DNA of 64,000 nucleotides from Nocardioides sp. (lineage in GTDB: Bacteria > Actinomycetota > Actinomycetes > Propionibacteriales > Nocardioidaceae): assembly GCF_964228225.1 (NCBI RefSeq), contig NZ_CAXQZB010000043.1, forward strand, positions 11,610-75,609, in the 5' to 3' direction. Positions 1 through 64,000 of the stretch are shown here, piece after piece (position 1 is the first letter of the stretch; each line of letters opens with the position of its first letter). Under the pieces are notes generated by a model that had not been told where the DNA came from, did no database searches, and saw only the letters and a list, made by a program, of their open reading frames with translations. The translations under genes were made by a program, and so were the position numbers.

Positions 1-1566
1 GCCCTGCTCGACGCCGGCGTGCGCGAGGTCGTGCTCGCCCCCGGCAGCCGCAACGCGCCGCTGTCGGTGGCCGCGTTCGACGCCGCGCAGGCGGGGCTGG
101 TGCGGCTGCACACCCGCACCGACGAGCGCAGCGCCGCCTTCCTCGCCCTCGGCCTGACCCGCAACCACGCCCGCGCCGCGGTGGTGTGCACCTCCGGCAC
201 GGCCGTGGCCAACCTCCACCCGGCGCTGCTCGAGGCCGTGCACAGCGGGGTGCCGATGATCGCGGTCACCGCCGACCGCCCCGCGCGGCTGCGCGGCACC
301 GACGCCAACCAGACCACCGACCAGGTCGGCGTCTTCGGGCCGTTGCTGGCCACGGTCGACCTCGCCGCCCCGGGCGATCTCGCGCTGGGCCCGCCGACGG
401 CCGCCGACACGGCGCCGCGCCACCTCAACGTGCAGCTCGACGACCCGCTGCTCCCGGAGCCGGGCGACCGCTGGGTGCCGCGCGTCCCCGAGCTGCCGGC
501 CGCGCCGTCGAGCAGCGCGCGCCCCGACCCCGCCACCACCGTCGAGCACCCGCTGCTCCCGGGGCCGCGCACCGTCGTCGTCGCCGGCGACGACGCCGGC
601 CCGCAGGCGCGCCGCATCGCCGAGGCCGGCGGCTGGCCGCTGCTCGCCGAACCCTCCAGCGGGGCCCGCACCGGCGAGCACGCCCTGCGCTGCTACCGGC
701 TGCTGCTCACCACCGACCTCGCCGCACGGATCGAGCGCGTCGTCGTCGTCGGACACCCCACGCTGTCGCGCCCGGTGATGCGCCTGCTCACCCGTCCCGA
801 CGTCGAGGTCGTCTCGGTGCCCCACCGCGCCGGCTTCGCCCGGCCGTACCCCGTCGCGCTCAGCCACCCCCACCCCTGGCCGGCCGCCACCGACGCACCC
901 GACTGGCTGGAGGAGTGGCGCGAGGCCGACCGGGCCGTCGGTCGACGCCTCGACCGGCTGCTCGCCGCCGAGCCCGGTCTCACCCCCTACGAGGTCGCGG
1001 GGGCGGTGCACCGCGCGCTGCCCCGCGACGGCCTGCTCGTCGTGGGCCCCTCCAGCCCCGTGCGCGACCTCGACCTCATGGCCCGCCCCACCGGGGTGGG
1101 GGAGCGGCGCAAGGTCGTGGCCAACCGCGGTCTGGCCGGCATCGACGGCCTGGTCTCCACCGCCATCGGGGCCGCGCTGGCCCGCGCCGGCACCAGCCGT
1201 GCGATCGCCCTGCTCGGCGACGTCACCTTCCTCCACGACTCCGGCGGACTGGTCCTCGGCCCCGGCCAACCGGTGCCGGACCTCACCCTGGTCGTGGTCA
1301 ACGACGACGGCGGCTCCATCTTCCACGTCCTCGAGCAGGGCGCCCCCGCCTACGCCGACCGATTCGAGGCCCTCTTCGGCACCCCCCACGGCGTCGACCT
1401 CGCCGCCCTCTGCGCCGCCACCCGCACCCCCCACTGGCGGGTCGACAGCCTCCCCGAGCTCGAGCACGCCCTGGCCTCCCCACCCGGCGGACTCGACGTC
1501 GTGGAGGTGCGGGTGCGCCGCGACGACCGTCGCGACCTCGACGCCCGGATCCGCGCGCTGGCCTGA
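1..1566 (+). CDS. menD: 2-succinyl-5-enolpyruvyl-6-hydroxy-3-cyclohexene-1-carboxylate synthase (MenD), 5' end outside window
   Basis: Frame 1 is open from base 1 (ALLDAGVREVVLAPGSRNAPLS...). ThDP-enzyme blocks GSRNAPL, CTSGTAVANLHPA and GDVTFLHDSGG are typical of MenD. Stop at 1564-1566. Confidence 0.9.
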   Translation, partial: ALLDAGVREVVLAPGSRNAPLSVAAFDAAQAGLVRLHTRTDERSAAFLALGLTRNHARAAVVCTSGTAVANLHPALLEAVHSGVPMIAVTADRPARLRGTDANQTTDQVGVFGPLLATVDLAAPGDLALGPPTAADTAPRHLNVQLDDPLLPEPGDRWVPRVPELPAAPSSSARPDPATTVEHPLLPGPRTVVVAGDDAGPQARRIAEAGGWPLLAEPSSGARTGEHALRCYRLLLTTDLAARIERVVVVGHPTLSRPVMRLLTRPDVEVVSVPHRAGFARPYPVALSHPHPWPAATDAPDWLEEWREADRAVGRRLDRLLAAEPGLTPYEVAGAVHRALPRDGLLVVGPSSPVRDLDLMARPTGVGERRKVVANRGLAGIDGLVSTAIGAALARAGTSRAIALLGDVTFLHDSGGLVLGPGQPVPDLTLVVVNDDGGSIFHVLEQGAPAYADRFEALFGTPHGVDLAALCAATRTPHWRVDSLPELEHALASPPGGLDVVEVRVRRDDRRDLDARIRALA

Positions 1567-1588
1567 CCCGGCTCGCTCCGCGTCGGGG

Positions 1589-1649
1589 GTCGCACCAAGC
1601 ATGCGGCAGGCGATCCGGCCCGGAACGGCTGCGGAATGCTTGGTGCGAC
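1589..1649. repeat. Palindromic intergenic element, copy A (21-nt arms with 2 mismatches, 19-nt loop)
   Basis: GTCGCACCAAGCATGCGGCAG ... CTGCGGAATGCTTGGTGCGAC. Same architecture and core (ACCAAGCAT / ATGCTTGGT) as 49772-49834. Lies between the menD stop and the antiporter start. Confidence 0.7.
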
Positions 1650-1687
1650 GTCGGACCGGACCCGCGGGATGCGGGAGACTGGGGCGC

Positions 1688-3622
1688 GTGGAGGTCGCCC
1701 TGCTGCTCGTGTCCCTGGCCGTGAGCGTGCTGCTCGTCACCGCGGTCGCGGAGCGCCTGAACCTGCCCGCGCCGCTGCTGCTCATCGTCGTGGGGGTCGC
1801 GGCCTCCGCGGTGCCGGGAGTGCTGGAGATCGAGCTGAGCGCCGACGTCGTGCTGCTCGGGCTCCTGCCGCCCCTGCTCTACGCCGCCGCGCTGTCGACG
1901 TCGCTGGTGGACTTCAACGCCCAGCGGCGACCCATCCTGCTGCTCTCGGTCGGGCTGGTCATCGCCACGACGCTCGGCGTCGGGGCGGTCGTGCACGCCC
2001 TGATCCCCGGCATCGGCTGGCCGGTCGCGTTCGCCATCGGCGCGGTCGTGGCGCCGCCCGACGCGGTCGCCGCCACGGCCATCGCCCGGCGCATCGGCCT
2101 GCCCCGCCGGCTCGTGACGATCCTGGAGGGCGAGTCGCTGCTCAACGACGCCACGGCGCTGGTCGCGCTGCGCACGGCCCTGGCCGCCGGCGGCCTGACC
2201 GTCGGCCACGGCGCCGAGGAGAGCGCCGGGCACGGCGCCGGTCAGGGGGCCGGGCACGGGGGCTCCGGCGGCATCTCGGTGGGCGAGGTCGCCCTCGACT
2301 TCGTCGTCGCCGCCGGCGGCGGGGTGCTGGTCGGACTGCTGGTCTACGCCGTCGTCGGCCGGATCCGGGCCCGCCTCGAGGACCCCGTCATGGACACCGC
2401 GCTGTCCCTGGTCGTGCCCTTCGGCACCTACGTCGCCGCGGAGGAGATCCACGCCTCCGGGGTGATCGCCGTCGTGGTCGCCGGGCTGCTGCTCGGCCAC
2501 CAGGCCCCGGTCCTGCAGAGCGCGCAGTCGCGGATCGCGGAGCGGATGAACTGGCGCACCCTGGCCTTCGTGCTCGAGCACGCGGTGTTCCTGCTCATCG
2601 GCCTGCAGGCCGCCGGTCTGGTCGCCGACGTCGGCGACAGCACGCTGGGCACCGGTCGGATCATCGGCGTGTGCGCAGCGGTGCTGTTGGCCGTGATCGT
2701 CATCCGGCTGGCCTGGGTGTTCCCCTCCCGGTTCCTCATCGTCAAGCCCACCGCCGACCGCCACACCGGCCTGGTGCCGCCGGTCAGCCACACCTTCCTG
2801 CTCGGCTGGGCCGGCATGCGCGGCGTCGTCACGCTCGCGGCGGCCTTCGTGATCCCGGAGGGCACCGAGCACCGCGAGGTGCTGCTGCTCATCGCCTTCA
2901 CGACCGTGGCCGGCACCCTGCTGCTCCAGGGACTCACGCTGCCGGTGCTCACCCGCCGGCTGCGGGTGGAGCCGCCCGACCCGATGGACGACGCCCTGGC
3001 CCGCGCCACGCTGCTGCACCAGGCGGGGCTGGCCGGGGAGGCCAAGCTGGCCGAGCTCGACGTCGCCGACACCCACGGCGTCGTGGAGCTGATCCGCCAG
3101 CGCGTCGAGCAGCGCAACTTCGCCGCCTGGGAGCGCCTCGGCACCACACCGGGGGAGGAGAGCCCCAGCGACCTCTACGCCCGGGTGCGCGGGGAGATGA
3201 TCGACGCCGAGCGGGCGCGGATCCTCGAGATCCGCGCGGGCGGCACCGTGCCCTCGGAGGTCGTCGCCGACGTCCTGGCCCTGCTCGACGTCGAGGAGTC
3301 GATGCTCGACGTCGCCACCGAGGAGCGCGCCGAGCTGCGCGAGTCCACGAGCGGACGCCGCCCCGGCGAGCAGTGCGACCACCTGCTGTCCCACCCGGTG
3401 GTGGCCACCGCGACCGACGGCACCTGCCCGGGCTGCCTGGAGGAGGGCACCCGCTGGGTCGCGCTGCGCCAGTGCCTGGAGTGCAGGCACATCGGGTGCT
3501 GCGACTCCTCACCCGGGCGCCACGCCACCCGCCACTTCCACGACACCGGCCACCCGGTGATGCAGTCCGCCGAGCCGGGCGAGGACTGGCGCTGGTGCTA
3601 CGCCCACCACCTCACGGCCTGA
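1688..3622 (+). CDS. Na+/H+ antiporter (CPA1/NhaP-like) with C-terminal UBP-type zinc-finger domain
   Basis: GTG start gives VEVALLLVSLAVSVLLVTAVAERLNLPAPLLLIVVGV, a typical NhaP N-terminus. Multiple TM segments. Gly/His-rich loop GHGAEESAGHGAGQGAGHGGSGG. C-terminus CPGC..W..LRQCLECRHIGCCDSSPGRHATRHFHDTGHP matches the zf-UBP pattern. Confidence 0.85.
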   Translation: MEVALLLVSLAVSVLLVTAVAERLNLPAPLLLIVVGVAASAVPGVLEIELSADVVLLGLLPPLLYAAALSTSLVDFNAQRRPILLLSVGLVIATTLGVGAVVHALIPGIGWPVAFAIGAVVAPPDAVAATAIARRIGLPRRLVTILEGESLLNDATALVALRTALAAGGLTVGHGAEESAGHGAGQGAGHGGSGGISVGEVALDFVVAAGGGVLVGLLVYAVVGRIRARLEDPVMDTALSLVVPFGTYVAAEEIHASGVIAVVVAGLLLGHQAPVLQSAQSRIAERMNWRTLAFVLEHAVFLLIGLQAAGLVADVGDSTLGTGRIIGVCAAVLLAVIVIRLAWVFPSRFLIVKPTADRHTGLVPPVSHTFLLGWAGMRGVVTLAAAFVIPEGTEHREVLLLIAFTTVAGTLLLQGLTLPVLTRRLRVEPPDPMDDALARATLLHQAGLAGEAKLAELDVADTHGVVELIRQRVEQRNFAAWERLGTTPGEESPSDLYARVRGEMIDAERARILEIRAGGTVPSEVVADVLALLDVEESMLDVATEERAELRESTSGRRPGEQCDHLLSHPVVATATDGTCPGCLEEGTRWVALRQCLECRHIGCCDSSPGRHATRHFHDTGHPVMQSAEPGEDWRWCYAHHLTA

Positions 3623-3629
3623 CGGCACC

Positions 3630-4484
3630 TCAGGCGTCGTCGCCCAGCAGCGCCTGCTCCAGGGTCCGCGCCGGGTGCCCGGTCAGCCGGGCGACGTCGT
3701 CGGTGACCTGCGCCACCGACCCGTCCGCGATCGCGGTGTAGGTGCTCACCCACGCCTCGACCTGCCACTCCGGGGCCTCGGGCCAGCCGGCGCGGCGCGA
3801 GGCCCGGGCCTGCTCCAGCGTCTCGGGCTCGTAGCGCAGCCGGCTGCCCAGCGCCGCCCCGGCGCGCGCGGCGACCTCGTCCAGCGAGAGCGCCTCCGGG
3901 CCGGTGAGGGTGGCGGTGAGGCCGCGGTGGGCGACCGGGTCGCGCAGCACCGCCTCCACCACGTCGACGACGTCGCGTCGCGCCACCGCCGCCACGCGAC
4001 CCTCCCCGGGGGCGCCGGCCGGGCCGCGCAGCACGCCGTCGGGTCCGGCGAAGTGGGGCAGCAGGTCGAGGTAGAAGTTGTCGCGCAGCACCGTGACGTG
4101 CGGGATCAGCTCGTGCAGCTCCGCCTCGGTGTGGGCGTGGTCGTGGGCGAGGGTGAAGGTGGCGCCGGGGCTGGCGCCGGCGAAGGAGAGGTACACGACG
4201 TGCCCCACCCCGGCGCGCGCGGCGGCGCGCACGAAGCCGGCCTGCTCCTGCGCGCGGGTGGGCGACTCGTGACCGGAGACGAAGAACAGCACGTCGACCC
4301 CGCGCAGCGCCTGCACGGCGGCGTCGGTGTCGCCGTAGCTGCACGGCCGGCTGGCCAGCCCCAGGTCCGGGGCTCGCGCGGGGTCGCGCACCAGGAGCAG
4401 CGGAGGGAGGTCGCGTACCCGGCGGGCGACCGCGCCCCCGATCACGCCGGTGCTGCCGGTGAGGGCGATCGTGGCGGCGTCCAT
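3630..4484 (-). CDS. NAD(P)H-binding NmrA-like / atypical SDR family protein
   Basis: Start MDAATIALTGSTGVIGGAV carries a Rossmann GxxGxxG. The rest reads like the NmrA/SDR-a5 family. The ATG at 4482-4484 is chosen over the upstream extension in the track. Confidence 0.75.
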   Translation of the reverse strand: MDAATIALTGSTGVIGGAVARRVRDLPPLLLVRDPARAPDLGLASRPCSYGDTDAAVQALRGVDVLFFVSGHESPTRAQEQAGFVRAAARAGVGHVVYLSFAGASPGATFTLAHDHAHTEAELHELIPHVTVLRDNFYLDLLPHFAGPDGVLRGPAGAPGEGRVAAVARRDVVDVVEAVLRDPVAHRGLTATLTGPEALSLDEVAARAGAALGSRLRYEPETLEQARASRRAGWPEAPEWQVEAWVSTYTAIADGSVAQVTDDVARLTGHPARTLEQALLGDDA

Positions 4485-4558
4485 CCTGTGATCATGCCGG
4501 GCGTGCCGCTGCGCGCGGAAGCCGCCACCGGGGGCCGCGGTGGTGGCACACTCGGCAC

Positions 4559-5356
4559 ATGCTGCAGTTCCGGGCCGCCGCATCCAGCCACGTCGGACTG
4601 GTGCGCTCCCACAACGAGGACTCCGGGTTCGCGGGGCCCTACCTGCTCGTGGTCGCCGACGGCGTGGGCGGTGCCGCGGCCGGTGAGGTCGCCTCCGCCA
4701 CCGCCACCTACGTCGCCACGGCGCTGTCGATGCTCAGCAACCCGCCCGGCGACCCGGTCGACCTCCTCGCCACCGCGGTCGACCAGGCCGGCGCCCAGCT
4801 GCGCGCCGGCATCGCGACCGACCCCTCCCGCTCGGGGATGAGCACCACCCTCACCGCGATCGCCACCGACGGCACGCGCTGCGCGGTCGCCCAGGTGGGC
4901 GACTCCCGGGCCTACCTGCGTCGCGACGACGTCGTCACCCAGCTCACGACCGACCACACCCTCGTGCAGGCGCTGGTCGAGTCGGGCCGGCTCACCGCCG
5001 CCGAGGCCCGGGTCTCGCCGCACCGCAACATCGTGGTGCGCGCGCTGGGCGGGCAGTCCCTGCCCGAGCCCGACCTCGCGCTGCTCGAGCTGGCCCCCGG
5101 CGACCGGCTGCTGCTGTGCAGCGACGGCCTCAACGACTACACCGAGGACGACGTCATCGCCGACCTGCTCGGACTGCCCGACCGGGAGGAGGCGGTGGCG
5201 GCCCTCATCGAGGCCGCGCTGCAGGGCGGCGGGCGCGACAACGTGACCGTGCTCGTGGCCGACGTCGTCGACGCCGATCCGGTCGACAGCCGCGGCACCC
5301 TGGTGGGCGCCGTCCGCGACGCCTCCCAGGTGCTCGACCCCACCGCCGTGCGCTGA
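4559..5356 (+). CDS. PP2C-family Ser/Thr protein phosphatase
   Basis: HVGLVRSHNEDS, VVADGVGG, VGDSRAYL, LLCSDGL and GGRDNVTVLV are the canonical PP2C motif series. Confidence 0.85.
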   Translation: MLQFRAAASSHVGLVRSHNEDSGFAGPYLLVVADGVGGAAAGEVASATATYVATALSMLSNPPGDPVDLLATAVDQAGAQLRAGIATDPSRSGMSTTLTAIATDGTRCAVAQVGDSRAYLRRDDVVTQLTTDHTLVQALVESGRLTAAEARVSPHRNIVVRALGGQSLPEPDLALLELAPGDRLLLCSDGLNDYTEDDVIADLLGLPDREEAVAALIEAALQGGGRDNVTVLVADVVDADPVDSRGTLVGAVRDASQVLDPTAVR

Positions 5357-5393
5357 CCGGAGGGCGCCGGGGCCGCGTGGCTAGGGTGAGCGG

Positions 5394-6035
5394 GTGCGGA
5401 TCACCAAGTACGGCCACGCCTGCGTCCGGATCGAGCACGACGGCGTGCGCGTCGTGCTGGACCCCGGTGTGTTCACCGAGCCCGAGGCGGTCGACGGCGT
5501 CGACGCCGTGCTGATCACCCACGAGCACCCCGACCACCTCGACGTCGAGCGGCTGCGGCGCGCCGACGCCCCGATCCACACCATCGCCGCGGTGGCGACG
5601 GCGATCGGTGCCCAGGCCCCGGACCTCGCCGAGCGGGTGCACGTGGTCGCCCCCGGGGAGCGCCTCGACGTGGGGCTGCCGGTGGAGGTGGTGGGGGAGA
5701 AGCACGCGGTGATCCACCCCGACTACCCGACGCTCGACAACTCCGGCTACGTCCTCACCTGTGGGGAGCAGCGGGTCTACCACCCCGGCGACTCCCTCAC
5801 CCTCCCGCCGGGACCGGTGGACCTGCTGCTGGCCCCGATCAGCGCCCCGTGGCTGGCGATCGGGCCGGCGGTGGACTTCGTGCGCGCCGTCGGCGCCCCC
5901 CGCACCCTCGGCATCCACGACAAGGTCTACAGCGACCTCGCGCTCGGCATGGTCGACGCCCACATGGCCGCGCTCGTGACGCAGCCGCTGGGGTTGGCCT
6001 TCACCCGCCTCGCCGCGGGCACCGACCTGGCCTGA
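5394..6035 (+). CDS. MBL-fold metallo-hydrolase
   Basis: MRITKYGHACVRIE ... VLITHEHPDHLD (HxHxDH motif). 213 aa. Confidence 0.75.
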   Translation: MRITKYGHACVRIEHDGVRVVLDPGVFTEPEAVDGVDAVLITHEHPDHLDVERLRRADAPIHTIAAVATAIGAQAPDLAERVHVVAPGERLDVGLPVEVVGEKHAVIHPDYPTLDNSGYVLTCGEQRVYHPGDSLTLPPGPVDLLLAPISAPWLAIGPAVDFVRAVGAPRTLGIHDKVYSDLALGMVDAHMAALVTQPLGLAFTRLAAGTDLA

Positions 6036-6059
6036 GGCACGACGTCCGGCCGCGCCGCG

Positions 6060-7358
6060 TCAGGAGTCGAGGGACTCCCGCACCGGGAGGAACTTCGCGG
6101 CCGCCTCGGCCAGCTCGGCGGCGGGGTCGGAGTCACCGACGATCCCGCAGCCGGCGAACAGGCGCACGACGTCGCGCTGCTCGCCCACGAGCTCGGCCGA
6201 GCGCAGGGCGATGCCCCACTCGCCGTCGCCGCGGGCGTCCATCCACCCCACCGGTGCGGCGTAGCGGCCGCGGTCCATGCCCTCGATCTCGGCGATGGTG
6301 TCCACCGCGACGTCGGTGGGGGTGCCGCCCACCGCCGCGGAGGGGTGCAGGGCGGCGGCGAGGGCGAGGGAGGAGGCCGACTCGGCCACCGGCACCACGC
6401 CGGTGACGTCGGTGGCCAGGTGCATGACGTTGGGCAGGTGCAGCACGAACGGCGCCTCGGGCACGTTCATCGACGTGCAGTGCGGCCCGAGCGCCTCAGC
6501 CACCGAGCGCACGGCGTACTCGTGCTCCTCCAGGTCCTTCGACGACCGCGCCAGCGCGGCCGCCAGGGCGAGGTCGCGCAGGTCGTCGCCGGTGCGGCGG
6601 ATCGTGCCGGCCAGCACCCGGGAGGTGACCAGGCCGCGCTCGCGCCGCACGAGCATCTCCGGGGTGGCGCCGAACATGCCCTCCACGTGGAAGGTCCAGC
6701 AGGTGGGGTAGCGCTCGGTGAGTCGCCGCAGCGGCCACCGCACGTCGATCGGTGCGCCGGCGCGCGCGATGAGGTCGCGGGCCAGGACGACCTTCTCCAG
6801 GCGTCCGTCGCCGATGCGCGCCACGGCCTCGGCCACCGCCGCGGCCCAGGCGTCGTCGTCCAGGGCCCCGGGGCCGACGACGAGGTCGACGGGGGCCGGC
6901 GGGGCGGCGGTGGGCTGTGGGGCCGTCTCGTGGCGCCCGAGCGTGCCGGCGGCCACGGTGGTGAGCCAGGCGGTGTCGCCCCGGCGCCCGACGACGACCT
7001 GCGGCACGACCGCCACCGAGGTGCCGGGTGCGTCGGCGAAGCCGAAGCTGGCGAAGCACACCGGGCCGGTGCCGGGACGGTCGACCTCGTCGCGCACCAC
7101 CGCGTGGCCGACGAGCTCGGCCCACCACGCGTCGACCGCGGCGAACCGGTCAGGGCCCTGCGAGGTCGTGCGGGCGGCGACGCCCCAGCCCACCAGGCCC
7201 TCGCCCCGGCGCAGCCACGCCACCTGGTCGGCGGGCGGCAGCAGGGTGACCAGGGCGGCCAGCGCGTCGGCGTCCAGCGCGACCGTGCGGACGACGAGGG
7301 GGGCCTCGTCGGGCACGGCATGCAGGCTCACACCGACGAGCCTACTCAAGGTCGGCAT
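6060..7358 (-). CDS. menF: Isochorismate synthase (menaquinone-specific, MenF)
   Basis: C-terminal chorismate-binding blocks (GTPT, GMDRGRYAAPVGW, GEWGIALRSA, AGCGIVGDSDP). ATG at 7356-7358. The 782-aa track ORF is an upstream over-extension. Confidence 0.85.
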   Translation of the reverse strand: MPTLSRLVGVSLHAVPDEAPLVVRTVALDADALAALVTLLPPADQVAWLRRGEGLVGWGVAARTTSQGPDRFAAVDAWWAELVGHAVVRDEVDRPGTGPVCFASFGFADAPGTSVAVVPQVVVGRRGDTAWLTTVAAGTLGRHETAPQPTAAPPAPVDLVVGPGALDDDAWAAAVAEAVARIGDGRLEKVVLARDLIARAGAPIDVRWPLRRLTERYPTCWTFHVEGMFGATPEMLVRRERGLVTSRVLAGTIRRTGDDLRDLALAAALARSSKDLEEHEYAVRSVAEALGPHCTSMNVPEAPFVLHLPNVMHLATDVTGVVPVAESASSLALAAALHPSAAVGGTPTDVAVDTIAEIEGMDRGRYAAPVGWMDARGDGEWGIALRSAELVGEQRDVVRLFAGCGIVGDSDPAAELAEAAAKFLPVRESLDS

Positions 7359-7418
7359 GTCCTTCGGGGCGTGGGTCGGCCTCCGGCCGCCTCCCCCCGG
7401 GGTGCGAGACTTCCGGGC

Positions 7419-8060
7419 ATGGCTACCACCCCTGCGGGTACGTCCCTGCCCCTGCGCGGCGTCGTCGGCGGCGTCGCGCTGCTGGCCGTCGTCGGCGGCT
7501 TCGCGATCGGTCTGCCGAAGGTGGACTCGGGGCCGGACGGCGGCGCCTCCGTCGCCGCCCTCCCCGACAGCCTGCCGAGCGGCCTGGTGGCGGTGGACAC
7601 GCTGCAGAGCGGACCCTTCGTCTCCCAGATCGACGTCGTGGCGCTGCGCGACGTCGAGGTGCGCGCCGTCTCCGCGCTCGACGACTTCTACGACTCCTCC
7701 AGCGCCTACCGCCTCTACGGGCGCGCCGACGGCAGCGCCCTCGGCGCCGTCACCGTCATCGGCCGCGCGCCGGGACCGTTCCCCGGCGACGCCCTGCCGA
7801 TCGCGGCCACCGACCCCGCCAACACGGCGCGGCCCTCCGCGCTGGTGCAGCGCGTGGGTGCCGCGATCTGCGAGATCACCTGGGGGCAGGCGGTGCCGGC
7901 CGGCCAGACCCCCGACCCGACCCAGCTGCCGCAGCAGGTGCGGTGCCAGCAGGGCACCGACCAGACGGTGCAGTTCTCCGTGGCCGGCCTGACCCTCGCC
8001 GAGGTCGAGCAGGTCCTCGCCGCCCTGCCGGGCGGCGAGGGGTCGGCTCAGGACCAGTAG
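7419..8060 (+). CDS. Hypothetical membrane-anchored or secreted protein
   Basis: ATG at 7419, N-terminal TM/signal segment LRGVVGGVALLAVVGGFAIGL, high GC3 codon usage. No family recognised. Confidence 0.55.
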   Translation: MATTPAGTSLPLRGVVGGVALLAVVGGFAIGLPKVDSGPDGGASVAALPDSLPSGLVAVDTLQSGPFVSQIDVVALRDVEVRAVSALDDFYDSSSAYRLYGRADGSALGAVTVIGRAPGPFPGDALPIAATDPANTARPSALVQRVGAAICEITWGQAVPAGQTPDPTQLPQQVRCQQGTDQTVQFSVAGLTLAEVEQVLAALPGGEGSAQDQ

Positions 8061-8944
8061 ACGACGACGTCGTCGCCCACCTGCACCTGGTCGAACAGGG
8101 CGGCGAGGGCGTCGTAGTCGCGCACGTTGACGCAGCCGTGGGACGCCCCGGCGTAGCCGACGCCGGCGAAGTCGCTGGAGTAGTGGACGGCCTGGCCGCC
8201 GGAGAAGAACATCGCGAAGGGCATCGAGCTGCCGTAGAGCGAGGACACGTGGTCGCGGCTCTTGTACTCGACGTGGAACAGGCCCTCCCGGGTCGGGGTG
8301 TACTCGCTGCCGAAGCGCACGTCGAGGGTGGTGAGCACCCGGCCGTCCACGACCCAGCGCAGCGTGCGGCTGGTCTTGTCCACGCACAGCACCCGACCGG
8401 TCTCGCACCGCGGGTCCAGCGGGCCGGGCACGTTCTCACCGAGCCGGTTCTCCAGCTCCTCGGTGGTGGGCTCGGTGGTCATCTCCTCCAACCGGTCCAG
8501 CGTGGTGCGGTCGACCACGCCGGTGGCGGCGAATCCGCGCTTGGCCTGGAAGCCGCGCACGGCCTCGGTCGTGACGTCGCCGTAGTAGCCGGTGACGTCG
8601 GCGGCGAACCAGTCGATCTGACGCAGTCGCGCCTGGATCTCGCGCACCTGCGGGCCCTCGTCGCCCGGCGAGAACAGGGCGGGTCCGGCGACCGGGCCGG
8701 CCGGCTCGGTGGGCTGGGAGGGCTCAGTGGGCTCGGTGGGCTGGGAGGGTTCGGCGGGCTCGGTGGGCTCGGGGGTGGCCGTCCCGCGGTCGCGCGGCCG
8801 GTCCCCGTCCTGCGTGCGGGCGCTGGCGGCGCGGGTGACCTCGCGGTCGGAGGACAGCAGGCCGTTCGCGGTGAGGGCCAGCACGGTGCCTCCCAGCACG
8901 AGGGCCACCAGCACGGTGAGGGCGAGACGACGGACGGCGGTCAT
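8048..8944 (-). CDS. L,D-transpeptidase (YkuD domain) with peptidoglycan-binding domain and Pro-rich linker
   Basis: PG-binding-like [21 protein letters not shown]. YkuD catalytic block [11 protein letters not shown]...ASHGCVNV. N-terminal TM anchor. Start at MTAVRRL (8942-8944). Confidence 0.85.
8703..8775. repeat. 27-bp tandem repeat (about 2.7 units) inside the L,D-transpeptidase gene
   Basis: GGCTCGGTGGGCTGGGAGGGCTCAGTG / GGCTCGGTGGGCTGGGAGGGTTCGGCG / GGCTCGGTGGGCTCGGGGG. Encodes the PTEP(A/T)EPSQ linker on the minus strand. Confidence 0.6.
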
Positions 8945-9038
8945 GGTGGGTCCTCCAGGGTTCGGATCGTTGCTCACCCAGGAGACGCCGCCCGGAGGGG
9001 TTTGGTTGCCATCACCCCCGGACCTCTACGCTGCGAGG

Positions 9039-9728
9039 GTGGCCCGCGCCGACCTTGACAAGCAGCCCGCCGACGTCCAGGCGATGTTCGACACCGTCGC
9101 CCGCCGGTACGACCTCACCAACGACGTCCTGTCCCTGGGGCAGGACCGCCGCTGGCGCGGGGCCGTCCTGCGGGCCGTCGCGCCGCGGGCGGGCGAGCGG
9201 GTGCTCGACCTCGCGGCCGGCACCGGCACCTCCAGCGTGCCGTTCCGGCAGCAAGGTGCGGTCGTCGTGCCCTGCGACTTCTCCCTCGGCATGCTCCGGG
9301 TCGGCAAGAAGGCCCGGCCCCAGCTGCCCTTCGTGGCCGGCGACGGCACCCGGCTGCCCTTCGCCGACGGCTCCTTCGACGCCGTCACGATCTCCTTCGG
9401 GCTGCGCAACATCGTCGACCCCCTCGCGGGCCTGCGCGAGCTGCGGCGGGTCACCCGCCCCGGCGGCCGGCTCGTGGTCTGCGAGTTCAGCCACCCCACC
9501 TGGGCGCCGTTCCGCACGCTCTACGTCGAGTACCTGATGAAGGCCCTGCCCGCAGTGGCCACGGCGGTGTCGAGCTCGCCCGACGCCTACGTCTACCTCG
9601 CGGAGTCGATCCGCGCCTGGCCCGACCAGCCCAAGCTGGCCGGCATGATCGCCGAGGCCGGCTGGCACGCCCCGGAGTGGCGCAACCTCTCCGGCGGCAT
9701 CGTGGCGCTGCACCGCGCCACCGCCTGA
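9039..9728 (+). CDS. menG: Demethylmenaquinone methyltransferase (MenG/UbiE family)
   Basis: [37 protein letters not shown] and [12 protein letters not shown] are the classic UbiE/MenG signature. GTG start at 9039. Confidence 0.9.
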
Positions 9729-9782
9729 GGCTTCCCGGCTCCCCGCGCCCGCGGGACCCCGACGCCGCCCCCATCACGCACC

Positions 9783-9816
9783 GAGGCCCGCCCCACCGGC
9801 AGGTGGGACGGGCCTC
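9783..9816. terminator. Hairpin between convergent menG and AIM24 genes
   Basis: GAGGCCCGCCCCACC-GGCA-GGTGGGACGGGCCTC. 15-bp stem with one mismatch, no T-tract. Confidence 0.4.
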
Positions 9817-9850
9817 GCGGCACGCCGGCGGGGGCGGGAGGGATCGGGGC

Positions 9851-10612
9851 TCAGTACTGCGCCTGCTGGGCCCGCGCCATCAGTCGCTGGCCCAGGGCCC
9901 CGGCCGACTGGGCGTCGAGCAGGTGGGTCTGGGACTCCACCAGCCGCATCAGCGAGCCGTCGGCGCGCATCTGCTCCGAGGACTGCATCAGGATCGTGCC
10001 GGAGCCGGTGAAGTCGTACTGGCGCTCCTCGCCCGACTCCCGCCCGAACATCGCGCCCATGCCGGCCATGAACGACTGGGTCATCCAGTTGTAGTCGTAG
10101 TGCTGGCACGGCGAGGGGCAGTCGGCCCAGCCGAGCAGCGCGTCGGGGTCGGCGCGGAACGGCGGCTCCACGAAGATCACCGGGCCGTTGGAGGAGGCCA
10201 GGAACTTCCCGGTGCCGATCAGGGTGAGGTAGCCGGGGATGATCGACTGCTTGAGCTCCAGGCCTGTCTGGAAGGCCAGCAGGTTGGCGGCCTTGATCGT
10301 GAGGTTGCCGCCGTCGAGGTCGAAGGAGTTGATGTCGTTGCCGCGGTCGCCGATCACGAGCTTGCCGTGACCCGAGGCCACCACCCAGTCCTGGGAGTAG
10401 ATCGGGCTGGAGAAGCGGGCCGCCACCCAGGCGGCGCGGGAGGCGTACTGCGAGACCGCGGCGAACTCGATCTGGCCGTAGTAGGCGATCATCGCGCCCT
10501 TGGAGGTGAACCACTCACCGGCCAGGTTGATCGAGAAGGCGTAGGGGTTGATGTTGTCGTCGACCGGCAGGGTGTTCGGGTCGTAGACGGTGGAGCCGGA
10601 CATCTCGATCAT
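9851..10612 (-). CDS. AIM24/DUF124 family protein, paralogue 3 (253 aa)
   Basis: Family-like blocks: SKGAMIAYYGQIEF, GHGKLVIGDRG, LTIKAANLLAF, GSGTILMQS. The ATG overlaps the upstream stop (TGATG at 10610-10614). Confidence 0.75.
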   Translation of the reverse strand: MIEMSGSTVYDPNTLPVDDNINPYAFSINLAGEWFTSKGAMIAYYGQIEFAAVSQYASRAAWVAARFSSPIYSQDWVVASGHGKLVIGDRGNDINSFDLDGGNLTIKAANLLAFQTGLELKQSIIPGYLTLIGTGKFLASSNGPVIFVEPPFRADPDALLGWADCPSPCQHYDYNWMTQSFMAGMGAMFGRESGEERQYDFTGSGTILMQSSEQMRADGSLMRLVESQTHLLDAQSAGALGQRLMARAQQAQY

Positions 10613-11262
10613 CAGAACTTCTCCTCCGAGGCCTGGACGTAGACCCGGCCGTGGCCGGACAACTGGAGCTGGAAGGCCTCGCCGGAGCCGCGCCCGACGA
10701 GGTCGCGGAACCCGACGGCGGCCTTGAGGTCGACGTTGAGGGCCCCGGTGTGGCCGACGTAGGCCTGGGGGTCGACGCCGATCTGCTCGCCGTTGAGCGG
10801 CAGCTCGACGGTGCCGCCGTGCGAGAGCAGCGCGACGGTGCCCACACCGCTGATCTTGGAGGTGAACAGCCCCTGGCCGGTCATGGCGCCGGCCACGGCC
10901 TGGCGGATGCCGCCTTGGGCGATCATCTCGACCCCGACCGAGAGGTGGGCGTGGTAGGCGAGCAGCCGGCTCGCCTCGACGGTGAGGGTCTCGTTGCCGA
11001 GCTCGACGACGGTGACGTGCAGGCCGCGGAAGCCGTAGATGACCTTGCCCTGGCCCTCGGCGACCATGTTCGAGGTGCTCTCGCCGGCGAGGGCGGAGCC
11101 GATCATCCCGCCGATGCCCTGGCCCTGACCGGAGATCGGGCGGAAGGTCACCTGGCCCTCGTAGCCGAGCATCGAGCCGCGGCGGGCGATGACCTCGCGG
11201 CCCGGGGCGACCTCGGTGCGCACGACCTTGCTGTTGATCTGTTCGAACGACACGCCGCTCAC
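10612..11262 (-). CDS. AIM24/DUF124 family protein, paralogue 2 (about 216 aa)
   Basis: ARRGSMLGYEGQVTF, EGQGKVIYG, LTVEASRLLAY, VDPQAYVGHTG, GEAFQLQLSGHGRVYVQ. A GTG at 11260-11262 overlaps the upstream stop (GTGA). An alternative GTG lies at 11253. Confidence 0.8.
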   Translation of the reverse strand: MSGVSFEQINSKVVRTEVAPGREVIARRGSMLGYEGQVTFRPISGQGQGIGGMIGSALAGESTSNMVAEGQGKVIYGFRGLHVTVVELGNETLTVEASRLLAYHAHLSVGVEMIAQGGIRQAVAGAMTGQGLFTSKISGVGTVALLSHGGTVELPLNGEQIGVDPQAYVGHTGALNVDLKAAVGFRDLVGRGSGEAFQLQLSGHGRVYVQASEEKF

Positions 11263-11876
11263 CTCTCCGCCGGCTGGATGTACACGGTGCCCTGGCCCTC
11301 GAAGCGCAGGCTGAACGGCTCGCCGCCGCTCTCGCCCATCACGCTGCGCCAGGTGACGCCGGAGACCAGGTTCATCTGCAGGTTGCCGGTGCCGGCGACG
11401 TAGGCGTCGGGGTCGACCACCAGCGGCTGGCCCGGCACGACCGCGAGGCCGATCAGCGGCCCGTCGGAGGTGATCGCGCACTGGCCGGTGCCGCTCACGC
11501 TCGTGGTGGCCAGGCCCTGGCCGCTGGTCATGCCGCGCAGGCCGGAGAACTGCACGTCGAGCTTGAGGCCGTCGGTGACGGCCAGGATGTGCTCGGACTC
11601 GACGGTGAGCTTGTCGTTGGACAGGCCGACGACGGTGACGTCGAGCGCGGACTGGGCGATGTAGACCCGGCCCTGGCCCTGGCACTCCATGAGGTTGATC
11701 GACTCACCGGCGACGCGCTGGCGCAGCGCGGCCCGCAGGCCGCCGCCCCCGCCCATGCCGGCGTTCTTGAACGTGACCTGACCGGTGTAGGCGACCATCG
11801 AGCCCTGGGCGGCGCGGATGGTGTCTCCGGTCAGATCGGCGTGCAGCATCTTCTTGTGGGCGGACAGACTCGCCAT
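11259..11876 (-). CDS. AIM24/DUF124 family protein, paralogue 1 (205 aa)
   Basis: AAQGSMVAYTGQVTF, CQGQGRVYI, LTVESEHILAV, VDPDAYVAGTG, GEPFSLRFEGQGTVYIQ. AGGAG lies 6 nt upstream of the ATG at 11874-11876. Confidence 0.8.
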   Translation of the reverse strand: MASLSAHKKMLHADLTGDTIRAAQGSMVAYTGQVTFKNAGMGGGGGLRAALRQRVAGESINLMECQGQGRVYIAQSALDVTVVGLSNDKLTVESEHILAVTDGLKLDVQFSGLRGMTSGQGLATTSVSGTGQCAITSDGPLIGLAVVPGQPLVVDPDAYVAGTGNLQMNLVSGVTWRSVMGESGGEPFSLRFEGQGTVYIQPAER

Positions 11877-12189
11877 GCGTGCTCCTGATCGTTCCTGATC
11901 GGACGGGGTGGGTCCCCGCAGGCTCCCGACGACGGACACTAGCCGCCCTCGGCTGGCTGCTGCATCCCCTGCGCGCACGGCCGGGAAACCCGGGGTGGAC
12001 GGCGGCCTCCCGGCGCGGGTCACCGGGAGGGGTGGGCCGTCCCACCGGTGCGCGTGCGATCTTGCCCACACCCCCGTGTGACGTTGCCGACGTGGGGTGG
12101 CAGGATGAGGCGTCGACACCTCGTGATCTGGTTCACAAGCCGTGGGGCCGGGTCGCGCCGGAGGCGTCGCCGATGTGGAAGGAGCCCCG

Positions 12190-12549
12190 ATGGAGCTGTA
12201 CACCCCCGTCCTCGCGCTCGCCGCGCTCGCGGCCCTGTTCGCGGTCGGCTCGATCGTGACCAGCGCACTCGTCGGGCCCTCGCGGTACAACCGGGCCAAG
12301 CTCGACTCCTACGAGTGCGGCATCGAGCCGACGCCGCAGCCCGTCGGTGGCGGCCGGTTCCCGGTGAAGTACTACATCACCGCGATGCTCTTCATCGTCT
12401 TCGACATCGAGATCATCTTCCTCTACCCCTGGGCCGTGCACTTCGACGCGATGAAGCTGTTCGGCCTGGTCGAGATGGTCATCTTCATCGCCACCGTGTT
12501 CGTCGCCTACGCCTACGTCTGGCGTCGCGGCGGCCTGGACTGGGACTGA
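12190..12549 (+). CDS. nuoA: NADH-quinone oxidoreductase subunit A
   Basis: 119 aa, three TM segments, YECGIEP motif, first gene of the nuo operon. Confidence 0.9.
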
Positions 12550-12599
12550 TCCCGGGGCACCCCGGCGGACCGCAACCGGATCGAGAGAGGACCACTGGA

Positions 12600-13154
12600 A
12601 TGGGTATCGAGGAGAAGCTCCCCAGCGGCGTGCTGCTCAGCACGGTCGAGGGACTCAGCGGCTACATGCGCAAGGCCAGCTTCTGGCCCGCGACCTTCGG
12701 CCTGGCCTGCTGCGCCATCGAGATGATGACCACGGGCGGCCCGAAGTACGACCTCGCCCGGTTCGGCATGGAGGTCTTCCGCGCCAGTCCGCGCCAGGCC
12801 GACCTGATGATCGTGGCCGGCCGGGTGAGCCAGAAGATGGCCCCGGTGCTGCGCCAGATCTACGACCAGATGCCGAACCCGAAGTGGGTGCTGGCCATGG
12901 GCGTGTGCGCCTCCAGCGGCGGCATGTTCAACAACTACGCGATCGTGCAGGGCGTCGACCACGTCGTCCCGGTGGACATGTACCTGCCGGGCTGCCCGCC
13001 GCGCCCGGAGATGCTGATCGACGCGATCCTCAAGCTCCACGACCAGGTGCAGAGCACCAAGCTCGGCGCGAACCGGATCGCGGAGATCCAGGCGAACGAG
13101 ACCGCCGCGCTGCGGGCGCTCCCGACCTCGGACATGAAGGGGCTGCTGCGATGA
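12600..13154 (+). CDS. nuoB: NADH-quinone oxidoreductase subunit B
   Basis: [19 protein letters not shown] and LPGCPPRPE (N2 cluster ligands). Confidence 0.95.
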
Positions 13155-13855
13155 GCGATCCCACCTCCACCCCCGGCGCCACGCCCGGCGGCGACGCCGT
13201 CCCGGTCGCCCCGGGCACCGAGGTCCCCGTCGTCGGGGTGCGCACCGGCATGTTCGGCGTCTCCGGCACCGGCGACACCAGCGGCTTCGGCGGCCTCGTC
13301 AGCCCGGTCGTGCTGCCGGGCGCCGCCCCGCGGCCCTACGGCGGCTGGTTCGACGACGTCGCCGACGCCCTCGAGGCCGTCGGCGGCCCGATCGGCGCGG
13401 TCGTGCACCGCGGCGAGATCACCTTCCACGTGCGCCGCGAGGACCTGCCCGCCGTGGGCCGCGCCCTGCGCGACGACCCCGCCCTGCGCTTCGAGTTCTG
13501 CGCCGGCGTCAACGGCGTGCACTACCCGGGCGACACCGGCGCCGAGCTGCACGCGGTCTACCACTTCACCTCGATGACCTACAACCGCCGGATCCGGGTC
13601 GAGGTCACCGCCCCCGACGCCGACCCGCGCATCCCCTCCCTCGCCTCGGTCTACCCGACCCTGGACTGGCACGAGCGCGAGACCTGGGACATGTTCGGGA
13701 TCGTCTTCGAGGGCCACGCCGCGCTCACCCGGATCCTCATGCCCGACGACTGGCCGGGCCACCCCCAGCGCAAGGACTACCCGCTCGGCGGCATCCCCGT
13801 CGAGTACAAGGGCGGCACCATCGCGCCGCCGGACCAGCGGAGGAGCTACCACTGA
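13151..13855 (+). CDS. nuoC: NADH-quinone oxidoreductase subunit C
   Basis: 30-kDa subunit block [21 protein letters not shown] overlap with nuoB. Confidence 0.9.
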
Positions 13856-15201
13856 TGAGCACCACCGAGGACCTCTACGCCGGTGCCAACGACACCACCG
13901 ACGGCAAGGTGTTCACCGTCACCGGGCGTGACTGGGACGAGATCGTGGACGGCCTGGCCGGCGCCGAGGGCGTCGAGGAGCGGGTCGTGGTCAACATGGG
14001 CCCGCAGCACCCCTCCACCCACGGCGTGCTGCGCCTGATCCTGGAGATCGAGGGCGAGACGGTGACCGAGGCCCGCTGCGGCATCGGCTACCTCCACACC
14101 GGCATCGAGAAGAACATGGAGTTCCGCTCCTGGACGCAGGGCACCACGTTCTGCACCCGGATGGACTACCTCTCGCCCTTCTTCAACGAGGCCACCTACT
14201 GCCTGGGCGTCGAGCGGCTGCTCGACATCGAGGACGACGTGCCCGAGAAGGCGCAGGTCATGCGGGTGCTGCTCATGGAGCTCAACCGCATCTCCTCCCA
14301 CCTGGTGTGCATCGCCACCGGCGGCATGGAGATCGGCGCCCTGACGGTGATGACGATCGGCTTCCGCGAGCGCGAGCTGGTGCTCGACCTGTTCGAGCTC
14401 ATCACCGGCCTGCGCATGAACCACGCCTTCATCCGCCCCGGCGGCGTGGCCCAGGACCTGCCGCCCGGCGCCCTGGAGGAGATCCGGTCGTTCGTGGCGC
14501 TCATGCGCAAGCGACTGCCCGAGTACGCCGCGCTGTGCAACGCCAACCCGATCTTCAAGGCGCGGCTGGAGGGCGTGGGCCACCTCGACCTCGAGGGCTG
14601 CCTGGCCCTGGGCCTGTCCGGCCCGGTGCTGCGCAGCACCGGCTACGCCGGGGACCTGCGCAAGACCCAGCCGGACTGCGGCTACGAGGACTACGACTTC
14701 GACGTCCAGACCTGGGACACCGCCGACGCCTACGGCCGCTTCCGCATCCGGCTCGCCGAGATGTGGGAGTCGCTCAAGATCGTCGAGCAGGCCGCCGACC
14801 GCCTCGCCGGTCTCGACGGCGCGCCGGTCATGGTCGCGGACAAGAAGATCGGCTGGCCCAGCCAGCTGGCGGTCGGCAGCGACGGCATGGGCAACTCCCT
14901 CGACCACATCCGCCACATCATGGGCGAGTCGATGGAGGCGCTGATCCACCACTTCAAGCTCGTCACCGAGGGCTTCCGGGTGCCGGCCGGCCAGGCCTAC
15001 GTCCCGATCGAGAGCCCCCGCGGCGAGCTCGGCGCGCACGTCGTCTCCGACGGCGGCACCCGGCCGTTCCGGGTGCACTTCCGCGACCCCAGCTTCACCA
15101 ACCTGCAGGCGACCAGCGTGATGAGCGAGGGCGGCCAGGTGGCCGACGTCATCGTCGCGATCGCCTCGATCGACCCCGTGATGGGAGGCGTCGACCGATG
15201 A
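13855..15201 (+). CDS. nuoD: NADH-quinone oxidoreductase subunit D
   Basis: [15 protein letters not shown], and SPRGELG near the C-terminus. 448 aa. Confidence 0.95.
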
Positions 15202-15917
15202 CGGCCACGAACCCGCCCGAGGCGGTGGAGACCACGCTCTCGGAGACCACGTGGAGCGAGCTGCGCGAGATCGCCGCCCGTTACCCCGAGGCCCGCTCGG
15301 GCCTGCTGCCGATGCTGCACCTGGTGCAGTCCGCGCAGGGCCGGGTGACGCCCGAGGGCATCGAGGCGTGCGCCGAGATCCTGGGCATCACCCCGGCCGA
15401 GGTCAACGGCGTGGCGACCTTCTACACGATGTACAAGCGCAAGCCGGTGGGGGAGTACCACGTCGGCGTCTGCACCACCGCGCTGTGCGCCGTCATGGGG
15501 GGCGACGAGATCCTCGCCCGCCTCCAGGACCACCTCGGCGTCGGCAACGACGAGACCACCGCCGACGGCAAGGTGACCCTCGAGCACATCGAGTGCAACG
15601 CCGCGTGCGACTACGCGCCGGTGATGATGGTCAACTGGGAGTTCCTGGACAACCAGACGCCGGACTCCGCCGTGCAGGTCGTCGACGACCTGCGCGCCGG
15701 CCGCCCGGTCACCTCCACCCGCGGTCCGCGGGTGTGCACCTGGCGGGAGGCCGAGCGCGTGCTCGCCGGCTTCCCCGACGGACGGGCCGACGAGGGCCCG
15801 TCGGGCGGACCGGCCACCCTGGCCGGGCTCGCCATCGCGCGCGAGCGTGGCTGGACCGCGCCGACCGCGCCCGAACTCACCGCCCCTGAGTCGGCACAGG
15901 AGGCCACCGATGCCTGA
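15198..15917 (+). CDS. nuoE: NADH-quinone oxidoreductase subunit E
   Basis: 24-kDa subunit with 2Fe-2S cysteines ([12 protein letters not shown] ... [10 protein letters not shown]). ATGA overlap with nuoD. Confidence 0.9.
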
Positions 15918-17220
15918 CACCCTGACCCCGGTCCTCTCCAACACCTGGGACGCCCCGCAGTCCTGGAAGCTCGCCACCTACGAGGCGCAGGGCGGCTACG
16001 CCGCGCTGCGCACCGCCCTGGGCATGGCCCCCGACGACCTCATCACGATGGTCAAGGAGTCGGGTCTGCGCGGCCGCGGGGGCGCGGGCTTCCCCACCGG
16101 GATGAAGTGGTCCTTCATCCCGCAGGACAACCCCAAGCCCAAGTACCTCGTCGTCAACGCCGACGAGTCCGAGCCGGGCACCTGCAAGGACATCCCGCTG
16201 ATGATGGCCAGCCCCCACACGCTGGTCGAGGGCGTCATCATCAGCTCCTACGCCATCCGTGCGAACCACGCCTTCATCTACATCCGCGGCGAGGTGCTCC
16301 ACGTCGTGCGGCGGGTGCAGGCCGCGGTCGCGGAGGCCTACGCCGCCGGTCACCTCGGCAAGAACATCCACGGCTCGGGCTACGACCTCGACGTCGTCGT
16401 GCACACCGGCGCCGGCGCCTACATCTGCGGCGAGGAGACCGCCCTGCTGGAGGGCCTGGAGGGCCGTCGCGGCCAGCCCCGGCTGCGCCCGCCGTTCCCG
16501 GCGGTGGCCGGGCTCTACGCCAGCCCGACGGTGATCAACAACGTCGAGTCGATCGCCTCGGTGCCGTGCATCGTGAGCAACGGCGCCTCGTGGTTCTCCT
16601 CCATGGGCACCGAGAAGTCGGCCGGCATGACGCTCTACTCGCTCTCGGGCCACGTCAAGCGCCCCGGTCAGTACGAGGCGCCGCTCGGCATCACGCTGCG
16701 CGAGCTGCTCGATGTCGCCGGCGGCCTGCGCGAGGGCTCGGAGCTGAAGTTCTGGACCCCCGGCGGGTCCTCCACCCCGATCCTCACCGCCGAGCACCTC
16801 GACGTCCCGCTGGACTACGAGGGCGTCGGCGCGGCCGGCTCGATGCTCGGCACCAAGGCGCTGCAGATCTTCGACCAGACCACCTCGGTGGTGCGCGTCG
16901 TGCTGCGCTGGACCGAGTTCTACAAGCACGAGTCCTGCGGCAAGTGCACCCCGTGCCGCGAGGGCACCTGGTGGCTGGTGCAGACCCTCAAGCGCCTCGA
17001 GCGCGGCGAGGGCCAGCCTGGCGACATCGAGACCCTGCTCGACCTGTGCGACAACATCCTCGGGCGCTCCTTCTGCGCCCTCGGCGACGGCGCCACCAGC
17101 CCGATCGCCTCCGCGATCAAGTACTTCCGTGAGGAGTTCGAGGCCGGGATGCACACCCCTGCTGCGGAGCTGTTCCCCTACCGCGCCTCCACCGCCTACG
17201 CCGCGACGGTGAGCGCATGA
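15910..17220 (+). CDS. nuoF: NADH-quinone oxidoreductase subunit F
   Basis: [16 protein letters not shown] (FMN/NADH site) and [12 protein letters not shown] (N3 cluster). Confidence 0.95.
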
Positions 17221-19631
17221 CCACCCCCGCCGAGACCGGGGTCGACCTGGTCAGCGTCACCATCGACGGCATCGCCGTGCAGGTGCCCAAGGACACCCTG
17301 GTGATCCGGGCCGCCGAGCAGGTCGGGGTCGCGATCCCGCGCTTCTGCGACCACCCGCTGCTGGCCCCGGTCGGCGCGTGCCGGCAGTGCCTGGTCGACG
17401 TCCCCGACGCCGGCAACGGGCGCGGCTTCCCCAAGCCGCAGGCCTCGTGCACCCTCCCGGTCGCCGACGGCATGGTGGTCAACACCCAGCTCACCAGCCC
17501 GGTGGCGGAGAAGGCCCAGCACGGGGTGATGGAGTTCCTGCTCATCAACCACCCGCTGGACTGCCCCGTCTGCGACAAGGGCGGCGAGTGCCCGCTGCAG
17601 AACCAGGCGATGAGCAACGGCCAGGGCGAGTCCCGCTTCTCCAGCGGCCAGGCCGGGGTCAAGCGCACCTTCCCCAAGCCGATCAACCTCAGCCCCCAGG
17701 TGCTGCTCGACCGCGAGCGCTGCATCGTGTGCCAGCGCTGCACCCGCTTCGCCGCCGAGATCCCGGGCGATCCCTTCATCGCCCTGGTCGAGCGCGGGGC
17801 GCAGCAGCAGATCGGCATCGCCGAGGACGCCCCGTTCCTGTCCTACTTCTCCGGCAACACGATCCAGATCTGCCCGGTCGGCGCGCTGACCTCGGAGTCC
17901 TACCGGTTCCGGTCCCGCCCCTTCGACCTCGTCTCCACCCCCGGCGTCGCCGAGCACGACGCCTGCGGCGCCGCGATCCGCGTGGACCACCGCCGTGGCA
18001 CGGTCATGCGGCGCCTGGCCGGCCACGACCCCGAGGTCAACGAGGAGTGGATCACCGACAAGGACCGCTTCGCCTTCACCTACGCCACCCAGGACGACCG
18101 CCTCACCTACCCCCAGGTGCGCGACGAGGACGGCGAGCTGCGGCCGGCGTCGTGGCCCGAGGCGTTCGCCGTCGCGGCGCAGGGCCTGCACGCGGCCCGG
18201 GCCGCCGGCGGCGTCGCGGTGCTCACCGGCGGTCGGCTGACGGTCGAGGACGCCTACTCCTACAGCAAGTTCGCCCGCGTCGGGCTCGGCACCAACGACA
18301 TCGACTTCCGCGCCCGGCCGCACTCGGCCGAGGAGGAGGCGTTCCTGGGCCGTCACGTCGTCGGCACCGCCCCGGCCGGGGGCGGCGTCACCTACGCCGA
18401 CCTCGAGGCCGCCGGCACCGTCGTGCTCGTGGGCCTGGAGCCCGAGGACGAGGCCGGCACCCTGTTCCTGCGGCTGCGCAAGGCGGTGCTGCACCACGGC
18501 ACCTCCGTCACCGCGATCGCGCCCTTCACCACCCGCGGCCTCGGCAAGCTCCACGCCACCGTGGTGCCCACCGCGCCCGGCGCGGAGCCGGCCGCCCTGG
18601 CCGACCTCACCGGCCTCGGCGCCGGCGACGTCGTGCTGGTCGGGGAGCGGCTCGCGGCCGTGCCCGGCGGCCTGAGCGCCGTCGTCGCGCTCCTCGAGCG
18701 CACCGGCGCCCGCGTGGGCTGGGTGCCGCGGCGCGCGGGCGACCGTGGTGCCCTCGAGGTCGGCTGCCTGCCCTCCCTGCTGCCCGGCGGCCGCCCGGTC
18801 GCCGACGCCGCCGCCCGCGTCGACGTCGCCACCGCCTGGGGCGTCGACGGCCTGCCGGCCACCCCGGGCCGCGACGCCGAGGCCATCGTGGCCGCCCTGG
18901 CCTCGGGCGAGCTCGGCGGCCTGGTGATCGCCGGCGTCGACCCCGCCGACACCCCCGACCCCGCCGCCACCCGCGCCGCGATCGAGGCCGCCGGCTTCGT
19001 CGTGGCCCTGGAGCTGCGGGCCACCGACGTCACCCGCGCCGCCGACGTCGTGCTCCCGGTCGCCCCCGTGGTGGCCAAGGAGGGCGCGTTCGTCACCTGG
19101 GACGGCCGGGTCCGGCCCTTCGAGGCGGCCGTGCCGAGCCCGTCGGCGCTGCCCGACACCCGGGTGCTGGCCGGCATCTCCGAGGAGCTCGCGGCCCTCG
19201 GCGACGCCGCCCCGCTCGGCTTCCGCACCGTCGCCCAGGCCCGGGCCGAGATGACCGAGCTCGGCCCCTGGGACGGCGAGCGGGTGCCCTTCGTCCCCGT
19301 GCCCGCCGAGGGGCCCGGGTCCGTCGGCGACGGCCCGGTGCTCGCCAGCTGGAAGCTCATGCTCGACCTCGGGTCGATGCAGGACGGCGACAAGCACCTC
19401 GCCGCCACGGCCCGCCCGGCCACCGCGGTGGTCTCCCGCGCGGTCTTCGACGCCGTGGGCGGCGTCGTCACCCTCACCGGCGACCGCGGCTCGGTCACGC
19501 TGCCCGCCGAGGTCGCCGACGACCTCGCCGACGGCGTCGTCTGGGCCCCGGCCAACTCCACCGGTCAGGGCCTGCTCACCGACCTCGCCGGCCCGGGCTC
19601 CCGGGTCACCGTCACCGGAGGCAACCTGTGA
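17217..19631 (+). CDS. nuoG: NADH-quinone oxidoreductase subunit G
   Basis: [31 protein letters not shown] and [10 protein letters not shown], followed by a molybdopterin-like domain. 804 aa. Confidence 0.95.
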
Positions 19632-20947
19632 TGCTCCCCGTCCTCCCGCTCGCCGCGGACACCGAGCTGGCCGCCTTCGGCCAGGACACCTGGTGGATCC
19701 TGACCATCAAGGTTTTCGCGATCTTCCTCGTGCTCGTGCTGCTCACCCTGTTCAACATCTGGGCCGAGCGCCGCGTGGTGGCCCGCATGCAGCACCGCAT
19801 CGGCCCGAACGTGCACGGGCCCTTCGGCCTGCTGCAGTCGCTGGCCGACGGTGTGAAGCTGATGTTCAAGGAGGACATCCTCCCCAAGGCCGCCGACAAG
19901 GTGGTCTTCATCCTCGCCCCGATCATCGCGGCGGTGCCGGCGTTCGTGACCTTCGCGGTGATCCCCTTCGGTCCCGAGGTCACGATGTTCGGCGAGCGCA
20001 CCCCGCTGCAGCTCACCGACATGCCCGTGGCGGTGCTGTTCGTGATGGCGGTCGCCTCGATCGGCATCTACGGCATCGTGCTCGGCGGCTGGTCGAGCGG
20101 CTCCACCTACTCCCTGCTCGGCGGCCTGCGCTCGAGCGCCCAGATGATCTCCTACGAGGTCGCGATGGGCCTGGCGCTGGTGGCGGTGTTCCTCTACGCC
20201 GGCTCGATGTCGACCTCGGAGATCGTCGCGGCCCAGGAGGACCTCTGGTTCGGCCTGATCCTGATCCCGTCCTTCGTGATCTACGTGATCGCGATGGTGG
20301 GGGAGACCAACCGCGCCCCCTTCGACCTCCCCGAGGCCGAGGGCGAGCTGGTCGGCGGCTTCCACACCGAGTACTCCTCGATCAAGTTCGCGCTGTTCTT
20401 CCTCGCCGAGTACATCAACATGGCCACCGTCTCGGCGCTGGCCACGACGCTGTTCCTCGGCGGCTGGCGCGCGCCCTTCTGGATCGACAAGGTCTGGGCG
20501 GGCGCCAACGAGGGCTACGTGCCGGTGATCTGGTTCTTCGGCAAGGTGCTGTTCTTCATCTTCTTCTTCATCTGGCTGCGCGGCTCGCTGCCCCGACTGC
20601 GCTACGACCAGTTCATGGCCTTCGGCTGGAAGCGCCTCATCCCGATCGCGCTGGTGTGGATCGTCGCGGTCGCCACGCTGCGGGCCGCCAAGCTCGAGGG
20701 CTGGCTGGAGGGCGACTCCCTGCGCATCGTCATCGGGGTGCTCGCCGCGATCCTGCTGGTGCTCTTCTTCGTCGGCGGCACCGGTGGCGCCGCCGACACC
20801 GAGGACGCCGAGGTCGACCTCACCCCGCGCGAGGGCGGCTTCCCGACCCCGCCGATGCCGAGCACCGGTGCGGTGCGCGGCGCCGCCGCCCCGCTGGTGT
20901 TCGCCAGCCCGCCGACCCCCGCCCGCGTCGCAGGAGAGGACGCCTGA
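19631..20947 (+). CDS. nuoH: NADH-quinone oxidoreductase subunit H
   Basis: [20 protein letters not shown] and [20 protein letters not shown]. 438 aa, with an extra C-terminal TM segment and tail. Confidence 0.9.
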
Positions 20948-21531
20948 TGGCCGACCAGCCCGAGACCAAGACGCTCAAGGAGCAGCTCTGGGACCCGATC
21001 GCCGGCTTCGGCGTGACGTTCCGGACGATGTTCCGCAAGGTCGTCACCGAGCAGTACCCGTTCGAGAAGCTCCCCACCGCGCCGCGCTTCCACGGCCGCC
21101 ACCAGCTCAACCGCTGGCCCGACGGCCTGGAGAAGTGCGTGGGCTGCGAGCTGTGCGCCTGGGCCTGCCCGGCCGACGCGATCTACGTCGAGGGTGCCTC
21201 CAACGACGACGCCGCGGGCGAGCGGTACAGCCCCGGGGAGCGCTACGGCCGCGTCTACCAGATCAACTACCTGCGCTGCATCCTGTGCGGGCTGTGCATC
21301 GAGGCCTGCCCCACGCGCGCGCTGACGATGACCAACGAGTACGAGCTGGCCGACGACAACCGCACCGACCTCATCTACGAGAAGTCCGACCTGCTCGCCC
21401 CGCTGCTGCCGGGCATGGAGCAGCCGCCCCACCCCATGCTGCTGGGCGAGGACGAGTCGGCCTACTACCGCGGCGCCACGGGCGCCGCGCCGGCCACCCC
21501 GGCCGCCGGCGGAGCGGGGGAGGGCCGGTGA
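20947..21531 (+). CDS. nuoI: NADH-quinone oxidoreductase subunit I
   Basis: Two 4Fe-4S motifs: [12 protein letters not shown] and [12 protein letters not shown]. Confidence 0.95.
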
Positions 21532-22382
21532 CCGCCTTCTGGATCCTCAGCCCGCTCATGGTCGCGGCCGCGCTCGGCATCCTGTTCGTGCGCAAGGCCG
21601 TGCACGCGGCGCTCCTGCTGGCCGTGGTGATGATCAGCCTCGCGGTGCTCTACCTCAACCTGGAGGCGCCGTTCCTGTTCGCGGTGCAGATCATCGTCTA
21701 CACCGGCGCCATCCTGATGCTCTTCCTCTTCGTGCTGATGCTCGTCGGCGTCGACGCCGCCGACTCGGTGGTCGAGACGATCAAGGGCCAGCGCGTGCTG
21801 GCCGCCGTCACGGGCCTGCTGCTCGGCCTGCTGCTCGTGCTCAGCCTGGGCCAGCTGGTGCTCGGCGACCCGGTCGGCCTCGAGGAGGCCAACACCGGCG
21901 GCAACATCCAGGCGGTCGCGAACGTGCTGTTCTCCCGCTACATCCTGGCCTTCGAGGTCACCAGCGCGCTGCTGATCACCGCCGCCGTCGGGGCGATGGT
22001 GCTGGCCCACCGCGAGCGGCTCACCCCGCGTCGCACCCAGGCCGACCTCGCCGCCCAGCGGGTGCGCGACTTCACCGAGAAGGGCACGCCGCTCGTGCCG
22101 CTCCCGGCCCCCGGCGTCTACGCCCGCCACAACGCCGTCGACACCCCCGCGCTGCTGCCCGACGGCACCGCCGCGGAGTCCTCGGTGCCGCGCGTCCTCG
22201 CCGCCCGCGGCACGGTGCGCTCGGCGCCGGCGCTGGCCGACGACATCGACGAGCTGCGCCGTCAGCTCGGGCTGCGCGACGGCGGCCCGTCCCTCGCGCC
22301 CACCGCCGAGGACGGGGAGGCCCCGGCCGAGGCCCCCGGCGACACCCCCGGCGACACCCCCGGTCAGGAGGGCCGGTCCTGA
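21528..22382 (+). CDS. nuoJ: NADH-quinone oxidoreductase subunit J
   Basis: N-terminal 160 aa is a typical NuoJ TM core ([22 protein letters not shown]). GTGA overlap with nuoI. Long hydrophilic C-terminal tail. Confidence 0.85.
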
Positions 22383-22684
22383 TGGACGACGTCACCCCCT
22401 ACATCGTGCTGTCCTCGATCCTGTTCACCATCGGGGCCGTGGGCGTGCTGGTGCGCCGCAACGCCATCGTGGTGTTCATGTGCGTGGAGCTGATGCTCAA
22501 CGCCTGCAACCTGGCGCTGGTGGCCTTCGCCAAGCAGCACGGCAACCTCGACGGTCAGATCGCCGCCTTCTTCGTGATGGTCGTGGCCGCCGCCGAGGTC
22601 GTGGTCGGACTCGCGATCATCATGACCATCTTCCGGACCCGTCGCTCGGCCTCGGTCGACGACGCGAGCCTGCTGAAGTTCTGA
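22382..22684 (+). CDS. nuoK: NADH-quinone oxidoreductase subunit K
   Basis: 100 aa, three TM segments, CVELMLNA and [11 protein letters not shown] motifs. Confidence 0.95.
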
Positions 22685-22695
22685 AGGGCTAGAAC

Positions 22696-24627
22696 ATGTT
22701 GCTCACCGAAGCCGCGGAGCCGCTGGTGCCCGTGGTCGCCCCCCTCGAGGCCTCGGGCGTCTCCAGCCTGCTGTGGCTGGTCATCGCCCTCCCGCTCGCC
22801 GGTGCCGCGATCCTGCTGCTCGGCGGACGTCGCACCGACCGCTGGGGCCACCTGCTCGGCACCGCCACGACCCTGGGCTCCTTCGTGCTCGCGGTCGTGC
22901 TCTTCCTCGACCTGCAGGGTCGTGAGGAGTCGGAGCGCCAGATCGTCCAGCGCCTCTACGACTGGGTGCAGGTCGGCGGCCTCGACGTCGGCATGGACCT
23001 GCTGCTCGACCCGCTCTCGGTGCTCTTCCTGCTGCTCATCACCGGTGTCGGTTCGCTGATCCACATCTACTCCATCGGCTACATGGAGCACGACGACCGG
23101 CGCCGTCGGTTCTTCGCCTACCTCAACCTGTTCGTGGCGGCCATGCTGATGCTGGTCCTCTCGGAGAACTACCTCGGCCTGTTCCTGGGCTGGGAGGGCG
23201 TGGGTCTGGCCTCCTACCTGCTCATCGGGTTCTGGCAGCACAAGGACTCCGCCGCGGCGGCCGCCAAGAAGGCCTTCGTGGTCAACCGGGTCGGCGACAT
23301 GGGCATGGCGATGGCACTGTTCCTCGCCTTCACGACCTTCGGCTCCACCTCGTTCTCGGTGATCAGCGCCCACGCCGACCAGGCCTCGGAGACCACGCTG
23401 ACCTGGCTGGGGGTGCTGCTGCTCATCGGTGCCTGCGGCAAGTCCGCGCAGGTGCCGCTGCAGACCTGGCTGCTGGACGCCATGGAGGGCCCGACCCCGG
23501 TCTCGGCGCTCATCCACGCCGCCACGATGGTCACCGCGGGCGTCTACCTCGTGACCCGCTCCAACTTCGTGTTCGAGAACGCGCCGGCCGCCCAGACCGC
23601 CGTGGTCGTCGTCGCGGTGGTCAGCATCCTGTGGGGTGCGGCGATCGGATGCGCGAAGGACGACATCAAGAAGGCGCTGGCCGGCTCCACGATGAGCCAG
23701 ATCGGCTACATGATGCTCGCCGCCGGTCTCGGCGTCGCGGGCTACGCCTACGCGATCTTCCACCTCATCACCCACGGCTTCTTCAAGGCCAACATGTTCC
23801 TCGGCGCCGGCTCGGTGATGCACGGCATGGACGACGACGTCGACATGCGCCACTACGGCGCGCTGCGCAAGGCCATGCCGGTCACCTTCGCGACCTTCGC
23901 CCTGGGCTACCTCGCGATCATCGGGTTCCCCGGCTTCTCCGGGTTCTGGTCCAAGGACAAGATCATCGAGACCGCCCTGGCCGAGAACTGGGTCGTCGGC
24001 ATCGCGGCCCTGGTGGGCGCCGGCGTGACGGCGTTCTACATGACGCGCCTGATGATCATGACCTTCTTCTCCACCAAGCGCTGGCAGCCCGAGGTGCACC
24101 CGCACGAGTCGCCGAAGGTGATGACCTTCCCGCTGATCGTGCTCGCCGCGCTGTCGGTGCTCGGCGGCGTGCTGATCCTCGGCGACTGGATCAAGGACTG
24201 GCTGGCGCCGGTCGTCGGCAAGGAGGAGCACCACGAGCCGCCGATCCCGATCTGGGCGATCACCGGCATCACCGTGCTCGTCGTCGCCGCCGGTGTGGCG
24301 CTGGCCTTCCGCATCTTCCAGCAGGGCGAGGTGCCCGCCACCGCCCCCGAGGACGTCTCGCCGTTCACGCGGGCCGCGCGGCGCGAGCTGTACGGCAACG
24401 AGATCAACGAGGCGCTGGTGATCGGCCCCGGTCGCCGGCTCACCTCCACCCTGCTGGCGGTCGACGACGGCGGCGCCGACGGCGGCTTCCGCGGCCTCGC
24501 GCAGATCGTGCGCGGCGTGGGGCTCCAGGTCCGACGCCTGCAGAGCGGCTACGTGCGCTCCTATGCGCTCTCGCTGCTGATCGGCGTGGTCGTCCTCGTG
24601 GCCGCGATGCTGGCGGTGAACCTGTGA
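22696..24627 (+). CDS. nuoL: NADH-quinone oxidoreductase subunit L
   Basis: 643 aa antiporter-like subunit ([27 protein letters not shown]). Confidence 0.95.
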
Positions 24628-24712
24628 GGATCCCGCACCCCCACGCCCTGTTCGTCCCGGCCGCACGGGCTCCGCGCCCGCTCGGCCACGCTCCCTCCGG
24701 GATGGTCCGCTG

Positions 24713-26215
24713 ATGCTCTCCGCACTCCTGCTCGTCCCGCTGCTCGGGGCGCTCGCCGTCGCGCTGCTCCCCGCGGCGCACTCCCGCTCGATCGCGATCG
24801 GCGCCTCGGCTGGCACCCTCGGCCTCGGCATCGCCGCCCTGACCCGGTACGACACCGGCGCCGGGGGCTACCAGCTCAGCGAGACCGTGAACTGGATCGA
24901 GCCGCTGGGCGTGCACTACGCCCTGGGCCTGGACGGCCTGGGCCTGCTCATGGTGCTGCTGACCGTCGTGCTCGTGCCCGTGGTGATCGTGGCCGGGTGG
25001 GCCGAGGGCGAGGCGAACCCGCGCAGCTACTACGCCTGGGTGCTGGCCCTGGAGGGGCTGAGCCTGGCGGTCTTCCTCGCCACCGACGTGTTCCTCTTCT
25101 ACGTCGTCTTCGAGGCCACCCTGATCCCGGCCTACTTCCTCATCGGCGGGTTCGGCGGCGCCAAGCGCGCCTCGGCCGCCCTGAAGTTCCTCATGTTCCA
25201 GCTGGGCGGCGGTCTGGTGCTGCTGGCCTCGGTGATCGGCCTCTACGTCGTCTCGGCCCAGCAGGGCGAGGCGTCCTACCTGCTCACCGACCTGCAGGGC
25301 CTGGACCTGGCCACCGACACCGGCCGGTGGCTGTTCGTCGGCTTCTTCATCGCCTTCGCGATCAAGGCGCCGCTGTTCCCGGTGCACACCTGGCTGGCCG
25401 ACACCACCGAGCAGGCGACGCCGGGCACCTCGGTGCTGCTGGTCTGCGTGCTCGACAAGATCGGCACCTTCGGCATGCTGCGCTTCTGCCTGGGCCTGTT
25501 CCCCGAGGCCTCGCAGTGGGCGACCCCGGTGGTCGTCACCCTCGCCGTCGTCTCGATCATCTACGGCGCCTTCGTGGCGATCGGCCAGGACGACCTGCTG
25601 CGGCTGATCGGTCTGACCTCGCTGAGCCACTTCGGCTTCATCACCCTGGGCATCTTCGTCTTCAGCAGCCAGGGCGGGTCGGGCGCGATCCTCTACATGG
25701 TCAACCACGGCCTCGGGACCGCACTGCTGTTCCTCGTCGCGGGCTACCTCATCCAGCGTCGGGGCACCGCCTCGATCCGCGAGATGGGCGGCCTGGAGAA
25801 GACCACTCCGGTGCTGGCCGGCCTGTTCCTCGTCGCCGGCCTGGCCACCCTCGGCCTGCCGGGCCTGAGCCCGTTCGTCTCGGAGTTTCTCGTGCTGCTC
25901 TCGGCCTTCGACTACCACTGGTGGGTGGGCGCGCTGGCGGTCACCGGCATCGTGCTCGCCGCGATCTACGTGCTCTGGGCCTACCAGCGCATCATGACCG
26001 GACCCCGCGACGACGCCGCCGGGACGCCCGACGCCACGACCCGCGAGTGGGTCGCGGTGGCGCCGCTCGTGGCCGCGCTCGTGTTCTTCGGCTTCTACCC
26101 CCAGCCGCTGCTGGACGCCAGCAACCCGTACGTGGACGACCTGATGCAGATCGTGGGTGTCACCGACGACCAACCGACCGTCCCCCTGGGCGGCGCCGGA
26201 GAGGCGGGCAACTGA
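24713..26215 (+). CDS. nuoM: NADH-quinone oxidoreductase subunit M
   Basis: 500 aa antiporter-like subunit (FEATLIPAYFLIGGFG, AFAIKAPLFPVHTWL). Confidence 0.95.
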   Translation: MLSALLLVPLLGALAVALLPAAHSRSIAIGASAGTLGLGIAALTRYDTGAGGYQLSETVNWIEPLGVHYALGLDGLGLLMVLLTVVLVPVVIVAGWAEGEANPRSYYAWVLALEGLSLAVFLATDVFLFYVVFEATLIPAYFLIGGFGGAKRASAALKFLMFQLGGGLVLLASVIGLYVVSAQQGEASYLLTDLQGLDLATDTGRWLFVGFFIAFAIKAPLFPVHTWLADTTEQATPGTSVLLVCVLDKIGTFGMLRFCLGLFPEASQWATPVVVTLAVVSIIYGAFVAIGQDDLLRLIGLTSLSHFGFITLGIFVFSSQGGSGAILYMVNHGLGTALLFLVAGYLIQRRGTASIREMGGLEKTTPVLAGLFLVAGLATLGLPGLSPFVSEFLVLLSAFDYHWWVGALAVTGIVLAAIYVLWAYQRIMTGPRDDAAGTPDATTREWVAVAPLVAALVFFGFYPQPLLDASNPYVDDLMQIVGVTDDQPTVPLGGAGEAGN

Positions 26216-26216
26216 C

Positions 26217-27806
26217 ATGGAGTTCGTGAAGCCGAGCATCGAGTACTTCGAGCTCTCGCCGCTGTTCGTGCTCTTCGGGGCGGCGTGCCTCGGCGTGATC
26301 GTGGAGGCCTTCGCGGCCCGCGAGCAGCGCCACCGCCTCCAGGTCACGCTGTCCACCGTCGCCGTCGGCGCCGCCCTCGTGCTCACGGTCCTGGTCGGGC
26401 TCGACCTCCCGGAGACGGCGAGCGCCCGCGGCATCCTCGCCGCCGAGGGCTCGGTCGCGGTCGACGGCCCGACGGTGTTCCTGTGGGGCACCGTGCTGGT
26501 CTTCGCCCTGGCCGGGATCGCCCTGTTCGCCGAGCGTCGGCTCGAGGCCGGCGTCCCGGCCTTCGCCGGTCAGGCGGCCGCCCTGCCGGGCTCCGAGGCC
26601 GAGCGCGAGGCGTCGACGAAGGGCCTCTCGCACACCGAGGTCTACCCGCTGCTGATGTTCGCGGTCACCGGCATGCTGCTCTTCCCCGCCTCCGGCGACC
26701 TGCTCACGATGTTCGTGGCCCTGGAGGTCCTGAGCCTGCCGCTGTACCTGCTGTGCGGTCTGGCGCGGCGGCGCCGCCTGCTCAGCCAGGAGGCCGCGCT
26801 GAAGTACTTCCTGCTCGGCGCCTTCTCCTCCGGGTTCTTCCTCTACGGCGTGGCGCTGGTCTACGGCTACGCCGGCACCATGGACCTGGGCGGCATCGCC
26901 ACCGCGGTGCAGAACAACACCCAGGACCGCGTGCTGCTCCTGCTCGGCATCGCGATGCTCTCGGTGGGCCTGCTGTTCAAGGTCGGCGCCGTGCCCTTCC
27001 AGGCATGGACCCCCGACGTCTACCAGGGCGCGCCCACCGCGGTCACCGCCTTCATGTCCGCGGCCACCACGGTGGCGGCGTTCGGCGCGATCGCGCGGGT
27101 CTACTACGTCGCCTTCGGTGCGGGCCGCTGGGACTGGCAGCCGCTGCTGTGGGTGGTGGCGATCCTGACCATGCTGGTCGGCTCGATCGTGGCCGCCGTG
27201 CAGACCGACGTGAAGCGCATGCTGGCCTACAGCGCCATCGCGCACACCGGCTTCCTGCTCGTCGGTGTGCTCGGGGTGCAGGCCGGTGCCGACCTCGGGC
27301 CGGACGAGATCACCTCCACGCAGGCCATCCTGTTCTACCTGGTCACCTACGGTGTCGCCTCGATCGGCACGTTCGCCCTGGTCACGATGGTGCGCGACGG
27401 CGGCGGCGAGATCACCGCGCTGGACCGCTGGGCGGGCCTGGGCCGCCGGGCCCCGTGGGTGGCCGGCACCTTCGTGCTCTTCCTGCTCTCGATGGCCGGC
27501 ATCCCGCTCACCGGCGGGTTCATCGGCAAGTGGTCGGTGTTCACCGTCGCGATGTCGTCCGGCGCCTGGCCGGTCGTGCTGGTCGCGATCGCCTCCAGCA
27601 TCATCGCGGTGTCCTTCTACGTCCGCCACGTGCGCACGATGTTCTTCACCGAGCCCGCCGAGGGGGTCGAGGGCGCCTCGGTCACCGCGGCCTCCCCGCT
27701 CACCACGGCGACGGTGGCGGTGTGCGCCGTGGCGACCGTCGTCCTGGGCGTCGTGCCCGGCCCCCTGCTCGACCTCGCCGGCCATGCGGGAGACTTCATC
27801 AGGTGA
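26217..27806 (+). CDS. nuoN: NADH-quinone oxidoreductase subunit N
   Basis: Antiporter-like subunit (FVALEVLSLPLYLL, KVGAVPFQAWTPDVYQGAPT). Last nuo gene. Confidence 0.9.
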   Translation: MEFVKPSIEYFELSPLFVLFGAACLGVIVEAFAAREQRHRLQVTLSTVAVGAALVLTVLVGLDLPETASARGILAAEGSVAVDGPTVFLWGTVLVFALAGIALFAERRLEAGVPAFAGQAAALPGSEAEREASTKGLSHTEVYPLLMFAVTGMLLFPASGDLLTMFVALEVLSLPLYLLCGLARRRRLLSQEAALKYFLLGAFSSGFFLYGVALVYGYAGTMDLGGIATAVQNNTQDRVLLLLGIAMLSVGLLFKVGAVPFQAWTPDVYQGAPTAVTAFMSAATTVAAFGAIARVYYVAFGAGRWDWQPLLWVVAILTMLVGSIVAAVQTDVKRMLAYSAIAHTGFLLVGVLGVQAGADLGPDEITSTQAILFYLVTYGVASIGTFALVTMVRDGGGEITALDRWAGLGRRAPWVAGTFVLFLLSMAGIPLTGGFIGKWSVFTVAMSSGAWPVVLVAIASSIIAVSFYVRHVRTMFFTEPAEGVEGASVTAASPLTTATVAVCAVATVVLGVVPGPLLDLAGHAGDFIR

Positions 27807-28804
27807 CCACCGCCTCCCCCGCCGAGCTCGCGCTCCCCATCGACGACGCGGCCCTCGCCACCCGCTTGCGTGAGCGGATGGCCGCCGTGGAGTCCGCGCT
27901 CTTCGAGCACGCCACCAGCCCCTCGCCCTACGTCACCGAGGCCGCCCGGCACCTGCTGTCGGCCGGGGGCAAGCGGTTCCGGCCGCTGCTGGTGCTGCTC
28001 GCGGCGGAGGCCGGCCCGCACGCCGACGCCTCGGAGGTCCTCACCGCGGCCTGCGTCGTGGAGATCACCCACGTCGGCTCGCTCTACCACGACGACGTCA
28101 TGGATGAGGCGGCGCTGCGCCGGGGGGCCGACTCCGCGAACTCGCGGTGGGACAACCACGTCGCGATCCTCACCGGCGACTGGCTGTTCGCGAAGTCCTC
28201 CGAGCTCACCGCCCAGCTCGGCCCCGACGCCGTGCGCATCCAGGCCGAGACCTTCACGCGGCTGGTGGAGGGCCAGATCCTCGAGGGCGTCGTGCCGGAG
28301 GGCGACCCGCTGCAGCACTACCTCGCGGTCGTGGCCGGCAAGACCGGCTCGCTGATCGCCACCTCGGCGCGCTACGGCGCCCGCTTCGGCGGCGCGAGCC
28401 GCGAGGTCGAGGGGGCGCTCACCGCCTACGGCGAGATCGTCGGGTCGGCCTTCCAGCTCTCCGACGACATCCTCGACATCGCCTCCGACTCCGAGGAGTC
28501 CGGCAAGACCCCCGGCACCGACCTGCGTGAGGGGGTGCCGACCCTGCCGGTGCTGATGGCCCAGGCCTCCACCGACCCCGCCGACGCCCGGCTGCTGGAG
28601 CTGCTGGCCGGCGACCTCACCGACGACGCCCGCCACGCCGAGGCGCTCGCGCTGCTGCGCGTGCACCCGGCGCTGGCCCAGGCCCGTGCCTACGTCGTCG
28701 ACCAGGCCCAGCGCGCCAAGGCGCTGCTGGAGGTGCTGCCCGCGGGGTCGGTGCGCCAGGCGCTGGAGGACTTCGCCGACGTCGTCGCGCTGCGCACCGC
28801 CTGA
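27803..28804 (+). CDS. Polyprenyl diphosphate synthase (long-chain, menaquinone side-chain type)
   Basis: GGKRFRP, first DDxxD block LYHDDVMDEA, second block FQLSDDILD, and KTPGTDLREG. GTG at 27803 overlaps the nuoN stop (GTGA). Confidence 0.85.
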   Translation: MTTASPAELALPIDDAALATRLRERMAAVESALFEHATSPSPYVTEAARHLLSAGGKRFRPLLVLLAAEAGPHADASEVLTAACVVEITHVGSLYHDDVMDEAALRRGADSANSRWDNHVAILTGDWLFAKSSELTAQLGPDAVRIQAETFTRLVEGQILEGVVPEGDPLQHYLAVVAGKTGSLIATSARYGARFGGASREVEGALTAYGEIVGSAFQLSDDILDIASDSEESGKTPGTDLREGVPTLPVLMAQASTDPADARLLELLAGDLTDDARHAEALALLRVHPALAQARAYVVDQAQRAKALLEVLPAGSVRQALEDFADVVALRTA

Positions 28805-28834
28805 GGCCGCCGGTGCCCGGGCCGGGCGCCGGCC

Positions 28835-29752
28835 TCACACCGCCAGGCTCGCCTCGGCGCTGACCTGCAGCGCCCGCCGGTGGTGCCGCAGCGCCTCGAG
28901 GGTGAAGATCACCAGCGCCGCCCACACCAGCGTGAACCCGATCCAGCGCCCGGTCGTCATCGTCTCGTCGAACACCGTCAGTCCCAGCAGGAACTGCAGG
29001 ACCGGGGCGAGGTACTGCAGCAGCCCGAGGTTGACCATCGAGACGCGTACGGCCGCCGCCCCGAACAGGATCAGGGGGATCGCGGTGACCAGCCCGGTGG
29101 TCGGCAGCAGCAGTGCGTGGTCGAGCCCGTGGTCGAAGGCCGTGCCGTCACCGCGCAGGGTGAGGGCCAGCAGGAACACCGCCGCGAACGGCGCGATGAG
29201 CAGGGTCTCGAACGTCAGCGACTCCACCGGCTCGACCCCGGCGGCCTTCTTGGCCAGCCCGTAGGTGCCGAAGGAGAACGCGAGGACCAGCGCGATCCAC
29301 GGGGGGCGGCCGTAGTCGACGGTCAGCACCACCACGGCCAGGCCGCCCACCCCCAGCGCCGCCCACTGTGCGGGCCGCAACCGCTCGCGCAGCACGACCA
29401 CCCCCATCAGCACGGTCACGAGCGGGTTGATGAAGTAGCCCAGCGAGGTCTCCACCACCCGGCCGCTGTTGACGCCGTAGATGTACATCGCCCAGTTCGA
29501 GGTGATCGTGAGGGCGGCCAGCGCCAGCAGACTCCGGGTGCGGCGGTCGGCGGCCAGCGCCCGCAGCTGGGCGGTGCGCCGCGTGAGCGCCACCAGCGCG
29601 AGCATCACCAGCACCGACCACAGCACGCGGTGCGCGAGGATCTCCACCGGCCCGGAGGGTTCCAGCAGCGGCCAGTACAGCGGGAACGCCCCCCAGATGA
29701 GGTAGGCGGCCACGCCGTAGGCCAGGCCGCCGCGCGCGGAACTCGAGGTCAC
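28835..29752 (-). CDS. rarD: EamA-family transporter, RarD-like
   Basis: GVAAYLIWGAFPLYWPLLEP and ILAHRVLWS are RarD hallmarks. About ten TM segments. Confidence 0.8.
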   Translation of the reverse strand: MTSSSARGGLAYGVAAYLIWGAFPLYWPLLEPSGPVEILAHRVLWSVLVMLALVALTRRTAQLRALAADRRTRSLLALAALTITSNWAMYIYGVNSGRVVETSLGYFINPLVTVLMGVVVLRERLRPAQWAALGVGGLAVVVLTVDYGRPPWIALVLAFSFGTYGLAKKAAGVEPVESLTFETLLIAPFAAVFLLALTLRGDGTAFDHGLDHALLLPTTGLVTAIPLILFGAAAVRVSMVNLGLLQYLAPVLQFLLGLTVFDETMTTGRWIGFTLVWAALVIFTLEALRHHRRALQVSAEASLAV

Positions 29753-29911
29753 CCGGTGAGCCTAGGGCGTGGCGGTCGCGGGTGCGCGCGGGTTCGGGAC
29801 GCGGCGGCCGGCGTCCACGCCCCGAGAGCCGTCAGAGCCTAGGGTTTGTCTGACAGTCGGGGTGGGCACCACCTTCCCGACCACCCCGAGAACCGACGAA
29901 AGTGAGACGAC

Positions 29912-30331
29912 ATGCGAGTCCTGCGCCCTGTGGCCCTCGCCCTGGTGCTGGCCCTGGTGGCCCTGCTCCCGTTCAGCGCCGGCGCCCAGGCCGTGTCCAC
30001 CTCGGACCGCCCCGCCGTCAGCGCCAAAGCCGTGAAGGTCGGCACCAAGATCATCAAGAAGAACGGCAAGCTGTTCATGGTCGGCCGCGTGACGCCGGCC
30101 AAGGGCCCGGTGACCATCCAGAAGGCCACCAAGTGCAACGCCGCGAAGGGCACCTGCAACTTCAAGTTCTTCGCCAAGACCAAGGTCAACAAGAAGGGCA
30201 ACTACCGGATCCGCGTCTACGCCCCGCAGCGCGGGTCGTGGGCCTGGCGCGCCAAGGTGGGCGCGTCGTCCAGCTCGATCTGGGTGACCTGCAAGCAGCG
30301 CAGCGGCACCTCGCAGTGCCCGACCCCCTGA
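29912..30331 (+). CDS. Small Lys-rich secreted protein (139 aa), unknown function
   Basis: Signal peptide MRVLRPVALALVLALVALLPFSAGAQA. Mature part is Lys-rich with 4 Cys. Beta-rich, Ig/prealbumin-like pattern (GNYRIRVYAP). Confidence 0.6.
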   Translation: MRVLRPVALALVLALVALLPFSAGAQAVSTSDRPAVSAKAVKVGTKIIKKNGKLFMVGRVTPAKGPVTIQKATKCNAAKGTCNFKFFAKTKVNKKGNYRIRVYAPQRGSWAWRAKVGASSSSIWVTCKQRSGTSQCPTP

Positions 30332-30353
30332 TCCCGGGTCCCTCCTGCTGATG

Positions 30354-30390
30354 CCGGGCCCCGGCGGACATCACGTCCGCCGGGGCCCGG
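30354..30390. terminator. Perfect 16-bp stem hairpin between convergent genes
   Basis: CCGGGCCCCGGCGGAC-ATCAC-GTCCGCCGGGGCCCGG. Lies 23 nt after the 29912-30331 stop and 20 nt before the MocR gene stop. Confidence 0.6.
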
Positions 30391-30409
30391 TGCCGTTCCG
30401 GGGGCCCGC

Positions 30410-31828
30410 CTACCGCGCCGTGGCGACCTCGCGCACCACGGCCCCGAGCACCTGGGCGGCCTCGGCGAACCGGTCGCGATCGGCCCCGGCGAAGCCGGCG
30501 CGCAGGTAGGGCCCGGTCGGCTCCGCCGGGAACCACTCGTCGCCGGCGGCGAGCAGCACGTCCTGCTGCTCGCACCGTCGCACCACCTCGGCCGGGTCGG
30601 TGCCGTCGGGGAGCCGCAGCCACAGGTGGATCCCCCCGACGGGCCGATGCGCCACCTCCACCTCGGGGGCGTGCGTCGTCAGGGCCTCCAGGAGCTCGTC
30701 GCGCCGCACCCGCAGCCCCGCACGCAGCGTGCGCAGGTGGCGCGCCCACCCCGGCTGGGTCACGACGTCCAGGGCGGCGGCCTGCAGCACCCCGCTCACG
30801 TACATCGTCTGCGCGGCCCGGTCGGCTAGGATGCGGTCGCGGGCCGGTCCGCGCGCCACGATCGCGCCGACCCGCAGGGCGGGGGAGACCGACTTGGTGA
30901 GCGTGCGCAGGTACACCACGTGGCCGTCGTCGTCGTGGCCCACCAGCGGCCGCGGGTCCACGTCGATGGCGAGGTCGTGGGCCCAGTCGTCCTCCACGAG
31001 GAAGCAGCCGTGCCGTCGCACGGCGGCCAGCACCGCCCGGCCGGTCTCCTCGCTCCACCGGCCCCCGGTGGGGTTGGCGAAGGTGGGCTGGGCGTAGAAG
31101 GCACGGGCACCGCTGGTGGCCAGGGCGTGGTCGACCACGTCGGGGTCGGGGCCGTCCGGACCGCTGGGCACCGGCACCAGCCGGACACCGGTCTGCGCGG
31201 CGGCCAGCAGGGCGCCCCAGTAGGTGGGCGACTCGATCACCAGGGCCCCGCCCGACCCCACGAGCGTCCGGAACACCGAGCCCAGCGCGCCCTGGAGGCC
31301 GGCGACCACCAGGGCGTCCCGCTCGCCGGGCGGGGTGACGCCGGGCCGTGCGTGGCGCCCGGCCTCGCGGGCGAACCAGGCCCGGAGCTCGGGCAGGCCG
31401 GCCGGCGGCATCCGCTGCACGGCGGCGTCCCCGCGCGACGCGCGGGCGAGCGCGGCCCGGACCAGCCGCTCGGGGAGCAGTGCGGGGTCGGGGTAGCCGC
31501 CGCGCAGCTCCACGGCGTCCGGTCGGCCGCTGCGCTGCGGCGAGGCCAGCCCGGGCAGCAGCGCCGGCCGCGCGCCGAGGGCGGCGGTCTGCCACGCCAG
31601 GTCGGCGGTGCGCGGGACGGGGGCGGTGAGGGTGAAGGTGCCGACACCGGGTCGGCTCTCCACCAGGCCCTGGGCGACCAGGTGCTGCACCGCCTTGTGC
31701 ACCGTCACCGGGCTCACGCCGTGCTGGGCCACCAGGGCGCGCGACGAGGGCAGCCGGGTCCCCGGCGGGGCGTCCGCCACCCAGGAACGCAGTCGCTCGA
31801 CCAGTCGCCCCGCGCTATCCTGGTTCAT
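30410..31828 (-). CDS. MocR/GabR-type PLP-dependent transcriptional regulator (GntR HTH + aminotransferase-like domain)
   Basis: N-terminus LPSSRALVAQHGVSPVTVHKAVQHLVAQGLVESRPGVGTF (GntR wHTH). C-terminal fold-type I aminotransferase-like domain (YAQPTFANPTG, RTLTKSVSPALRVG). Confidence 0.85.
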   Translation of the reverse strand: MNQDSAGRLVERLRSWVADAPPGTRLPSSRALVAQHGVSPVTVHKAVQHLVAQGLVESRPGVGTFTLTAPVPRTADLAWQTAALGARPALLPGLASPQRSGRPDAVELRGGYPDPALLPERLVRAALARASRGDAAVQRMPPAGLPELRAWFAREAGRHARPGVTPPGERDALVVAGLQGALGSVFRTLVGSGGALVIESPTYWGALLAAAQTGVRLVPVPSGPDGPDPDVVDHALATSGARAFYAQPTFANPTGGRWSEETGRAVLAAVRRHGCFLVEDDWAHDLAIDVDPRPLVGHDDDGHVVYLRTLTKSVSPALRVGAIVARGPARDRILADRAAQTMYVSGVLQAAALDVVTQPGWARHLRTLRAGLRVRRDELLEALTTHAPEVEVAHRPVGGIHLWLRLPDGTDPAEVVRRCEQQDVLLAAGDEWFPAEPTGPYLRAGFAGADRDRFAEAAQVLGAVVREVATAR

Positions 31829-32813
31829 GACGAGACAGAGTAGCGCTACTGCCCTCGGAGCGCCTCCGCTACCGTCCCCGCGTGGTCTGGCCTGGGGGTT
31901 CGTGGGGGTCCTCGCGTTCTCCTTCTCGGTGCCGTTCACCCGGCTCGCGGTGCAGGGCGGCCTGCCGCCGCTGTTCGTCGGGGCCGGCCGCGCCGTCGTC
32001 GCGGCCGTGCTGGCCGCGGCGGCGCTCGCGCTCACCCGCCAGCGGCTCCCGCGCGCCCGGCAGTGGGTCCGGCTGCTCGTCGTGGCCGGCGGGGTGGTCG
32101 CGGGGTTCCCGCTGCTCACCTCCCTCGCCCTCGACCGCGTGCCGGCCGGCCACAGCGCCGTGGTGATCGGGCTGCTGCCGGCGGCCACGGCCGCGACGGT
32201 CGTGCTGCGGACGCGCGAGCGGGTGGCGGCCCGCTTCTGGGTGGCCGCCGGGGCGGGCGCGGTCGCGGTCGCCGGTGTCACCGCCGCCGGCTCCGGGCTG
32301 CCCCAGGGCGCGGGAGCGGCGGACCTGCTGCTCGTGGGCGCGGTCCTCGCCGCGGCGCTGGGCTACGCCGAGGGCGGGCTGCTGGCGCGCGAGCTCGGCG
32401 CCTGGCAGACCGTGTCGTGGGCCCTGGTGCTCGCCTCGCCCGCGATGCTCGCCGTCACCGTCGTCGCGCTCCTCGGTCCGGCCACCGCCGACGATCGCTG
32501 GTCGGCGGTCCCGGCGTCGGCCTGGGCGGCCTTCGCCTACCTCGCGGCGGTGTCGATGTACCTCGGCTTCTTCGCCTGGTACCGGGGCCTCGCGCTGGGG
32601 CCGATGGCCCAGGTGAGCCAGGTCCAGCTGCTGCAGCCGGTGCTCAGCCTGGTCTGGGCGACCCTGCTGCTCGGCGAGCACCTCGCTCCCGCCACCGTCG
32701 TCGGCGGCGCGGTGGTCATCGCCTGTGCGCGCAGCGCGGTGCGGGCCCGGCAGGCGCCGCCCGCCCGTCCCGCGCCCGGACGCACGACCGCGGAGCCCCC
32801 GGTGGCCCGGTGA
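31827..32813 (+). CDS. EamA/DMT-family transporter
   Basis: LAWGFVGVLAFSFSVPFTRLAV plus about 10 TM segments and two EamA-like halves. The only canonical in-frame start before TM1 is the ATG at 31827, which overlaps the divergent MocR start. The first ~20 codons have atypical low GC3, so the start is uncertain. Confidence 0.65.
   Translation: MTRQSSATALGAPPLPSPRGLAWGFVGVLAFSFSVPFTRLAVQGGLPPLFVGAGRAVVAAVLAAAALALTRQRLPRARQWVRLLVVAGGVVAGFPLLTSLALDRVPAGHSAVVIGLLPAATAATVVLRTRERVAARFWVAAGAGAVAVAGVTAAGSGLPQGAGAADLLLVGAVLAAALGYAEGGLLARELGAWQTVSWALVLASPAMLAVTVVALLGPATADDRWSAVPASAWAAFAYLAAVSMYLGFFAWYRGLALGPMAQVSQVQLLQPVLSLVWATLLLGEHLAPATVVGGAVVIACARSAVRARQAPPARPAPGRTTAEPPVAR
31839..31850. promoter_or_regulatory. 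12-bp perfect palindrome AGTAGCGCTACT at the MocR/EamA junction (candidate operator)
   Basis: Self-complementary. Located 11 nt upstream of the MocR ATG (minus strand) in a locally low-GC patch. Confidence 0.35.
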
Positions 32814-32856
32814 CTCCGCGGTCGGTGCGGTGCGGTGCAGTCGGTGCTGGGCGGCG

Positions 32857-33954
32857 TCAGACCGTCCAGGTGTCGCCGGCGTGGAGCAGGGCGGTGAGGC
32901 GGTCGTCCTGGCTGCCCTCGACGGCGCCCTGCGCCCGCTGCACCTGGTCGCGGGTGAGGTCGTCGTAGGTCGGGCGCTGCACCTGGCGGAAGATGCCGAT
33001 GGGCGAGCGGTGCAGCACGCCGGCGTCGGTGAGCCGGCTCAGCGCGAACGCGGTGGTGGGGTCCTCGGCGTGGGCGTCGTGCACCAGCAGGGCGTCGGTG
33101 CCGACCTCGGCGACGTCGACCACCCGCACGCCGCCGGTGGCGGCGTCCCGGACGACGCCCTTGGCGGGCAGGCCGTCCTCGCCCGGCGCGCCGAACCGGA
33201 TCGGCTCGCCGTGGGTGAGCGGGATGATCGCCTCGGCCTTGGTGTCGTTGTCCTTGATGGAGTCGAACGCGCCGTCGTTGAAGATCGGGCAGTTCTGGTA
33301 GATCTCCACCAGCGACGTGCCGCGGTGGGCGGCGGCCGCGGCGAGCACCGAGGTGAGGTGCTTGCGGTCGGAGTCGATGGTGCGGGCCACGAACGACGCC
33401 TCCGCGCCGAGCGCGAGCGACACCGGGTTGAAGGGGTGGTCGACCGAGCCCATCGGGGTGGACTTGGTGACCTTGCCGGCCTCGCTGGTGGGGGAGTACT
33501 GGCCCTTGGTGAGGCCGTAGATCCGGTTGTTGAACAGCAGGATCGTCATGTTGACGTTGCGGCGCAGCGCGTGGATCAGGTGGTTGCCGCCGATGGACAG
33601 CGCGTCGCCGTCGCCGGTGACGACCCACACCGAGAGGTCCTCGCGGGCGGTGGCCAGACCGGTGGCGATCGACGGCGCCCGGCCGTGGATCGAGTGCATC
33701 CCGTAGGTCTCGAGGTAGTACGGGAAGCGGCTGGAGCAGCCGATGCCGGAGATGAACACGATGTTCTCCCGGCGCAGGCCCAGGTCGGGCAGGAAGGACT
33801 GCACGGCCTTGAGCACGGCGTAGTCGCCGCACCCGGGGCACCAGCGCACCTCCTGGTCGGAGGAGAAGTCCTTCCCGCTCTGCGGGGTGTCGGTCGTGGG
33901 AACCAGCTCGGTGCCCGAACGCAGGGCCGGCAGGCCCAGGTCGATGTTCGTCAT
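32857..33954 (-). CDS. korB: 2-oxoglutarate/2-oxoacid:ferredoxin oxidoreductase beta subunit
   Basis: WCPGCGDYAVL, ISGIGCSSRFPYY and GDGDALSIGGNH (ThDP-binding). ATGA overlap with korA. Confidence 0.9.
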   Translation of the reverse strand: MTNIDLGLPALRSGTELVPTTDTPQSGKDFSSDQEVRWCPGCGDYAVLKAVQSFLPDLGLRRENIVFISGIGCSSRFPYYLETYGMHSIHGRAPSIATGLATAREDLSVWVVTGDGDALSIGGNHLIHALRRNVNMTILLFNNRIYGLTKGQYSPTSEAGKVTKSTPMGSVDHPFNPVSLALGAEASFVARTIDSDRKHLTSVLAAAAAHRGTSLVEIYQNCPIFNDGAFDSIKDNDTKAEAIIPLTHGEPIRFGAPGEDGLPAKGVVRDAATGGVRVVDVAEVGTDALLVHDAHAEDPTTAFALSRLTDAGVLHRSPIGIFRQVQRPTYDDLTRDQVQRAQGAVEGSQDDRLTALLHAGDTWTV

Positions 33955-35903
33955 CGCACGCCCTCCTCGGCGTCGGTGGATCCGGTGGCGGCGGTGAGGT
34001 CGACGGTGATGCCCTCGGCCTCGGCCACGAGGTTGCCGATCGCCTCGGCGAGGTCGGCGGCCTTGAGCGGCAGGCCGCGCACCTGGTTGTAGCCGATGGC
34101 GTCGACCAGGTACTCGGCGCGCAGCAGCTTGGAGAGCTGGCCGAGGTTCATCTCGGGCACCAGGACCTTGTCGTAGCGCTTGAGGATGTCGCCGAGGTCG
34201 TTCGGGAACGGGTTGAGGTGGCGCAGGTGCACCTGGGCGACGTGGTAGCCGGCCTTGCGGACCCGGCGGCAGCCGGCGCCGATCGGGCCGTAGGTGGAGC
34301 CCCAGCCGATCACCAGCACCTTGGCCTCGCCGGACGGGTCGTCGACCTCGAGCGGGGGCAGCGAGGCGGCGATGGCCTCGATCTTGGCCTGGCGGGTGCG
34401 GACCATGCGGTCGTGGTTGGCGGGGTCGTAGGAGATGTTGCCGTGACCCTCGCCCTTCTCCAGTCCGCCGATGCGGTGCTCCAGGCCGGGGGTGCCGGGC
34501 ACGGCCCACGGGCGTGCCAGGGTCTCCTCGTCGCGCAGGTAGGGCCAGAACTCGTCGGGGGTGCCGTCGGTCGACTTCTCCGAGGCGTGGTTGGGCTCGG
34601 TGGCGAAGGCCGGGTCGATGGCCGGCATCTCCGCCAGCGTCGGGATGCGCCACGGCTCGGACCCGTTGGCGAGGTAGCCGTCGGAGAGCAGCACGACGGG
34701 GGTGCGGTGGGTGACCGCGATGCGGGTCGCCTCCACCGCGGCCATGAAGCAGTCGCCGGGGGACTGGGGCGCGATGACGGCCAGCGGCGCCTCGCCGTTG
34801 CGGCCGTACATCGCCTGCAGCAGGTCGGCCTGCTCGGTCTTGGTGGGCAGACCGGTGGAGGGGCCGCCGCGCTGGACGTCGACGACGACCAGCGGCAGCT
34901 CGGTCATGACCGCCAGGCCGAGGAACTCCGACTTCAGCGCGACGCCGGGGCCGGAGGTGGTGGTGACGCCGAGCGCGCCACCGAAGGCCGCGCCGATGGC
35001 CGAGCCGATGCCGGCGATCTCGTCCTCGGCCTGGAACGTGGTGACGCCGAAGCCCTTGTGCTTGCTCAGCTCGTGCAGGATGTCGGAGGCCGGGGTGATC
35101 GGGTAGGACCCGAGGAAGACCGGCAGCCCCGAGCGCACCCCGCCCGCGATGAGGCCGTAGGCCAGCGCGAGGTTGCCGGTGATGTTGCGGTAGGTGCCCT
35201 CGGGCAGCTTGGCGGGCTTGATCTCGTACTGCACCGCGAAGGCCTCGGTGGTCTCACCGAAGTTCCAGCCCGACTTGAACGCGGTGATGTTGGCGTCGCG
35301 CACCGCGGGGTTCTTGGCGAACTTGGCGCCCAGGAACGTCTCGGTGTGCTCGGTGGGGCGGCCGTACATCCAGGACAGCAGGCCCAGGGCGAACATGTTC
35401 TTCGCCCGGGCGGCGTCCTTGCGGGAGAGCCCGAACTCCTTGACGGCCTCCACGGTCATGCCGGTGAGGTCGACCGGGTGGACCGCGAAGTCGCCCAGCA
35501 GCGACCCGGCGTCGCCCAGGGACTCCAGCGGGTTGGCCTCGTAGCCGGCCTTGGCGAGGTTGCGGGCCGTGAAGTCGTGGGTGTCCACGATCACCGTCGC
35601 GCCCTTGGGCAGGTCGGGCAGGTTCGCCTTGAGCGCGGCCGGGTTCATCGCGACCAGCACGTCGGGCGCGTCGCCGGCGGTGAGGATGTCGTGGTCGGCG
35701 AAGTGCACCTGGAACGACGAGACGCCCGGCAGGGTGCCCTGGGGGGCCCGGATCTCGGCCGGGAAGTTGGGGAGCGTCACGAGGTCGTTGCCGAAGACGG
35801 CCGACTCCTGCGTGAACCGGTCGCCGGTGAGCTGCATGCCGTCACCGGAGTCTCCTGCGAACCGGATGATCACCCGGTCCAGCTGCTTGACCTGCTTGGC
35901 CAC
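33951..35903 (-). CDS. korA: 2-oxoglutarate/2-oxoacid:ferredoxin oxidoreductase alpha subunit
   Basis: RFAGDSGDGMQLTG, YPITPASDILHEL. 650 aa fused alpha/gamma-type subunit, as in actinobacterial KorA. GTG start with GAAGGTGGA upstream. Confidence 0.9.
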   Translation of the reverse strand: MAKQVKQLDRVIIRFAGDSGDGMQLTGDRFTQESAVFGNDLVTLPNFPAEIRAPQGTLPGVSSFQVHFADHDILTAGDAPDVLVAMNPAALKANLPDLPKGATVIVDTHDFTARNLAKAGYEANPLESLGDAGSLLGDFAVHPVDLTGMTVEAVKEFGLSRKDAARAKNMFALGLLSWMYGRPTEHTETFLGAKFAKNPAVRDANITAFKSGWNFGETTEAFAVQYEIKPAKLPEGTYRNITGNLALAYGLIAGGVRSGLPVFLGSYPITPASDILHELSKHKGFGVTTFQAEDEIAGIGSAIGAAFGGALGVTTTSGPGVALKSEFLGLAVMTELPLVVVDVQRGGPSTGLPTKTEQADLLQAMYGRNGEAPLAVIAPQSPGDCFMAAVEATRIAVTHRTPVVLLSDGYLANGSEPWRIPTLAEMPAIDPAFATEPNHASEKSTDGTPDEFWPYLRDEETLARPWAVPGTPGLEHRIGGLEKGEGHGNISYDPANHDRMVRTRQAKIEAIAASLPPLEVDDPSGEAKVLVIGWGSTYGPIGAGCRRVRKAGYHVAQVHLRHLNPFPNDLGDILKRYDKVLVPEMNLGQLSKLLRAEYLVDAIGYNQVRGLPLKAADLAEAIGNLVAEAEGITVDLTAATGSTDAEEGVR

Positions 35904-35976
35904 TGTTCCACCTTCGTCGCGCTGCCCGCGTCGTCGCGGGCGTGAGTGGGTCCCGGGTCGTCCCGGCAGTCAAAAG

Positions 35977-35990
35977 TAGAACGCGTTCTA
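35977..35990. promoter_or_regulatory. 14-bp perfect palindrome TAGAACGCGTTCTA upstream of korA (candidate operator)
   Basis: Self-complementary. Lies 74 nt upstream of the korA GTG in the 313-bp divergent korA/sbp intergenic region. Confidence 0.4.
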
Positions 35991-36084
35991 GACACCTGTC
36001 CAGGGCGGCGCCCTCCGCTCCACGATAACGACCGACCGTCGCCCGAGGGGGTCGTCCTGCCACTCGGATGGCGCCGGGAGTGAC

Positions 36085-36110
36085 CGATCCCACTGGTCTA
36101 GACCGGATCG
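36085..36110. promoter_or_regulatory. Palindrome GGTCTAGACC flanked by CGATCC/GGATCG arms (candidate operator)
   Basis: Core self-complementary 10-mer at 36095-36104. Shares TCTAGAC with the 35977 site. Confidence 0.3.
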
Positions 36111-36216
36111 TGGCGACTGAGTGTGTCGATTCGACTGCGTTACCAATGTTGATTAGCCTGATCGAGTTAAGTCCGCGGGTGGCCCATGGCCGCCCCGACC
36201 CCCAGGAGCTTCGACC

Positions 36217-37254
36217 ATGAAGAAGACCCAGCGGCTGGCCGCCGTCGCGGCGCTCTCCGCGCTGGCGCTGACGGCCTGCACCTCCACCGGTGGCAACGAG
36301 TCCGGCACCGACGTGCGCGTCGTCGCCTTCTCCGTGATGGAGAACGCCAACGAGCCGGTGTTCGAGGACTTCAAGGCCACCGACGCCGGTGCCGACGTGA
36401 ACTTCGTGCCCAGCTACGGCCCCTCCGGCGACCAGAGCCGCTCGGTCGTGAACGGCGCCGACGCCGACGTCGTCCACTTCTCCCTCGAGACCGACGTCAC
36501 GCGTCTGGTCGACGCCGGCCTGGTGGACCAGAACTGGAAGGACACCCCCACGAACGGCATCGCGACGTCCTCGGTCGTGGTGTTCGTCGTGCGCAAGGGC
36601 AACCCCGAGAACATCCAGGGCTGGGACGACCTGGTCAAGCCCGGCATCGAGGTCGTGACCCCGAACCCCGGCTCCTCCGGCTCGGCGCGGTGGAACATCC
36701 TCGCCGCCTGGGCGCACGTCGCCGGCAACGGCGGCACCGAGGAGCAGGCCAAGACCTTCGTCTCCGACCTGCTCGCCAACACCCCGGCCCTGCCCGCCTC
36801 CGCCCGTGACGCGACCTCGGCCTTCGAGGAGGGCGACCAGGACGTCCTGCTCAGCTACGAGAACGAGGCGGTCATCGCCAAGCAGAACGGCGTCGACGTC
36901 GACTACATCGTGCCCGACGACACCCTGCTGATCGAGAACCCCGCCGCGGTCACCACCGAGGCCTCCGACGCCGGCAAGGCGTTCCTCGAGTTCATGACCA
37001 GCCCCGAGGCGCAGGCCGACTACGCCCAGGCCGGCTTCCGGCCCGTGATCGACGGCGTCGACTTCGGCGACGTCGAGGGTGCCAACGACCCGACCGACCC
37101 CTTCCCGGTGCCCCCGACGCTGTTCACCATCGACGACACCTTCAACGGGTGGGGCGAGGCCGCCGACACGTTCTTCGCCGACGGCGAGGACGGCGGTCCG
37201 GTCGGCATCATCACCCAGCTGATCGCCGACTCCGGCTCCGACGCCCAGGAGTGA
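36217..37254 (+). CDS. Sulfate/thiosulfate ABC transporter substrate-binding lipoprotein
   Basis: Lipobox LALTAC. Sulfate-binding protein blocks (SYGPSGDQSRSV, VVTPNPGSSGSARWN). CAGGAG lies 7 nt before the ATG. Confidence 0.9.
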   Translation: MKKTQRLAAVAALSALALTACTSTGGNESGTDVRVVAFSVMENANEPVFEDFKATDAGADVNFVPSYGPSGDQSRSVVNGADADVVHFSLETDVTRLVDAGLVDQNWKDTPTNGIATSSVVVFVVRKGNPENIQGWDDLVKPGIEVVTPNPGSSGSARWNILAAWAHVAGNGGTEEQAKTFVSDLLANTPALPASARDATSAFEEGDQDVLLSYENEAVIAKQNGVDVDYIVPDDTLLIENPAAVTTEASDAGKAFLEFMTSPEAQADYAQAGFRPVIDGVDFGDVEGANDPTDPFPVPPTLFTIDDTFNGWGEAADTFFADGEDGGPVGIITQLIADSGSDAQE

Positions 37255-38108
37255 CGTCGGCTGTGACCACTCTCGACGCCGCTCCCGCCCGCCCGGCGCG
37301 TACCCGGGCGAGCGGGGGCGGCCAGCCCCTCGGCGGGGGTTCGGCCCTCGCCCTCGGCCTGGCGATGATCTGGTTCAGCCTGCTCGTGCTCATCCCGCTG
37401 ACCGCGATCGTGATCAGCGCCTCCGAGCGCGGGTTCGGCGGGTACTGGGACACCATCACCGCGCCGCAGACCCTCGCCGCCGTCCGCCTGACGGTGGGCC
37501 AGGCGCTGTTCGTGACCGCGATCAACGTCGTGATGGGCACGATCATCGCCTGGGTCCTCGTCCGTGACCGCTTCTTCGGCAAGCGGGTGCTCGACGTCAT
37601 CATCGACATCCCGTTCGCCCTGCCCACGATCGTCGCCGGTCTGGTGCTGCTCGGCCTCTACGGTCCCGACAGCCCCCTCGGCCTGGACTGGGCCTACTCC
37701 TCCAAGGCCGTCTTCCTCGCGCTCGCCTTCGTCACCCTGCCCTTCGTGGTGCGCACGGTGCAGCCGGTGCTGGCCGAGCTCGAGGGCGACGTCGAGGAGG
37801 CCGCGGCCTCCCTCGGCGCCTCCAAGGCCACCATCGTGCGGCGGATCATCCTGCCCAGCCTCACTCCGGCCATCGCGGCGGGCGCGGCGCTGAGCTTCGC
37901 CCGCGCGATCGCGGAGTACGGGTCGCTGGTGCTGCTCTCGGGCAACAAGCCCTTCAGCACCGAGGTCGTCTCCGTGCGCGTGCTCACCTTCATCGAGAAC
38001 GGCAGCACCTCCTCGGCGGCCGCCCTGGCGAGCCTGATGCTCCTGGTGGCGCTGGTGGTCATCGTCGCCCTTGACCTGATCCAGCGGCGGGTGAGTCGCC
38101 GTGGCTGA
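37251..38108 (+). CDS. cysT: Sulfate ABC transporter permease CysT
   Basis: Permease with EAA-like loop (EEAAASLGASKATIVRRIILP). GTGA overlap with the binding-protein gene. Confidence 0.85.
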   Translation: MTSAVTTLDAAPARPARTRASGGGQPLGGGSALALGLAMIWFSLLVLIPLTAIVISASERGFGGYWDTITAPQTLAAVRLTVGQALFVTAINVVMGTIIAWVLVRDRFFGKRVLDVIIDIPFALPTIVAGLVLLGLYGPDSPLGLDWAYSSKAVFLALAFVTLPFVVRTVQPVLAELEGDVEEAAASLGASKATIVRRIILPSLTPAIAAGAALSFARAIAEYGSLVLLSGNKPFSTEVVSVRVLTFIENGSTSSAAALASLMLLVALVVIVALDLIQRRVSRRG

Positions 38109-39078
38109 CCTGATCCAGAAGCCCGACACGCGCTCGCGCGACCCCCACGCCACCCCGACCCCGACCCGGCGCTCGCCGGTGGCCCGGGTGCGGCAACGCT
38201 GGGCGCGGCTGGTGGCCCTGCTCGCCCTGCTGCGGCGCGACCCCGCCGAGGCCGGCCGGCTGTTCGTCGCCTGGGTGCGGCGCAACGCGATGCGGTGGCT
38301 GCTGCGCTACCTCGCCCTGGGCTACGTCTTCTTCCTCGTGGCCTGGCCGGTGGCGCTCGTGGTCAAGGAGGCCTTCGCCGACGGCGTCAGCGGCATGCTG
38401 TCGATCTTCGGCGACGAGCAGGTCGTCCACGCCCTCACCCTCACCGCCCAGGTGGCGGTGCAGGCCGTGATCATCAACCTGGTCTTCGGCGTCACGATCT
38501 CGCTGCTGCTGGTGCGCTACCGGTTCCCCGGCAAGCGGCTGCTCTCGGCGCTGATCGACGTCCCGCTCTCGGTCTCGCCGGTGGTCGTGGGCCTCTCGCT
38601 GCTGCTGGTCTACAACGGCCGCGACGGGTTCTTCGGCACCTGGCTGGAGGAGAACGGCGTCCAGATCATCTTCAGCGGGCCGGGCATCATCATGGCCACC
38701 TGCTTCGTGGCGCTCCCGCTGGTCATCCGCGAGGTCGTGCCGGTCCTCCAGGAGATCGGCGACGAACAGGAGCAGGCCGCCCGCAGCCTCGGGGCCAGCG
38801 GCCGGCAGACCTTCTGGCGCATCACCCTGCCGAGCATCAAGTGGGCCGTCGTCTACGGCGTCGTCCTCAGCCTCGCCCGCAGCCTCGGCGAGTTCGGCGC
38901 CGTCAAGGTCGTCTCGGGCAACTACCTCAACCAGACCCAGACCGCGACGCTGGTCGTGGAGGAGCAGTACCAGAGCTTCGAGAAGGCCTCGGCCTACTCG
39001 GTCTCCTTCGTGCTGGCCTTCGTGAGCGTGCTGTGCATCGTGGTCGTGTCGTTCCTGCGTCCCAAGGAGCACTCGTGA
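38101..39078 (+). CDS. cysW: Sulfate ABC transporter permease CysW
   Basis: Second permease ([21 protein letters not shown]). Overlaps the cysT end. Confidence 0.85.
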
Positions 39079-40052
39079 GCATCGATGTCACCCACGTCTC
39101 GAAGCGCTTCGGCGACTTCGTGGCCCTCGACGACGTCAGCGTCTCGCTGCCGACCGGTCAGCTCACCGCGCTGCTCGGCCCGTCGGGCGGCGGCAAGTCC
39201 ACCCTGCTGCGCATCATCGCCGGCCTCGACACCGCCGATTCCGGCACGATCTCCATCGAGGGTCGTGACGCGACGAAGCTGCCGCCGCAGAAGCGCAACG
39301 TCGGCTTCGTCTTCCAGCACTACGCGGCCTTCAAGCACCTGAGCGTGGAGAAGAACGTCGCGTTCGGCCTGGAGATCCGCAAGCGCCCCAAGGCCGAGGT
39401 GAAGGCCAAGGTCGCCGAGCTGCTGGACCTGGTGCACCTGAGCCAGTTCGGGCACCGGCTGCCCAGCCAGCTCTCCGGCGGTCAGCGCCAGCGCATGGCG
39501 CTGGCCCGGGCGCTCGCCGTGGAGCCCACGGTGCTGCTGCTCGACGAGCCGTTCGGCGCGCTGGACGCCAAGGTCCGCAAGGAGCTGCGCGACTGGCTGC
39601 GCCGGCTGCACGACGAGGTCCACGTCACGACGATCTTCGTGACCCACGACCAGGAGGAGGCCCTCGAGGTCGCCGACGAGATCGTGGTGATCAACCAGGG
39701 CCGGGTCGAGCAGGTCGGCAGCCCCGACCAGCTCTACGACGACCCGGCCAACGACTTCGTCATGGGCTTCCTCGGGGAGGTCACCACCCTCGGCGGTCAG
39801 CGGCTGCGCCCGCACGACATCGAGGTCGACACCACCCCGGGCCGGGCAGGTGCGCTGCCCGGGACGGTGGTGCGCCACCTGCGGGTCGGCTTCGAGGTGC
39901 GCCTCACGGTGGCCGTGGACGGCGCGGAGTCCGACGTCGACGTCGTCCTCACCCGCACCCACGCCCGCTCCCTGGGGGTGGACGAGGGCGCCCGGGTGTG
40001 GCTCACCCCCGCCGCCGGCGCCACCACGGTGCCGGTGCTCGCCAAGCGCTGA
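39075..40052 (+). CDS. cysA: Sulfate ABC transporter ATP-binding protein CysA
   Basis: Walker [10 protein letters not shown], signature LSGGQRQR, Walker B LLLDEP, and a C-terminal TOBE-like domain. GTGA overlap with cysW. Confidence 0.9.
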
Positions 40053-40114
40053 GTCACCGCGACGCTGTCCGTCGTCCCCCGGCGACCACCAGGCAGCGGC
40101 AGGGGGAGGGTCGG

Positions 40115-40606
40115 TCAGCGGTAGTTGACGAACTGGACGGCGAAGTCCCAGTCCTGGCCCTTCACGAGGGCGATGACGGCCTGGAGGTCGTCGCGCTTCT
40201 TGGAGGACACGCGCAGCTCGTCGCCCTGCACCTGCGCCTTGACGCCCTTGGGGCCCTCGTCGCGGATGAGCTTGCCGATCTTCTTGGCGTCCTCGCTGGA
40301 GATGCCCTCCTTGAGCGTGATGCCGATCTTGGACTGCTGGCCCGAGGCCCGCGGCTCGGAGGCGTCGAGGACCTTGAGGCTGACGTTGCGCTTGATCAGC
40401 TTCTCCTTGAACACGTCGAGCACGGCGCTGGCGCGGTCGTCGGCCGAGGCGGTGATCTCGATGGCGTGCTCGCCCTTCCACTCGATGGTGGCGCCCGTGC
40501 CCTTGAAGTCGAAGCGGGTGGCGACCTCGCGGGCGGTCTGGCCCAGGGCGTTGTCGACCTCCTGGCGGTCGAGCTTGCTCACGATGTCGAAGGACGAGTC
40601 GGCCAT
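40115..40606 (-). CDS. yajQ: YajQ-family nucleotide (cyclic-di-GMP)-binding protein
   Basis: 163 aa. [20 protein letters not shown] ... FKG ... [10 protein letters not shown] ... QFVNYR is a near-textbook YajQ/UPF0234 sequence. Confidence 0.9.
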
Positions 40607-40757
40607 GGCGGTGCTGCTCCTGAGGGGGTCGTGGTGGATCGGGCTGCCCGGTGAGCCCACGTCGAGCCTAGAGCGTCGGGCGATTCACAGGCGGGGCCGG
40701 TGCTGCGCTATCGTCTCCGGTGCGCCCGGAAGGCCTCGGCTCTTCCGGAGGACACCC

Positions 40758-40839
40758 GGCAGGTTGCCCGAGCGGCCAAAGGGAGCTGACTGTAAATCAG
40801 CCGGCACAGCCTACAGTGGTTCGAATCCACTACCTGCCA
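40758..40839 (+). tRNA. tRNA-Tyr (anticodon GTA)
   Basis: Acceptor GGCAGGT/ACCTGCC. Anticodon stem-loop GCTGA-CTGTAAA-TCAGC. Long variable arm. T-arm GGTTCGAATCC. 82 nt, no encoded CCA. Confidence 0.9.
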
Positions 40840-40844
40840 CCGCA

Positions 40845-40881
40845 GCGGCCCTCCGACGCCCGGAGGGCCGCGGGTGTTTTT
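40845..40881 (+). terminator. Canonical intrinsic terminator after tRNA-Tyr
   Basis: GCGGCCCTCCG-ACGCC-CGGAGGGCCGC followed by GGGTGTTTTT. Confidence 0.7.
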
Positions 40882-40905
40882 GCGGGGGCCGCGACCGGCC
40901 GTCCC

Positions 40906-41502
40906 TCAGTCGGGTGCGGCGAGGTAGGTGCCGGCCAGCCGCGCGATCTCGGCGACGGCGTCGGCGCGGGAGAGCGCGGCGGGCTGGTCGAGCACCCACC
41001 GCACCGCGAGCTGCTCCACGGCGAGCACCACCACCCAGGCGCGCTGCTGGCGCAGGGTCGCATCGTCGACGCCGAGCCCGGCCAGGTAGGCGCCCGCGAG
41101 CTGGATGACCCGCTGCTCCAGCGCCCGGCGCTGGCGGGCGAGGTGGGCCGCGGGGAGCTCCTCGGTGACGACGCGCAGCACGGCGGCGTCGGCCTCGAGC
41201 GCGGCGAGCAGGGCGTCGGCGACGGCATGGCCCATGGCCGGGCCCGTGGCACCGATCCGGTCGGCCAGGGCGGCGGCCACGCGCTCGGCGACCTCGTCGC
41301 TCCACCGGTCGAGCACGACGTCGAGGATCGCGGCCTTGTCGGGGAAGTACTGGTAGAGCGAGCCGGGGCTGACGCCGGCGGCGTCGGCGACCTTGTTGGT
41401 GGTGAAGCCGTCGTACCCGTGGGCCACGAGCACGTCGCGGCCGGCGGCGACCAGGCGCTCGACCATCGCGCGGGAGCGGGCCTGCCGCGGCGTCTTCCTC
41501 AT
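40906..41502 (-). CDS. TetR/AcrR-family transcriptional regulator
   Basis: N-terminal HTH FTTNKVADAAGVSPGSLYQYFPDK. 198 aa. Confidence 0.85.
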   Translation of the reverse strand: MRKTPRQARSRAMVERLVAAGRDVLVAHGYDGFTTNKVADAAGVSPGSLYQYFPDKAAILDVVLDRWSDEVAERVAAALADRIGATGPAMGHAVADALLAALEADAAVLRVVTEELPAAHLARQRRALEQRVIQLAGAYLAGLGVDDATLRQQRAWVVVLAVEQLAVRWVLDQPAALSRADAVAEIARLAGTYLAAPD

Positions 41503-41516
41503 GGAACGCGAATTGT

Positions 41517-41536
41517 AGGCGAGTAAACGCTCGCCT
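41517..41536. promoter_or_regulatory. Inverted repeat AGGCGAG-TAAACG-CTCGCCT in the TetR/MpaB divergent region (candidate TetR operator)
   Basis: 7-bp arms with a 6-bp spacer, inside the 46-bp intergenic region between divergent starts 41502 and 41549. Confidence 0.4.
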
Positions 41537-41548
41537 CATGCTGCGACC

Positions 41549-42790
41549 ATGGCCGTCCTCCCGATGTCCCCCTCGCCCTCCTCCCACCCCGCCCACCCCG
41601 CGCGCCACCGCGAGGCCGAGCCCCGCAACCGGCGGCTCGGCCGGGCGCTGCGCGCCGTCGCCCGGGTCGAGGAGGTGGACGAGTCGCTGCTCGCGGAGAT
41701 CGGGGCCGCCTTCGGGCGGGTGGACGGCCCCGGTGCCCGGTTGGCGGAGGCCATGCGTCGTCCGGCCGGGGACCCGCAGCGGGTGACCCACGCCCGGCTC
41801 GACCGCGCGCTGCGCGACGGCGCGGAGCCGGGCGACCCGGAGGCACTGGTGGCCTTCCTGGCCACCGTCGAGGCGACGCCGGCGTGGGTCGACCCCGCCC
41901 TGCTCGCCCGGGGCCAGCGGGTCTACCACCGCTTCGGGCAGAACGCCGCCGACGTGCTGCTGCAGCTCTCGCTCATCGGGGGCTACCGGTTCGGCGGGCC
42001 CACCGACCTGCTGGTGGCCACCGGCGGGCTGCACGGCGACGCGACCGTGCGCCGGCTCGCCGAGACGCAGTACTGGGCCACGACGCTGTCGCGTCCCGGG
42101 GGCCTCGAGCGTGACGGCGAGGCATGGCGGCTCACCGTCCACGTCCGTGCGATGCACGCGCTCGTCAACGCGACCTTCGCCCCGCGGTGGGACGTGGCGC
42201 GGTGGGGGCAGCCGATCAACCAGGCCGACCAGGCCGCCACCCTGGGCCTGTTCGACGCCGTGGTGCTGCTGGGCGTGCGGGCGCTCGGGGTGCCGGTGAG
42301 CCGGGAAGACTCCCGGGCGGTGATGCACCTGTGGCGCTACGTCGGCTGGTTGCTGGGGGTGGAGGACCGCTTCCTCGTCGCCACCGAACGCGAGCGGCAC
42401 CGGCTCAACTACCACCTGCTGCTGGCCCAGGCCGACCTCACGCCGGCCGGCCCCCTGCTCGCACAGGCGGTGGTGGACGCGCAGCGCGACCTGCACTACC
42501 CGGACCGGGCGCGGTGGCGCGGCTGGTGGGCCCGCGAGCGGATGCTGAGCATGCTCACCGTCTTCCTCGGTCCGCAGAGCATGCGCGAGCTCGGCCTGCC
42601 GCGGCGCCCGCCGTGGGCGCATCCGCTGACGATCGCGACCAACCTGTGGCGCTACCGCACCCCCTGGGGGCGCCGTGGCCTCGACGCGTGGGGCACGCGG
42701 GTGCGCGAGCGCGTGATGGCGCGCTACTTCGGGCCCGACGGCGCCGCCCGGTCGGTCGGCGCGCTGCCGGAGGGGTCGGCCGTCTCATGA
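41549..42790 (+). CDS. MpaB/DUF2236-family oxygenase-like protein
   Basis: 413 aa. Helical protein with blocks resembling DUF2236 (LIGGYRFGGPTDLLVATG, RRLAETQYW, VHVRAMHALV). Assigned by eye only. Confidence 0.6.
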   Translation: MAVLPMSPSPSSHPAHPARHREAEPRNRRLGRALRAVARVEEVDESLLAEIGAAFGRVDGPGARLAEAMRRPAGDPQRVTHARLDRALRDGAEPGDPEALVAFLATVEATPAWVDPALLARGQRVYHRFGQNAADVLLQLSLIGGYRFGGPTDLLVATGGLHGDATVRRLAETQYWATTLSRPGGLERDGEAWRLTVHVRAMHALVNATFAPRWDVARWGQPINQADQAATLGLFDAVVLLGVRALGVPVSREDSRAVMHLWRYVGWLLGVEDRFLVATERERHRLNYHLLLAQADLTPAGPLLAQAVVDAQRDLHYPDRARWRGWWARERMLSMLTVFLGPQSMRELGLPRRPPWAHPLTIATNLWRYRTPWGRRGLDAWGTRVRERVMARYFGPDGAARSVGALPEGSAVS

Positions 42791-42889
42791 GGTGAGAAAT
42801 TCCGGGCCGGACTGAACCGTAGGGGCCCCGTGATCCGTACCACCCGGTGTCGCGGCTCGCCGAGCCGCCCCGACTCGGAAGGCAGATCC

Positions 42890-43684
42890 ATGCGCCTGGT
42901 TCCCTCAGCTCTGGCCGGTAAGCGCCCCAGCGCCCCGATGATCGTCTCCACGGCCGCGCTCGTCGTGGCCCTGGGTGGCACCTCCTACGCCGCCACCCAG
43001 ATCCGCACCGCGGACATCGCCGACAACGCCGTGACCTCGGCCAAGATCAAGGACGGCGCGGTCAAGACCAACGACCTCGCCAAGGGCGTCATCAAGTCCG
43101 GTCCGCAGGGCCCGCAGGGCGACGCTGGTCCCCGCGGCCCGAAGGGCGACACCGGTGACACCGGTCCCGCCGGCGTGGGCCGCTGGGCCCTGATCAACCC
43201 GGCCGGCCAGATCGCGGCGCAGTCCGGCGGCTTCGAGATTCTCGCGGCCTACCCGACGCTGCCCGACTCCAACCCGACGGACGCGATCGACGACACCCTG
43301 CGCGCCAACGGCAACGTCTACCTCGACGCCAACGAGCCGCTCGGCAACAACGGCCTGATCGCCACGATCATGCTGCAGAACACCACCGAGCTCGACGTGA
43401 TGGGCGCCCCGGGCTTCGGCAACACCAACGGTCGCGCCGCCGGTGCCGACGCCAACCCCGAGTTCTCCGGTGAGATCTCGGTGAGCCGCTGCACGAACTT
43501 CACTCCGGCCCCGCCGAACGCCGTCACCAACTGCGCGCCGACCAACGCGCGCAACGCCGAGGCCTTCGTCGTGAGCCCGCGCAACAGCGACGGCTCGGTG
43601 ACCGTCGACGGGTCGCGCAAGTGGTTCTACGTCGTCATCACCGGCGACTCGAGCGACTACGTGGCGCCGACCCCGGCTCCCTGA
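42890..43684 (+). CDS. Membrane-anchored or secreted protein with a short collagen-like Gly-X-Y segment
   Basis: N-terminal hydrophobic segment MIVSTAALVVALGG. ADNAVTSAKIKDGAVKTNDLAKGV motif. Eight uninterrupted G-X-Y triplets, GPQGPQGDAGPRGPKGDTGDTGPA, closed by the next Gly (43100-43174). The C-terminal ~170 aa domain is unrecognised. Confidence 0.65.
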   Translation: MRLVPSALAGKRPSAPMIVSTAALVVALGGTSYAATQIRTADIADNAVTSAKIKDGAVKTNDLAKGVIKSGPQGPQGDAGPRGPKGDTGDTGPAGVGRWALINPAGQIAAQSGGFEILAAYPTLPDSNPTDAIDDTLRANGNVYLDANEPLGNNGLIATIMLQNTTELDVMGAPGFGNTNGRAAGADANPEFSGEISVSRCTNFTPAPPNAVTNCAPTNARNAEAFVVSPRNSDGSVTVDGSRKWFYVVITGDSSDYVAPTPAP

Positions 43685-43728
43685 TCGACCGGGTCCGCCC
43701 GCATCCTCGGGGCCCCGTCACGCCGGTG

Positions 43729-43965
43729 TCAGGCACTGCGTGGCGGGGCCTCGTGCTGTCCGGACGTGGGACGCCGAGCGCGGTAGGTCGCGCCGTCGCG
43801 CTCGGCCCAGCCGGCGTCGATGAGCGTGGCCACGATCCGGTAGGTCGTCTGGCGCGGCAGGCCGCACGCCTCGGCGAGGTCGCGCATGGTCCAGGCGCGC
43901 TGGTCGAGCAGCTCGAGGGCGCGCAGCCCGTTGCTCAGGGTGCTGAGGCGGTTCGTGGTGACCAT
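43729..43965 (-). CDS. Stand-alone winged-HTH protein (IclR-type N-terminal domain only, 78 aa)
   Basis: LSNGLRALELLDQRAWTMRDLAEACGLPRQTTYRIVATLIDAGW resembles the IclR HTH. There is no effector domain and no room for one. Confidence 0.55.
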   Translation of the reverse strand: MVTTNRLSTLSNGLRALELLDQRAWTMRDLAEACGLPRQTTYRIVATLIDAGWAERDGATYRARRPTSGQHEAPPRSA

Positions 43966-44029
43966 GGCGGCTAAACAATATCGGAAAACCCGACATTGGG
44001 GGAACCGGCACGCCCCGGTGCCGTGGCAC

Positions 44030-44971
44030 TCACTCCGGGGGCAGGTCCAGGGCGCCGGTGTTGAGGGCGGAGTCCTTGCGCGAGACCAGGTCGTGGCGCT
44101 CCTGCGGCTCCAGCTGCTCCAGCAGCGCGCCCCACGACGCCGGGTGGCCGCTGACCTCCGGGCCGCGCGGCACGGGCACGACCGTGTGCACCACGCGGTC
44201 GGCGTAGAGGTGCAGCATCGTGAACGCCTGGTGGGCGTCGACGCCGGAGATCAGCCGGTCGTGGGGGAGCGGGTCGCTGGTGTAGCAGGTGGCCGAGGCC
44301 ACCGACACCGGCACGCCGGCGAAGGTCGAGACGCTGGTGTAGTGGAAGTGGCCGCCGATCACGACGCGCACGTCGCTGCCGGCCACGACCGCGGCGAGCC
44401 GGTCCTGGTCGTGCAGCTCGATGAGTGCGGCCGCCGGGAGCATCGGCACCGGGATCGGCGGGTGGTGCAGGGCCAGCACGGTGCCGTGCTCGGCCGGGGT
44501 GGCGAGGACCTCGGCCAGCCACGCCAGCTGGGCGTCGTCGAGCGCGCCGTGGTGGTAGCCGGGCACGGTGGAGTCCAGGGCCACGATTCGCAGCCCCCGC
44601 ACCTCGTGCACCCGGTCGCGGGGCAGCGCGGGGTCGGTGGCGTCGTCGTCGAGCAGGCCGGCCGACCAGGCGGCGCGGTCGTCGTGGTTGCCCATCGTCC
44701 ACACCACCTCGGCCCCCAGGGACCGCGCGGCCGGTTCCACCAGGGCGCGCAACCGGGCGTAGGCGGCGGGTTCGCCGCGATCGGCGAGATCGCCGGTGAA
44801 CACCAGCACGTCGGGGCGCGGATCGAGGTCGCCCAGCCGCTCCAGCGCCAGCCGCAGCCCCGCCTCGGGGTCGACGACGCCGTACTGCCGGGCGCCGTCG
44901 GCCAGCAGGTGCGGATCACTGAGGTGGGCCACCACGTGGGTCGGGTGCGGGTGCTGTCCCAGCGGGATCAT
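44030..44971 (-). CDS. Calcineurin-like metallophosphoesterase (CpdA/Rv0805-like cyclic-nucleotide phosphodiesterase)
   Basis: HLSDPHL, TGDLADRG, GNHD, LHHPP and GGHFH are the class III PDE / metallophosphoesterase motif series. ATG at 44969-44971. Confidence 0.8.
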   Translation of the reverse strand: MIPLGQHPHPTHVVAHLSDPHLLADGARQYGVVDPEAGLRLALERLGDLDPRPDVLVFTGDLADRGEPAAYARLRALVEPAARSLGAEVVWTMGNHDDRAAWSAGLLDDDATDPALPRDRVHEVRGLRIVALDSTVPGYHHGALDDAQLAWLAEVLATPAEHGTVLALHHPPIPVPMLPAAALIELHDQDRLAAVVAGSDVRVVIGGHFHYTSVSTFAGVPVSVASATCYTSDPLPHDRLISGVDAHQAFTMLHLYADRVVHTVVPVPRGPEVSGHPASWGALLEQLEPQERHDLVSRKDSALNTGALDLPPE

Positions 44972-45027
44972 GCGGCCCACCGTAGTCGGCGCACCGCCGG
45001 TGGGTACGACGACGACCCGGGCGGACC

Positions 45028-45498
45028 TCAGCGGGTGCGCAGCAGCCGGAAGACGGGGATGGTGCGGTCGGTGCGGGCCTCGTAGACGGCGAAGTTGGGC
45101 CAGGCGTCCAGCATCGTGCGCCATGCGGCCGCGCGGTCCTCGCCGTCCAGCTCGGTGGCGGTGACCTCGTGCTCCACCCCGTCCACGCGGATCCGGGCGG
45201 TCGTGGCGGCGCGCAGGTTGCCCACCCACACCGGCATCTGCGGCGCGCCGAAGTAGGACCCGGCGACGAGCCAGCTGTCGCGGTCGGGCACGCACAGCAG
45301 CGGGGTGGTGCGCGGGATCCCGGTCTTGCGGCCCGGCACGGTGAGGGCGAGGTTGGGCAGGCCGGCGATGTCGAGCAGGGTCACCCGCCCGCTGGTGACC
45401 CGCTGCAGGCGGGTGTCGACCCACACGATCTGCGGCAGCAGCCGCGGCATCCAGGAGATCGAGCCGATCCTCACGGCGAGCGGTGTCAGCAGTCCCAT
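45028..45498 (-). CDS. Deazaflavin(F420)-dependent nitroreductase-family protein (DDN-like)
   Basis: LTVPGRKTGIPRTTPLL, AGSYFGAPQMPVWVGNL, and C-terminus TDRTIPVFRL. 156 aa. Confidence 0.8.
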   Translation of the reverse strand: MGLLTPLAVRIGSISWMPRLLPQIVWVDTRLQRVTSGRVTLLDIAGLPNLALTVPGRKTGIPRTTPLLCVPDRDSWLVAGSYFGAPQMPVWVGNLRAATTARIRVDGVEHEVTATELDGEDRAAAWRTMLDAWPNFAVYEARTDRTIPVFRLLRTR

Positions 45499-45615
45499 GC
45501 GCCGACCGTAGAGGGCCCGGTCGCACCCCGGCGGAGGTGTCCGACACGACCACGGGCCGGCCCCCGCGCGGTGCGGTGGCCGGCCCGGGGCGCAGCAGGT
45601 GGATCAGGGGGTGGA

Positions 45616-46323
45616 TCAGGGGGCGACGGGCTGCCCGGTGAGGTGCTTGTAGGTGTAGGCGGTGCCGATCAGCGCGATCGGGTAGGTCACCAGGGCGCCG
45701 ACGCCGCACAGGCAGCCGCCGATGGAGCCGACCACCGCGGCCACCAGCCACCACAGGATCGTGTCGCCCAGCCGGCTGCGCACGAGGTCGACCGAGGCCT
45801 TGACGGCGTCCACCGGCTCCATGTTCTTGTCCACCACGAAGTACATGGCGTAGCTGGTGGCGAACGCGACGATCACGCCCGGCAGGTAGCACAGCAGGAA
45901 GCCGACGAAGCTCAGCCCGCCGATGATCAGCGCAGTGACCAGCACCTTGCCGACGTCGGCGAACTTGAACGCCGAGCTCATCAGGAACGGGCGGCCCTCG
46001 GTGACGTCGAGGGCGCCGCGGATGAGGCCGGCGCCGATCAGCTGGGCGGCCACGATCACCACGCCGATGGTGAGCGAGAGCAGGACCAGGGAGAGCACGA
46101 AGCTGTCCGAGCCCACGGCCGCGGTGATCGCGAACATGACGCCGTACACGACGCCGATGCCGACGAACAGCACCAGCGCGGTGAGCAGGATCTGGCCGAC
46201 GTTGGCCTGGAACTTGGTCCAGCCGTAGCTCAGGGCGTTGCCGATGCTCCAGCCCGAGTTCGGCACCGGCGGCATCGGGGCGCCGTAGCCCGGGGGCGGC
46301 GGCGGGGGCGTCTGGAAGGACAT
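45616..46323 (-). CDS. Integral membrane protein with Pro-rich N-terminus, unknown function
   Basis: MSFQTPPPPPPGYGAPMPP followed by about five TM segments. No family confidently recognised. Confidence 0.6.
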   Translation of the reverse strand: MSFQTPPPPPPGYGAPMPPVPNSGWSIGNALSYGWTKFQANVGQILLTALVLFVGIGVVYGVMFAITAAVGSDSFVLSLVLLSLTIGVVIVAAQLIGAGLIRGALDVTEGRPFLMSSAFKFADVGKVLVTALIIGGLSFVGFLLCYLPGVIVAFATSYAMYFVVDKNMEPVDAVKASVDLVRSRLGDTILWWLVAAVVGSIGGCLCGVGALVTYPIALIGTAYTYKHLTGQPVAP

Positions 46324-46465
46324 GGGGTTCTCCTGGGGGTGCGGGACACGGATCCGCCGCGCGGCGACGAGCGGCGGAGCGGTGCAGTGAAACTAGCGCG
46401 TCCACCGCCCCGGGGCACCCGATCCGTCCTCAGGGGCGAGGAATGTTCACCTGCGGCGCGGTTGG

Positions 46466-48787
46466 ATGGGGGGCATGAGCAGACGCGCCCCGCGCCAGGA
46501 CGTCGACGAGCAGGACCTCCGGGTCGGCGAGGAGGGCACGGCCGCGGCCGGGCCGGTGGCCGTGGCGGTGGCCATGAAGCGGTCGGTGGAGCAGATGGGG
46601 CCGGTGCGCACGGCACGCACGCTGCTGGCCCTCAACCAGGCCGACGGGTTCGACTGCATGGGGTGCGCCTGGCCCGACCCCGACGCGAGCCACCGCCACA
46701 CCGCGGAGTTCTGCGAGAACGGCGCCAAGGCCGTGGCCGAGGAGGCCACCAGGCGCCGCGTCGAGCGCGACTTCTTCGCCACCCACTCCGTGGCGGACCT
46801 CGCCACCCGCACCGAGTACTGGCTGGGGCAGCAGGGCCGGCTCACCGAGCCGATGGTGCTGCGCGAGGGCGCCACCCACTACGAGCCGATCACCTGGAAC
46901 GACGCCTTCGCGCTGATCGCGGGCCACCTGCAGGGCCTGGACAGCCCCGACCAGGCGGTGTTTTACACCTCCGGCAAGACCTCGAACGAGGCGGCGTTCG
47001 TCTACCAGCTCTTCGCCCGCGCCTACGGCACCAACAACCTGCCCGACTGCTCCAACATGTGTCACGAGTCCACCTCGGTGGCGCTGCAGGACACCATCGG
47101 CATCGGCAAGGGGTCGGTGAGCCTCACCGACGTCGAGACCGCGGCGGTGGTCGTCGTGGCCGGCCAGAACCCCGGCACCAACCACCCCCGCATGCTCAGC
47201 GCGCTCGAGAAGGCCAAGCGGGCCGGGGCCACCATCGTGGCGATCAACCCGCTGCGCGAGGCCGGGCTGGTGCGGTTCAAGAACCCGCAGAAGGTGCGCG
47301 GCGTGATCGGGGGCGGCACCCCGCTCGCCGACCTCTTCCTGCCGGTGCGCATCGGCGGCGACCTCGCGCTGTGGCAGGGGGTCGCGGCGCGCCTGCTCGA
47401 GCGCGACGCCGTCGACCACGCGTTCGTGGCCGAGCACACCACCGGCTTCGAGGCCTGGGCCGAGCACGCCCGCGCCGTCGACTGGGCCGAGGTGGAGCGG
47501 GCCTCGGGTCTGACGCGTGCGCAGGTCGAGGAGTTCGCCGACCTGCTCGCCGGCTCCCGCGGCACCGTCTACTGCTGGGCGATGGGCATCACCCAGCACC
47601 GCAACGCCGTGGCCACCATCAAGGAGATCGTCAATGTCGCCCTGCTGCGGGGCGACATCGGCAAGCCCGGCGCCGGCCTGTGCCCGGTGCGCGGCCACTC
47701 CAACGTGCAGGGCGACCGCACGATGGGCATCTGGGAGAAGCCGCCGGCGGCCTTCCTCGACGCGCTGGCCGCGGAGTTCGGCTTCGAGCCGCCGCGCGAG
47801 CACGGCCTGGACGCCGTCGACGCCGTGCGGGCGCTCGACGAGGGCCGGGCCCGGGTGTTCTTCGCGATGGGCGGCAACTTCACCAGCGCGATCTCCGACA
47901 CCGCCGTGACCGAGCGCGCGATGCGCCGCGCCGACCTCACGGTGCACGTGTCCACCAAGCTCAACCGCTCCCACGTCGTGCCCGGCCGCGAGGCGCTGAT
48001 CCTGCCCACGCTGGGACGCACGGAGAAGGACCTCACCGGGGGTCGGGAGCAGCGGGTCACCGTGGAGGACTCGATGTCGGAGGTGCACGCCAGCCGGGGC
48101 CCGCTCGGGCCGGCCTCGCCGCACCTGCGCTCGGAGGTCGACATCGTGTGCTCCCTGGCCCAGGCCACCCTCGGCGACCGCCACGGCATCGACTGGGACG
48201 CCTTCCGGGCCGACTACGCCGAGATCCGGCACCGCGTGGCCCGGGTGGTGCCCGGCTGCGAGGACTACGACGCGCGCGTGCGACGCCCGGGCGGGTTCAC
48301 CCTGCCCCACCCCCCGCGGGACTCCCGCACCTTCCCGACCGCGGTCGGGAAGGCGGTGTTCTCGATCAGTCCGATGGCGGTGCTGGAGGTGCCCGAGGGC
48401 CGGTTGCTGCTGCAGACCCTGCGCAGCCACGACCAGTTCAACACCACCATCTACGGCCTCTCCGACCGCTACCGCGGGATCGAGGGCGGCCGCCGGGTGG
48501 TGCTCGTGCACCCCGAGGACATCCGCCACCTCGGCTGGAACGACGGCGACCTCGTGGACCTCGTCAGCGAGTGGGGCGAGGGGGCGCAGCGGGTCGAGCG
48601 CATCGCCCCGCGGTTCCGGATCGTGGCCTACGACCAGCCGATCGGCTGCGCGGCGGCCTACTACCCCGAGACCAACCCGCTGATCCCGCTGGACTCGGTG
48701 GCCCTGGAGAGCAACACGCCCACGTCCAAGGGCGTGGTCGTGCGGCTGGAGCCCGCCAGCGAGCGCGAGCCCGGACTGCTGCCGTGA
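46466..48787 (+). CDS. FdhF/YdeP-family molybdopterin oxidoreductase
   Basis: GFDCMGCAWPDP...FCENGAKAVAEE is the YdeP-type N-terminal signature, followed by molybdopterin-binding domains. 773 aa. The start could be 46466 or 46475. Confidence 0.85.
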   Translation: MGGMSRRAPRQDVDEQDLRVGEEGTAAAGPVAVAVAMKRSVEQMGPVRTARTLLALNQADGFDCMGCAWPDPDASHRHTAEFCENGAKAVAEEATRRRVERDFFATHSVADLATRTEYWLGQQGRLTEPMVLREGATHYEPITWNDAFALIAGHLQGLDSPDQAVFYTSGKTSNEAAFVYQLFARAYGTNNLPDCSNMCHESTSVALQDTIGIGKGSVSLTDVETAAVVVVAGQNPGTNHPRMLSALEKAKRAGATIVAINPLREAGLVRFKNPQKVRGVIGGGTPLADLFLPVRIGGDLALWQGVAARLLERDAVDHAFVAEHTTGFEAWAEHARAVDWAEVERASGLTRAQVEEFADLLAGSRGTVYCWAMGITQHRNAVATIKEIVNVALLRGDIGKPGAGLCPVRGHSNVQGDRTMGIWEKPPAAFLDALAAEFGFEPPREHGLDAVDAVRALDEGRARVFFAMGGNFTSAISDTAVTERAMRRADLTVHVSTKLNRSHVVPGREALILPTLGRTEKDLTGGREQRVTVEDSMSEVHASRGPLGPASPHLRSEVDIVCSLAQATLGDRHGIDWDAFRADYAEIRHRVARVVPGCEDYDARVRRPGGFTLPHPPRDSRTFPTAVGKAVFSISPMAVLEVPEGRLLLQTLRSHDQFNTTIYGLSDRYRGIEGGRRVVLVHPEDIRHLGWNDGDLVDLVSEWGEGAQRVERIAPRFRIVAYDQPIGCAAAYYPETNPLIPLDSVALESNTPTSKGVVVRLEPASEREPGLLP

Positions 48788-49770
48788 GCAACCTCGACCG
48801 GGACCCCCACCCGCCGGAGCCCGTCCCGGCGGGCGGCCCCGGGCCGCAGCTGCTGCGGCCGCGCGACGTCCCGCTCGGCGGGCCGCGGGCGATGACCGTG
48901 CGCCGCACCCTGCCCTCCCGTGAGCGCACGTTCATCGGCGCCTGGTGCTTCGTCGACCACTACGGCCCCGACGACGTCGCCGAGACCGGCGGCATGGTCG
49001 TGGCGCCCCACCCCCACACCGGCCTGGCCACGGTGAGCTGGCTGTTCACCGGCGAGATCGAGCACCGCGACAGCGCCGGCCACCACGCGATGGTGCGCCC
49101 CGGCGAGGTGAACCTGATGACCGCCGGGCGCGGGATCAGCCACTCCGAGGTCTCCACCCCCGGCACCACCGTGCTCCACGGCGCCCAGCTGTGGGTGGCG
49201 CTGCCGGAGGCCGCGCGCGACACCGCCCCGCGCTTCGAGCACCACGCGCCCGACCCGGTGACGGGGGAGGGCTACGAGGCCCGGGTCTTCCTCGGCTCGC
49301 TGCTCGGCGTCACCTCGCCGGTCACCACCGACTCCCCGCTGCTCGGCGTCGAGCTGCTCCTGGAGCCCGGTGCCGCAGTGGAGATCGAGGTCGATCCCGC
49401 CCACGAGCACGGCGTGCTGCTCGACGCCGGCGGGCTCGCGGTCGACGACGTCGTCCTGGCCCCCGGCGACCTCCTCGCCCTCCCGCCCGGCGCCGCGGTA
49501 CGACGGTTCGTCGCGGGCCCCGCGCCGGTGCGGGCGCTGCTGCTCGGCGGCCCGCCGTTCGGGGAGGAGATCGTGATGTGGTGGAACTTCGTGGGCCGCA
49601 CCCACGACGACGTGGTGGCGGCCCGGGAGCAGTGGCAGGCGCAGCTCGGCCCCGAGGGCGAGGGACACCTGGGACTGGTCGACGGCCGGTTCGGGGTCCC
49701 CGTGGGCGCCGACCTCCCGCCGGTGCCCGCGCCCGCCCTCCCCGGCGTGCGGCTGCGTCCCCGCCGTTGA
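48784..49770 (+). CDS. Pirin-family protein
   Basis: Cupin metal site PHPHTGLATVSWLF..GEIEHRDS. GTGA overlap with the upstream molybdoenzyme gene. Confidence 0.85.
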   Translation: MSNLDRDPHPPEPVPAGGPGPQLLRPRDVPLGGPRAMTVRRTLPSRERTFIGAWCFVDHYGPDDVAETGGMVVAPHPHTGLATVSWLFTGEIEHRDSAGHHAMVRPGEVNLMTAGRGISHSEVSTPGTTVLHGAQLWVALPEAARDTAPRFEHHAPDPVTGEGYEARVFLGSLLGVTSPVTTDSPLLGVELLLEPGAAVEIEVDPAHEHGVLLDAGGLAVDDVVLAPGDLLALPPGAAVRRFVAGPAPVRALLLGGPPFGEEIVMWWNFVGRTHDDVVAAREQWQAQLGPEGEGHLGLVDGRFGVPVGADLPPVPAPALPGVRLRPRR

Positions 49771-49771
49771 G

Positions 49772-49834
49772 CGTCGTACCAAGCATCCGGCAGACGATGT
49801 GAGGCGAATCGCCTGCCGGATGCTTGGTACGACG
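49772..49834. repeat. Palindromic intergenic element, copy B (perfect 22-bp arms, 19-nt loop)
   Basis: CGTCGTACCAAGCATCCGGCAG-(19 nt)-CTGCCGGATGCTTGGTACGACG. Begins 2 nt after the pirin stop codon. Homologous to 1589-1649. Confidence 0.8.
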
Positions 49835-49871
49835 TCGGCCGGGGCCCCCGGATCGGCGAGGATGACGCCTC

Positions 49872-50477
49872 GTGGAGGCGGTGATCGGTGAGGACGGCGT
49901 GGCGCGGTGCCCGTGGGCGGCGGCGCCCGGGCTGCTGCGCGACTACCACGACGCCGAGTGGGGCCGCGGCGTCACCGGTGAGGCGGCCTGGTTCGAGCGG
50001 CTGAGCCTGGAGGCCTTCCAGTCCGGGCTCTCCTGGGCGGTCGTGCTGCGCAAGCGGCCCGCCTTCCGGGCCGCGTTCGCGGGGTTCGACGCCGACGTCG
50101 TGGCCGGGTTCGACGACGTCGACCGCGACCGGCTGCTCGCCGACGCCGGCATCGTGCGCAACCGCGCCAAGATCGAGGCGACGATCGCCAACGCCGCGGC
50201 GGTGCGGGAGCTGCGGGCCGAGGGCGGTCTGGAGGTCCACGTGCGCGCGGCCGCGCCGTCGTCGTGGACCCCGGTGCGCGACACCGACGAGCTCCCCACG
50301 ACCTGCCCGGAGTCGGTGGCGCTGGCCCGCGACCTCAAACGGCGCGGTTTCCGGTTCGTCGGCCCCACCACTCTGCACGCCCTGTTCGAGGCGCTCGGGC
50401 TGGTCGAGGCCCACCTGGTCGGCTGCTTCCGCTCGCCCCACGCCCCCGTCGGGGCGCCCGCGGCGGTGGCGCCGTGA
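49872..50477 (+). CDS. tag: DNA-3-methyladenine glycosylase I
   Basis: YHDAEWG, LSLEAFQSGLSW, IVRNRAKI. 201 aa. Confidence 0.85.
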   Translation: MEAVIGEDGVARCPWAAAPGLLRDYHDAEWGRGVTGEAAWFERLSLEAFQSGLSWAVVLRKRPAFRAAFAGFDADVVAGFDDVDRDRLLADAGIVRNRAKIEATIANAAAVRELRAEGGLEVHVRAAAPSSWTPVRDTDELPTTCPESVALARDLKRRGFRFVGPTTLHALFEALGLVEAHLVGCFRSPHAPVGAPAAVAP

Positions 50478-50833
50478 TCCTCGGACTGCTCGCGCTGCTC
50501 GGCTGCCAGCTGGTCGGGGAGGTGCTGGTGCGCCTGCTCGACCTGCCGGTGCCCGGGCCCGTGATCGGCATGGTGGTGCTGCTGGTCCTGCTCGCCTGGC
50601 GCCGGCCGGCCCCCGAAGCCCCGGTGCTGCGGGCCGCCGACGGGCTGCTCGCCCACCTGCAGCTGCTCTTCATCCCCGCGGGCGTCGGCGTCGTCGCCTA
50701 CCTGACGGTGCTGCGCCAGGAGGCCGTCCCGATCGTCGTGGCGATGCTCGGGTCCTGGCTCGCCGGCCTCGTGGTCGTCGGGGGCCTGCTGCAGCTCGCC
50801 GCGCGCCGTCGTCCCGGGAGAGGGGACCGGTGA
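50474..50833 (+). CDS. CidA/LrgA-family holin-like membrane protein
   Basis: 119 aa, four TM segments, LLGCQLVGEVLVRLLDLPVPGPVIGMV and LLFIPAGVGV. GTGA overlap with tag. Confidence 0.75.
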   Translation: MILGLLALLGCQLVGEVLVRLLDLPVPGPVIGMVVLLVLLAWRRPAPEAPVLRAADGLLAHLQLLFIPAGVGVVAYLTVLRQEAVPIVVAMLGSWLAGLVVVGGLLQLAARRRPGRGDR

Positions 50834-51546
50834 GCCGCCTCGAGGAGGTCGGCGAGCTGCTGCGCACCTCCCCGCTCGCCCTGATCGTGCTGACCCTGGC
50901 CTGCTACGAGCTGGGTCGCCGGCTGCGCGAGCGCACCGGTGGCCATCCCGTCGCCCAGCCGACGCTGGTGGCGATGGCCGTGATCTGTCCGCTGCTGCTG
51001 CTCACCGACATCGACTACGACACCTACCGCGCCGCCGTCGACCCGCTGGTGTTCCTGCTCGGGCCCGCCACCGTGGCGCTCGCGGTGCCGCTGTACCGCC
51101 AGGCCCACCGGCTGCGCGGGCGCGTGGGGGCGATGCTGGTCGCGATCCCGGTGGGGGCCGCGGTCTCGATCCTCACCGCCGTCCTGCTCGCCCGGCTCGC
51201 CGGGGGCGAGGAGGTCGTGCAGCGCACCCTGGCCCCGAAGGCCGCCACCACGCCGGTGGCGATCAGCCTCTCCGACCAGCTGGGCGGGCTGCCGCCGCTC
51301 TCGGCGGTCTTCGCGATCCTCATCGGCATCCTCGGCGCGGTGGTCGGCCCGGGCCTGATGACCCGCCTGGGCATCCGCGACGCCGTCGCCCGCGGACTGG
51401 CGCTGGGCTCGGTGAGCCACGGCATCGGCACCAGCCGGCTGCTCCACGACGACGAGGCGCAGGGCGCCTTCGGCGGCCTCGGCATGGGGCTCACCGCGCT
51501 CGCCACGAGCCTGGTGCTGCCGCTGCTGGCGCTCTGGCTGTTCTGA
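50830..51546 (+). CDS. LrgB-family membrane protein
   Basis: 238 aa. LLGPATVALAVPLY, LAPKAATTPVAI, SHGIGT. Overlaps the lrgA-like stop. Confidence 0.8.
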   Translation: MSRLEEVGELLRTSPLALIVLTLACYELGRRLRERTGGHPVAQPTLVAMAVICPLLLLTDIDYDTYRAAVDPLVFLLGPATVALAVPLYRQAHRLRGRVGAMLVAIPVGAAVSILTAVLLARLAGGEEVVQRTLAPKAATTPVAISLSDQLGGLPPLSAVFAILIGILGAVVGPGLMTRLGIRDAVARGLALGSVSHGIGTSRLLHDDEAQGAFGGLGMGLTALATSLVLPLLALWLF

Positions 51547-51605
51547 GGGGCCGCGGCGGCTGTCGTGGGCTGTCGTGGGCTGGTGCGGGCCGCTACCGTC
51601 CGAGC

Positions 51606-53027
51606 ATGACCTCCCCGTCACTCCCGTCCCGTGTCAGCGCCGTGCGCGACGACGCCCTCGGCGACCACGACGCCGTCGGTCTGGCCCGGGCGCTGCAGCG
51701 TCGCGAGGTCGGCGCGGCCGAGGTCGTGGGGGCCGCGCTGGCGCGCGTGGAGGCCGTCGACCCGGCGCTGAACGCGATGGCCCACCGCGACTACGACCGG
51801 GCCCGCAGCCTGGCGATGCGCCCCGGCCAGGGGTTCTTCGCCGGCGTGCCGACGGTGCTCAAGGACAACGTCGACGTCGCCGGGATGCCCACGATGTCCG
51901 GCACCGACGCCTGGCGCCCGCGCCCGGCCGCGGCCGACGGCGACTGGACCCGGATGTACCGCGCCACCGGCCTGCTGCCGCTGGGCAAGAGCCGGCTCTC
52001 GGAGTACGGCTTCCTGCCCACCGCCGAGCACCCGCGCCTGGGTCCGGTGCGCAACCCCTGGGACACCGGGCGCAGCAGCGGGGCGTCCTCCGCGGGGGCG
52101 GCCGCGCTCGTGGCCAGCGGCGCCCTGCCGATCGCCCACGCCAACGACGGCGGCGGCTCGATCCGCATCCCGGCCTCCGCCTGCGGCCTGGTCGGGCTCA
52201 AGCCCACCCGCGGCCGCTTCGCCCAGGACGCGCTGATGCGCCGGATGCCGGTGCGGATCGTCTCCGACGGCGTCCTGACCCGGTCGGTGCGCGACACCGC
52301 GGCCTTCTGCCGCGAGGCCGAGCTGGCCCACCGGGCGCTGCACCTGCGTCCGATCGGCGACGTGACCGGCCCGGCCCCCAAGCGGCTGCGGGTGCGCGTG
52401 GTCACCGCGGCGCTGGGGCAGGAGGTCTCGCCCGAGGTGGCGGCCCGCACGCGCGAGACCGCCGAGCTGCTGGCGAGCCTGGGCCACCACGTCGAGGAGG
52501 AGACCGCCGCGCCGGTGTCGGCGTCCTTCCGCGAGGACTTCCTGCTCTACTGGGCCTTCCTCGGCCTGGTGCTGGTGCGCACCGGCCGCGCCACCCACGG
52601 CGCCACGTGGGACGTGACCCGCCACGACGACTTCACCCTCGGGCTGGCCCGGCACGCCCGCCGTCACCTCCACCGGCTGCCCGGCGCGATCGCCCGGCTG
52701 CGGGCGAGCGCGACCGACTCCGCCGCGTGGTTCCGCCGTTGCGACGTCGTGCTGTCGCCGACGCTGGGCACCGCCACCCCGCCGCTGGGCCACCTCGGTC
52801 CGGACGTGCCCTACGAGGAGCTGCTCGAGCGCACCCTGGGCTGGCTGGCCTTCACCCCGCTGCAGAACGCCACCGGCGACCCGGCGATCTCGCTGCCGCT
52901 GTGCACCACCGGGGACGGGATGCCGCTGGGGATGATGTTCTCCGCGGGGGCCGGTCAGGAGGCCACCCTCCTGCAGGTGGCCTACGAGCTGGAGCAGGCG
53001 CATCCCTTCGCCCGTCTCACGCCCTGA
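51606..53027 (+). CDS. Amidase (amidase-signature family)
   Basis: AS block GGSSGASSAGAAALVA ... NDGGGSIRIPASACGLVGLKPTRGR. 473 aa. Confidence 0.85.
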   Translation: MTSPSLPSRVSAVRDDALGDHDAVGLARALQRREVGAAEVVGAALARVEAVDPALNAMAHRDYDRARSLAMRPGQGFFAGVPTVLKDNVDVAGMPTMSGTDAWRPRPAAADGDWTRMYRATGLLPLGKSRLSEYGFLPTAEHPRLGPVRNPWDTGRSSGASSAGAAALVASGALPIAHANDGGGSIRIPASACGLVGLKPTRGRFAQDALMRRMPVRIVSDGVLTRSVRDTAAFCREAELAHRALHLRPIGDVTGPAPKRLRVRVVTAALGQEVSPEVAARTRETAELLASLGHHVEEETAAPVSASFREDFLLYWAFLGLVLVRTGRATHGATWDVTRHDDFTLGLARHARRHLHRLPGAIARLRASATDSAAWFRRCDVVLSPTLGTATPPLGHLGPDVPYEELLERTLGWLAFTPLQNATGDPAISLPLCTTGDGMPLGMMFSAGAGQEATLLQVAYELEQAHPFARLTP

Positions 53028-53102
53028 GGTGCCGCGACGCCCCTGCTGACCTGCGATGATGCGCTGGAGGTCGAAGTCCGGACCGTCGGGACGGGGCCCG
53101 AT

Positions 53103-53132
53103 TTCACCACCCGCCCACCGACCTTGTATGGT
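53103..53132 (+). promoter_or_regulatory. Candidate promoter for the tRNA-Thr/tRNA-Met(/rpmG) unit
   Basis: TTCACC, then 18 nt, then TATGGT (TANNNT-type -10), ending 11 nt before the tRNA-Thr 5' end. Sequence pattern only. Confidence 0.3.
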
Positions 53133-53143
53133 TCTTCCTCGTT

Positions 53144-53216
53144 GCCCCTTTAGCTCAGTCGGCAGAGCGTCTCCATGGTAAGGAGAAGGTCTACGGTTCG
53201 ATTCCGTAAAGGGGCT
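53144..53216 (+). tRNA. tRNA-Thr (anticodon GGT)
   Basis: Acceptor GCCCCTT/AAGGGGC. Anticodon stem-loop TCTCC-ATGGTAA-GGAGA. T-arm GGTTCGATTCC. 73 nt. Confidence 0.9.
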
Positions 53217-53234
53217 CTGGGTAACCACCACCCT

Positions 53235-53308
53235 GGCGGGGTAGCTCAGGTGGTTAGAGCACACGGCTCATAATCGTGGTGTCGCGGGTTCGAGTCCCGC
53301 CCCCGCTA
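53235..53308 (+). tRNA. tRNA-Met (anticodon CAT, elongator-like)
   Basis: Acceptor GGCGGGG/CCCCGCT. Loop CTCATAA. T-arm GCGGGTTCGAGTCCCGC. It lacks the three G-C pairs of an initiator anticodon stem. Confidence 0.85.
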
Positions 53309-53365
53309 CCGCACGTCCACCGCAGTCGATCCGCACCGATCGCCGCAGCACCGAAGGAACTTCCC

Positions 53366-53536
53366 GTGGCCAGCAAGAGCTCCGACGTCCGCCCCAAGAT
53401 CACGCTCGCCTGCGTGGACTGCAAGGAGCGGAACTACATCACGAAGAAGAACCGCCGCAACGACCCCGACCGGCTCGAGCTGGCCAAGTTCTGCCCGCGG
53501 TGCCGCAAGCACACCGCGCACCGCGAGACCCGCTGA
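53366..53536 (+). CDS. rpmG: 50S ribosomal protein L33 (zinc-ribbon form)
   Basis: 56 aa: [56 protein letters not shown]. Confidence 0.95.
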
Positions 53537-53556
53537 GTCCCGCACCTCGACGTCCC

Positions 53557-53591
53557 GACGGGGCCCCGCCTGAGCCAGGCGGGGCCCCGTC
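53557..53591 (+). terminator. Perfect 14-bp stem hairpin after rpmG
   Basis: GACGGGGCCCCGCC-TGAGCCA-GGCGGGGCCCCGTC, 21 nt after the rpmG stop. No T-tract. Confidence 0.55.
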
Positions 53592-53655
53592 GTCGTCCCC
53601 GGCACGCATCGACGGCGCCGGGCGAGGCGGGCGGCGGGCTCGCTACGGTGGGGGC

Positions 53656-54045
53656 ATGCCCCTGGACGCCGCCGTCGGCCGCCGGTACCGCGCCCCCGCG
53701 CCCTACGTCGTGACCCCCGAGGCCGTCGCGGCCTTCGCCGCCGCGGTCGGTGTCGGGTCCGACGCCGTGCCGCCCACCTTCCCGATCGTGCCGGCGTTCG
53801 TCGCCGTCGGGGAGTTCCTGCGCGCCGAGGACGTCGAGCTGGCCCGCATCGTGCACGGGGAGCAGCGCTTCGCCTACGAGCGCCCCGTGCGGGTCGGCGA
53901 CGTGCTCGACGCCGAGCTGAGCGTGGACCGCGTCCGCTCCCTCGGCGGCAACGACATCATCAGCACCAGCACCGCCCTCACCGACCCCGACGGCGCCCTG
54001 GTGTGCACCGCCGTGGCGACCTTCGTGCACCGGGGTGCGGTGTGA
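53656..54045 (+). CDS. MaoC-like (hot-dog) dehydratase subunit, HadA-like
   Basis: 129 aa hot-dog fold lacking the catalytic motif. Its position after rpmG and its coupling to the next gene mirror the actinobacterial hadA-hadB arrangement. Confidence 0.7.
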   Translation: MPLDAAVGRRYRAPAPYVVTPEAVAAFAAAVGVGSDAVPPTFPIVPAFVAVGEFLRAEDVELARIVHGEQRFAYERPVRVGDVLDAELSVDRVRSLGGNDIISTSTALTDPDGALVCTAVATFVHRGAV

Positions 54046-54449
54046 GCGCCGCGGCGTCCTGGGAGCCCGGCACGACGCTGCCGCCCCAGACCTACCGGAT
54101 CACGCGCGCCGACCTGGCGGCCTACGCCGCCGCGAGCGGCGATCCCAACCCCATCCACCTCGACGAGCAGGTGGCCCTGGCCGTCGGCCTGCCCGGCGTC
54201 ATCGCCCACGGCATGTACACCCTCGCGCTCGCCGCGCGCGCGGTGAGCACCTGGAGCGACGACGCACCGGTGCTCGAGCTCGGCGCCAAGTTCACCGCGC
54301 CGGTGGTGGTCGACGCCGAGCAGGGCGCCGTCGTCACGGTCGCCGGCACGGTCAAGGACGTCGCCGACGGCGTGGCGACCCTCGCCCTCGACGTCCGCTG
54401 CGGGGAGGGCACCGTCCTCGGCGTTCCCCGGGCCCGGATCCGTGTCTGA
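54042..54449 (+). CDS. MaoC-like (R)-specific dehydratase subunit, HadB-like
   Basis: Hydratase-2 motif ASGDPNPIHLDEQVALAVGLPGVIAHGM. GTGA overlap with the upstream gene. Confidence 0.8.
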   Translation: MSAAASWEPGTTLPPQTYRITRADLAAYAAASGDPNPIHLDEQVALAVGLPGVIAHGMYTLALAARAVSTWSDDAPVLELGAKFTAPVVVDAEQGAVVTVAGTVKDVADGVATLALDVRCGEGTVLGVPRARIRV

Positions 54450-55470
54450 GGGCCCCGCCGTGCTCCTGCGCGACCACACCACGCTGCGCGTGGGCGGCCC
54501 GGCCCGCCACTGGGTCGAGGCCACCACCGAGGCCGAGCTCCTCGCCGCCGTCACGGCCGCCGAGGACCGCGGCGAGCCCGTGCTCGTGCTCGGCGGAGGC
54601 AGCAACCTGCTCGTCGGCGACGACGGCGTGCCCGGCACGGTCGTGAAGGTGGCCACCCGCGGGATCCGCGAGGACGTCGACACCTGCAGCGGCGCCACCG
54701 TCACGGTCGCCGCGGGGGAGGAGTGGGACGCGCTGGTGGCGCACGCCGTCGCCCGGGGCTGGGTGGGGGTCGAGACCCTGGCCGGGATCCCGGGCTCGGT
54801 GGGGGCGGTGCCGGTGCAGAACGTCGGGGCCTACGGCGCCGAGGTCGCCCAGGTCATCGCGCGGGTGCGGGCCTACGACCGGCACGAGCGACGCGTCGTG
54901 ACCCGCAGTGCGCCCGAGTGCGGCTTCGGCTACCGCACCTCGGTGTTCAAGGCCGAGCCCGACCGTCACGTCGTGCTCGACGTGACCTTCCAGCTGCGCC
55001 TGGGCGACCTCTCGGCGCCGGTCGCCTACGCCGAGCTGGCCCGCACCCTCGGGGTCGCGGAGGGGGCGCGCGCGCCGCTGGCTCAGGTGCGCGAGGCCGT
55101 GCTGGGACTGCGGCGGGGCAAGGGCATGGTGCTCGACGCCGCCGACCACGACACCTGGAGTGCGGGCTCGTTCTTCACCAACCCGGTCCTGCCTCCTGAC
55201 GCGGTGCCCGCCGGCGCCCCGGCCTGGCCCCAGCCGGACGGCCGGGTCAAGACCAGCGCCGCCTGGCTCATCGAGCACGCCGGCTTCGCGCGGGGACACG
55301 GCGCGGGACGGGCCACGCTGTCCACGAAGCACACCCTGGCCCTCACCAACCGCGGAGCGGCCGCCGCCAGCGACGTGCTGGCGCTGGCCCGCGAGGTCCG
55401 TGACGGCGTGCGGTCCCGGTTCGGGATCGACCTCGACCCCGAACCGGTGCTCGTCGGCTGCGCCCTCTGA
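54442..55470 (+). CDS. murB: UDP-N-acetylenolpyruvoylglucosamine reductase
   Basis: TTLRVGGPA, LVLGGGSNLLV, GIPGSVGAVPVQNVGAYG, AGSFFTNP. 342 aa. Confidence 0.9.
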   Translation: MSEGPAVLLRDHTTLRVGGPARHWVEATTEAELLAAVTAAEDRGEPVLVLGGGSNLLVGDDGVPGTVVKVATRGIREDVDTCSGATVTVAAGEEWDALVAHAVARGWVGVETLAGIPGSVGAVPVQNVGAYGAEVAQVIARVRAYDRHERRVVTRSAPECGFGYRTSVFKAEPDRHVVLDVTFQLRLGDLSAPVAYAELARTLGVAEGARAPLAQVREAVLGLRRGKGMVLDAADHDTWSAGSFFTNPVLPPDAVPAGAPAWPQPDGRVKTSAAWLIEHAGFARGHGAGRATLSTKHTLALTNRGAAAASDVLALAREVRDGVRSRFGIDLDPEPVLVGCAL

Positions 55471-55500
55471 CCGCCGCCCCCGGCGGTGTGGGAGACGGCG

Positions 55501-56034
55501 TCAGTAGCTGCTGGTGTCGTCGAAGCCGCCGTTGGCAGCGACGATGATGATCACCACGACGGCGGCGATCGCCAGGACGAGCAGGATCGTGCCGATGATG
55601 CCGAGGATGAAGCCGGTGAGCGCGAACCCGCGCCCGCCGAGGGTGCCCTGTGAGCGGTCGATGCGCTTCATCGAGATCCGGCCCAGCACCAGGGCGACGG
55701 GCGAGCCCAGCAGGCCGATGCCGTAGCCGCAGGCCAGCACGAAGGACACGATGCCGACGACCATCGAGGCCACGCTCAGGCTCTCGTTCGGTGGTGCCGG
55801 GGTGTAGAGCCCCGCGCCGTAGGGGGAGCCGTACGGGGCCTGTCCGTAGGCCGGCTGGCCGTAGGCGGGCTGGCCGTACGGGGCCTGGCCGTAGGTGGGC
55901 TGGCCGTAGGCCCCCGGGTCCTGCGGTGCAGGCGGCAGGTCGGAGACCGGCCGGCCCGCGCCGGTCTCGTCCGCGGGGCCGCTCGCGTCGGGCTTGGCCC
56001 AGGGGTCGGGGGAGAAGTCACCGGGGGTGGTCAT
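55501..56034 (-). CDS. DUF4190-like membrane protein with YGQ(P/A)x pentapeptide repeats
   Basis: The N-terminal half is Pro/Tyr/Gly/Gln repeats. The C-terminal half has two TM segments (MVVGIVSFVLACGYGIG...GFILGIIGTILLVLAI). Confidence 0.7.
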   Translation of the reverse strand: MTTPGDFSPDPWAKPDASGPADETGAGRPVSDLPPAPQDPGAYGQPTYGQAPYGQPAYGQPAYGQAPYGSPYGAGLYTPAPPNESLSVASMVVGIVSFVLACGYGIGLLGSPVALVLGRISMKRIDRSQGTLGGRGFALTGFILGIIGTILLVLAIAAVVVIIIVAANGGFDDTSSY

Positions 56035-56098
56035 GGCGGCATTGTGCCCTCCGCCCTCCGATCCACGCCGCCCGCACCCGCTCCCGGGGCAGGTCGGC

Positions 56099-57109
56099 TC
56101 AGGAGGCCAGCCAGGCGTCGACGTCGGCCAGCGCCCGGGCGCGGACGTCCTGGGGGGCGCGGGAGGCGGCGAAGGACATCCGGGCCAGGGTGGCCAGGGT
56201 GGCGTCGTCGAGCTCGTGGGCGGCGCGCATCGTGGCGTACTGACCGGCCAGCCGGGAGCCGAAGAGCAGGGGGTCGTCGGCGCCGAGCGCCACGGTGGCG
56301 CCCGCCGCGAGCAGCTGGGGCACCGGTACCGAGGTGAGGTCGCTGTAGACCCCGAGCGCCACGTTGGAGGTGGGGCAGACCTCGAGCGCCACCCCGCGCT
56401 CGACGACGTCGGCGAGCACCGCGGGATCCTCGACCGACCGCACGCCGTGGCCGAGTCGGTCGGCGTGCAGCACGTCCAGGCACGTGCGCACGTGCTCGGC
56501 GCCGCGCAGCTCACCGCCGTGCGGCACCAGCAGGAGTCCGGCCCGGCGGGCGATGTCGAAGGCCCCGGCGAACTCCTCGGTGCGGCCGCGGCGCTCGTCG
56601 TTGGAGAGCCCGAACCCGATCACGCCGCGCCCGGCGTACTGCGCGGCCAGACGGGCCAGGGTGCGGGCGTCGAGCGGGTGGCGGGTGCGGTTGGCCGCGA
56701 TCACCACGCCGATGCCCAGGCCCGTGGCCGCGGAGGCCTCGCGCACCGCGTCGAGGACGAGGTCGGTGAAGGCGGTGATGCCGCCGAACCGCGCGGCGTA
56801 CCCGCTGGGGTCGACCTGCAGCTCCAGCCACCGGCCGCCGTCGCGGACGTCGTCCTCGGCGGCCTCGCGCACCAGCCGGCGCACGTCGTCCTCGGTGCGC
56901 AGCACCGACCGGGCGACGTCGTAGAGCCGCTGGAACCGGAACCAGCCCTTCTCGTCGGCCGCGCTGAGCACCGGCGGCCAGTCGTGCTCGAGGGCGTCCG
57001 GGAGGGGGATCGCGTCGCGGGCCGCGAGCTCGAGCAGCGTGGCGTGCCGCATCGAGCCGGTGAAGTGCAGGTGCAGGTGCGCCTTCGGCAGCGCGTCCAG
57101 CGGCCTCAC
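56099..57109 (-). CDS. Adenosine deaminase-family protein
   Basis: LPKAHLHLHFTGS, VPHGGE, and LGADDP near the C-terminus. 336 aa. Confidence 0.8.
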   Translation of the reverse strand: MRPLDALPKAHLHLHFTGSMRHATLLELAARDAIPLPDALEHDWPPVLSAADEKGWFRFQRLYDVARSVLRTEDDVRRLVREAAEDDVRDGGRWLELQVDPSGYAARFGGITAFTDLVLDAVREASAATGLGIGVVIAANRTRHPLDARTLARLAAQYAGRGVIGFGLSNDERRGRTEEFAGAFDIARRAGLLLVPHGGELRGAEHVRTCLDVLHADRLGHGVRSVEDPAVLADVVERGVALEVCPTSNVALGVYSDLTSVPVPQLLAAGATVALGADDPLLFGSRLAGQYATMRAAHELDDATLATLARMSFAASRAPQDVRARALADVDAWLAS

Positions 57110-57128
57110 GAGGGACCCGGCCCCGGGC

Positions 57129-58412
57129 TCAGCCCGCCAGCTTCTCGGCCGCCGCGAGCAGCACGCAGGTGGCGACCGCCTCCATCGCGGCCGTCACGTC
57201 GGCCATCCCCGGGAAGGTGGGCGCGAGCCGGATGTTGCGGTCGTGCGGGTCGTGGCCGCCGGGGAACGCCGAGCCGGCCGGCGTCAGCGCCACCCCGGCC
57301 TGCTTGGCCAGGGCGACGACGCGCGAGGCGGTGCCGTCGAGCACGTCCAGGCTCACGAAGTAGCCGCCCACGGGATCGGTCCACGTGGCCACGCCCAGGC
57401 CGCCGAGACGCTCGGCGAGCACGCGCTGGACCTCGGCGAACTTCGGGGCGATGAGCTCGCGGTGCTTGACCATGTGGGCCCGCACGCCGTCGGCGTCGCC
57501 GAAGAACTCGGCGTGGCGCCACTGGTTGAGCTTGTCGGGGCCGATGGAGCCCTTGCCGAGGTGGCCGGTGAACCACGCCACGACCTCGGGGGAGCCGGCG
57601 AGGAACGCCACGCCCGCGCCGGCGTAGGTGACCTTGGAGGTGGAGGCGAACATGATCGCCCGGTGCGGGTTGCCGGCCGCCGCGGCGTACCCGAGCAGGT
57701 CGGCGGTGGGGGTCTCGACCTCGGTGAGGTGGTGCAGCGCGTAGGCGTTGTCCCACAGGATCGTGAAGTCCGGCGCCGCCGTGGGCATGGCCGCGAGCCG
57801 GCGGGCGACGTCGTCGCTGACGGTGTCGCCGGTGGGGTTGGCGTAGGTCGGCACCAGCCACATGCCCTTGATCGAGGGGTCGGCGGCCACGAGCGCCTCG
57901 AGGGCGTCCATGTCGGGGCCGTCGGCCAGCAGCGGCACGGTGACGGTGTCGATGCCCAGCCAGGACAGCAGCGTGAAGTGACGGTCGTAGCCGGGCACCG
58001 GGCACACGAAGGTGACCTTCTCCTCCGCCGACCACGGCCGCTCGCTGGTGACCCCGCCGTGCAGCCACAGGTCGAGCAGCGCCTCGCGCATCATCACGAG
58101 GCTGGAGCTGCCGCCGGCGACGAGCTGGGCAGTGGGCACGCCGAGCAGCGGCGCGAAGATCTCGCGCAGCTCCAGCACGCCCTCGAGGCCGCCGTAGTTG
58201 CGGGTGTCGACGCCGCTCGGGGTGATCGGGGTGGTCGGCAGGCTCAGCAGCCGGTCGGCGAGCTCGAGCTGCGCCGTGGCGGGCTTGCCGCGCGTGAGGT
58301 CGAGCGAGAGTCCGCTCGCGACGAGGGAGTCGTAGGCGGCGCGCTGGTCGGCGAGGATCTGCTGCAGCTCCTCGGCGGAGCGCTGGGCCAGGGGCAGGGT
58401 CTGCTCGGTCAC
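57129..58412 (-). CDS. PLP-dependent aminotransferase (class I/II)
   Basis: LDLTRGKP, YANPTG, and SKVTYAGAG (the Lys in the SxK context). GTG at 58410-58412 with GGGAG upstream. The track ORF has a short N-terminal over-extension. Confidence 0.8.
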   Translation of the reverse strand: MTEQTLPLAQRSAEELQQILADQRAAYDSLVASGLSLDLTRGKPATAQLELADRLLSLPTTPITPSGVDTRNYGGLEGVLELREIFAPLLGVPTAQLVAGGSSSLVMMREALLDLWLHGGVTSERPWSAEEKVTFVCPVPGYDRHFTLLSWLGIDTVTVPLLADGPDMDALEALVAADPSIKGMWLVPTYANPTGDTVSDDVARRLAAMPTAAPDFTILWDNAYALHHLTEVETPTADLLGYAAAAGNPHRAIMFASTSKVTYAGAGVAFLAGSPEVVAWFTGHLGKGSIGPDKLNQWRHAEFFGDADGVRAHMVKHRELIAPKFAEVQRVLAERLGGLGVATWTDPVGGYFVSLDVLDGTASRVVALAKQAGVALTPAGSAFPGGHDPHDRNIRLAPTFPGMADVTAAMEAVATCVLLAAAEKLAG

Positions 58413-58611
58413 GCCCCCACTCTCCCAGACCGCACCCACGCCCGCGCGCGCGAGGGCGTCGTGGCGCCACCACGGCCCCGGGGCGGTGGGACGCCGGTAC
58501 GGCTCCGGCACGACTCCGGTTCGACTCGGGCTGGGGCGAGGCCGTATGGTTGCCCGCAGTGGACAACCGCGAACGCTCAGGCATGCCCTCGACCGTTCCC
58601 GGTGATCCCGG

Positions 58612-58684
58612 AGGGCACTAGCTCAACTGGCAGAGCATCGGTCTCCAAAACCGAAGGTTGGGGGTTCAAGTCCCTCGTGCCCTG
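58612..58684 (+). tRNA. tRNA-Trp (anticodon CCA)
   Basis: Acceptor AGGGCAC/GTGCCCT. Anticodon stem-loop TCGGT-CTCCAAA-ACCGA. T-arm GGGTTCAAGTCCC. 73 nt. Confidence 0.9.
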
Positions 58685-58771
58685 CACGATCCCGCACCAC
58701 CCGGACCACCCGGTCCACCAGCACCACCTGAGAACAGCACCCACCCAGCACAGCCGACGAGAGGTGAAGTC

Positions 58772-59029
58772 GTGTCGGAGAGCAGCACGGTCCGCGGCAA
58801 GGGCGCCGGCTCGCCCGACGACGCGCCGCGTCGCACCAGCATCCCGACCTTCTACCGCCAGGTCGTCGCCGAGCTCCGCAAGGTCGTCTACCCGACCCAG
58901 GAGCAGCTGGTCACCTACTTCCTCGTGGTCCTGGTGTTCGTCGTGGTGATGATGTCGTTCGTCTCCGCCCTCGACCTCGGTCTGGGCAAGCTCGTCTTCG
59001 CGGTCTTCACCGCCGGCGACGACATCTAG
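58772..59029 (+). CDS. secE: Preprotein translocase subunit SecE
   Basis: [35 protein letters not shown]. Sits between tRNA-Trp and nusG. GTG with GAGAGGTGAAG upstream. Confidence 0.9.
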
Positions 59030-59102
59030 TCCCCCCACGGCGCGCCGGAGCCCGCCCGGGTCCCTCGCGTGTCGCCCACCCGAACCACCCCCGCGACAAG
59101 CG

Positions 59103-59930
59103 ATGGAGCAGCACGTGTCTGAGCAGTACGACGAGTCGACCGAGGACCTCGCCGAGGACCTCGCCCCCGAGGCCGACGGGGCCGACGAGGCCGCGGAGGA
59201 GCCCACCGACGCCCCCGAGGCGCTCGACGAGGCTGACGAGGCCGACGCCGAGGACGCGGAGGACGACACCGACGCGGAGACCGACGTCGTCGACGACGAG
59301 GACCCCCTCGAGGCGTTCCGCCGCGAGCTGTGGGCCAAGCCGGGCGACTGGTACGTCGTGCACACCTACTCCGGCATGGAGAACCGGGTGAAGTCCAACC
59401 TCGAGAACCGCATCGTGTCCTTGAACATGGAGGACTACATCCACGAGATCGTGGTGCCGATCGAGGACTTCGTCGAGATCAAGAACGGCCAGCGCCGGAC
59501 CCGCAAGAAGCCCTCGCTGCCCGGCTACGTGCTGGTGCGCATGGACCTCACCGACGAGTCGTGGTCGGCCGTGCGCCACACGCCCTCGGTCACCGGTTTC
59601 GTCGGCAACTCCCACCAGCCGGTGCCGCTGAGCATGAGCGAGGTCGAGTCGATGCTCGCCCCCGCCGTGGTCGCCACCGCCGAGGCGGCCGCCGCCTCCG
59701 CCGCCGCCGGTGCGGGCACCTCCGTCGGCACCGCCACCGCGAAGAAGCCGATCGAGGTCGCCGACTTCGAGGTCACCGACTCCGTGATGGTCGTCGACGG
59801 CCCGTTCGCCACGCTCCACGCGACGATCACCGAGATCAACGCCGAGTCCCAGCGCGTCAAGGCGCTGGTCGAGATCTTCGGCCGGGAGACCCCGGTCGAG
59901 CTGAGCTTCAGCCAGATCCAGAAGGTCTGA
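59103..59930 (+). CDS. nusG: Transcription termination/antitermination factor NusG (acidic N-terminal extension)
   Basis: [15 protein letters not shown] (NGN) and the KOW block [19 protein letters not shown]. The first ~75 aa are Asp/Glu-rich. Confidence 0.95.
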
Positions 59931-59946
59931 GCCCAGCACGTAGGAA

Positions 59947-59984
59947 CCCGTGGCAGAGGACCGTCGGTCCTCGTCATGACCACA
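59947..59984 (+). promoter_or_regulatory. rplK 5' leader motif: CCCGTGGCAG + hairpin + GACCACA
   Basis: CCCGTGGCAG(59947-59956), hairpin GAGGACC-GTC-GGTCCTC (59956-59972), GACCACA (59978-59984), then a purine-rich SD. The same module order occurs before rplA. Confidence 0.35.
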
Positions 59985-60001
59985 GAACAGGAAGAGAGCG
60001 A

Positions 60002-60430
60002 ATGCCTCCCAAGAAGAAGATCGCTGCGCTGGTCAAGGTGCAGCTGCAGGCCGGCGCCGCGACGCCGGCGCCGCCGGTCGGTACCGCGTTGGGTCCGCAC
60101 GGCGTCAACATCATGGACTTCTGCAAGGCGTACAACGCCCAGACCGAGGCCATGCGCGGCAACGTGATCCCCGTCGAGATCACCATCTACGAGGACCGCA
60201 GCTTCACCTTCGTCACCAAGACGCCCCCGGCGTCGGAGCTGATCAAGAAGGCCGCCGGTCTCTCGAAGGGCTCGAGCGTCCCGCACAAGGACAAGGTCGG
60301 CAAGCTGACCAAGGACCAGGTGCGCGAGATCGCCGCCACCAAGCTCCCCGACCTCAACGCCAACGACCTCGACGCGGCGATGAAGATCGTCGAGGGCACC
60401 GCCCGCTCGATGGGCGTCACCACCGAGTAA
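60002..60430 (+). CDS. rplK: 50S ribosomal protein L11
   Basis: [45 protein letters not shown]. Confidence 0.97.
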
Positions 60431-60434
60431 CACC

Positions 60435-60470
60435 CCCGTGGCAGGGCCGCGCTGGCCCACCAGGACCACA
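60435..60470 (+). promoter_or_regulatory. rplA 5' leader motif: CCCGTGGCAG + hairpin + GACCACA
   Basis: CCCGTGGCAG (60435-60444), hairpin GGGCC-GCGCT-GGCCC (60444-60458), GACCACA (60464-60470), then a purine-rich SD. Confidence 0.35.
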
Positions 60471-60501
60471 TCCTTCGCGCCTACTCGAAAGAAGAAGAGA
60501 C

Positions 60502-61224
60502 ATGCAGCGCAGCAAGACCTACCGCGCGGCGGCGGAGACGTTCGACAAGAACGAGCTCCACGCCCCGCTGGCCGCGATCAAGATCGCGAAGACCACCTCC
60601 AAGAAGAAGTTCGACGAGACCGTGGACGTCGTCATGCGTCTCGGCGTCGACCCCCGCAAGGCCGACCAGATGGTGCGCGGCACCGTCAACCTGCCCCACG
60701 GCACCGGCAAGATCGCCCGCGTCCTGGTGTTCGCGAACGCCGACAAGGCCGAGGCCGCCCGTGAGGCCGGCGCCGACATCGTCGGTGGCGACGAGCTGAT
60801 CGACAAGGTCGCCGGCGGCTGGCTGGAGTTCGACGCCGTCGTCGCCACGCCCGACATGATGGGCAAGGTCGGTCGCCTGGGTCGCGTGCTCGGTCCCCGC
60901 GGCCTCATGCCGAACCCCAAGACCGGCACCGTGACCCCCGACCCGGCCAAGGCCGTCACCGACATCAAGGGCGGCAAGATCGAGTTCCGGGTCGACCGGC
61001 ACGCGAACCTGCACTTCATCATCGGCAAGGCCTCCTTCTCCGAGACCGCGCTCGCGGAGAACTACGCCGCCGCGCTGGAGGAGGTGCTGCGGCTCAAGCC
61101 GGCCAGCTCCAAGGGCCGCTACCTGAAGAAGGTCACCTTCTCCACCACGATGGGCCCCGGCATCCAGGTCGACCCGAACCGCACCCGCAACATCGCGCTC
61201 GAGGACGACGCCCCGGCGGTCTGA
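60502..61224 (+). CDS. rplA: 50S ribosomal protein L1
   Basis: [32 protein letters not shown]. 240 aa. Confidence 0.97.
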
Positions 61225-61249
61225 TCCTCCTGATCCCCCGCGTCACCCA

Positions 61250-61288
61250 CCGCGGCCCCGTCCCCCTCGCGGGGGGGCGGGGCCGCGG
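61250..61288 (+). terminator. GC-rich hairpin after rplA
   Basis: CCGCGGCCCCG-T-CCCCC-TCGC-GGGGG-GG-CGGGGCCGCGG, 26 nt after the rplA stop. Confidence 0.55.
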
Positions 61289-61329
61289 TGCGTCCGGGGG
61301 CGTCCGGAGGCGTCCGGTGGCGGACGGGA

Positions 61330-61704
61330 TCAGGTGCGGTGCAGGAAGCCCAGGGCCGCCACGACCCGGCCCGACTCCTCGCACACCCACACCGGGTCGG
61401 GGCCGCCGAGGTCGGGGGAGATGAACAGGCTGTGCTCGGGGGCGTCGTCGCACTCCAGGCACAGCGGCCACCGGCCCGAGGTCGAGAACAGCGCGTCCTG
61501 CACGTCCTGGGCGACCAGGCCGGCGACGTAGACCGCTCCCTCGGGCCACTGCTCGGCCCACCACTGCCGCGCGGCGACGGCGTCCTCCAGCGCCGAGACG
61601 GCCGTGGCGGTGGCGTGCCGGCGCGCCTGGAGGTCGGCCAGCACGCGGGCGCGGGCATCGAGGAGCAGCGAGGAATCCACACCCCCATTGTGCGCGGGTT
61701 TCAA
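61330..61704 (-). CDS. Hypothetical protein with CxxC...H...C cluster (116-124 aa)
   Basis: High GC3 in this frame. RWPLCLECDDAPEHSLFISPDLGGPDPVWVCEE. The start is ambiguous: TTG at 61704 or GTG at 61680. Confidence 0.55.
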   Translation of the reverse strand: MKPAHNGGVDSSLLLDARARVLADLQARRHATATAVSALEDAVAARQWWAEQWPEGAVYVAGLVAQDVQDALFSTSGRWPLCLECDDAPEHSLFISPDLGGPDPVWVCEESGRVVAALGFLHRT

Positions 61705-61757
61705 GTCCCGGTCCGGCAGGGCACCCGGGTCTCCCCATCCCCGACCGAGGAGGCCCC

Positions 61758-62105
61758 ATGTCCGACACGACCCTGCAGGTGCGCCGCTGGCGCGACCTGG
61801 TGACCCTGCACGAGGCGCTGGAGGAGGCCACCGGCCAGTGGCGCGCCACCTGCCGCTTCGCCGCCACGCACGTCGCCGACCCGTCCGGGTTCCGGCCCAG
61901 CCCGGTGTGCGTGCTCAGCCCGCTGGGCGACGCCGTCGCGCGCCTGGCCGAGGGCGTCGGGGCGGCCGAGACCGCCGTCGTCGAGGACTGGGAGCGCCTC
62001 GCTGCGGGCCTCGAGCGGGTGGCGGTCGACCTCGGCGGTGCCGACGCACGCTCCGCCCTCGCCTCCCGCACGCTCCTGGAGACGGTCCTGGGGTGGGTGG
62101 CATGA
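61758..62105 (+). CDS. Small helical hypothetical protein (115 aa), EspC/DUF2580-like in layout
   Basis: GAGGAGG lies 6 nt before the ATG. High GC3. Predicted helical. ATGA overlap with the next gene. Confidence 0.6.
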   Translation: MSDTTLQVRRWRDLVTLHEALEEATGQWRATCRFAATHVADPSGFRPSPVCVLSPLGDAVARLAEGVGAAETAVVEDWERLAAGLERVAVDLGGADARSALASRTLLETVLGWVA

Positions 62106-62884
62106 GCGAGGAGGTGGGCGTCCACCTGGTCGAGCCCGATCTGGCCGCCCCGCCCGAGCGCGGTGGCACGCTGCGCCACGACGCGGACTTCGAGGCCTGG
62201 GAGGGTGCGGTCGAGGGGGCGCGCGAGGTCGTGAACCGCATGGTCGGGGTGCTCGGCGGACTGGGGGTGCACCTGCCGGCGCTCCCCGAGGTCGGCCTGC
62301 GCACCCTGCTGGTGGACCCGCTTGTCGGCGACCTCACGGCGGTGCGCGCCACGGCCGACTCCTGCGTGGTCACCCGCGACGCGCTGCGCCGGGTGGCGCT
62401 CAACCTCGGGATCATCGGGGCGTGGAGCGTGCCGGTCTGGGAGGGCCGGGCGGCCGAGGCGTTCCGGGCCGCGCTCGTGGTCCGCGCCGTGCGCGTCGAG
62501 GCGTTCGCCGAGCTGGTCGGCGCCGGGTGGTACGTCCTCGACGAGATCGCCGGGGTCGTGGAGCACGTCCAGGTGGAGGTCGAGGCCGCGGTCGCCGAGC
62601 TCGGCGAGGTGCTGCTCCGCGTCGTCGCCCGGATCCTCAGTCGGGTGTCCAGCCCGGTGGGCTGGGGCGTGTTCGCCCTCGAGTTCGGCCTCAAGGGCCT
62701 CGACGCCGTCACCGACATCGTCGACGACCTGCGCCGGGTGTGGGAGATCATCGACGCCCTCATCGCCCGCCAGGAGGAGGTCGCGGCGTGGGCGCGGGCG
62801 CAGCAGGAGCGCCTCGACGCCGTGCTGTCGGTGGCCGCGATGGTCCGCAGCGTGCGCCGCCACGGGCTGAGTCGCACGGGCTGA
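62102..62884 (+). CDS. Hypothetical protein with WXG100-like motif(s) (260 aa)
   Basis: PVWEGRAAEAFRAAL matches the W-x-G...A..AF turn of WXG100 proteins. A second WEG occurs at FEAWEGAVEGA. The flanks are helical. Translationally coupled to the upstream gene. Confidence 0.6.
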   Translation: MSEEVGVHLVEPDLAAPPERGGTLRHDADFEAWEGAVEGAREVVNRMVGVLGGLGVHLPALPEVGLRTLLVDPLVGDLTAVRATADSCVVTRDALRRVALNLGIIGAWSVPVWEGRAAEAFRAALVVRAVRVEAFAELVGAGWYVLDEIAGVVEHVQVEVEAAVAELGEVLLRVVARILSRVSSPVGWGVFALEFGLKGLDAVTDIVDDLRRVWEIIDALIARQEEVAAWARAQQERLDAVLSVAAMVRSVRRHGLSRTG

Positions 62885-62915
62885 GTCGCACGGGGAGTCC
62901 GGCTAGGGTCGGGAC

Positions 62916-63581
62916 ATGAGGCCGCTGCTGGAGGTCGTCGTGCGTCATCCGCGCGACGTCCCCGGCGCGCTCGACGGCGGCGCCGACCGGCTGAGCCTCG
63001 AGCAGCCCGGCGCCGACCTCGACCTCGCCGGGGTCTCGGCGGTGGTGCGGGCCGCGGGTGCGGTGCCCGTGCGACTGCGGTTCCCCCACCCCCCGCCGGA
63101 CGACCTCGGCCCCCGGCTCGCCGCGGTGCGCGGGCTCGGGGTGGCGGGCGTCGGACTCGGCCTGGTCGACGAGGACCTCGAGGTCGACGTCGCGGCCGGC
63201 TTCGGCCTGCGCGAGGTGGCCCCCGACCTCGCCTGGACCTTCGAGGACGACGTCGACCGCGTGCTCGACCCCGTCCGCGCCTGGCGGCGGCTCCGCACGC
63301 TCCCGGGACTCACCGCGGTGGCCACGGCCGGGGCCGCCCCCGGCCGCCCCTGCGACGTCGACGCGCTGCTGGCCCACGCAGCCGACCCGGCGGTGGCGGC
63401 CCTGCTGATGCCGGCCGGGGAGTGGCCCGCCGAGGCCGTGCCGTGGCTGGTGCGGGCAGGCGTGCGCCAGTTCCGCGTCGGCGACGCCGCGCGCGTGGGC
63501 GGGTCGGAGCGGGCCTACGTCGACGCGGGCCGGGTGCGGTCCTGGCGGCTGCTGCTGGACCACGAGGCGCAGCGGGCGTGA
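62916..63581 (+). CDS. CutC-like TIM-barrel protein (divergent)
   Basis: LLEVVV...ALDGGADRLSLE and overall length resemble CutC. The central blocks look degenerate. Assignment is tentative. Confidence 0.5.
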   Translation: MRPLLEVVVRHPRDVPGALDGGADRLSLEQPGADLDLAGVSAVVRAAGAVPVRLRFPHPPPDDLGPRLAAVRGLGVAGVGLGLVDEDLEVDVAAGFGLREVAPDLAWTFEDDVDRVLDPVRAWRRLRTLPGLTAVATAGAAPGRPCDVDALLAHAADPAVAALLMPAGEWPAEAVPWLVRAGVRQFRVGDAARVGGSERAYVDAGRVRSWRLLLDHEAQRA

Positions 63582-63883
63582 GCGTGCTCATCGACCCGCC
63601 CGACGTGCCGCGCCACGGCCGCTGGTGGTCGCACCTGGCCAGCGACGTCTCGCTCGCCGAGCTGCACGCCTTCGCCGCCGCCCACGGCGTCCCGCCCCGC
63701 GCCTTCGACCGCGACCACTACGACGTGCCGGCCGAGTACTACGAGGTGCTGGTGGCCGCCGGTGCCGAGCCGACGCCGAGCCGGGAGCTCGTGCGGCGGC
63801 TACGGGCCGCCGGCCTGCGGCGCCCGCGTCGCCGCACCGCCGACGACGGGCCGTCGGTCAGTCCCGCTGCGGGAGCCGGCTGA
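63578..63883 (+). CDS. DUF4031-like protein
   Basis: WSHLASDVSLAELHAFAAAHGVPPRAFDRDHYDVP resembles the DUF4031 core. GTGA overlap with the upstream gene. Confidence 0.65.
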   Translation: MSVLIDPPDVPRHGRWWSHLASDVSLAELHAFAAAHGVPPRAFDRDHYDVPAEYYEVLVAAGAEPTPSRELVRRLRAAGLRRPRRRTADDGPSVSPAAGAG

Positions 63884-64000
63884 GCTCGGCGGCCACGTTG
63901 GCGCGGGCCGGCCGCTCCCAGGCGGCGATCGCCGGAGCGGTGTGGAACAGCGAGGGCTTGGCGAGCAGCTGCTCCAGCACGTGGCGCCGCCCGGCGGTGA
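63858..64000 (-). CDS. 3' end of an unidentified minus-strand gene running off the window
   Basis: Open minus-strand frame ...LEQLLAKPSLFHTAPAIAAWERPARANVAAELSRLPQRD* with high GC3. Stop at 63858-63860. Not in the supplied track. Confidence 0.4.
   Translation of the reverse strand, partial: TAGRRHVLEQLLAKPSLFHTAPAIAAWERPARANVAAELSRLPQRD

Follow-up and report, generated by a model that had tools for sequence, protein, structure and literature searches.

An apparently ancient three-paralogue AIM24 operon of Actinomycetota, found beside complex I genes in some Nocardioides

Gene arrangement of the locus

The window, i.e. the complete stretch of 64,000 nucleotides from Nocardioides sp. analysed here, harbors three neighbouring genes on the minus strand, denoted A, B and C, which are located between a ubiE/menG family gene and nuoA. 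The region contains the following features:

9054-9728, plus strand: ubiE/menG family gene, convergent with C (Pfam Ubie_methyltran, 6e-60)
9763-9836: GC-rich hairpin (arms 9763-9797 and 9802-9836) between the convergent stops of C and ubiE/menG
9851-10612, minus strand: AIM24 paralogue C, 253 aa, ATG start at 10612
10612-11253, minus strand: AIM24 paralogue B, 213 aa, GTG start at 11253
11259-11876, minus strand: AIM24 paralogue A, 205 aa, ATG start, the most canonical of the triplet
11877-12189: divergent spacer of 313 bp between A and nuoA
11936-11941, minus strand: candidate -10 hexamer TAGTGT, read from the sequence, about 60 nt upstream of the start of A
12121-12138: Rex-like box matching the Rex-operator pattern, 52 nt from nuoA and 245 nt from A
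12190 onwards, plus strand: nuoA, divergent from A (Oxidored_q4 profile match)
27803-28804: polyprenyl synthase gene (profile match)

The three adjacent paralogous reading frames described in the first-pass annotation are present, with BLASTP and the PF01987 profile in agreement. Its account of the flanks, comprising ubiE/menG, the 313-bp divergent spacer to nuoA, 14 same-strand gene calls and a polyprenyl synthase gene, holds as well. The run of 14 calls extends over 12190-27806 and begins with nuoA, which is the gene of this run tested with a profile HMM, while nuoB to nuoD were identified by reading their translations. Ribosome-binding sites read from the sequence are AGGAG for A (11886-11882), GGAGAGG for B (11268-11262, 8 nt 5' of GTG 11253) and GGAGGAG for C (10627-10621). 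At the B/C junction the reported TGATG is found at 10614-10610, the ATG of C overlapping the TGA of B by 1 nt. The A/B junction, by comparison, has to be revised in part: the GTGA tetranucleotide proposed as a gene overlap exists at 11262-11259, and a start at GTG 11262 would give B the 216 aa originally assigned to it, but GTG 11253, which leaves a 5-nt spacer after A and yields 213 aa, is the more likely true start. The latter codon is the start of B in gene calls on identical metagenome contigs, and 213 aa is the length of most B orthologues.

The -10 hexamer is assigned by inference, because a scan for the sigma-70 consensus returned no match; a scan for the terminator consensus was likewise empty. 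Most related loci have a hexamer of the type TAnnnT in this position irrespective of which gene lies upstream, and many triplet starts in these loci look leaderless. The hairpin at 9763-9836, detected via folding and an inverted-repeat search only, has an RNA fold of -66.1 kcal/mol (z = -4.3, with none of 200 shuffles as stable) and resembles a bidirectional terminator without a U tract. Rfam gave no match in 9000-13000 at E values up to 1. With a candidate -10 element at one end and a terminator-like hairpin at the other, the triplet of the window looks like a transcription unit of its own.

Family membership and paralogy

All three proteins exceed the gathering score of the Pfam AIM24 family (PF01987, 25.7 bits), with A reaching 134.5 bits (5e-39, profile positions 8-204 of 205), B 125.3 bits (3e-36, positions 7-204) and C 40.1 bits (4e-10, positions 20-204). 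The family assignment, formerly made by eye, was therefore right, and C, which had been singled out as the most diverged gene, indeed has the lowest score. Pairwise BLASTP gives 39% identity for A/B (5e-34), 24% for A/C (3e-12) and 26% for B/C (7e-13). Of the two profiles proposed earlier for a check, PF01987 is thus passed by all three proteins, but the curated cut-off of NCBIfam TIGR00266 (AIM24 subfamily, hypothetical equivalog; 96.6 bits) is reached by none, with 65.3 bits for A, 33.5 bits for B and no match for C. As measured by this cut-off, A, B and C are not members of the TIGR00266 subfamily. None of the three proteins matched an anti-phage defence model of PADLOC-DB 2.0 at E values up to 0.01.

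Conservation of the operon

The order A-B-C on a single strand is kept in 82 of 82 related loci, with junctions of -4 to +15 nt at 93% of the loci for A/B and at 97% for B/C, which bears out the original description of one tightly coupled operon. A C-type gene is carried by at least 591 species genomes; the 80 genome loci considered below are the best-scoring ones of these and are phylogenetically non-independent. C is the best conserved paralogue across the phylum, with a mean identity of 61% and a minimum of 56% over the 82 loci and a range of 56-80% from Nocardioides to Streptomyces. The three orthologue groups split cleanly (C-C at least 0.90 bits per residue, versus at most 0.36 for A-C and B-C), and the triplication is therefore old. 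Judging from these sequences, the triplet is an ancient operon conserved across Actinomycetota and belongs to the better conserved uncharacterised operons of this phylum.

Predicted structures of A and C

The AF2 single-chain model of A (mean pLDDT 80.2) superposes on 1PG6 (SPyM3_0169) with a TM score of 0.72 and on 1YOX (PA3696) with 0.65-0.68, while Foldseek found no further PDB match for it at E < 0.1. Over this range of TM scores (0.65-0.72) both proteins display the same all-beta AIM24 domain as A. They differ from the genes described here in that the latter are three diverged paralogues which are always co-encoded, and in that C carries N- and C-terminal additions as well as an insertion.

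In the AF2 model of C, residues 11-140 mostly show pLDDT values of 76-92, residues 148-216 fall below 50, and two helices are formed by residues 219-231 and 234-252. The sole real structural matches are again 1PG6 and 1YOX, with TM scores of 0.33-0.48 over about 125-170 aligned columns; these low scores and short alignments are a consequence of the poorly modelled segment 148-216. Despite its low model confidence this segment is highly conserved, and the low confidence may be an artefact of a shallow alignment. C is set apart by additional residues at its N-terminus, by an insertion within its last third and by a helical tail at its C-terminus (about 219-252). The tail is confined to C, and its pattern is kept in most genera. 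None of the three proteins contains a transmembrane segment: averaged over 19 residues, their Kyte-Doolittle hydropathy reaches about 1.0 at best.

The repeats of AIM24 proteins have been likened to TRAP, the trp RNA-binding attenuation protein. Solved bacterial AIM24 structures consist of three TRAP-like beta-sandwich repeats, and an AIM24 homotrimeric ring anchored via C-terminal helices has been modelled (PMC6677890).

Gene neighbourhoods

Within the 80 best-scoring genome loci, nuoA or nuoB is located at most 10 kb from the triplet in two cases, both of them Nocardioides close to the organism of the window. Two Nocardioides genomes (L007, L008) share the arrangement of the window, with nuoA divergent from and ubiE/menG convergent with the triplet, and in Jatrophihabitans fulvus nuoA-C are found about 8 kb away. 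In Nocardioides zeae and a Nocardioides-like MAG (L006) TerD lies downstream of the triplet, in place of nuo. The neighbours vary in Streptomyces, Actinomadura, Rhodococcus, Nocardia, Geodermatophilus and Cellulomonas: they are MarR, DUF3817 and, presumably, scy/filP in Streptomyces, EAL, two-component system and glyoxalase genes in Actinomadura, and an ECF sigma factor and methyltransferases in Cellulomonas. The idea that the Streptomyces homologues adjoin nuoA is contradicted by the locus data.

Genes of the ter (tellurite-resistance) stress-response system lie within 10 kb of the triplet at 18 of the 80 loci, in nine lineages and with varying order and orientation. The set comprises TerD, TerC/DUF475, C-C lyase, PRTase-StiP and HAD-like genes, and the lineages include Geodermatophilus, Nocardia, Gordonia, Mycobacterium, Tsukamurella, Antrihabitans, Aquipuribacter and the Nocardioides-like MAG; in Nocardioides zeae and Trujillonella the triplet is likewise ter-linked. 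On a 304-kb plasmid of Mycolicibacterium alvei it adjoins a complete ter cluster of Tellurium resistance/DUF475/TerD/aldolase/PRTase/StiP/TerD genes. No ter gene is present within 10 kb at 62 of the 80 loci, including all those of Streptomyces, Actinomadura and Rhodococcus, and a tblastn search of all 64 kb of the window detected no ter homologue. Over the 80 best-scoring loci, ter is alone in turning up repeatedly beside the triplet in different taxonomic orders, with its genes rearranged. Since the window lacks ter genes and its relatives display ter linkage, the copy of the window is a detached homologue of an often Ter-linked module.

Neighbourhoods of AIM24 and TerD were known earlier (Anantharaman, Iyer & Aravind 2012, cited in PMC5822837), and AIM24 within a ter cluster is also seen in Psychrobacter; the triplet itself may already be mentioned by Anantharaman et al. 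Such Ter-embedded AIM24 cases are similar to the 18 actinobacterial loci and to the Mycolicibacterium plasmid. The proteobacterial cases described so far concern a single AIM24 gene of the TIGR00266 type, whereas a fixed operon of three paralogues is found here, and in the window as well as in most loci the triplet stands apart from ter genes.

Proposed assembly and partners

The observations above establish paralogy, operon structure, conservation, fold and the pattern of neighbours; from them we infer a heterotrimer, tail-mediated docking and a functional coupling to Ter. A hetero-oligomer of A, B and C is in itself plausible in view of the constant gene order and the close junctions. In the reading that we tentatively prefer, with a little less than even confidence, the triplet is a three-subunit AIM24 module with an operon of its own, a 1:1:1 ring and Ter proteins as likeliest partners. 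A, B and C would be made from one translationally coupled operon with its own housekeeping-type promoter, each of them as a soluble all-beta AIM24 domain of three TRAP-like beta-sandwich repeats, and would assemble in a 1:1:1 manner into a single ring of nine repeats. Such a ring is the most likely arrangement, given that models of homomeric AIM24 proteins are rings of three subunits. C alone would supply an amphipathic helical tail at its C-terminus, docking to a partner or to a membrane surface. The likeliest partners would be TerD paralogues, which are Ca-binding, and the membrane protein TerC/DUF475, rather than NADH dehydrogenase, and the operon of the window would simply be placed between ubiE/menG and nuoA. 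The fixed set of three paralogues thus provides a concrete assembly hypothesis, a heterotrimeric ring, together with a candidate partner system. As mechanisms are obscure both for the Ter system and for eukaryotic AIM24 proteins, a defined bacterial complex would help to understand either.

A stronger version, in which an obligate heterotrimeric ring of nine repeats is a core, hitherto overlooked structural component of the actinobacterial Ter system and the tail of C as well as acidic conserved loops dock on TerD and TerC/DUF475 at the membrane, is regarded as unlikely. If true, a prokaryotic AIM24 protein would for the first time have a defined assembly and a defined partner, and the ring would be a prokaryotic prototype of the way in which eukaryotic Aim24 and PAWH stabilise membrane complexes.

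It appears somewhat unlikely that the heteromeric module has a general housekeeping role without a tie to Ter, e.g. as a scaffold or chaperone, the ter adjacency being lineage-restricted. The 62 loci without ter neighbours would agree with such a role, as would the housekeeping-like, often leaderless appearance of the TAnnnT promoters and the neighbours in Streptomyces, Actinomadura and Cellulomonas, which share no common theme; however, ter alone recurs across orders in rearranged form and even accompanies the triplet on a plasmid. That the three paralogues, though co-transcribed, each form a homo-oligomer of their own and act on different partners or ligands is improbable. Homomeric assemblies are what has been solved and modelled for AIM24 proteins (PMC6677890), and A alone folds confidently in AF2, but the strict 1:1:1 presence, fixed order and (near-)overlapping junctions in 82 of 82 loci argue for joint action, and the monomer model of C has low confidence over its conserved last third.

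Comparison with eukaryotic AIM24 proteins

PAWH1/PAWH2 (AIM24-B) of the plant Hrd1 complex of ER-associated protein degradation (ERAD; PMC6677890) and yeast Aim24 contain the same AIM24 domain as A, B and C. For PAWH a ring has been proposed (PMC6677890) which attaches to the membrane via a C-terminal helix and keeps a complex of membrane proteins stable; the helices of C are formally analogous to this C-terminal helix. PAWH and Aim24 are membrane-anchored or mitochondria-targeted and modelled as homotrimers, whereas A, B and C are devoid of a transmembrane segment. The reported roles of eukaryotic AIM24 proteins, namely in MICOS, ERAD and cell fusion, are unrelated (PMC10203443, PMC6677890), which makes the analogy with yeast Aim24 drawn in the first-pass annotation a weak guide to function. 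In 2019 bacterial AIM24 proteins were without any known function (PMC6677890); in the literature on bacterial members we found no function reported since then and no expression or phenotype data.

Relation to complex I and the Rex-like box

The triplet had initially been considered as part of a respiratory-chain or menaquinone-linked system, a reading that was to be given up if relatives carried the triplet without linkage to nuo or men genes. Such relatives are what the census revealed, and the reading is therefore not supported. Linkage to nuo, as looked for in a complex I accessory factor, is not conserved across lineages (2/80 loci). As judged by these gene orders, the triplet adjoins the complex I genes by local coincidence, and the adjacency is an unsuitable basis for annotating these AIM24 genes.

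The Rex-like box between A and nuoA, the single match in the window, lies about 180 nt upstream of the candidate -10 hexamer of the triplet. About 20 Streptomyces-type loci have the triplet divergent from a gene carrying a Rex-like box, and at every such locus the distance from the box to this DUF3817 gene (1-95 nt) is shorter than that to the next gene on the side of the triplet (61-205 nt). Because the boxes are nearer to nuoA or to the DUF3817 gene, they are assigned to these genes, and Rex control of the triplet was rejected. An Aim24-like accessory or organiser of NDH-1 and menaquinone metabolism, co-regulated with nuo, is accordingly very improbable: the arrangement shared with two Nocardioides genomes, the nuoA-C genes of Jatrophihabitans fulvus and the Rex-like boxes in the A-nuoA region and on the divergent Streptomyces-type genes would fit, but nuoA/B linkage is restricted to one narrow clade while other Nocardioides have TerD, the boxes lie closer to other genes, and the eukaryotic functions are heterogeneous (PMC10203443, PMC6677890). 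Across loci totalling 1.75 Mb the Rex-operator pattern has 26 matches, all of them intergenic and beside the triplet or nuo.

Three paralogous genes of conserved order

Three open reading frames are arranged head-to-tail on the minus strand of the window (G+C about 73%), between a ubiE/menG-family gene and nuoA, and are denoted A, B and C, together the triplet:

11876-11259, minus strand: A, 205 aa
GTG 11253 (213 aa) or GTG 11262 (216 aa) to 10612, minus strand: B
10612-9851, minus strand: C, 253 aa

The closest relatives of all three proteins are from Nocardioides. A, B and C exceed the gathering score of Pfam AIM24 (PF01987, 25.7 bits) with 134.5, 125.3 and 40.1 bits, respectively; A and B match NCBIfam TIGR00266 only under its cut-off, and C does not match it. 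A and B share 39% identity (E 5e-34), and C is 24-26% identical to both (E 3e-12 and 7e-13). The assignment as AIM24 paralogues in the first-pass annotation is borne out by the PF01987 scores and the pairwise identities of 24-39%. The family is a known one, of which all three are ordinary members.

At the B/C junction the 1-nt overlap TGATG is present as annotated. The GTGA at the A/B junction also exists, but a 5-nt spacer is the likelier arrangement, since the 213-aa form of B is called on identical metagenome contigs, B orthologues are mostly 213 aa long, and GGAGAGG is located 8 nt 5' of GTG 11253. The genes are tightly coupled under either start of B, and by our own gene calls in the related loci 93% of the A/B junctions and 97% of the B/C junctions fall between -4 and +15 nt.

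A pattern scan covering one genome per species detected a C-type gene in at least 591 genomes. The best 80 of these belong without exception to the Actinomycetota and include Nocardioides, Geodermatophilus, Rhodococcus, Nocardia, Gordonia, Mycobacterium, Tsukamurella, Actinomadura, Streptomyces, Pseudonocardia, Kineococcus, Sanguibacter and others. In tblastn searches A, B and C follow each other in this order on a single strand in all 82 of 82 loci with usable flanks. Comparison of bits per residue leaves the orthologue groups unmixed (medians A-A 1.08, B-B 0.94 and A-B 0.61; C-C at least 0.90, A-C and B-C at most 0.36), and as these groups are separate, the triplication is, judged from sequence comparison, older than the split between these orders. 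Although C departs furthest from the Pfam model, its conservation is the highest of the three, with a mean identity across loci of 61% (minimum 56%) compared to 56% for A and 52% for B. In NCBI, one A-type protein (P0304, 81% identical to A of the window) on a 1.87-Mb contig is attributed to Myroides odoratimimus subsp. xuanwuensis (Bacteroidota), which probably reflects a mislabelled or contaminated assembly and not a real transfer.

Structural models and proposed assembly

The model of A is all-beta (pLDDT 80, pTM 0.77), with low confidence in the conserved glycine-rich loops 40-59 and 112-121 and at residues 183-185; a structure search with it returned 1PG6 (TM 0.72) and 1YOX (TM 0.65-0.68) and no other match. 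The model of C is confident for residues 11-140 and poor for the highly conserved residues 148-216; its C-terminal end consists of two helices (219-231 and 234-252), a pattern kept in most genera; in Streptomyces the tail is Gly/Pro-rich instead. No transmembrane segment was found in A, B or C.

According to PMC6677890, bacterial AIM24 crystal structures comprise three TRAP-like beta-sandwich repeats; the paper also models a flat homotrimeric ring attached to a membrane by protruding C-terminal helices. Since trimeric rings are the presumed assembly of the family, and since the three paralogues occur together without exception, in fixed order and with translational coupling, a 1:1:1 heterotrimeric ring of A, B and C with a tail supplied by C only would be the simplest mechanism. 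The fixed three-paralogue operon and the implied heterotrimer appear to be undescribed in the literature searched, and the triplet is a good target for multimer prediction and pull-down.

C is acidic (pI 4.6). Its specific motifs LPxDDNxNxY, RADPxxLLGWADCPSP and SGEExQxDFTG (residues 15-24 and 148-205; window about 10569-10540 and 10171-9998) vary little or not at all among 38 close orthologues and are rich in acidic residues; as a speculation, they might form a divalent-cation site, which would fit a TerD/Ca context.

Genomic association with ter genes

All called proteins in the loci were clustered and their positions around the triplet tabulated. The neighbourhoods are genus-specific:

Streptomyces: upstream a DUF3817 gene and a thiamine-binding-like gene, downstream a MarR gene
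Actinomadura: EAL protein, two-component system, glyoxalase
Cellulomonas: methyltransferases, ECF sigma factor

Among the 80 loci (the best of at least 591), the only theme recurring across orders is the cluster of ter (tellurite-resistance stress) genes, comprising TerD domain proteins, a DUF475/TerC membrane protein, C-C_Bond_Lyase, PRTase_2-TRSP-StiP-PELOTA_1 and a protein without Pfam match that we read as HAD-like. Such genes lie within 10 kb of the triplet in 18 of the 80 loci, from nine lineages, with the triplet upstream, downstream or inside the cluster and in varying orientation; Trujillonella is likewise ter-linked. On a 304-kb plasmid of Mycolicibacterium alvei the triplet is immediately followed by 'Tellurium resistance', DUF475 and TerD genes, then by genes for a protein of the aldolase/citrate-lyase family, a phosphoribosyltransferase and StiP, and by a further two TerD genes.

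This recurrent, rearranged and plasmid-borne association suggests the Ter apparatus as the most likely working partner of the triplet. A link between AIM24 and TerD neighbourhoods is already in the literature, having been proposed by Anantharaman, Iyer and Aravind (2012), as cited in PMC5822837. In three quarters of the loci, however, the triplet is detached from ter genes, and a housekeeping role independent of Ter therefore has to be taken seriously as a rival; in the 64-kb window no ter homologue was found.

Neighbourhood of the triplet in the window

The surroundings of the triplet are as follows:

19-1566: TPP-dependent enzyme (HMM matches to generic TPP-binding domains only), taken to be MenD
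6060-7358: chorismate-binding enzyme, taken to be isochorismate synthase MenF
7419-8060: 213-aa protein, no Pfam match, between menF and menG
8048-8944: L,D-transpeptidase with PG-binding domain, between menF and menG
9054-9728: ubiE/menG-family methyltransferase, convergent with C
9763-9836: GC-rich hairpin with 35-nt arms, between C and ubiE/menG
12121-12138, plus strand: Rex-operator-like palindrome TCGTGATCTGGTTCACAA
12190 to 27806: fourteen same-strand gene calls (nuoA tested by HMM, nuoB-D read from translations)
27803-28804: polyprenyl synthase, 4-nt overlap with the last nuo gene

The ubiE/menG gene, the 313-bp divergent spacer between A and nuoA, the fourteen gene calls from 12190 and the polyprenyl synthase agree with the first-pass annotation, which had proposed a respiratory-chain or membrane-associated system. 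The respiratory reading draws on the name of a yeast protein and on an adjacency limited to a single Nocardioides subclade. Of the 80 genome loci, only the 2 of N. litoris and Nocardioides sp. C4-1 have nuoA/B within 10 kb of the triplet, both with the window's layout of menF, L,D-transpeptidase, menG, triplet and nuo; other Nocardioides-type genomes (N. zeae and the MAG L006) carry TerD directly downstream instead. In Jatrophihabitans, eleven unrelated genes separate the triplet from nuoA, at a distance of 8 kb. The triplet thus occurs in relatives where it is not linked to nuo or men genes, an outcome that the first-pass annotation had named as refuting its proposal, and a new respiratory system is improbable.

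Genes of the menaquinone pathway are dispersed about the nuo operon. Among them, a Na+/H+ exchanger (Pfam Na_H_Exchanger, 1688-3622, plus strand) has a zf-UBP zinc finger at its C-terminus (E 1e-08), an unusual-looking domain pairing.

Regulatory elements

The hexamer TAGTGT (11941-11936) is a plausible -10 element of the triplet; TAnnnT hexamers precede A in other genera regardless of the upstream gene, where many A starts look leaderless. The hairpin at 9763-9836 is very stable (-66 kcal/mol, z = -4.3); it lacks a U tract and escaped the terminator scan. An inverted repeat (12019-12082; 19-nt arms, 79% complementary, 26-nt loop) occupies the middle of the nuoA/A divergent region.

The Rex-like palindrome has two mismatches to TTGTGAA-N4-TTCACAA and is the sole one in the 64-kb window (0.09 expected by chance). 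It precedes the nuoA start codon by 52 nt, at a distance of 245 nt from A, and recurs in the Nocardioides loci L007 and L008; the nuo operon is probably under Rex control through this site. In the 1.75 Mb of fetched loci the pattern matches 26 times, always between genes and beside the triplet or nuo, and about 20 of these matches come from Streptomyces-type loci without nuo genes. The Streptomyces/Actinacidiphila sites (L047, L050, L056, L059, L061, L062, L064, L065, L067, L068, L072, L073, L075-L081 and L085) have 1-2 mismatches and lie in the divergent region between A and the DUF3817 gene, which encodes a small membrane protein and is followed by the thiamine-binding-like gene. They are 1-95 nt from the DUF3817 gene (own start calls) and 61-205 nt from the next gene on the triplet's side, closer to the former in every locus; where an extra gene intervenes before A, the site is found in the spacer just upstream of it. 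By these distances to nuoA or the DUF3817 gene, the sites are assigned to the neighbouring genes and are not taken as evidence for Rex control of the triplet. It is nevertheless odd that the triplet adjoins a Rex-box promoter in two lineages.
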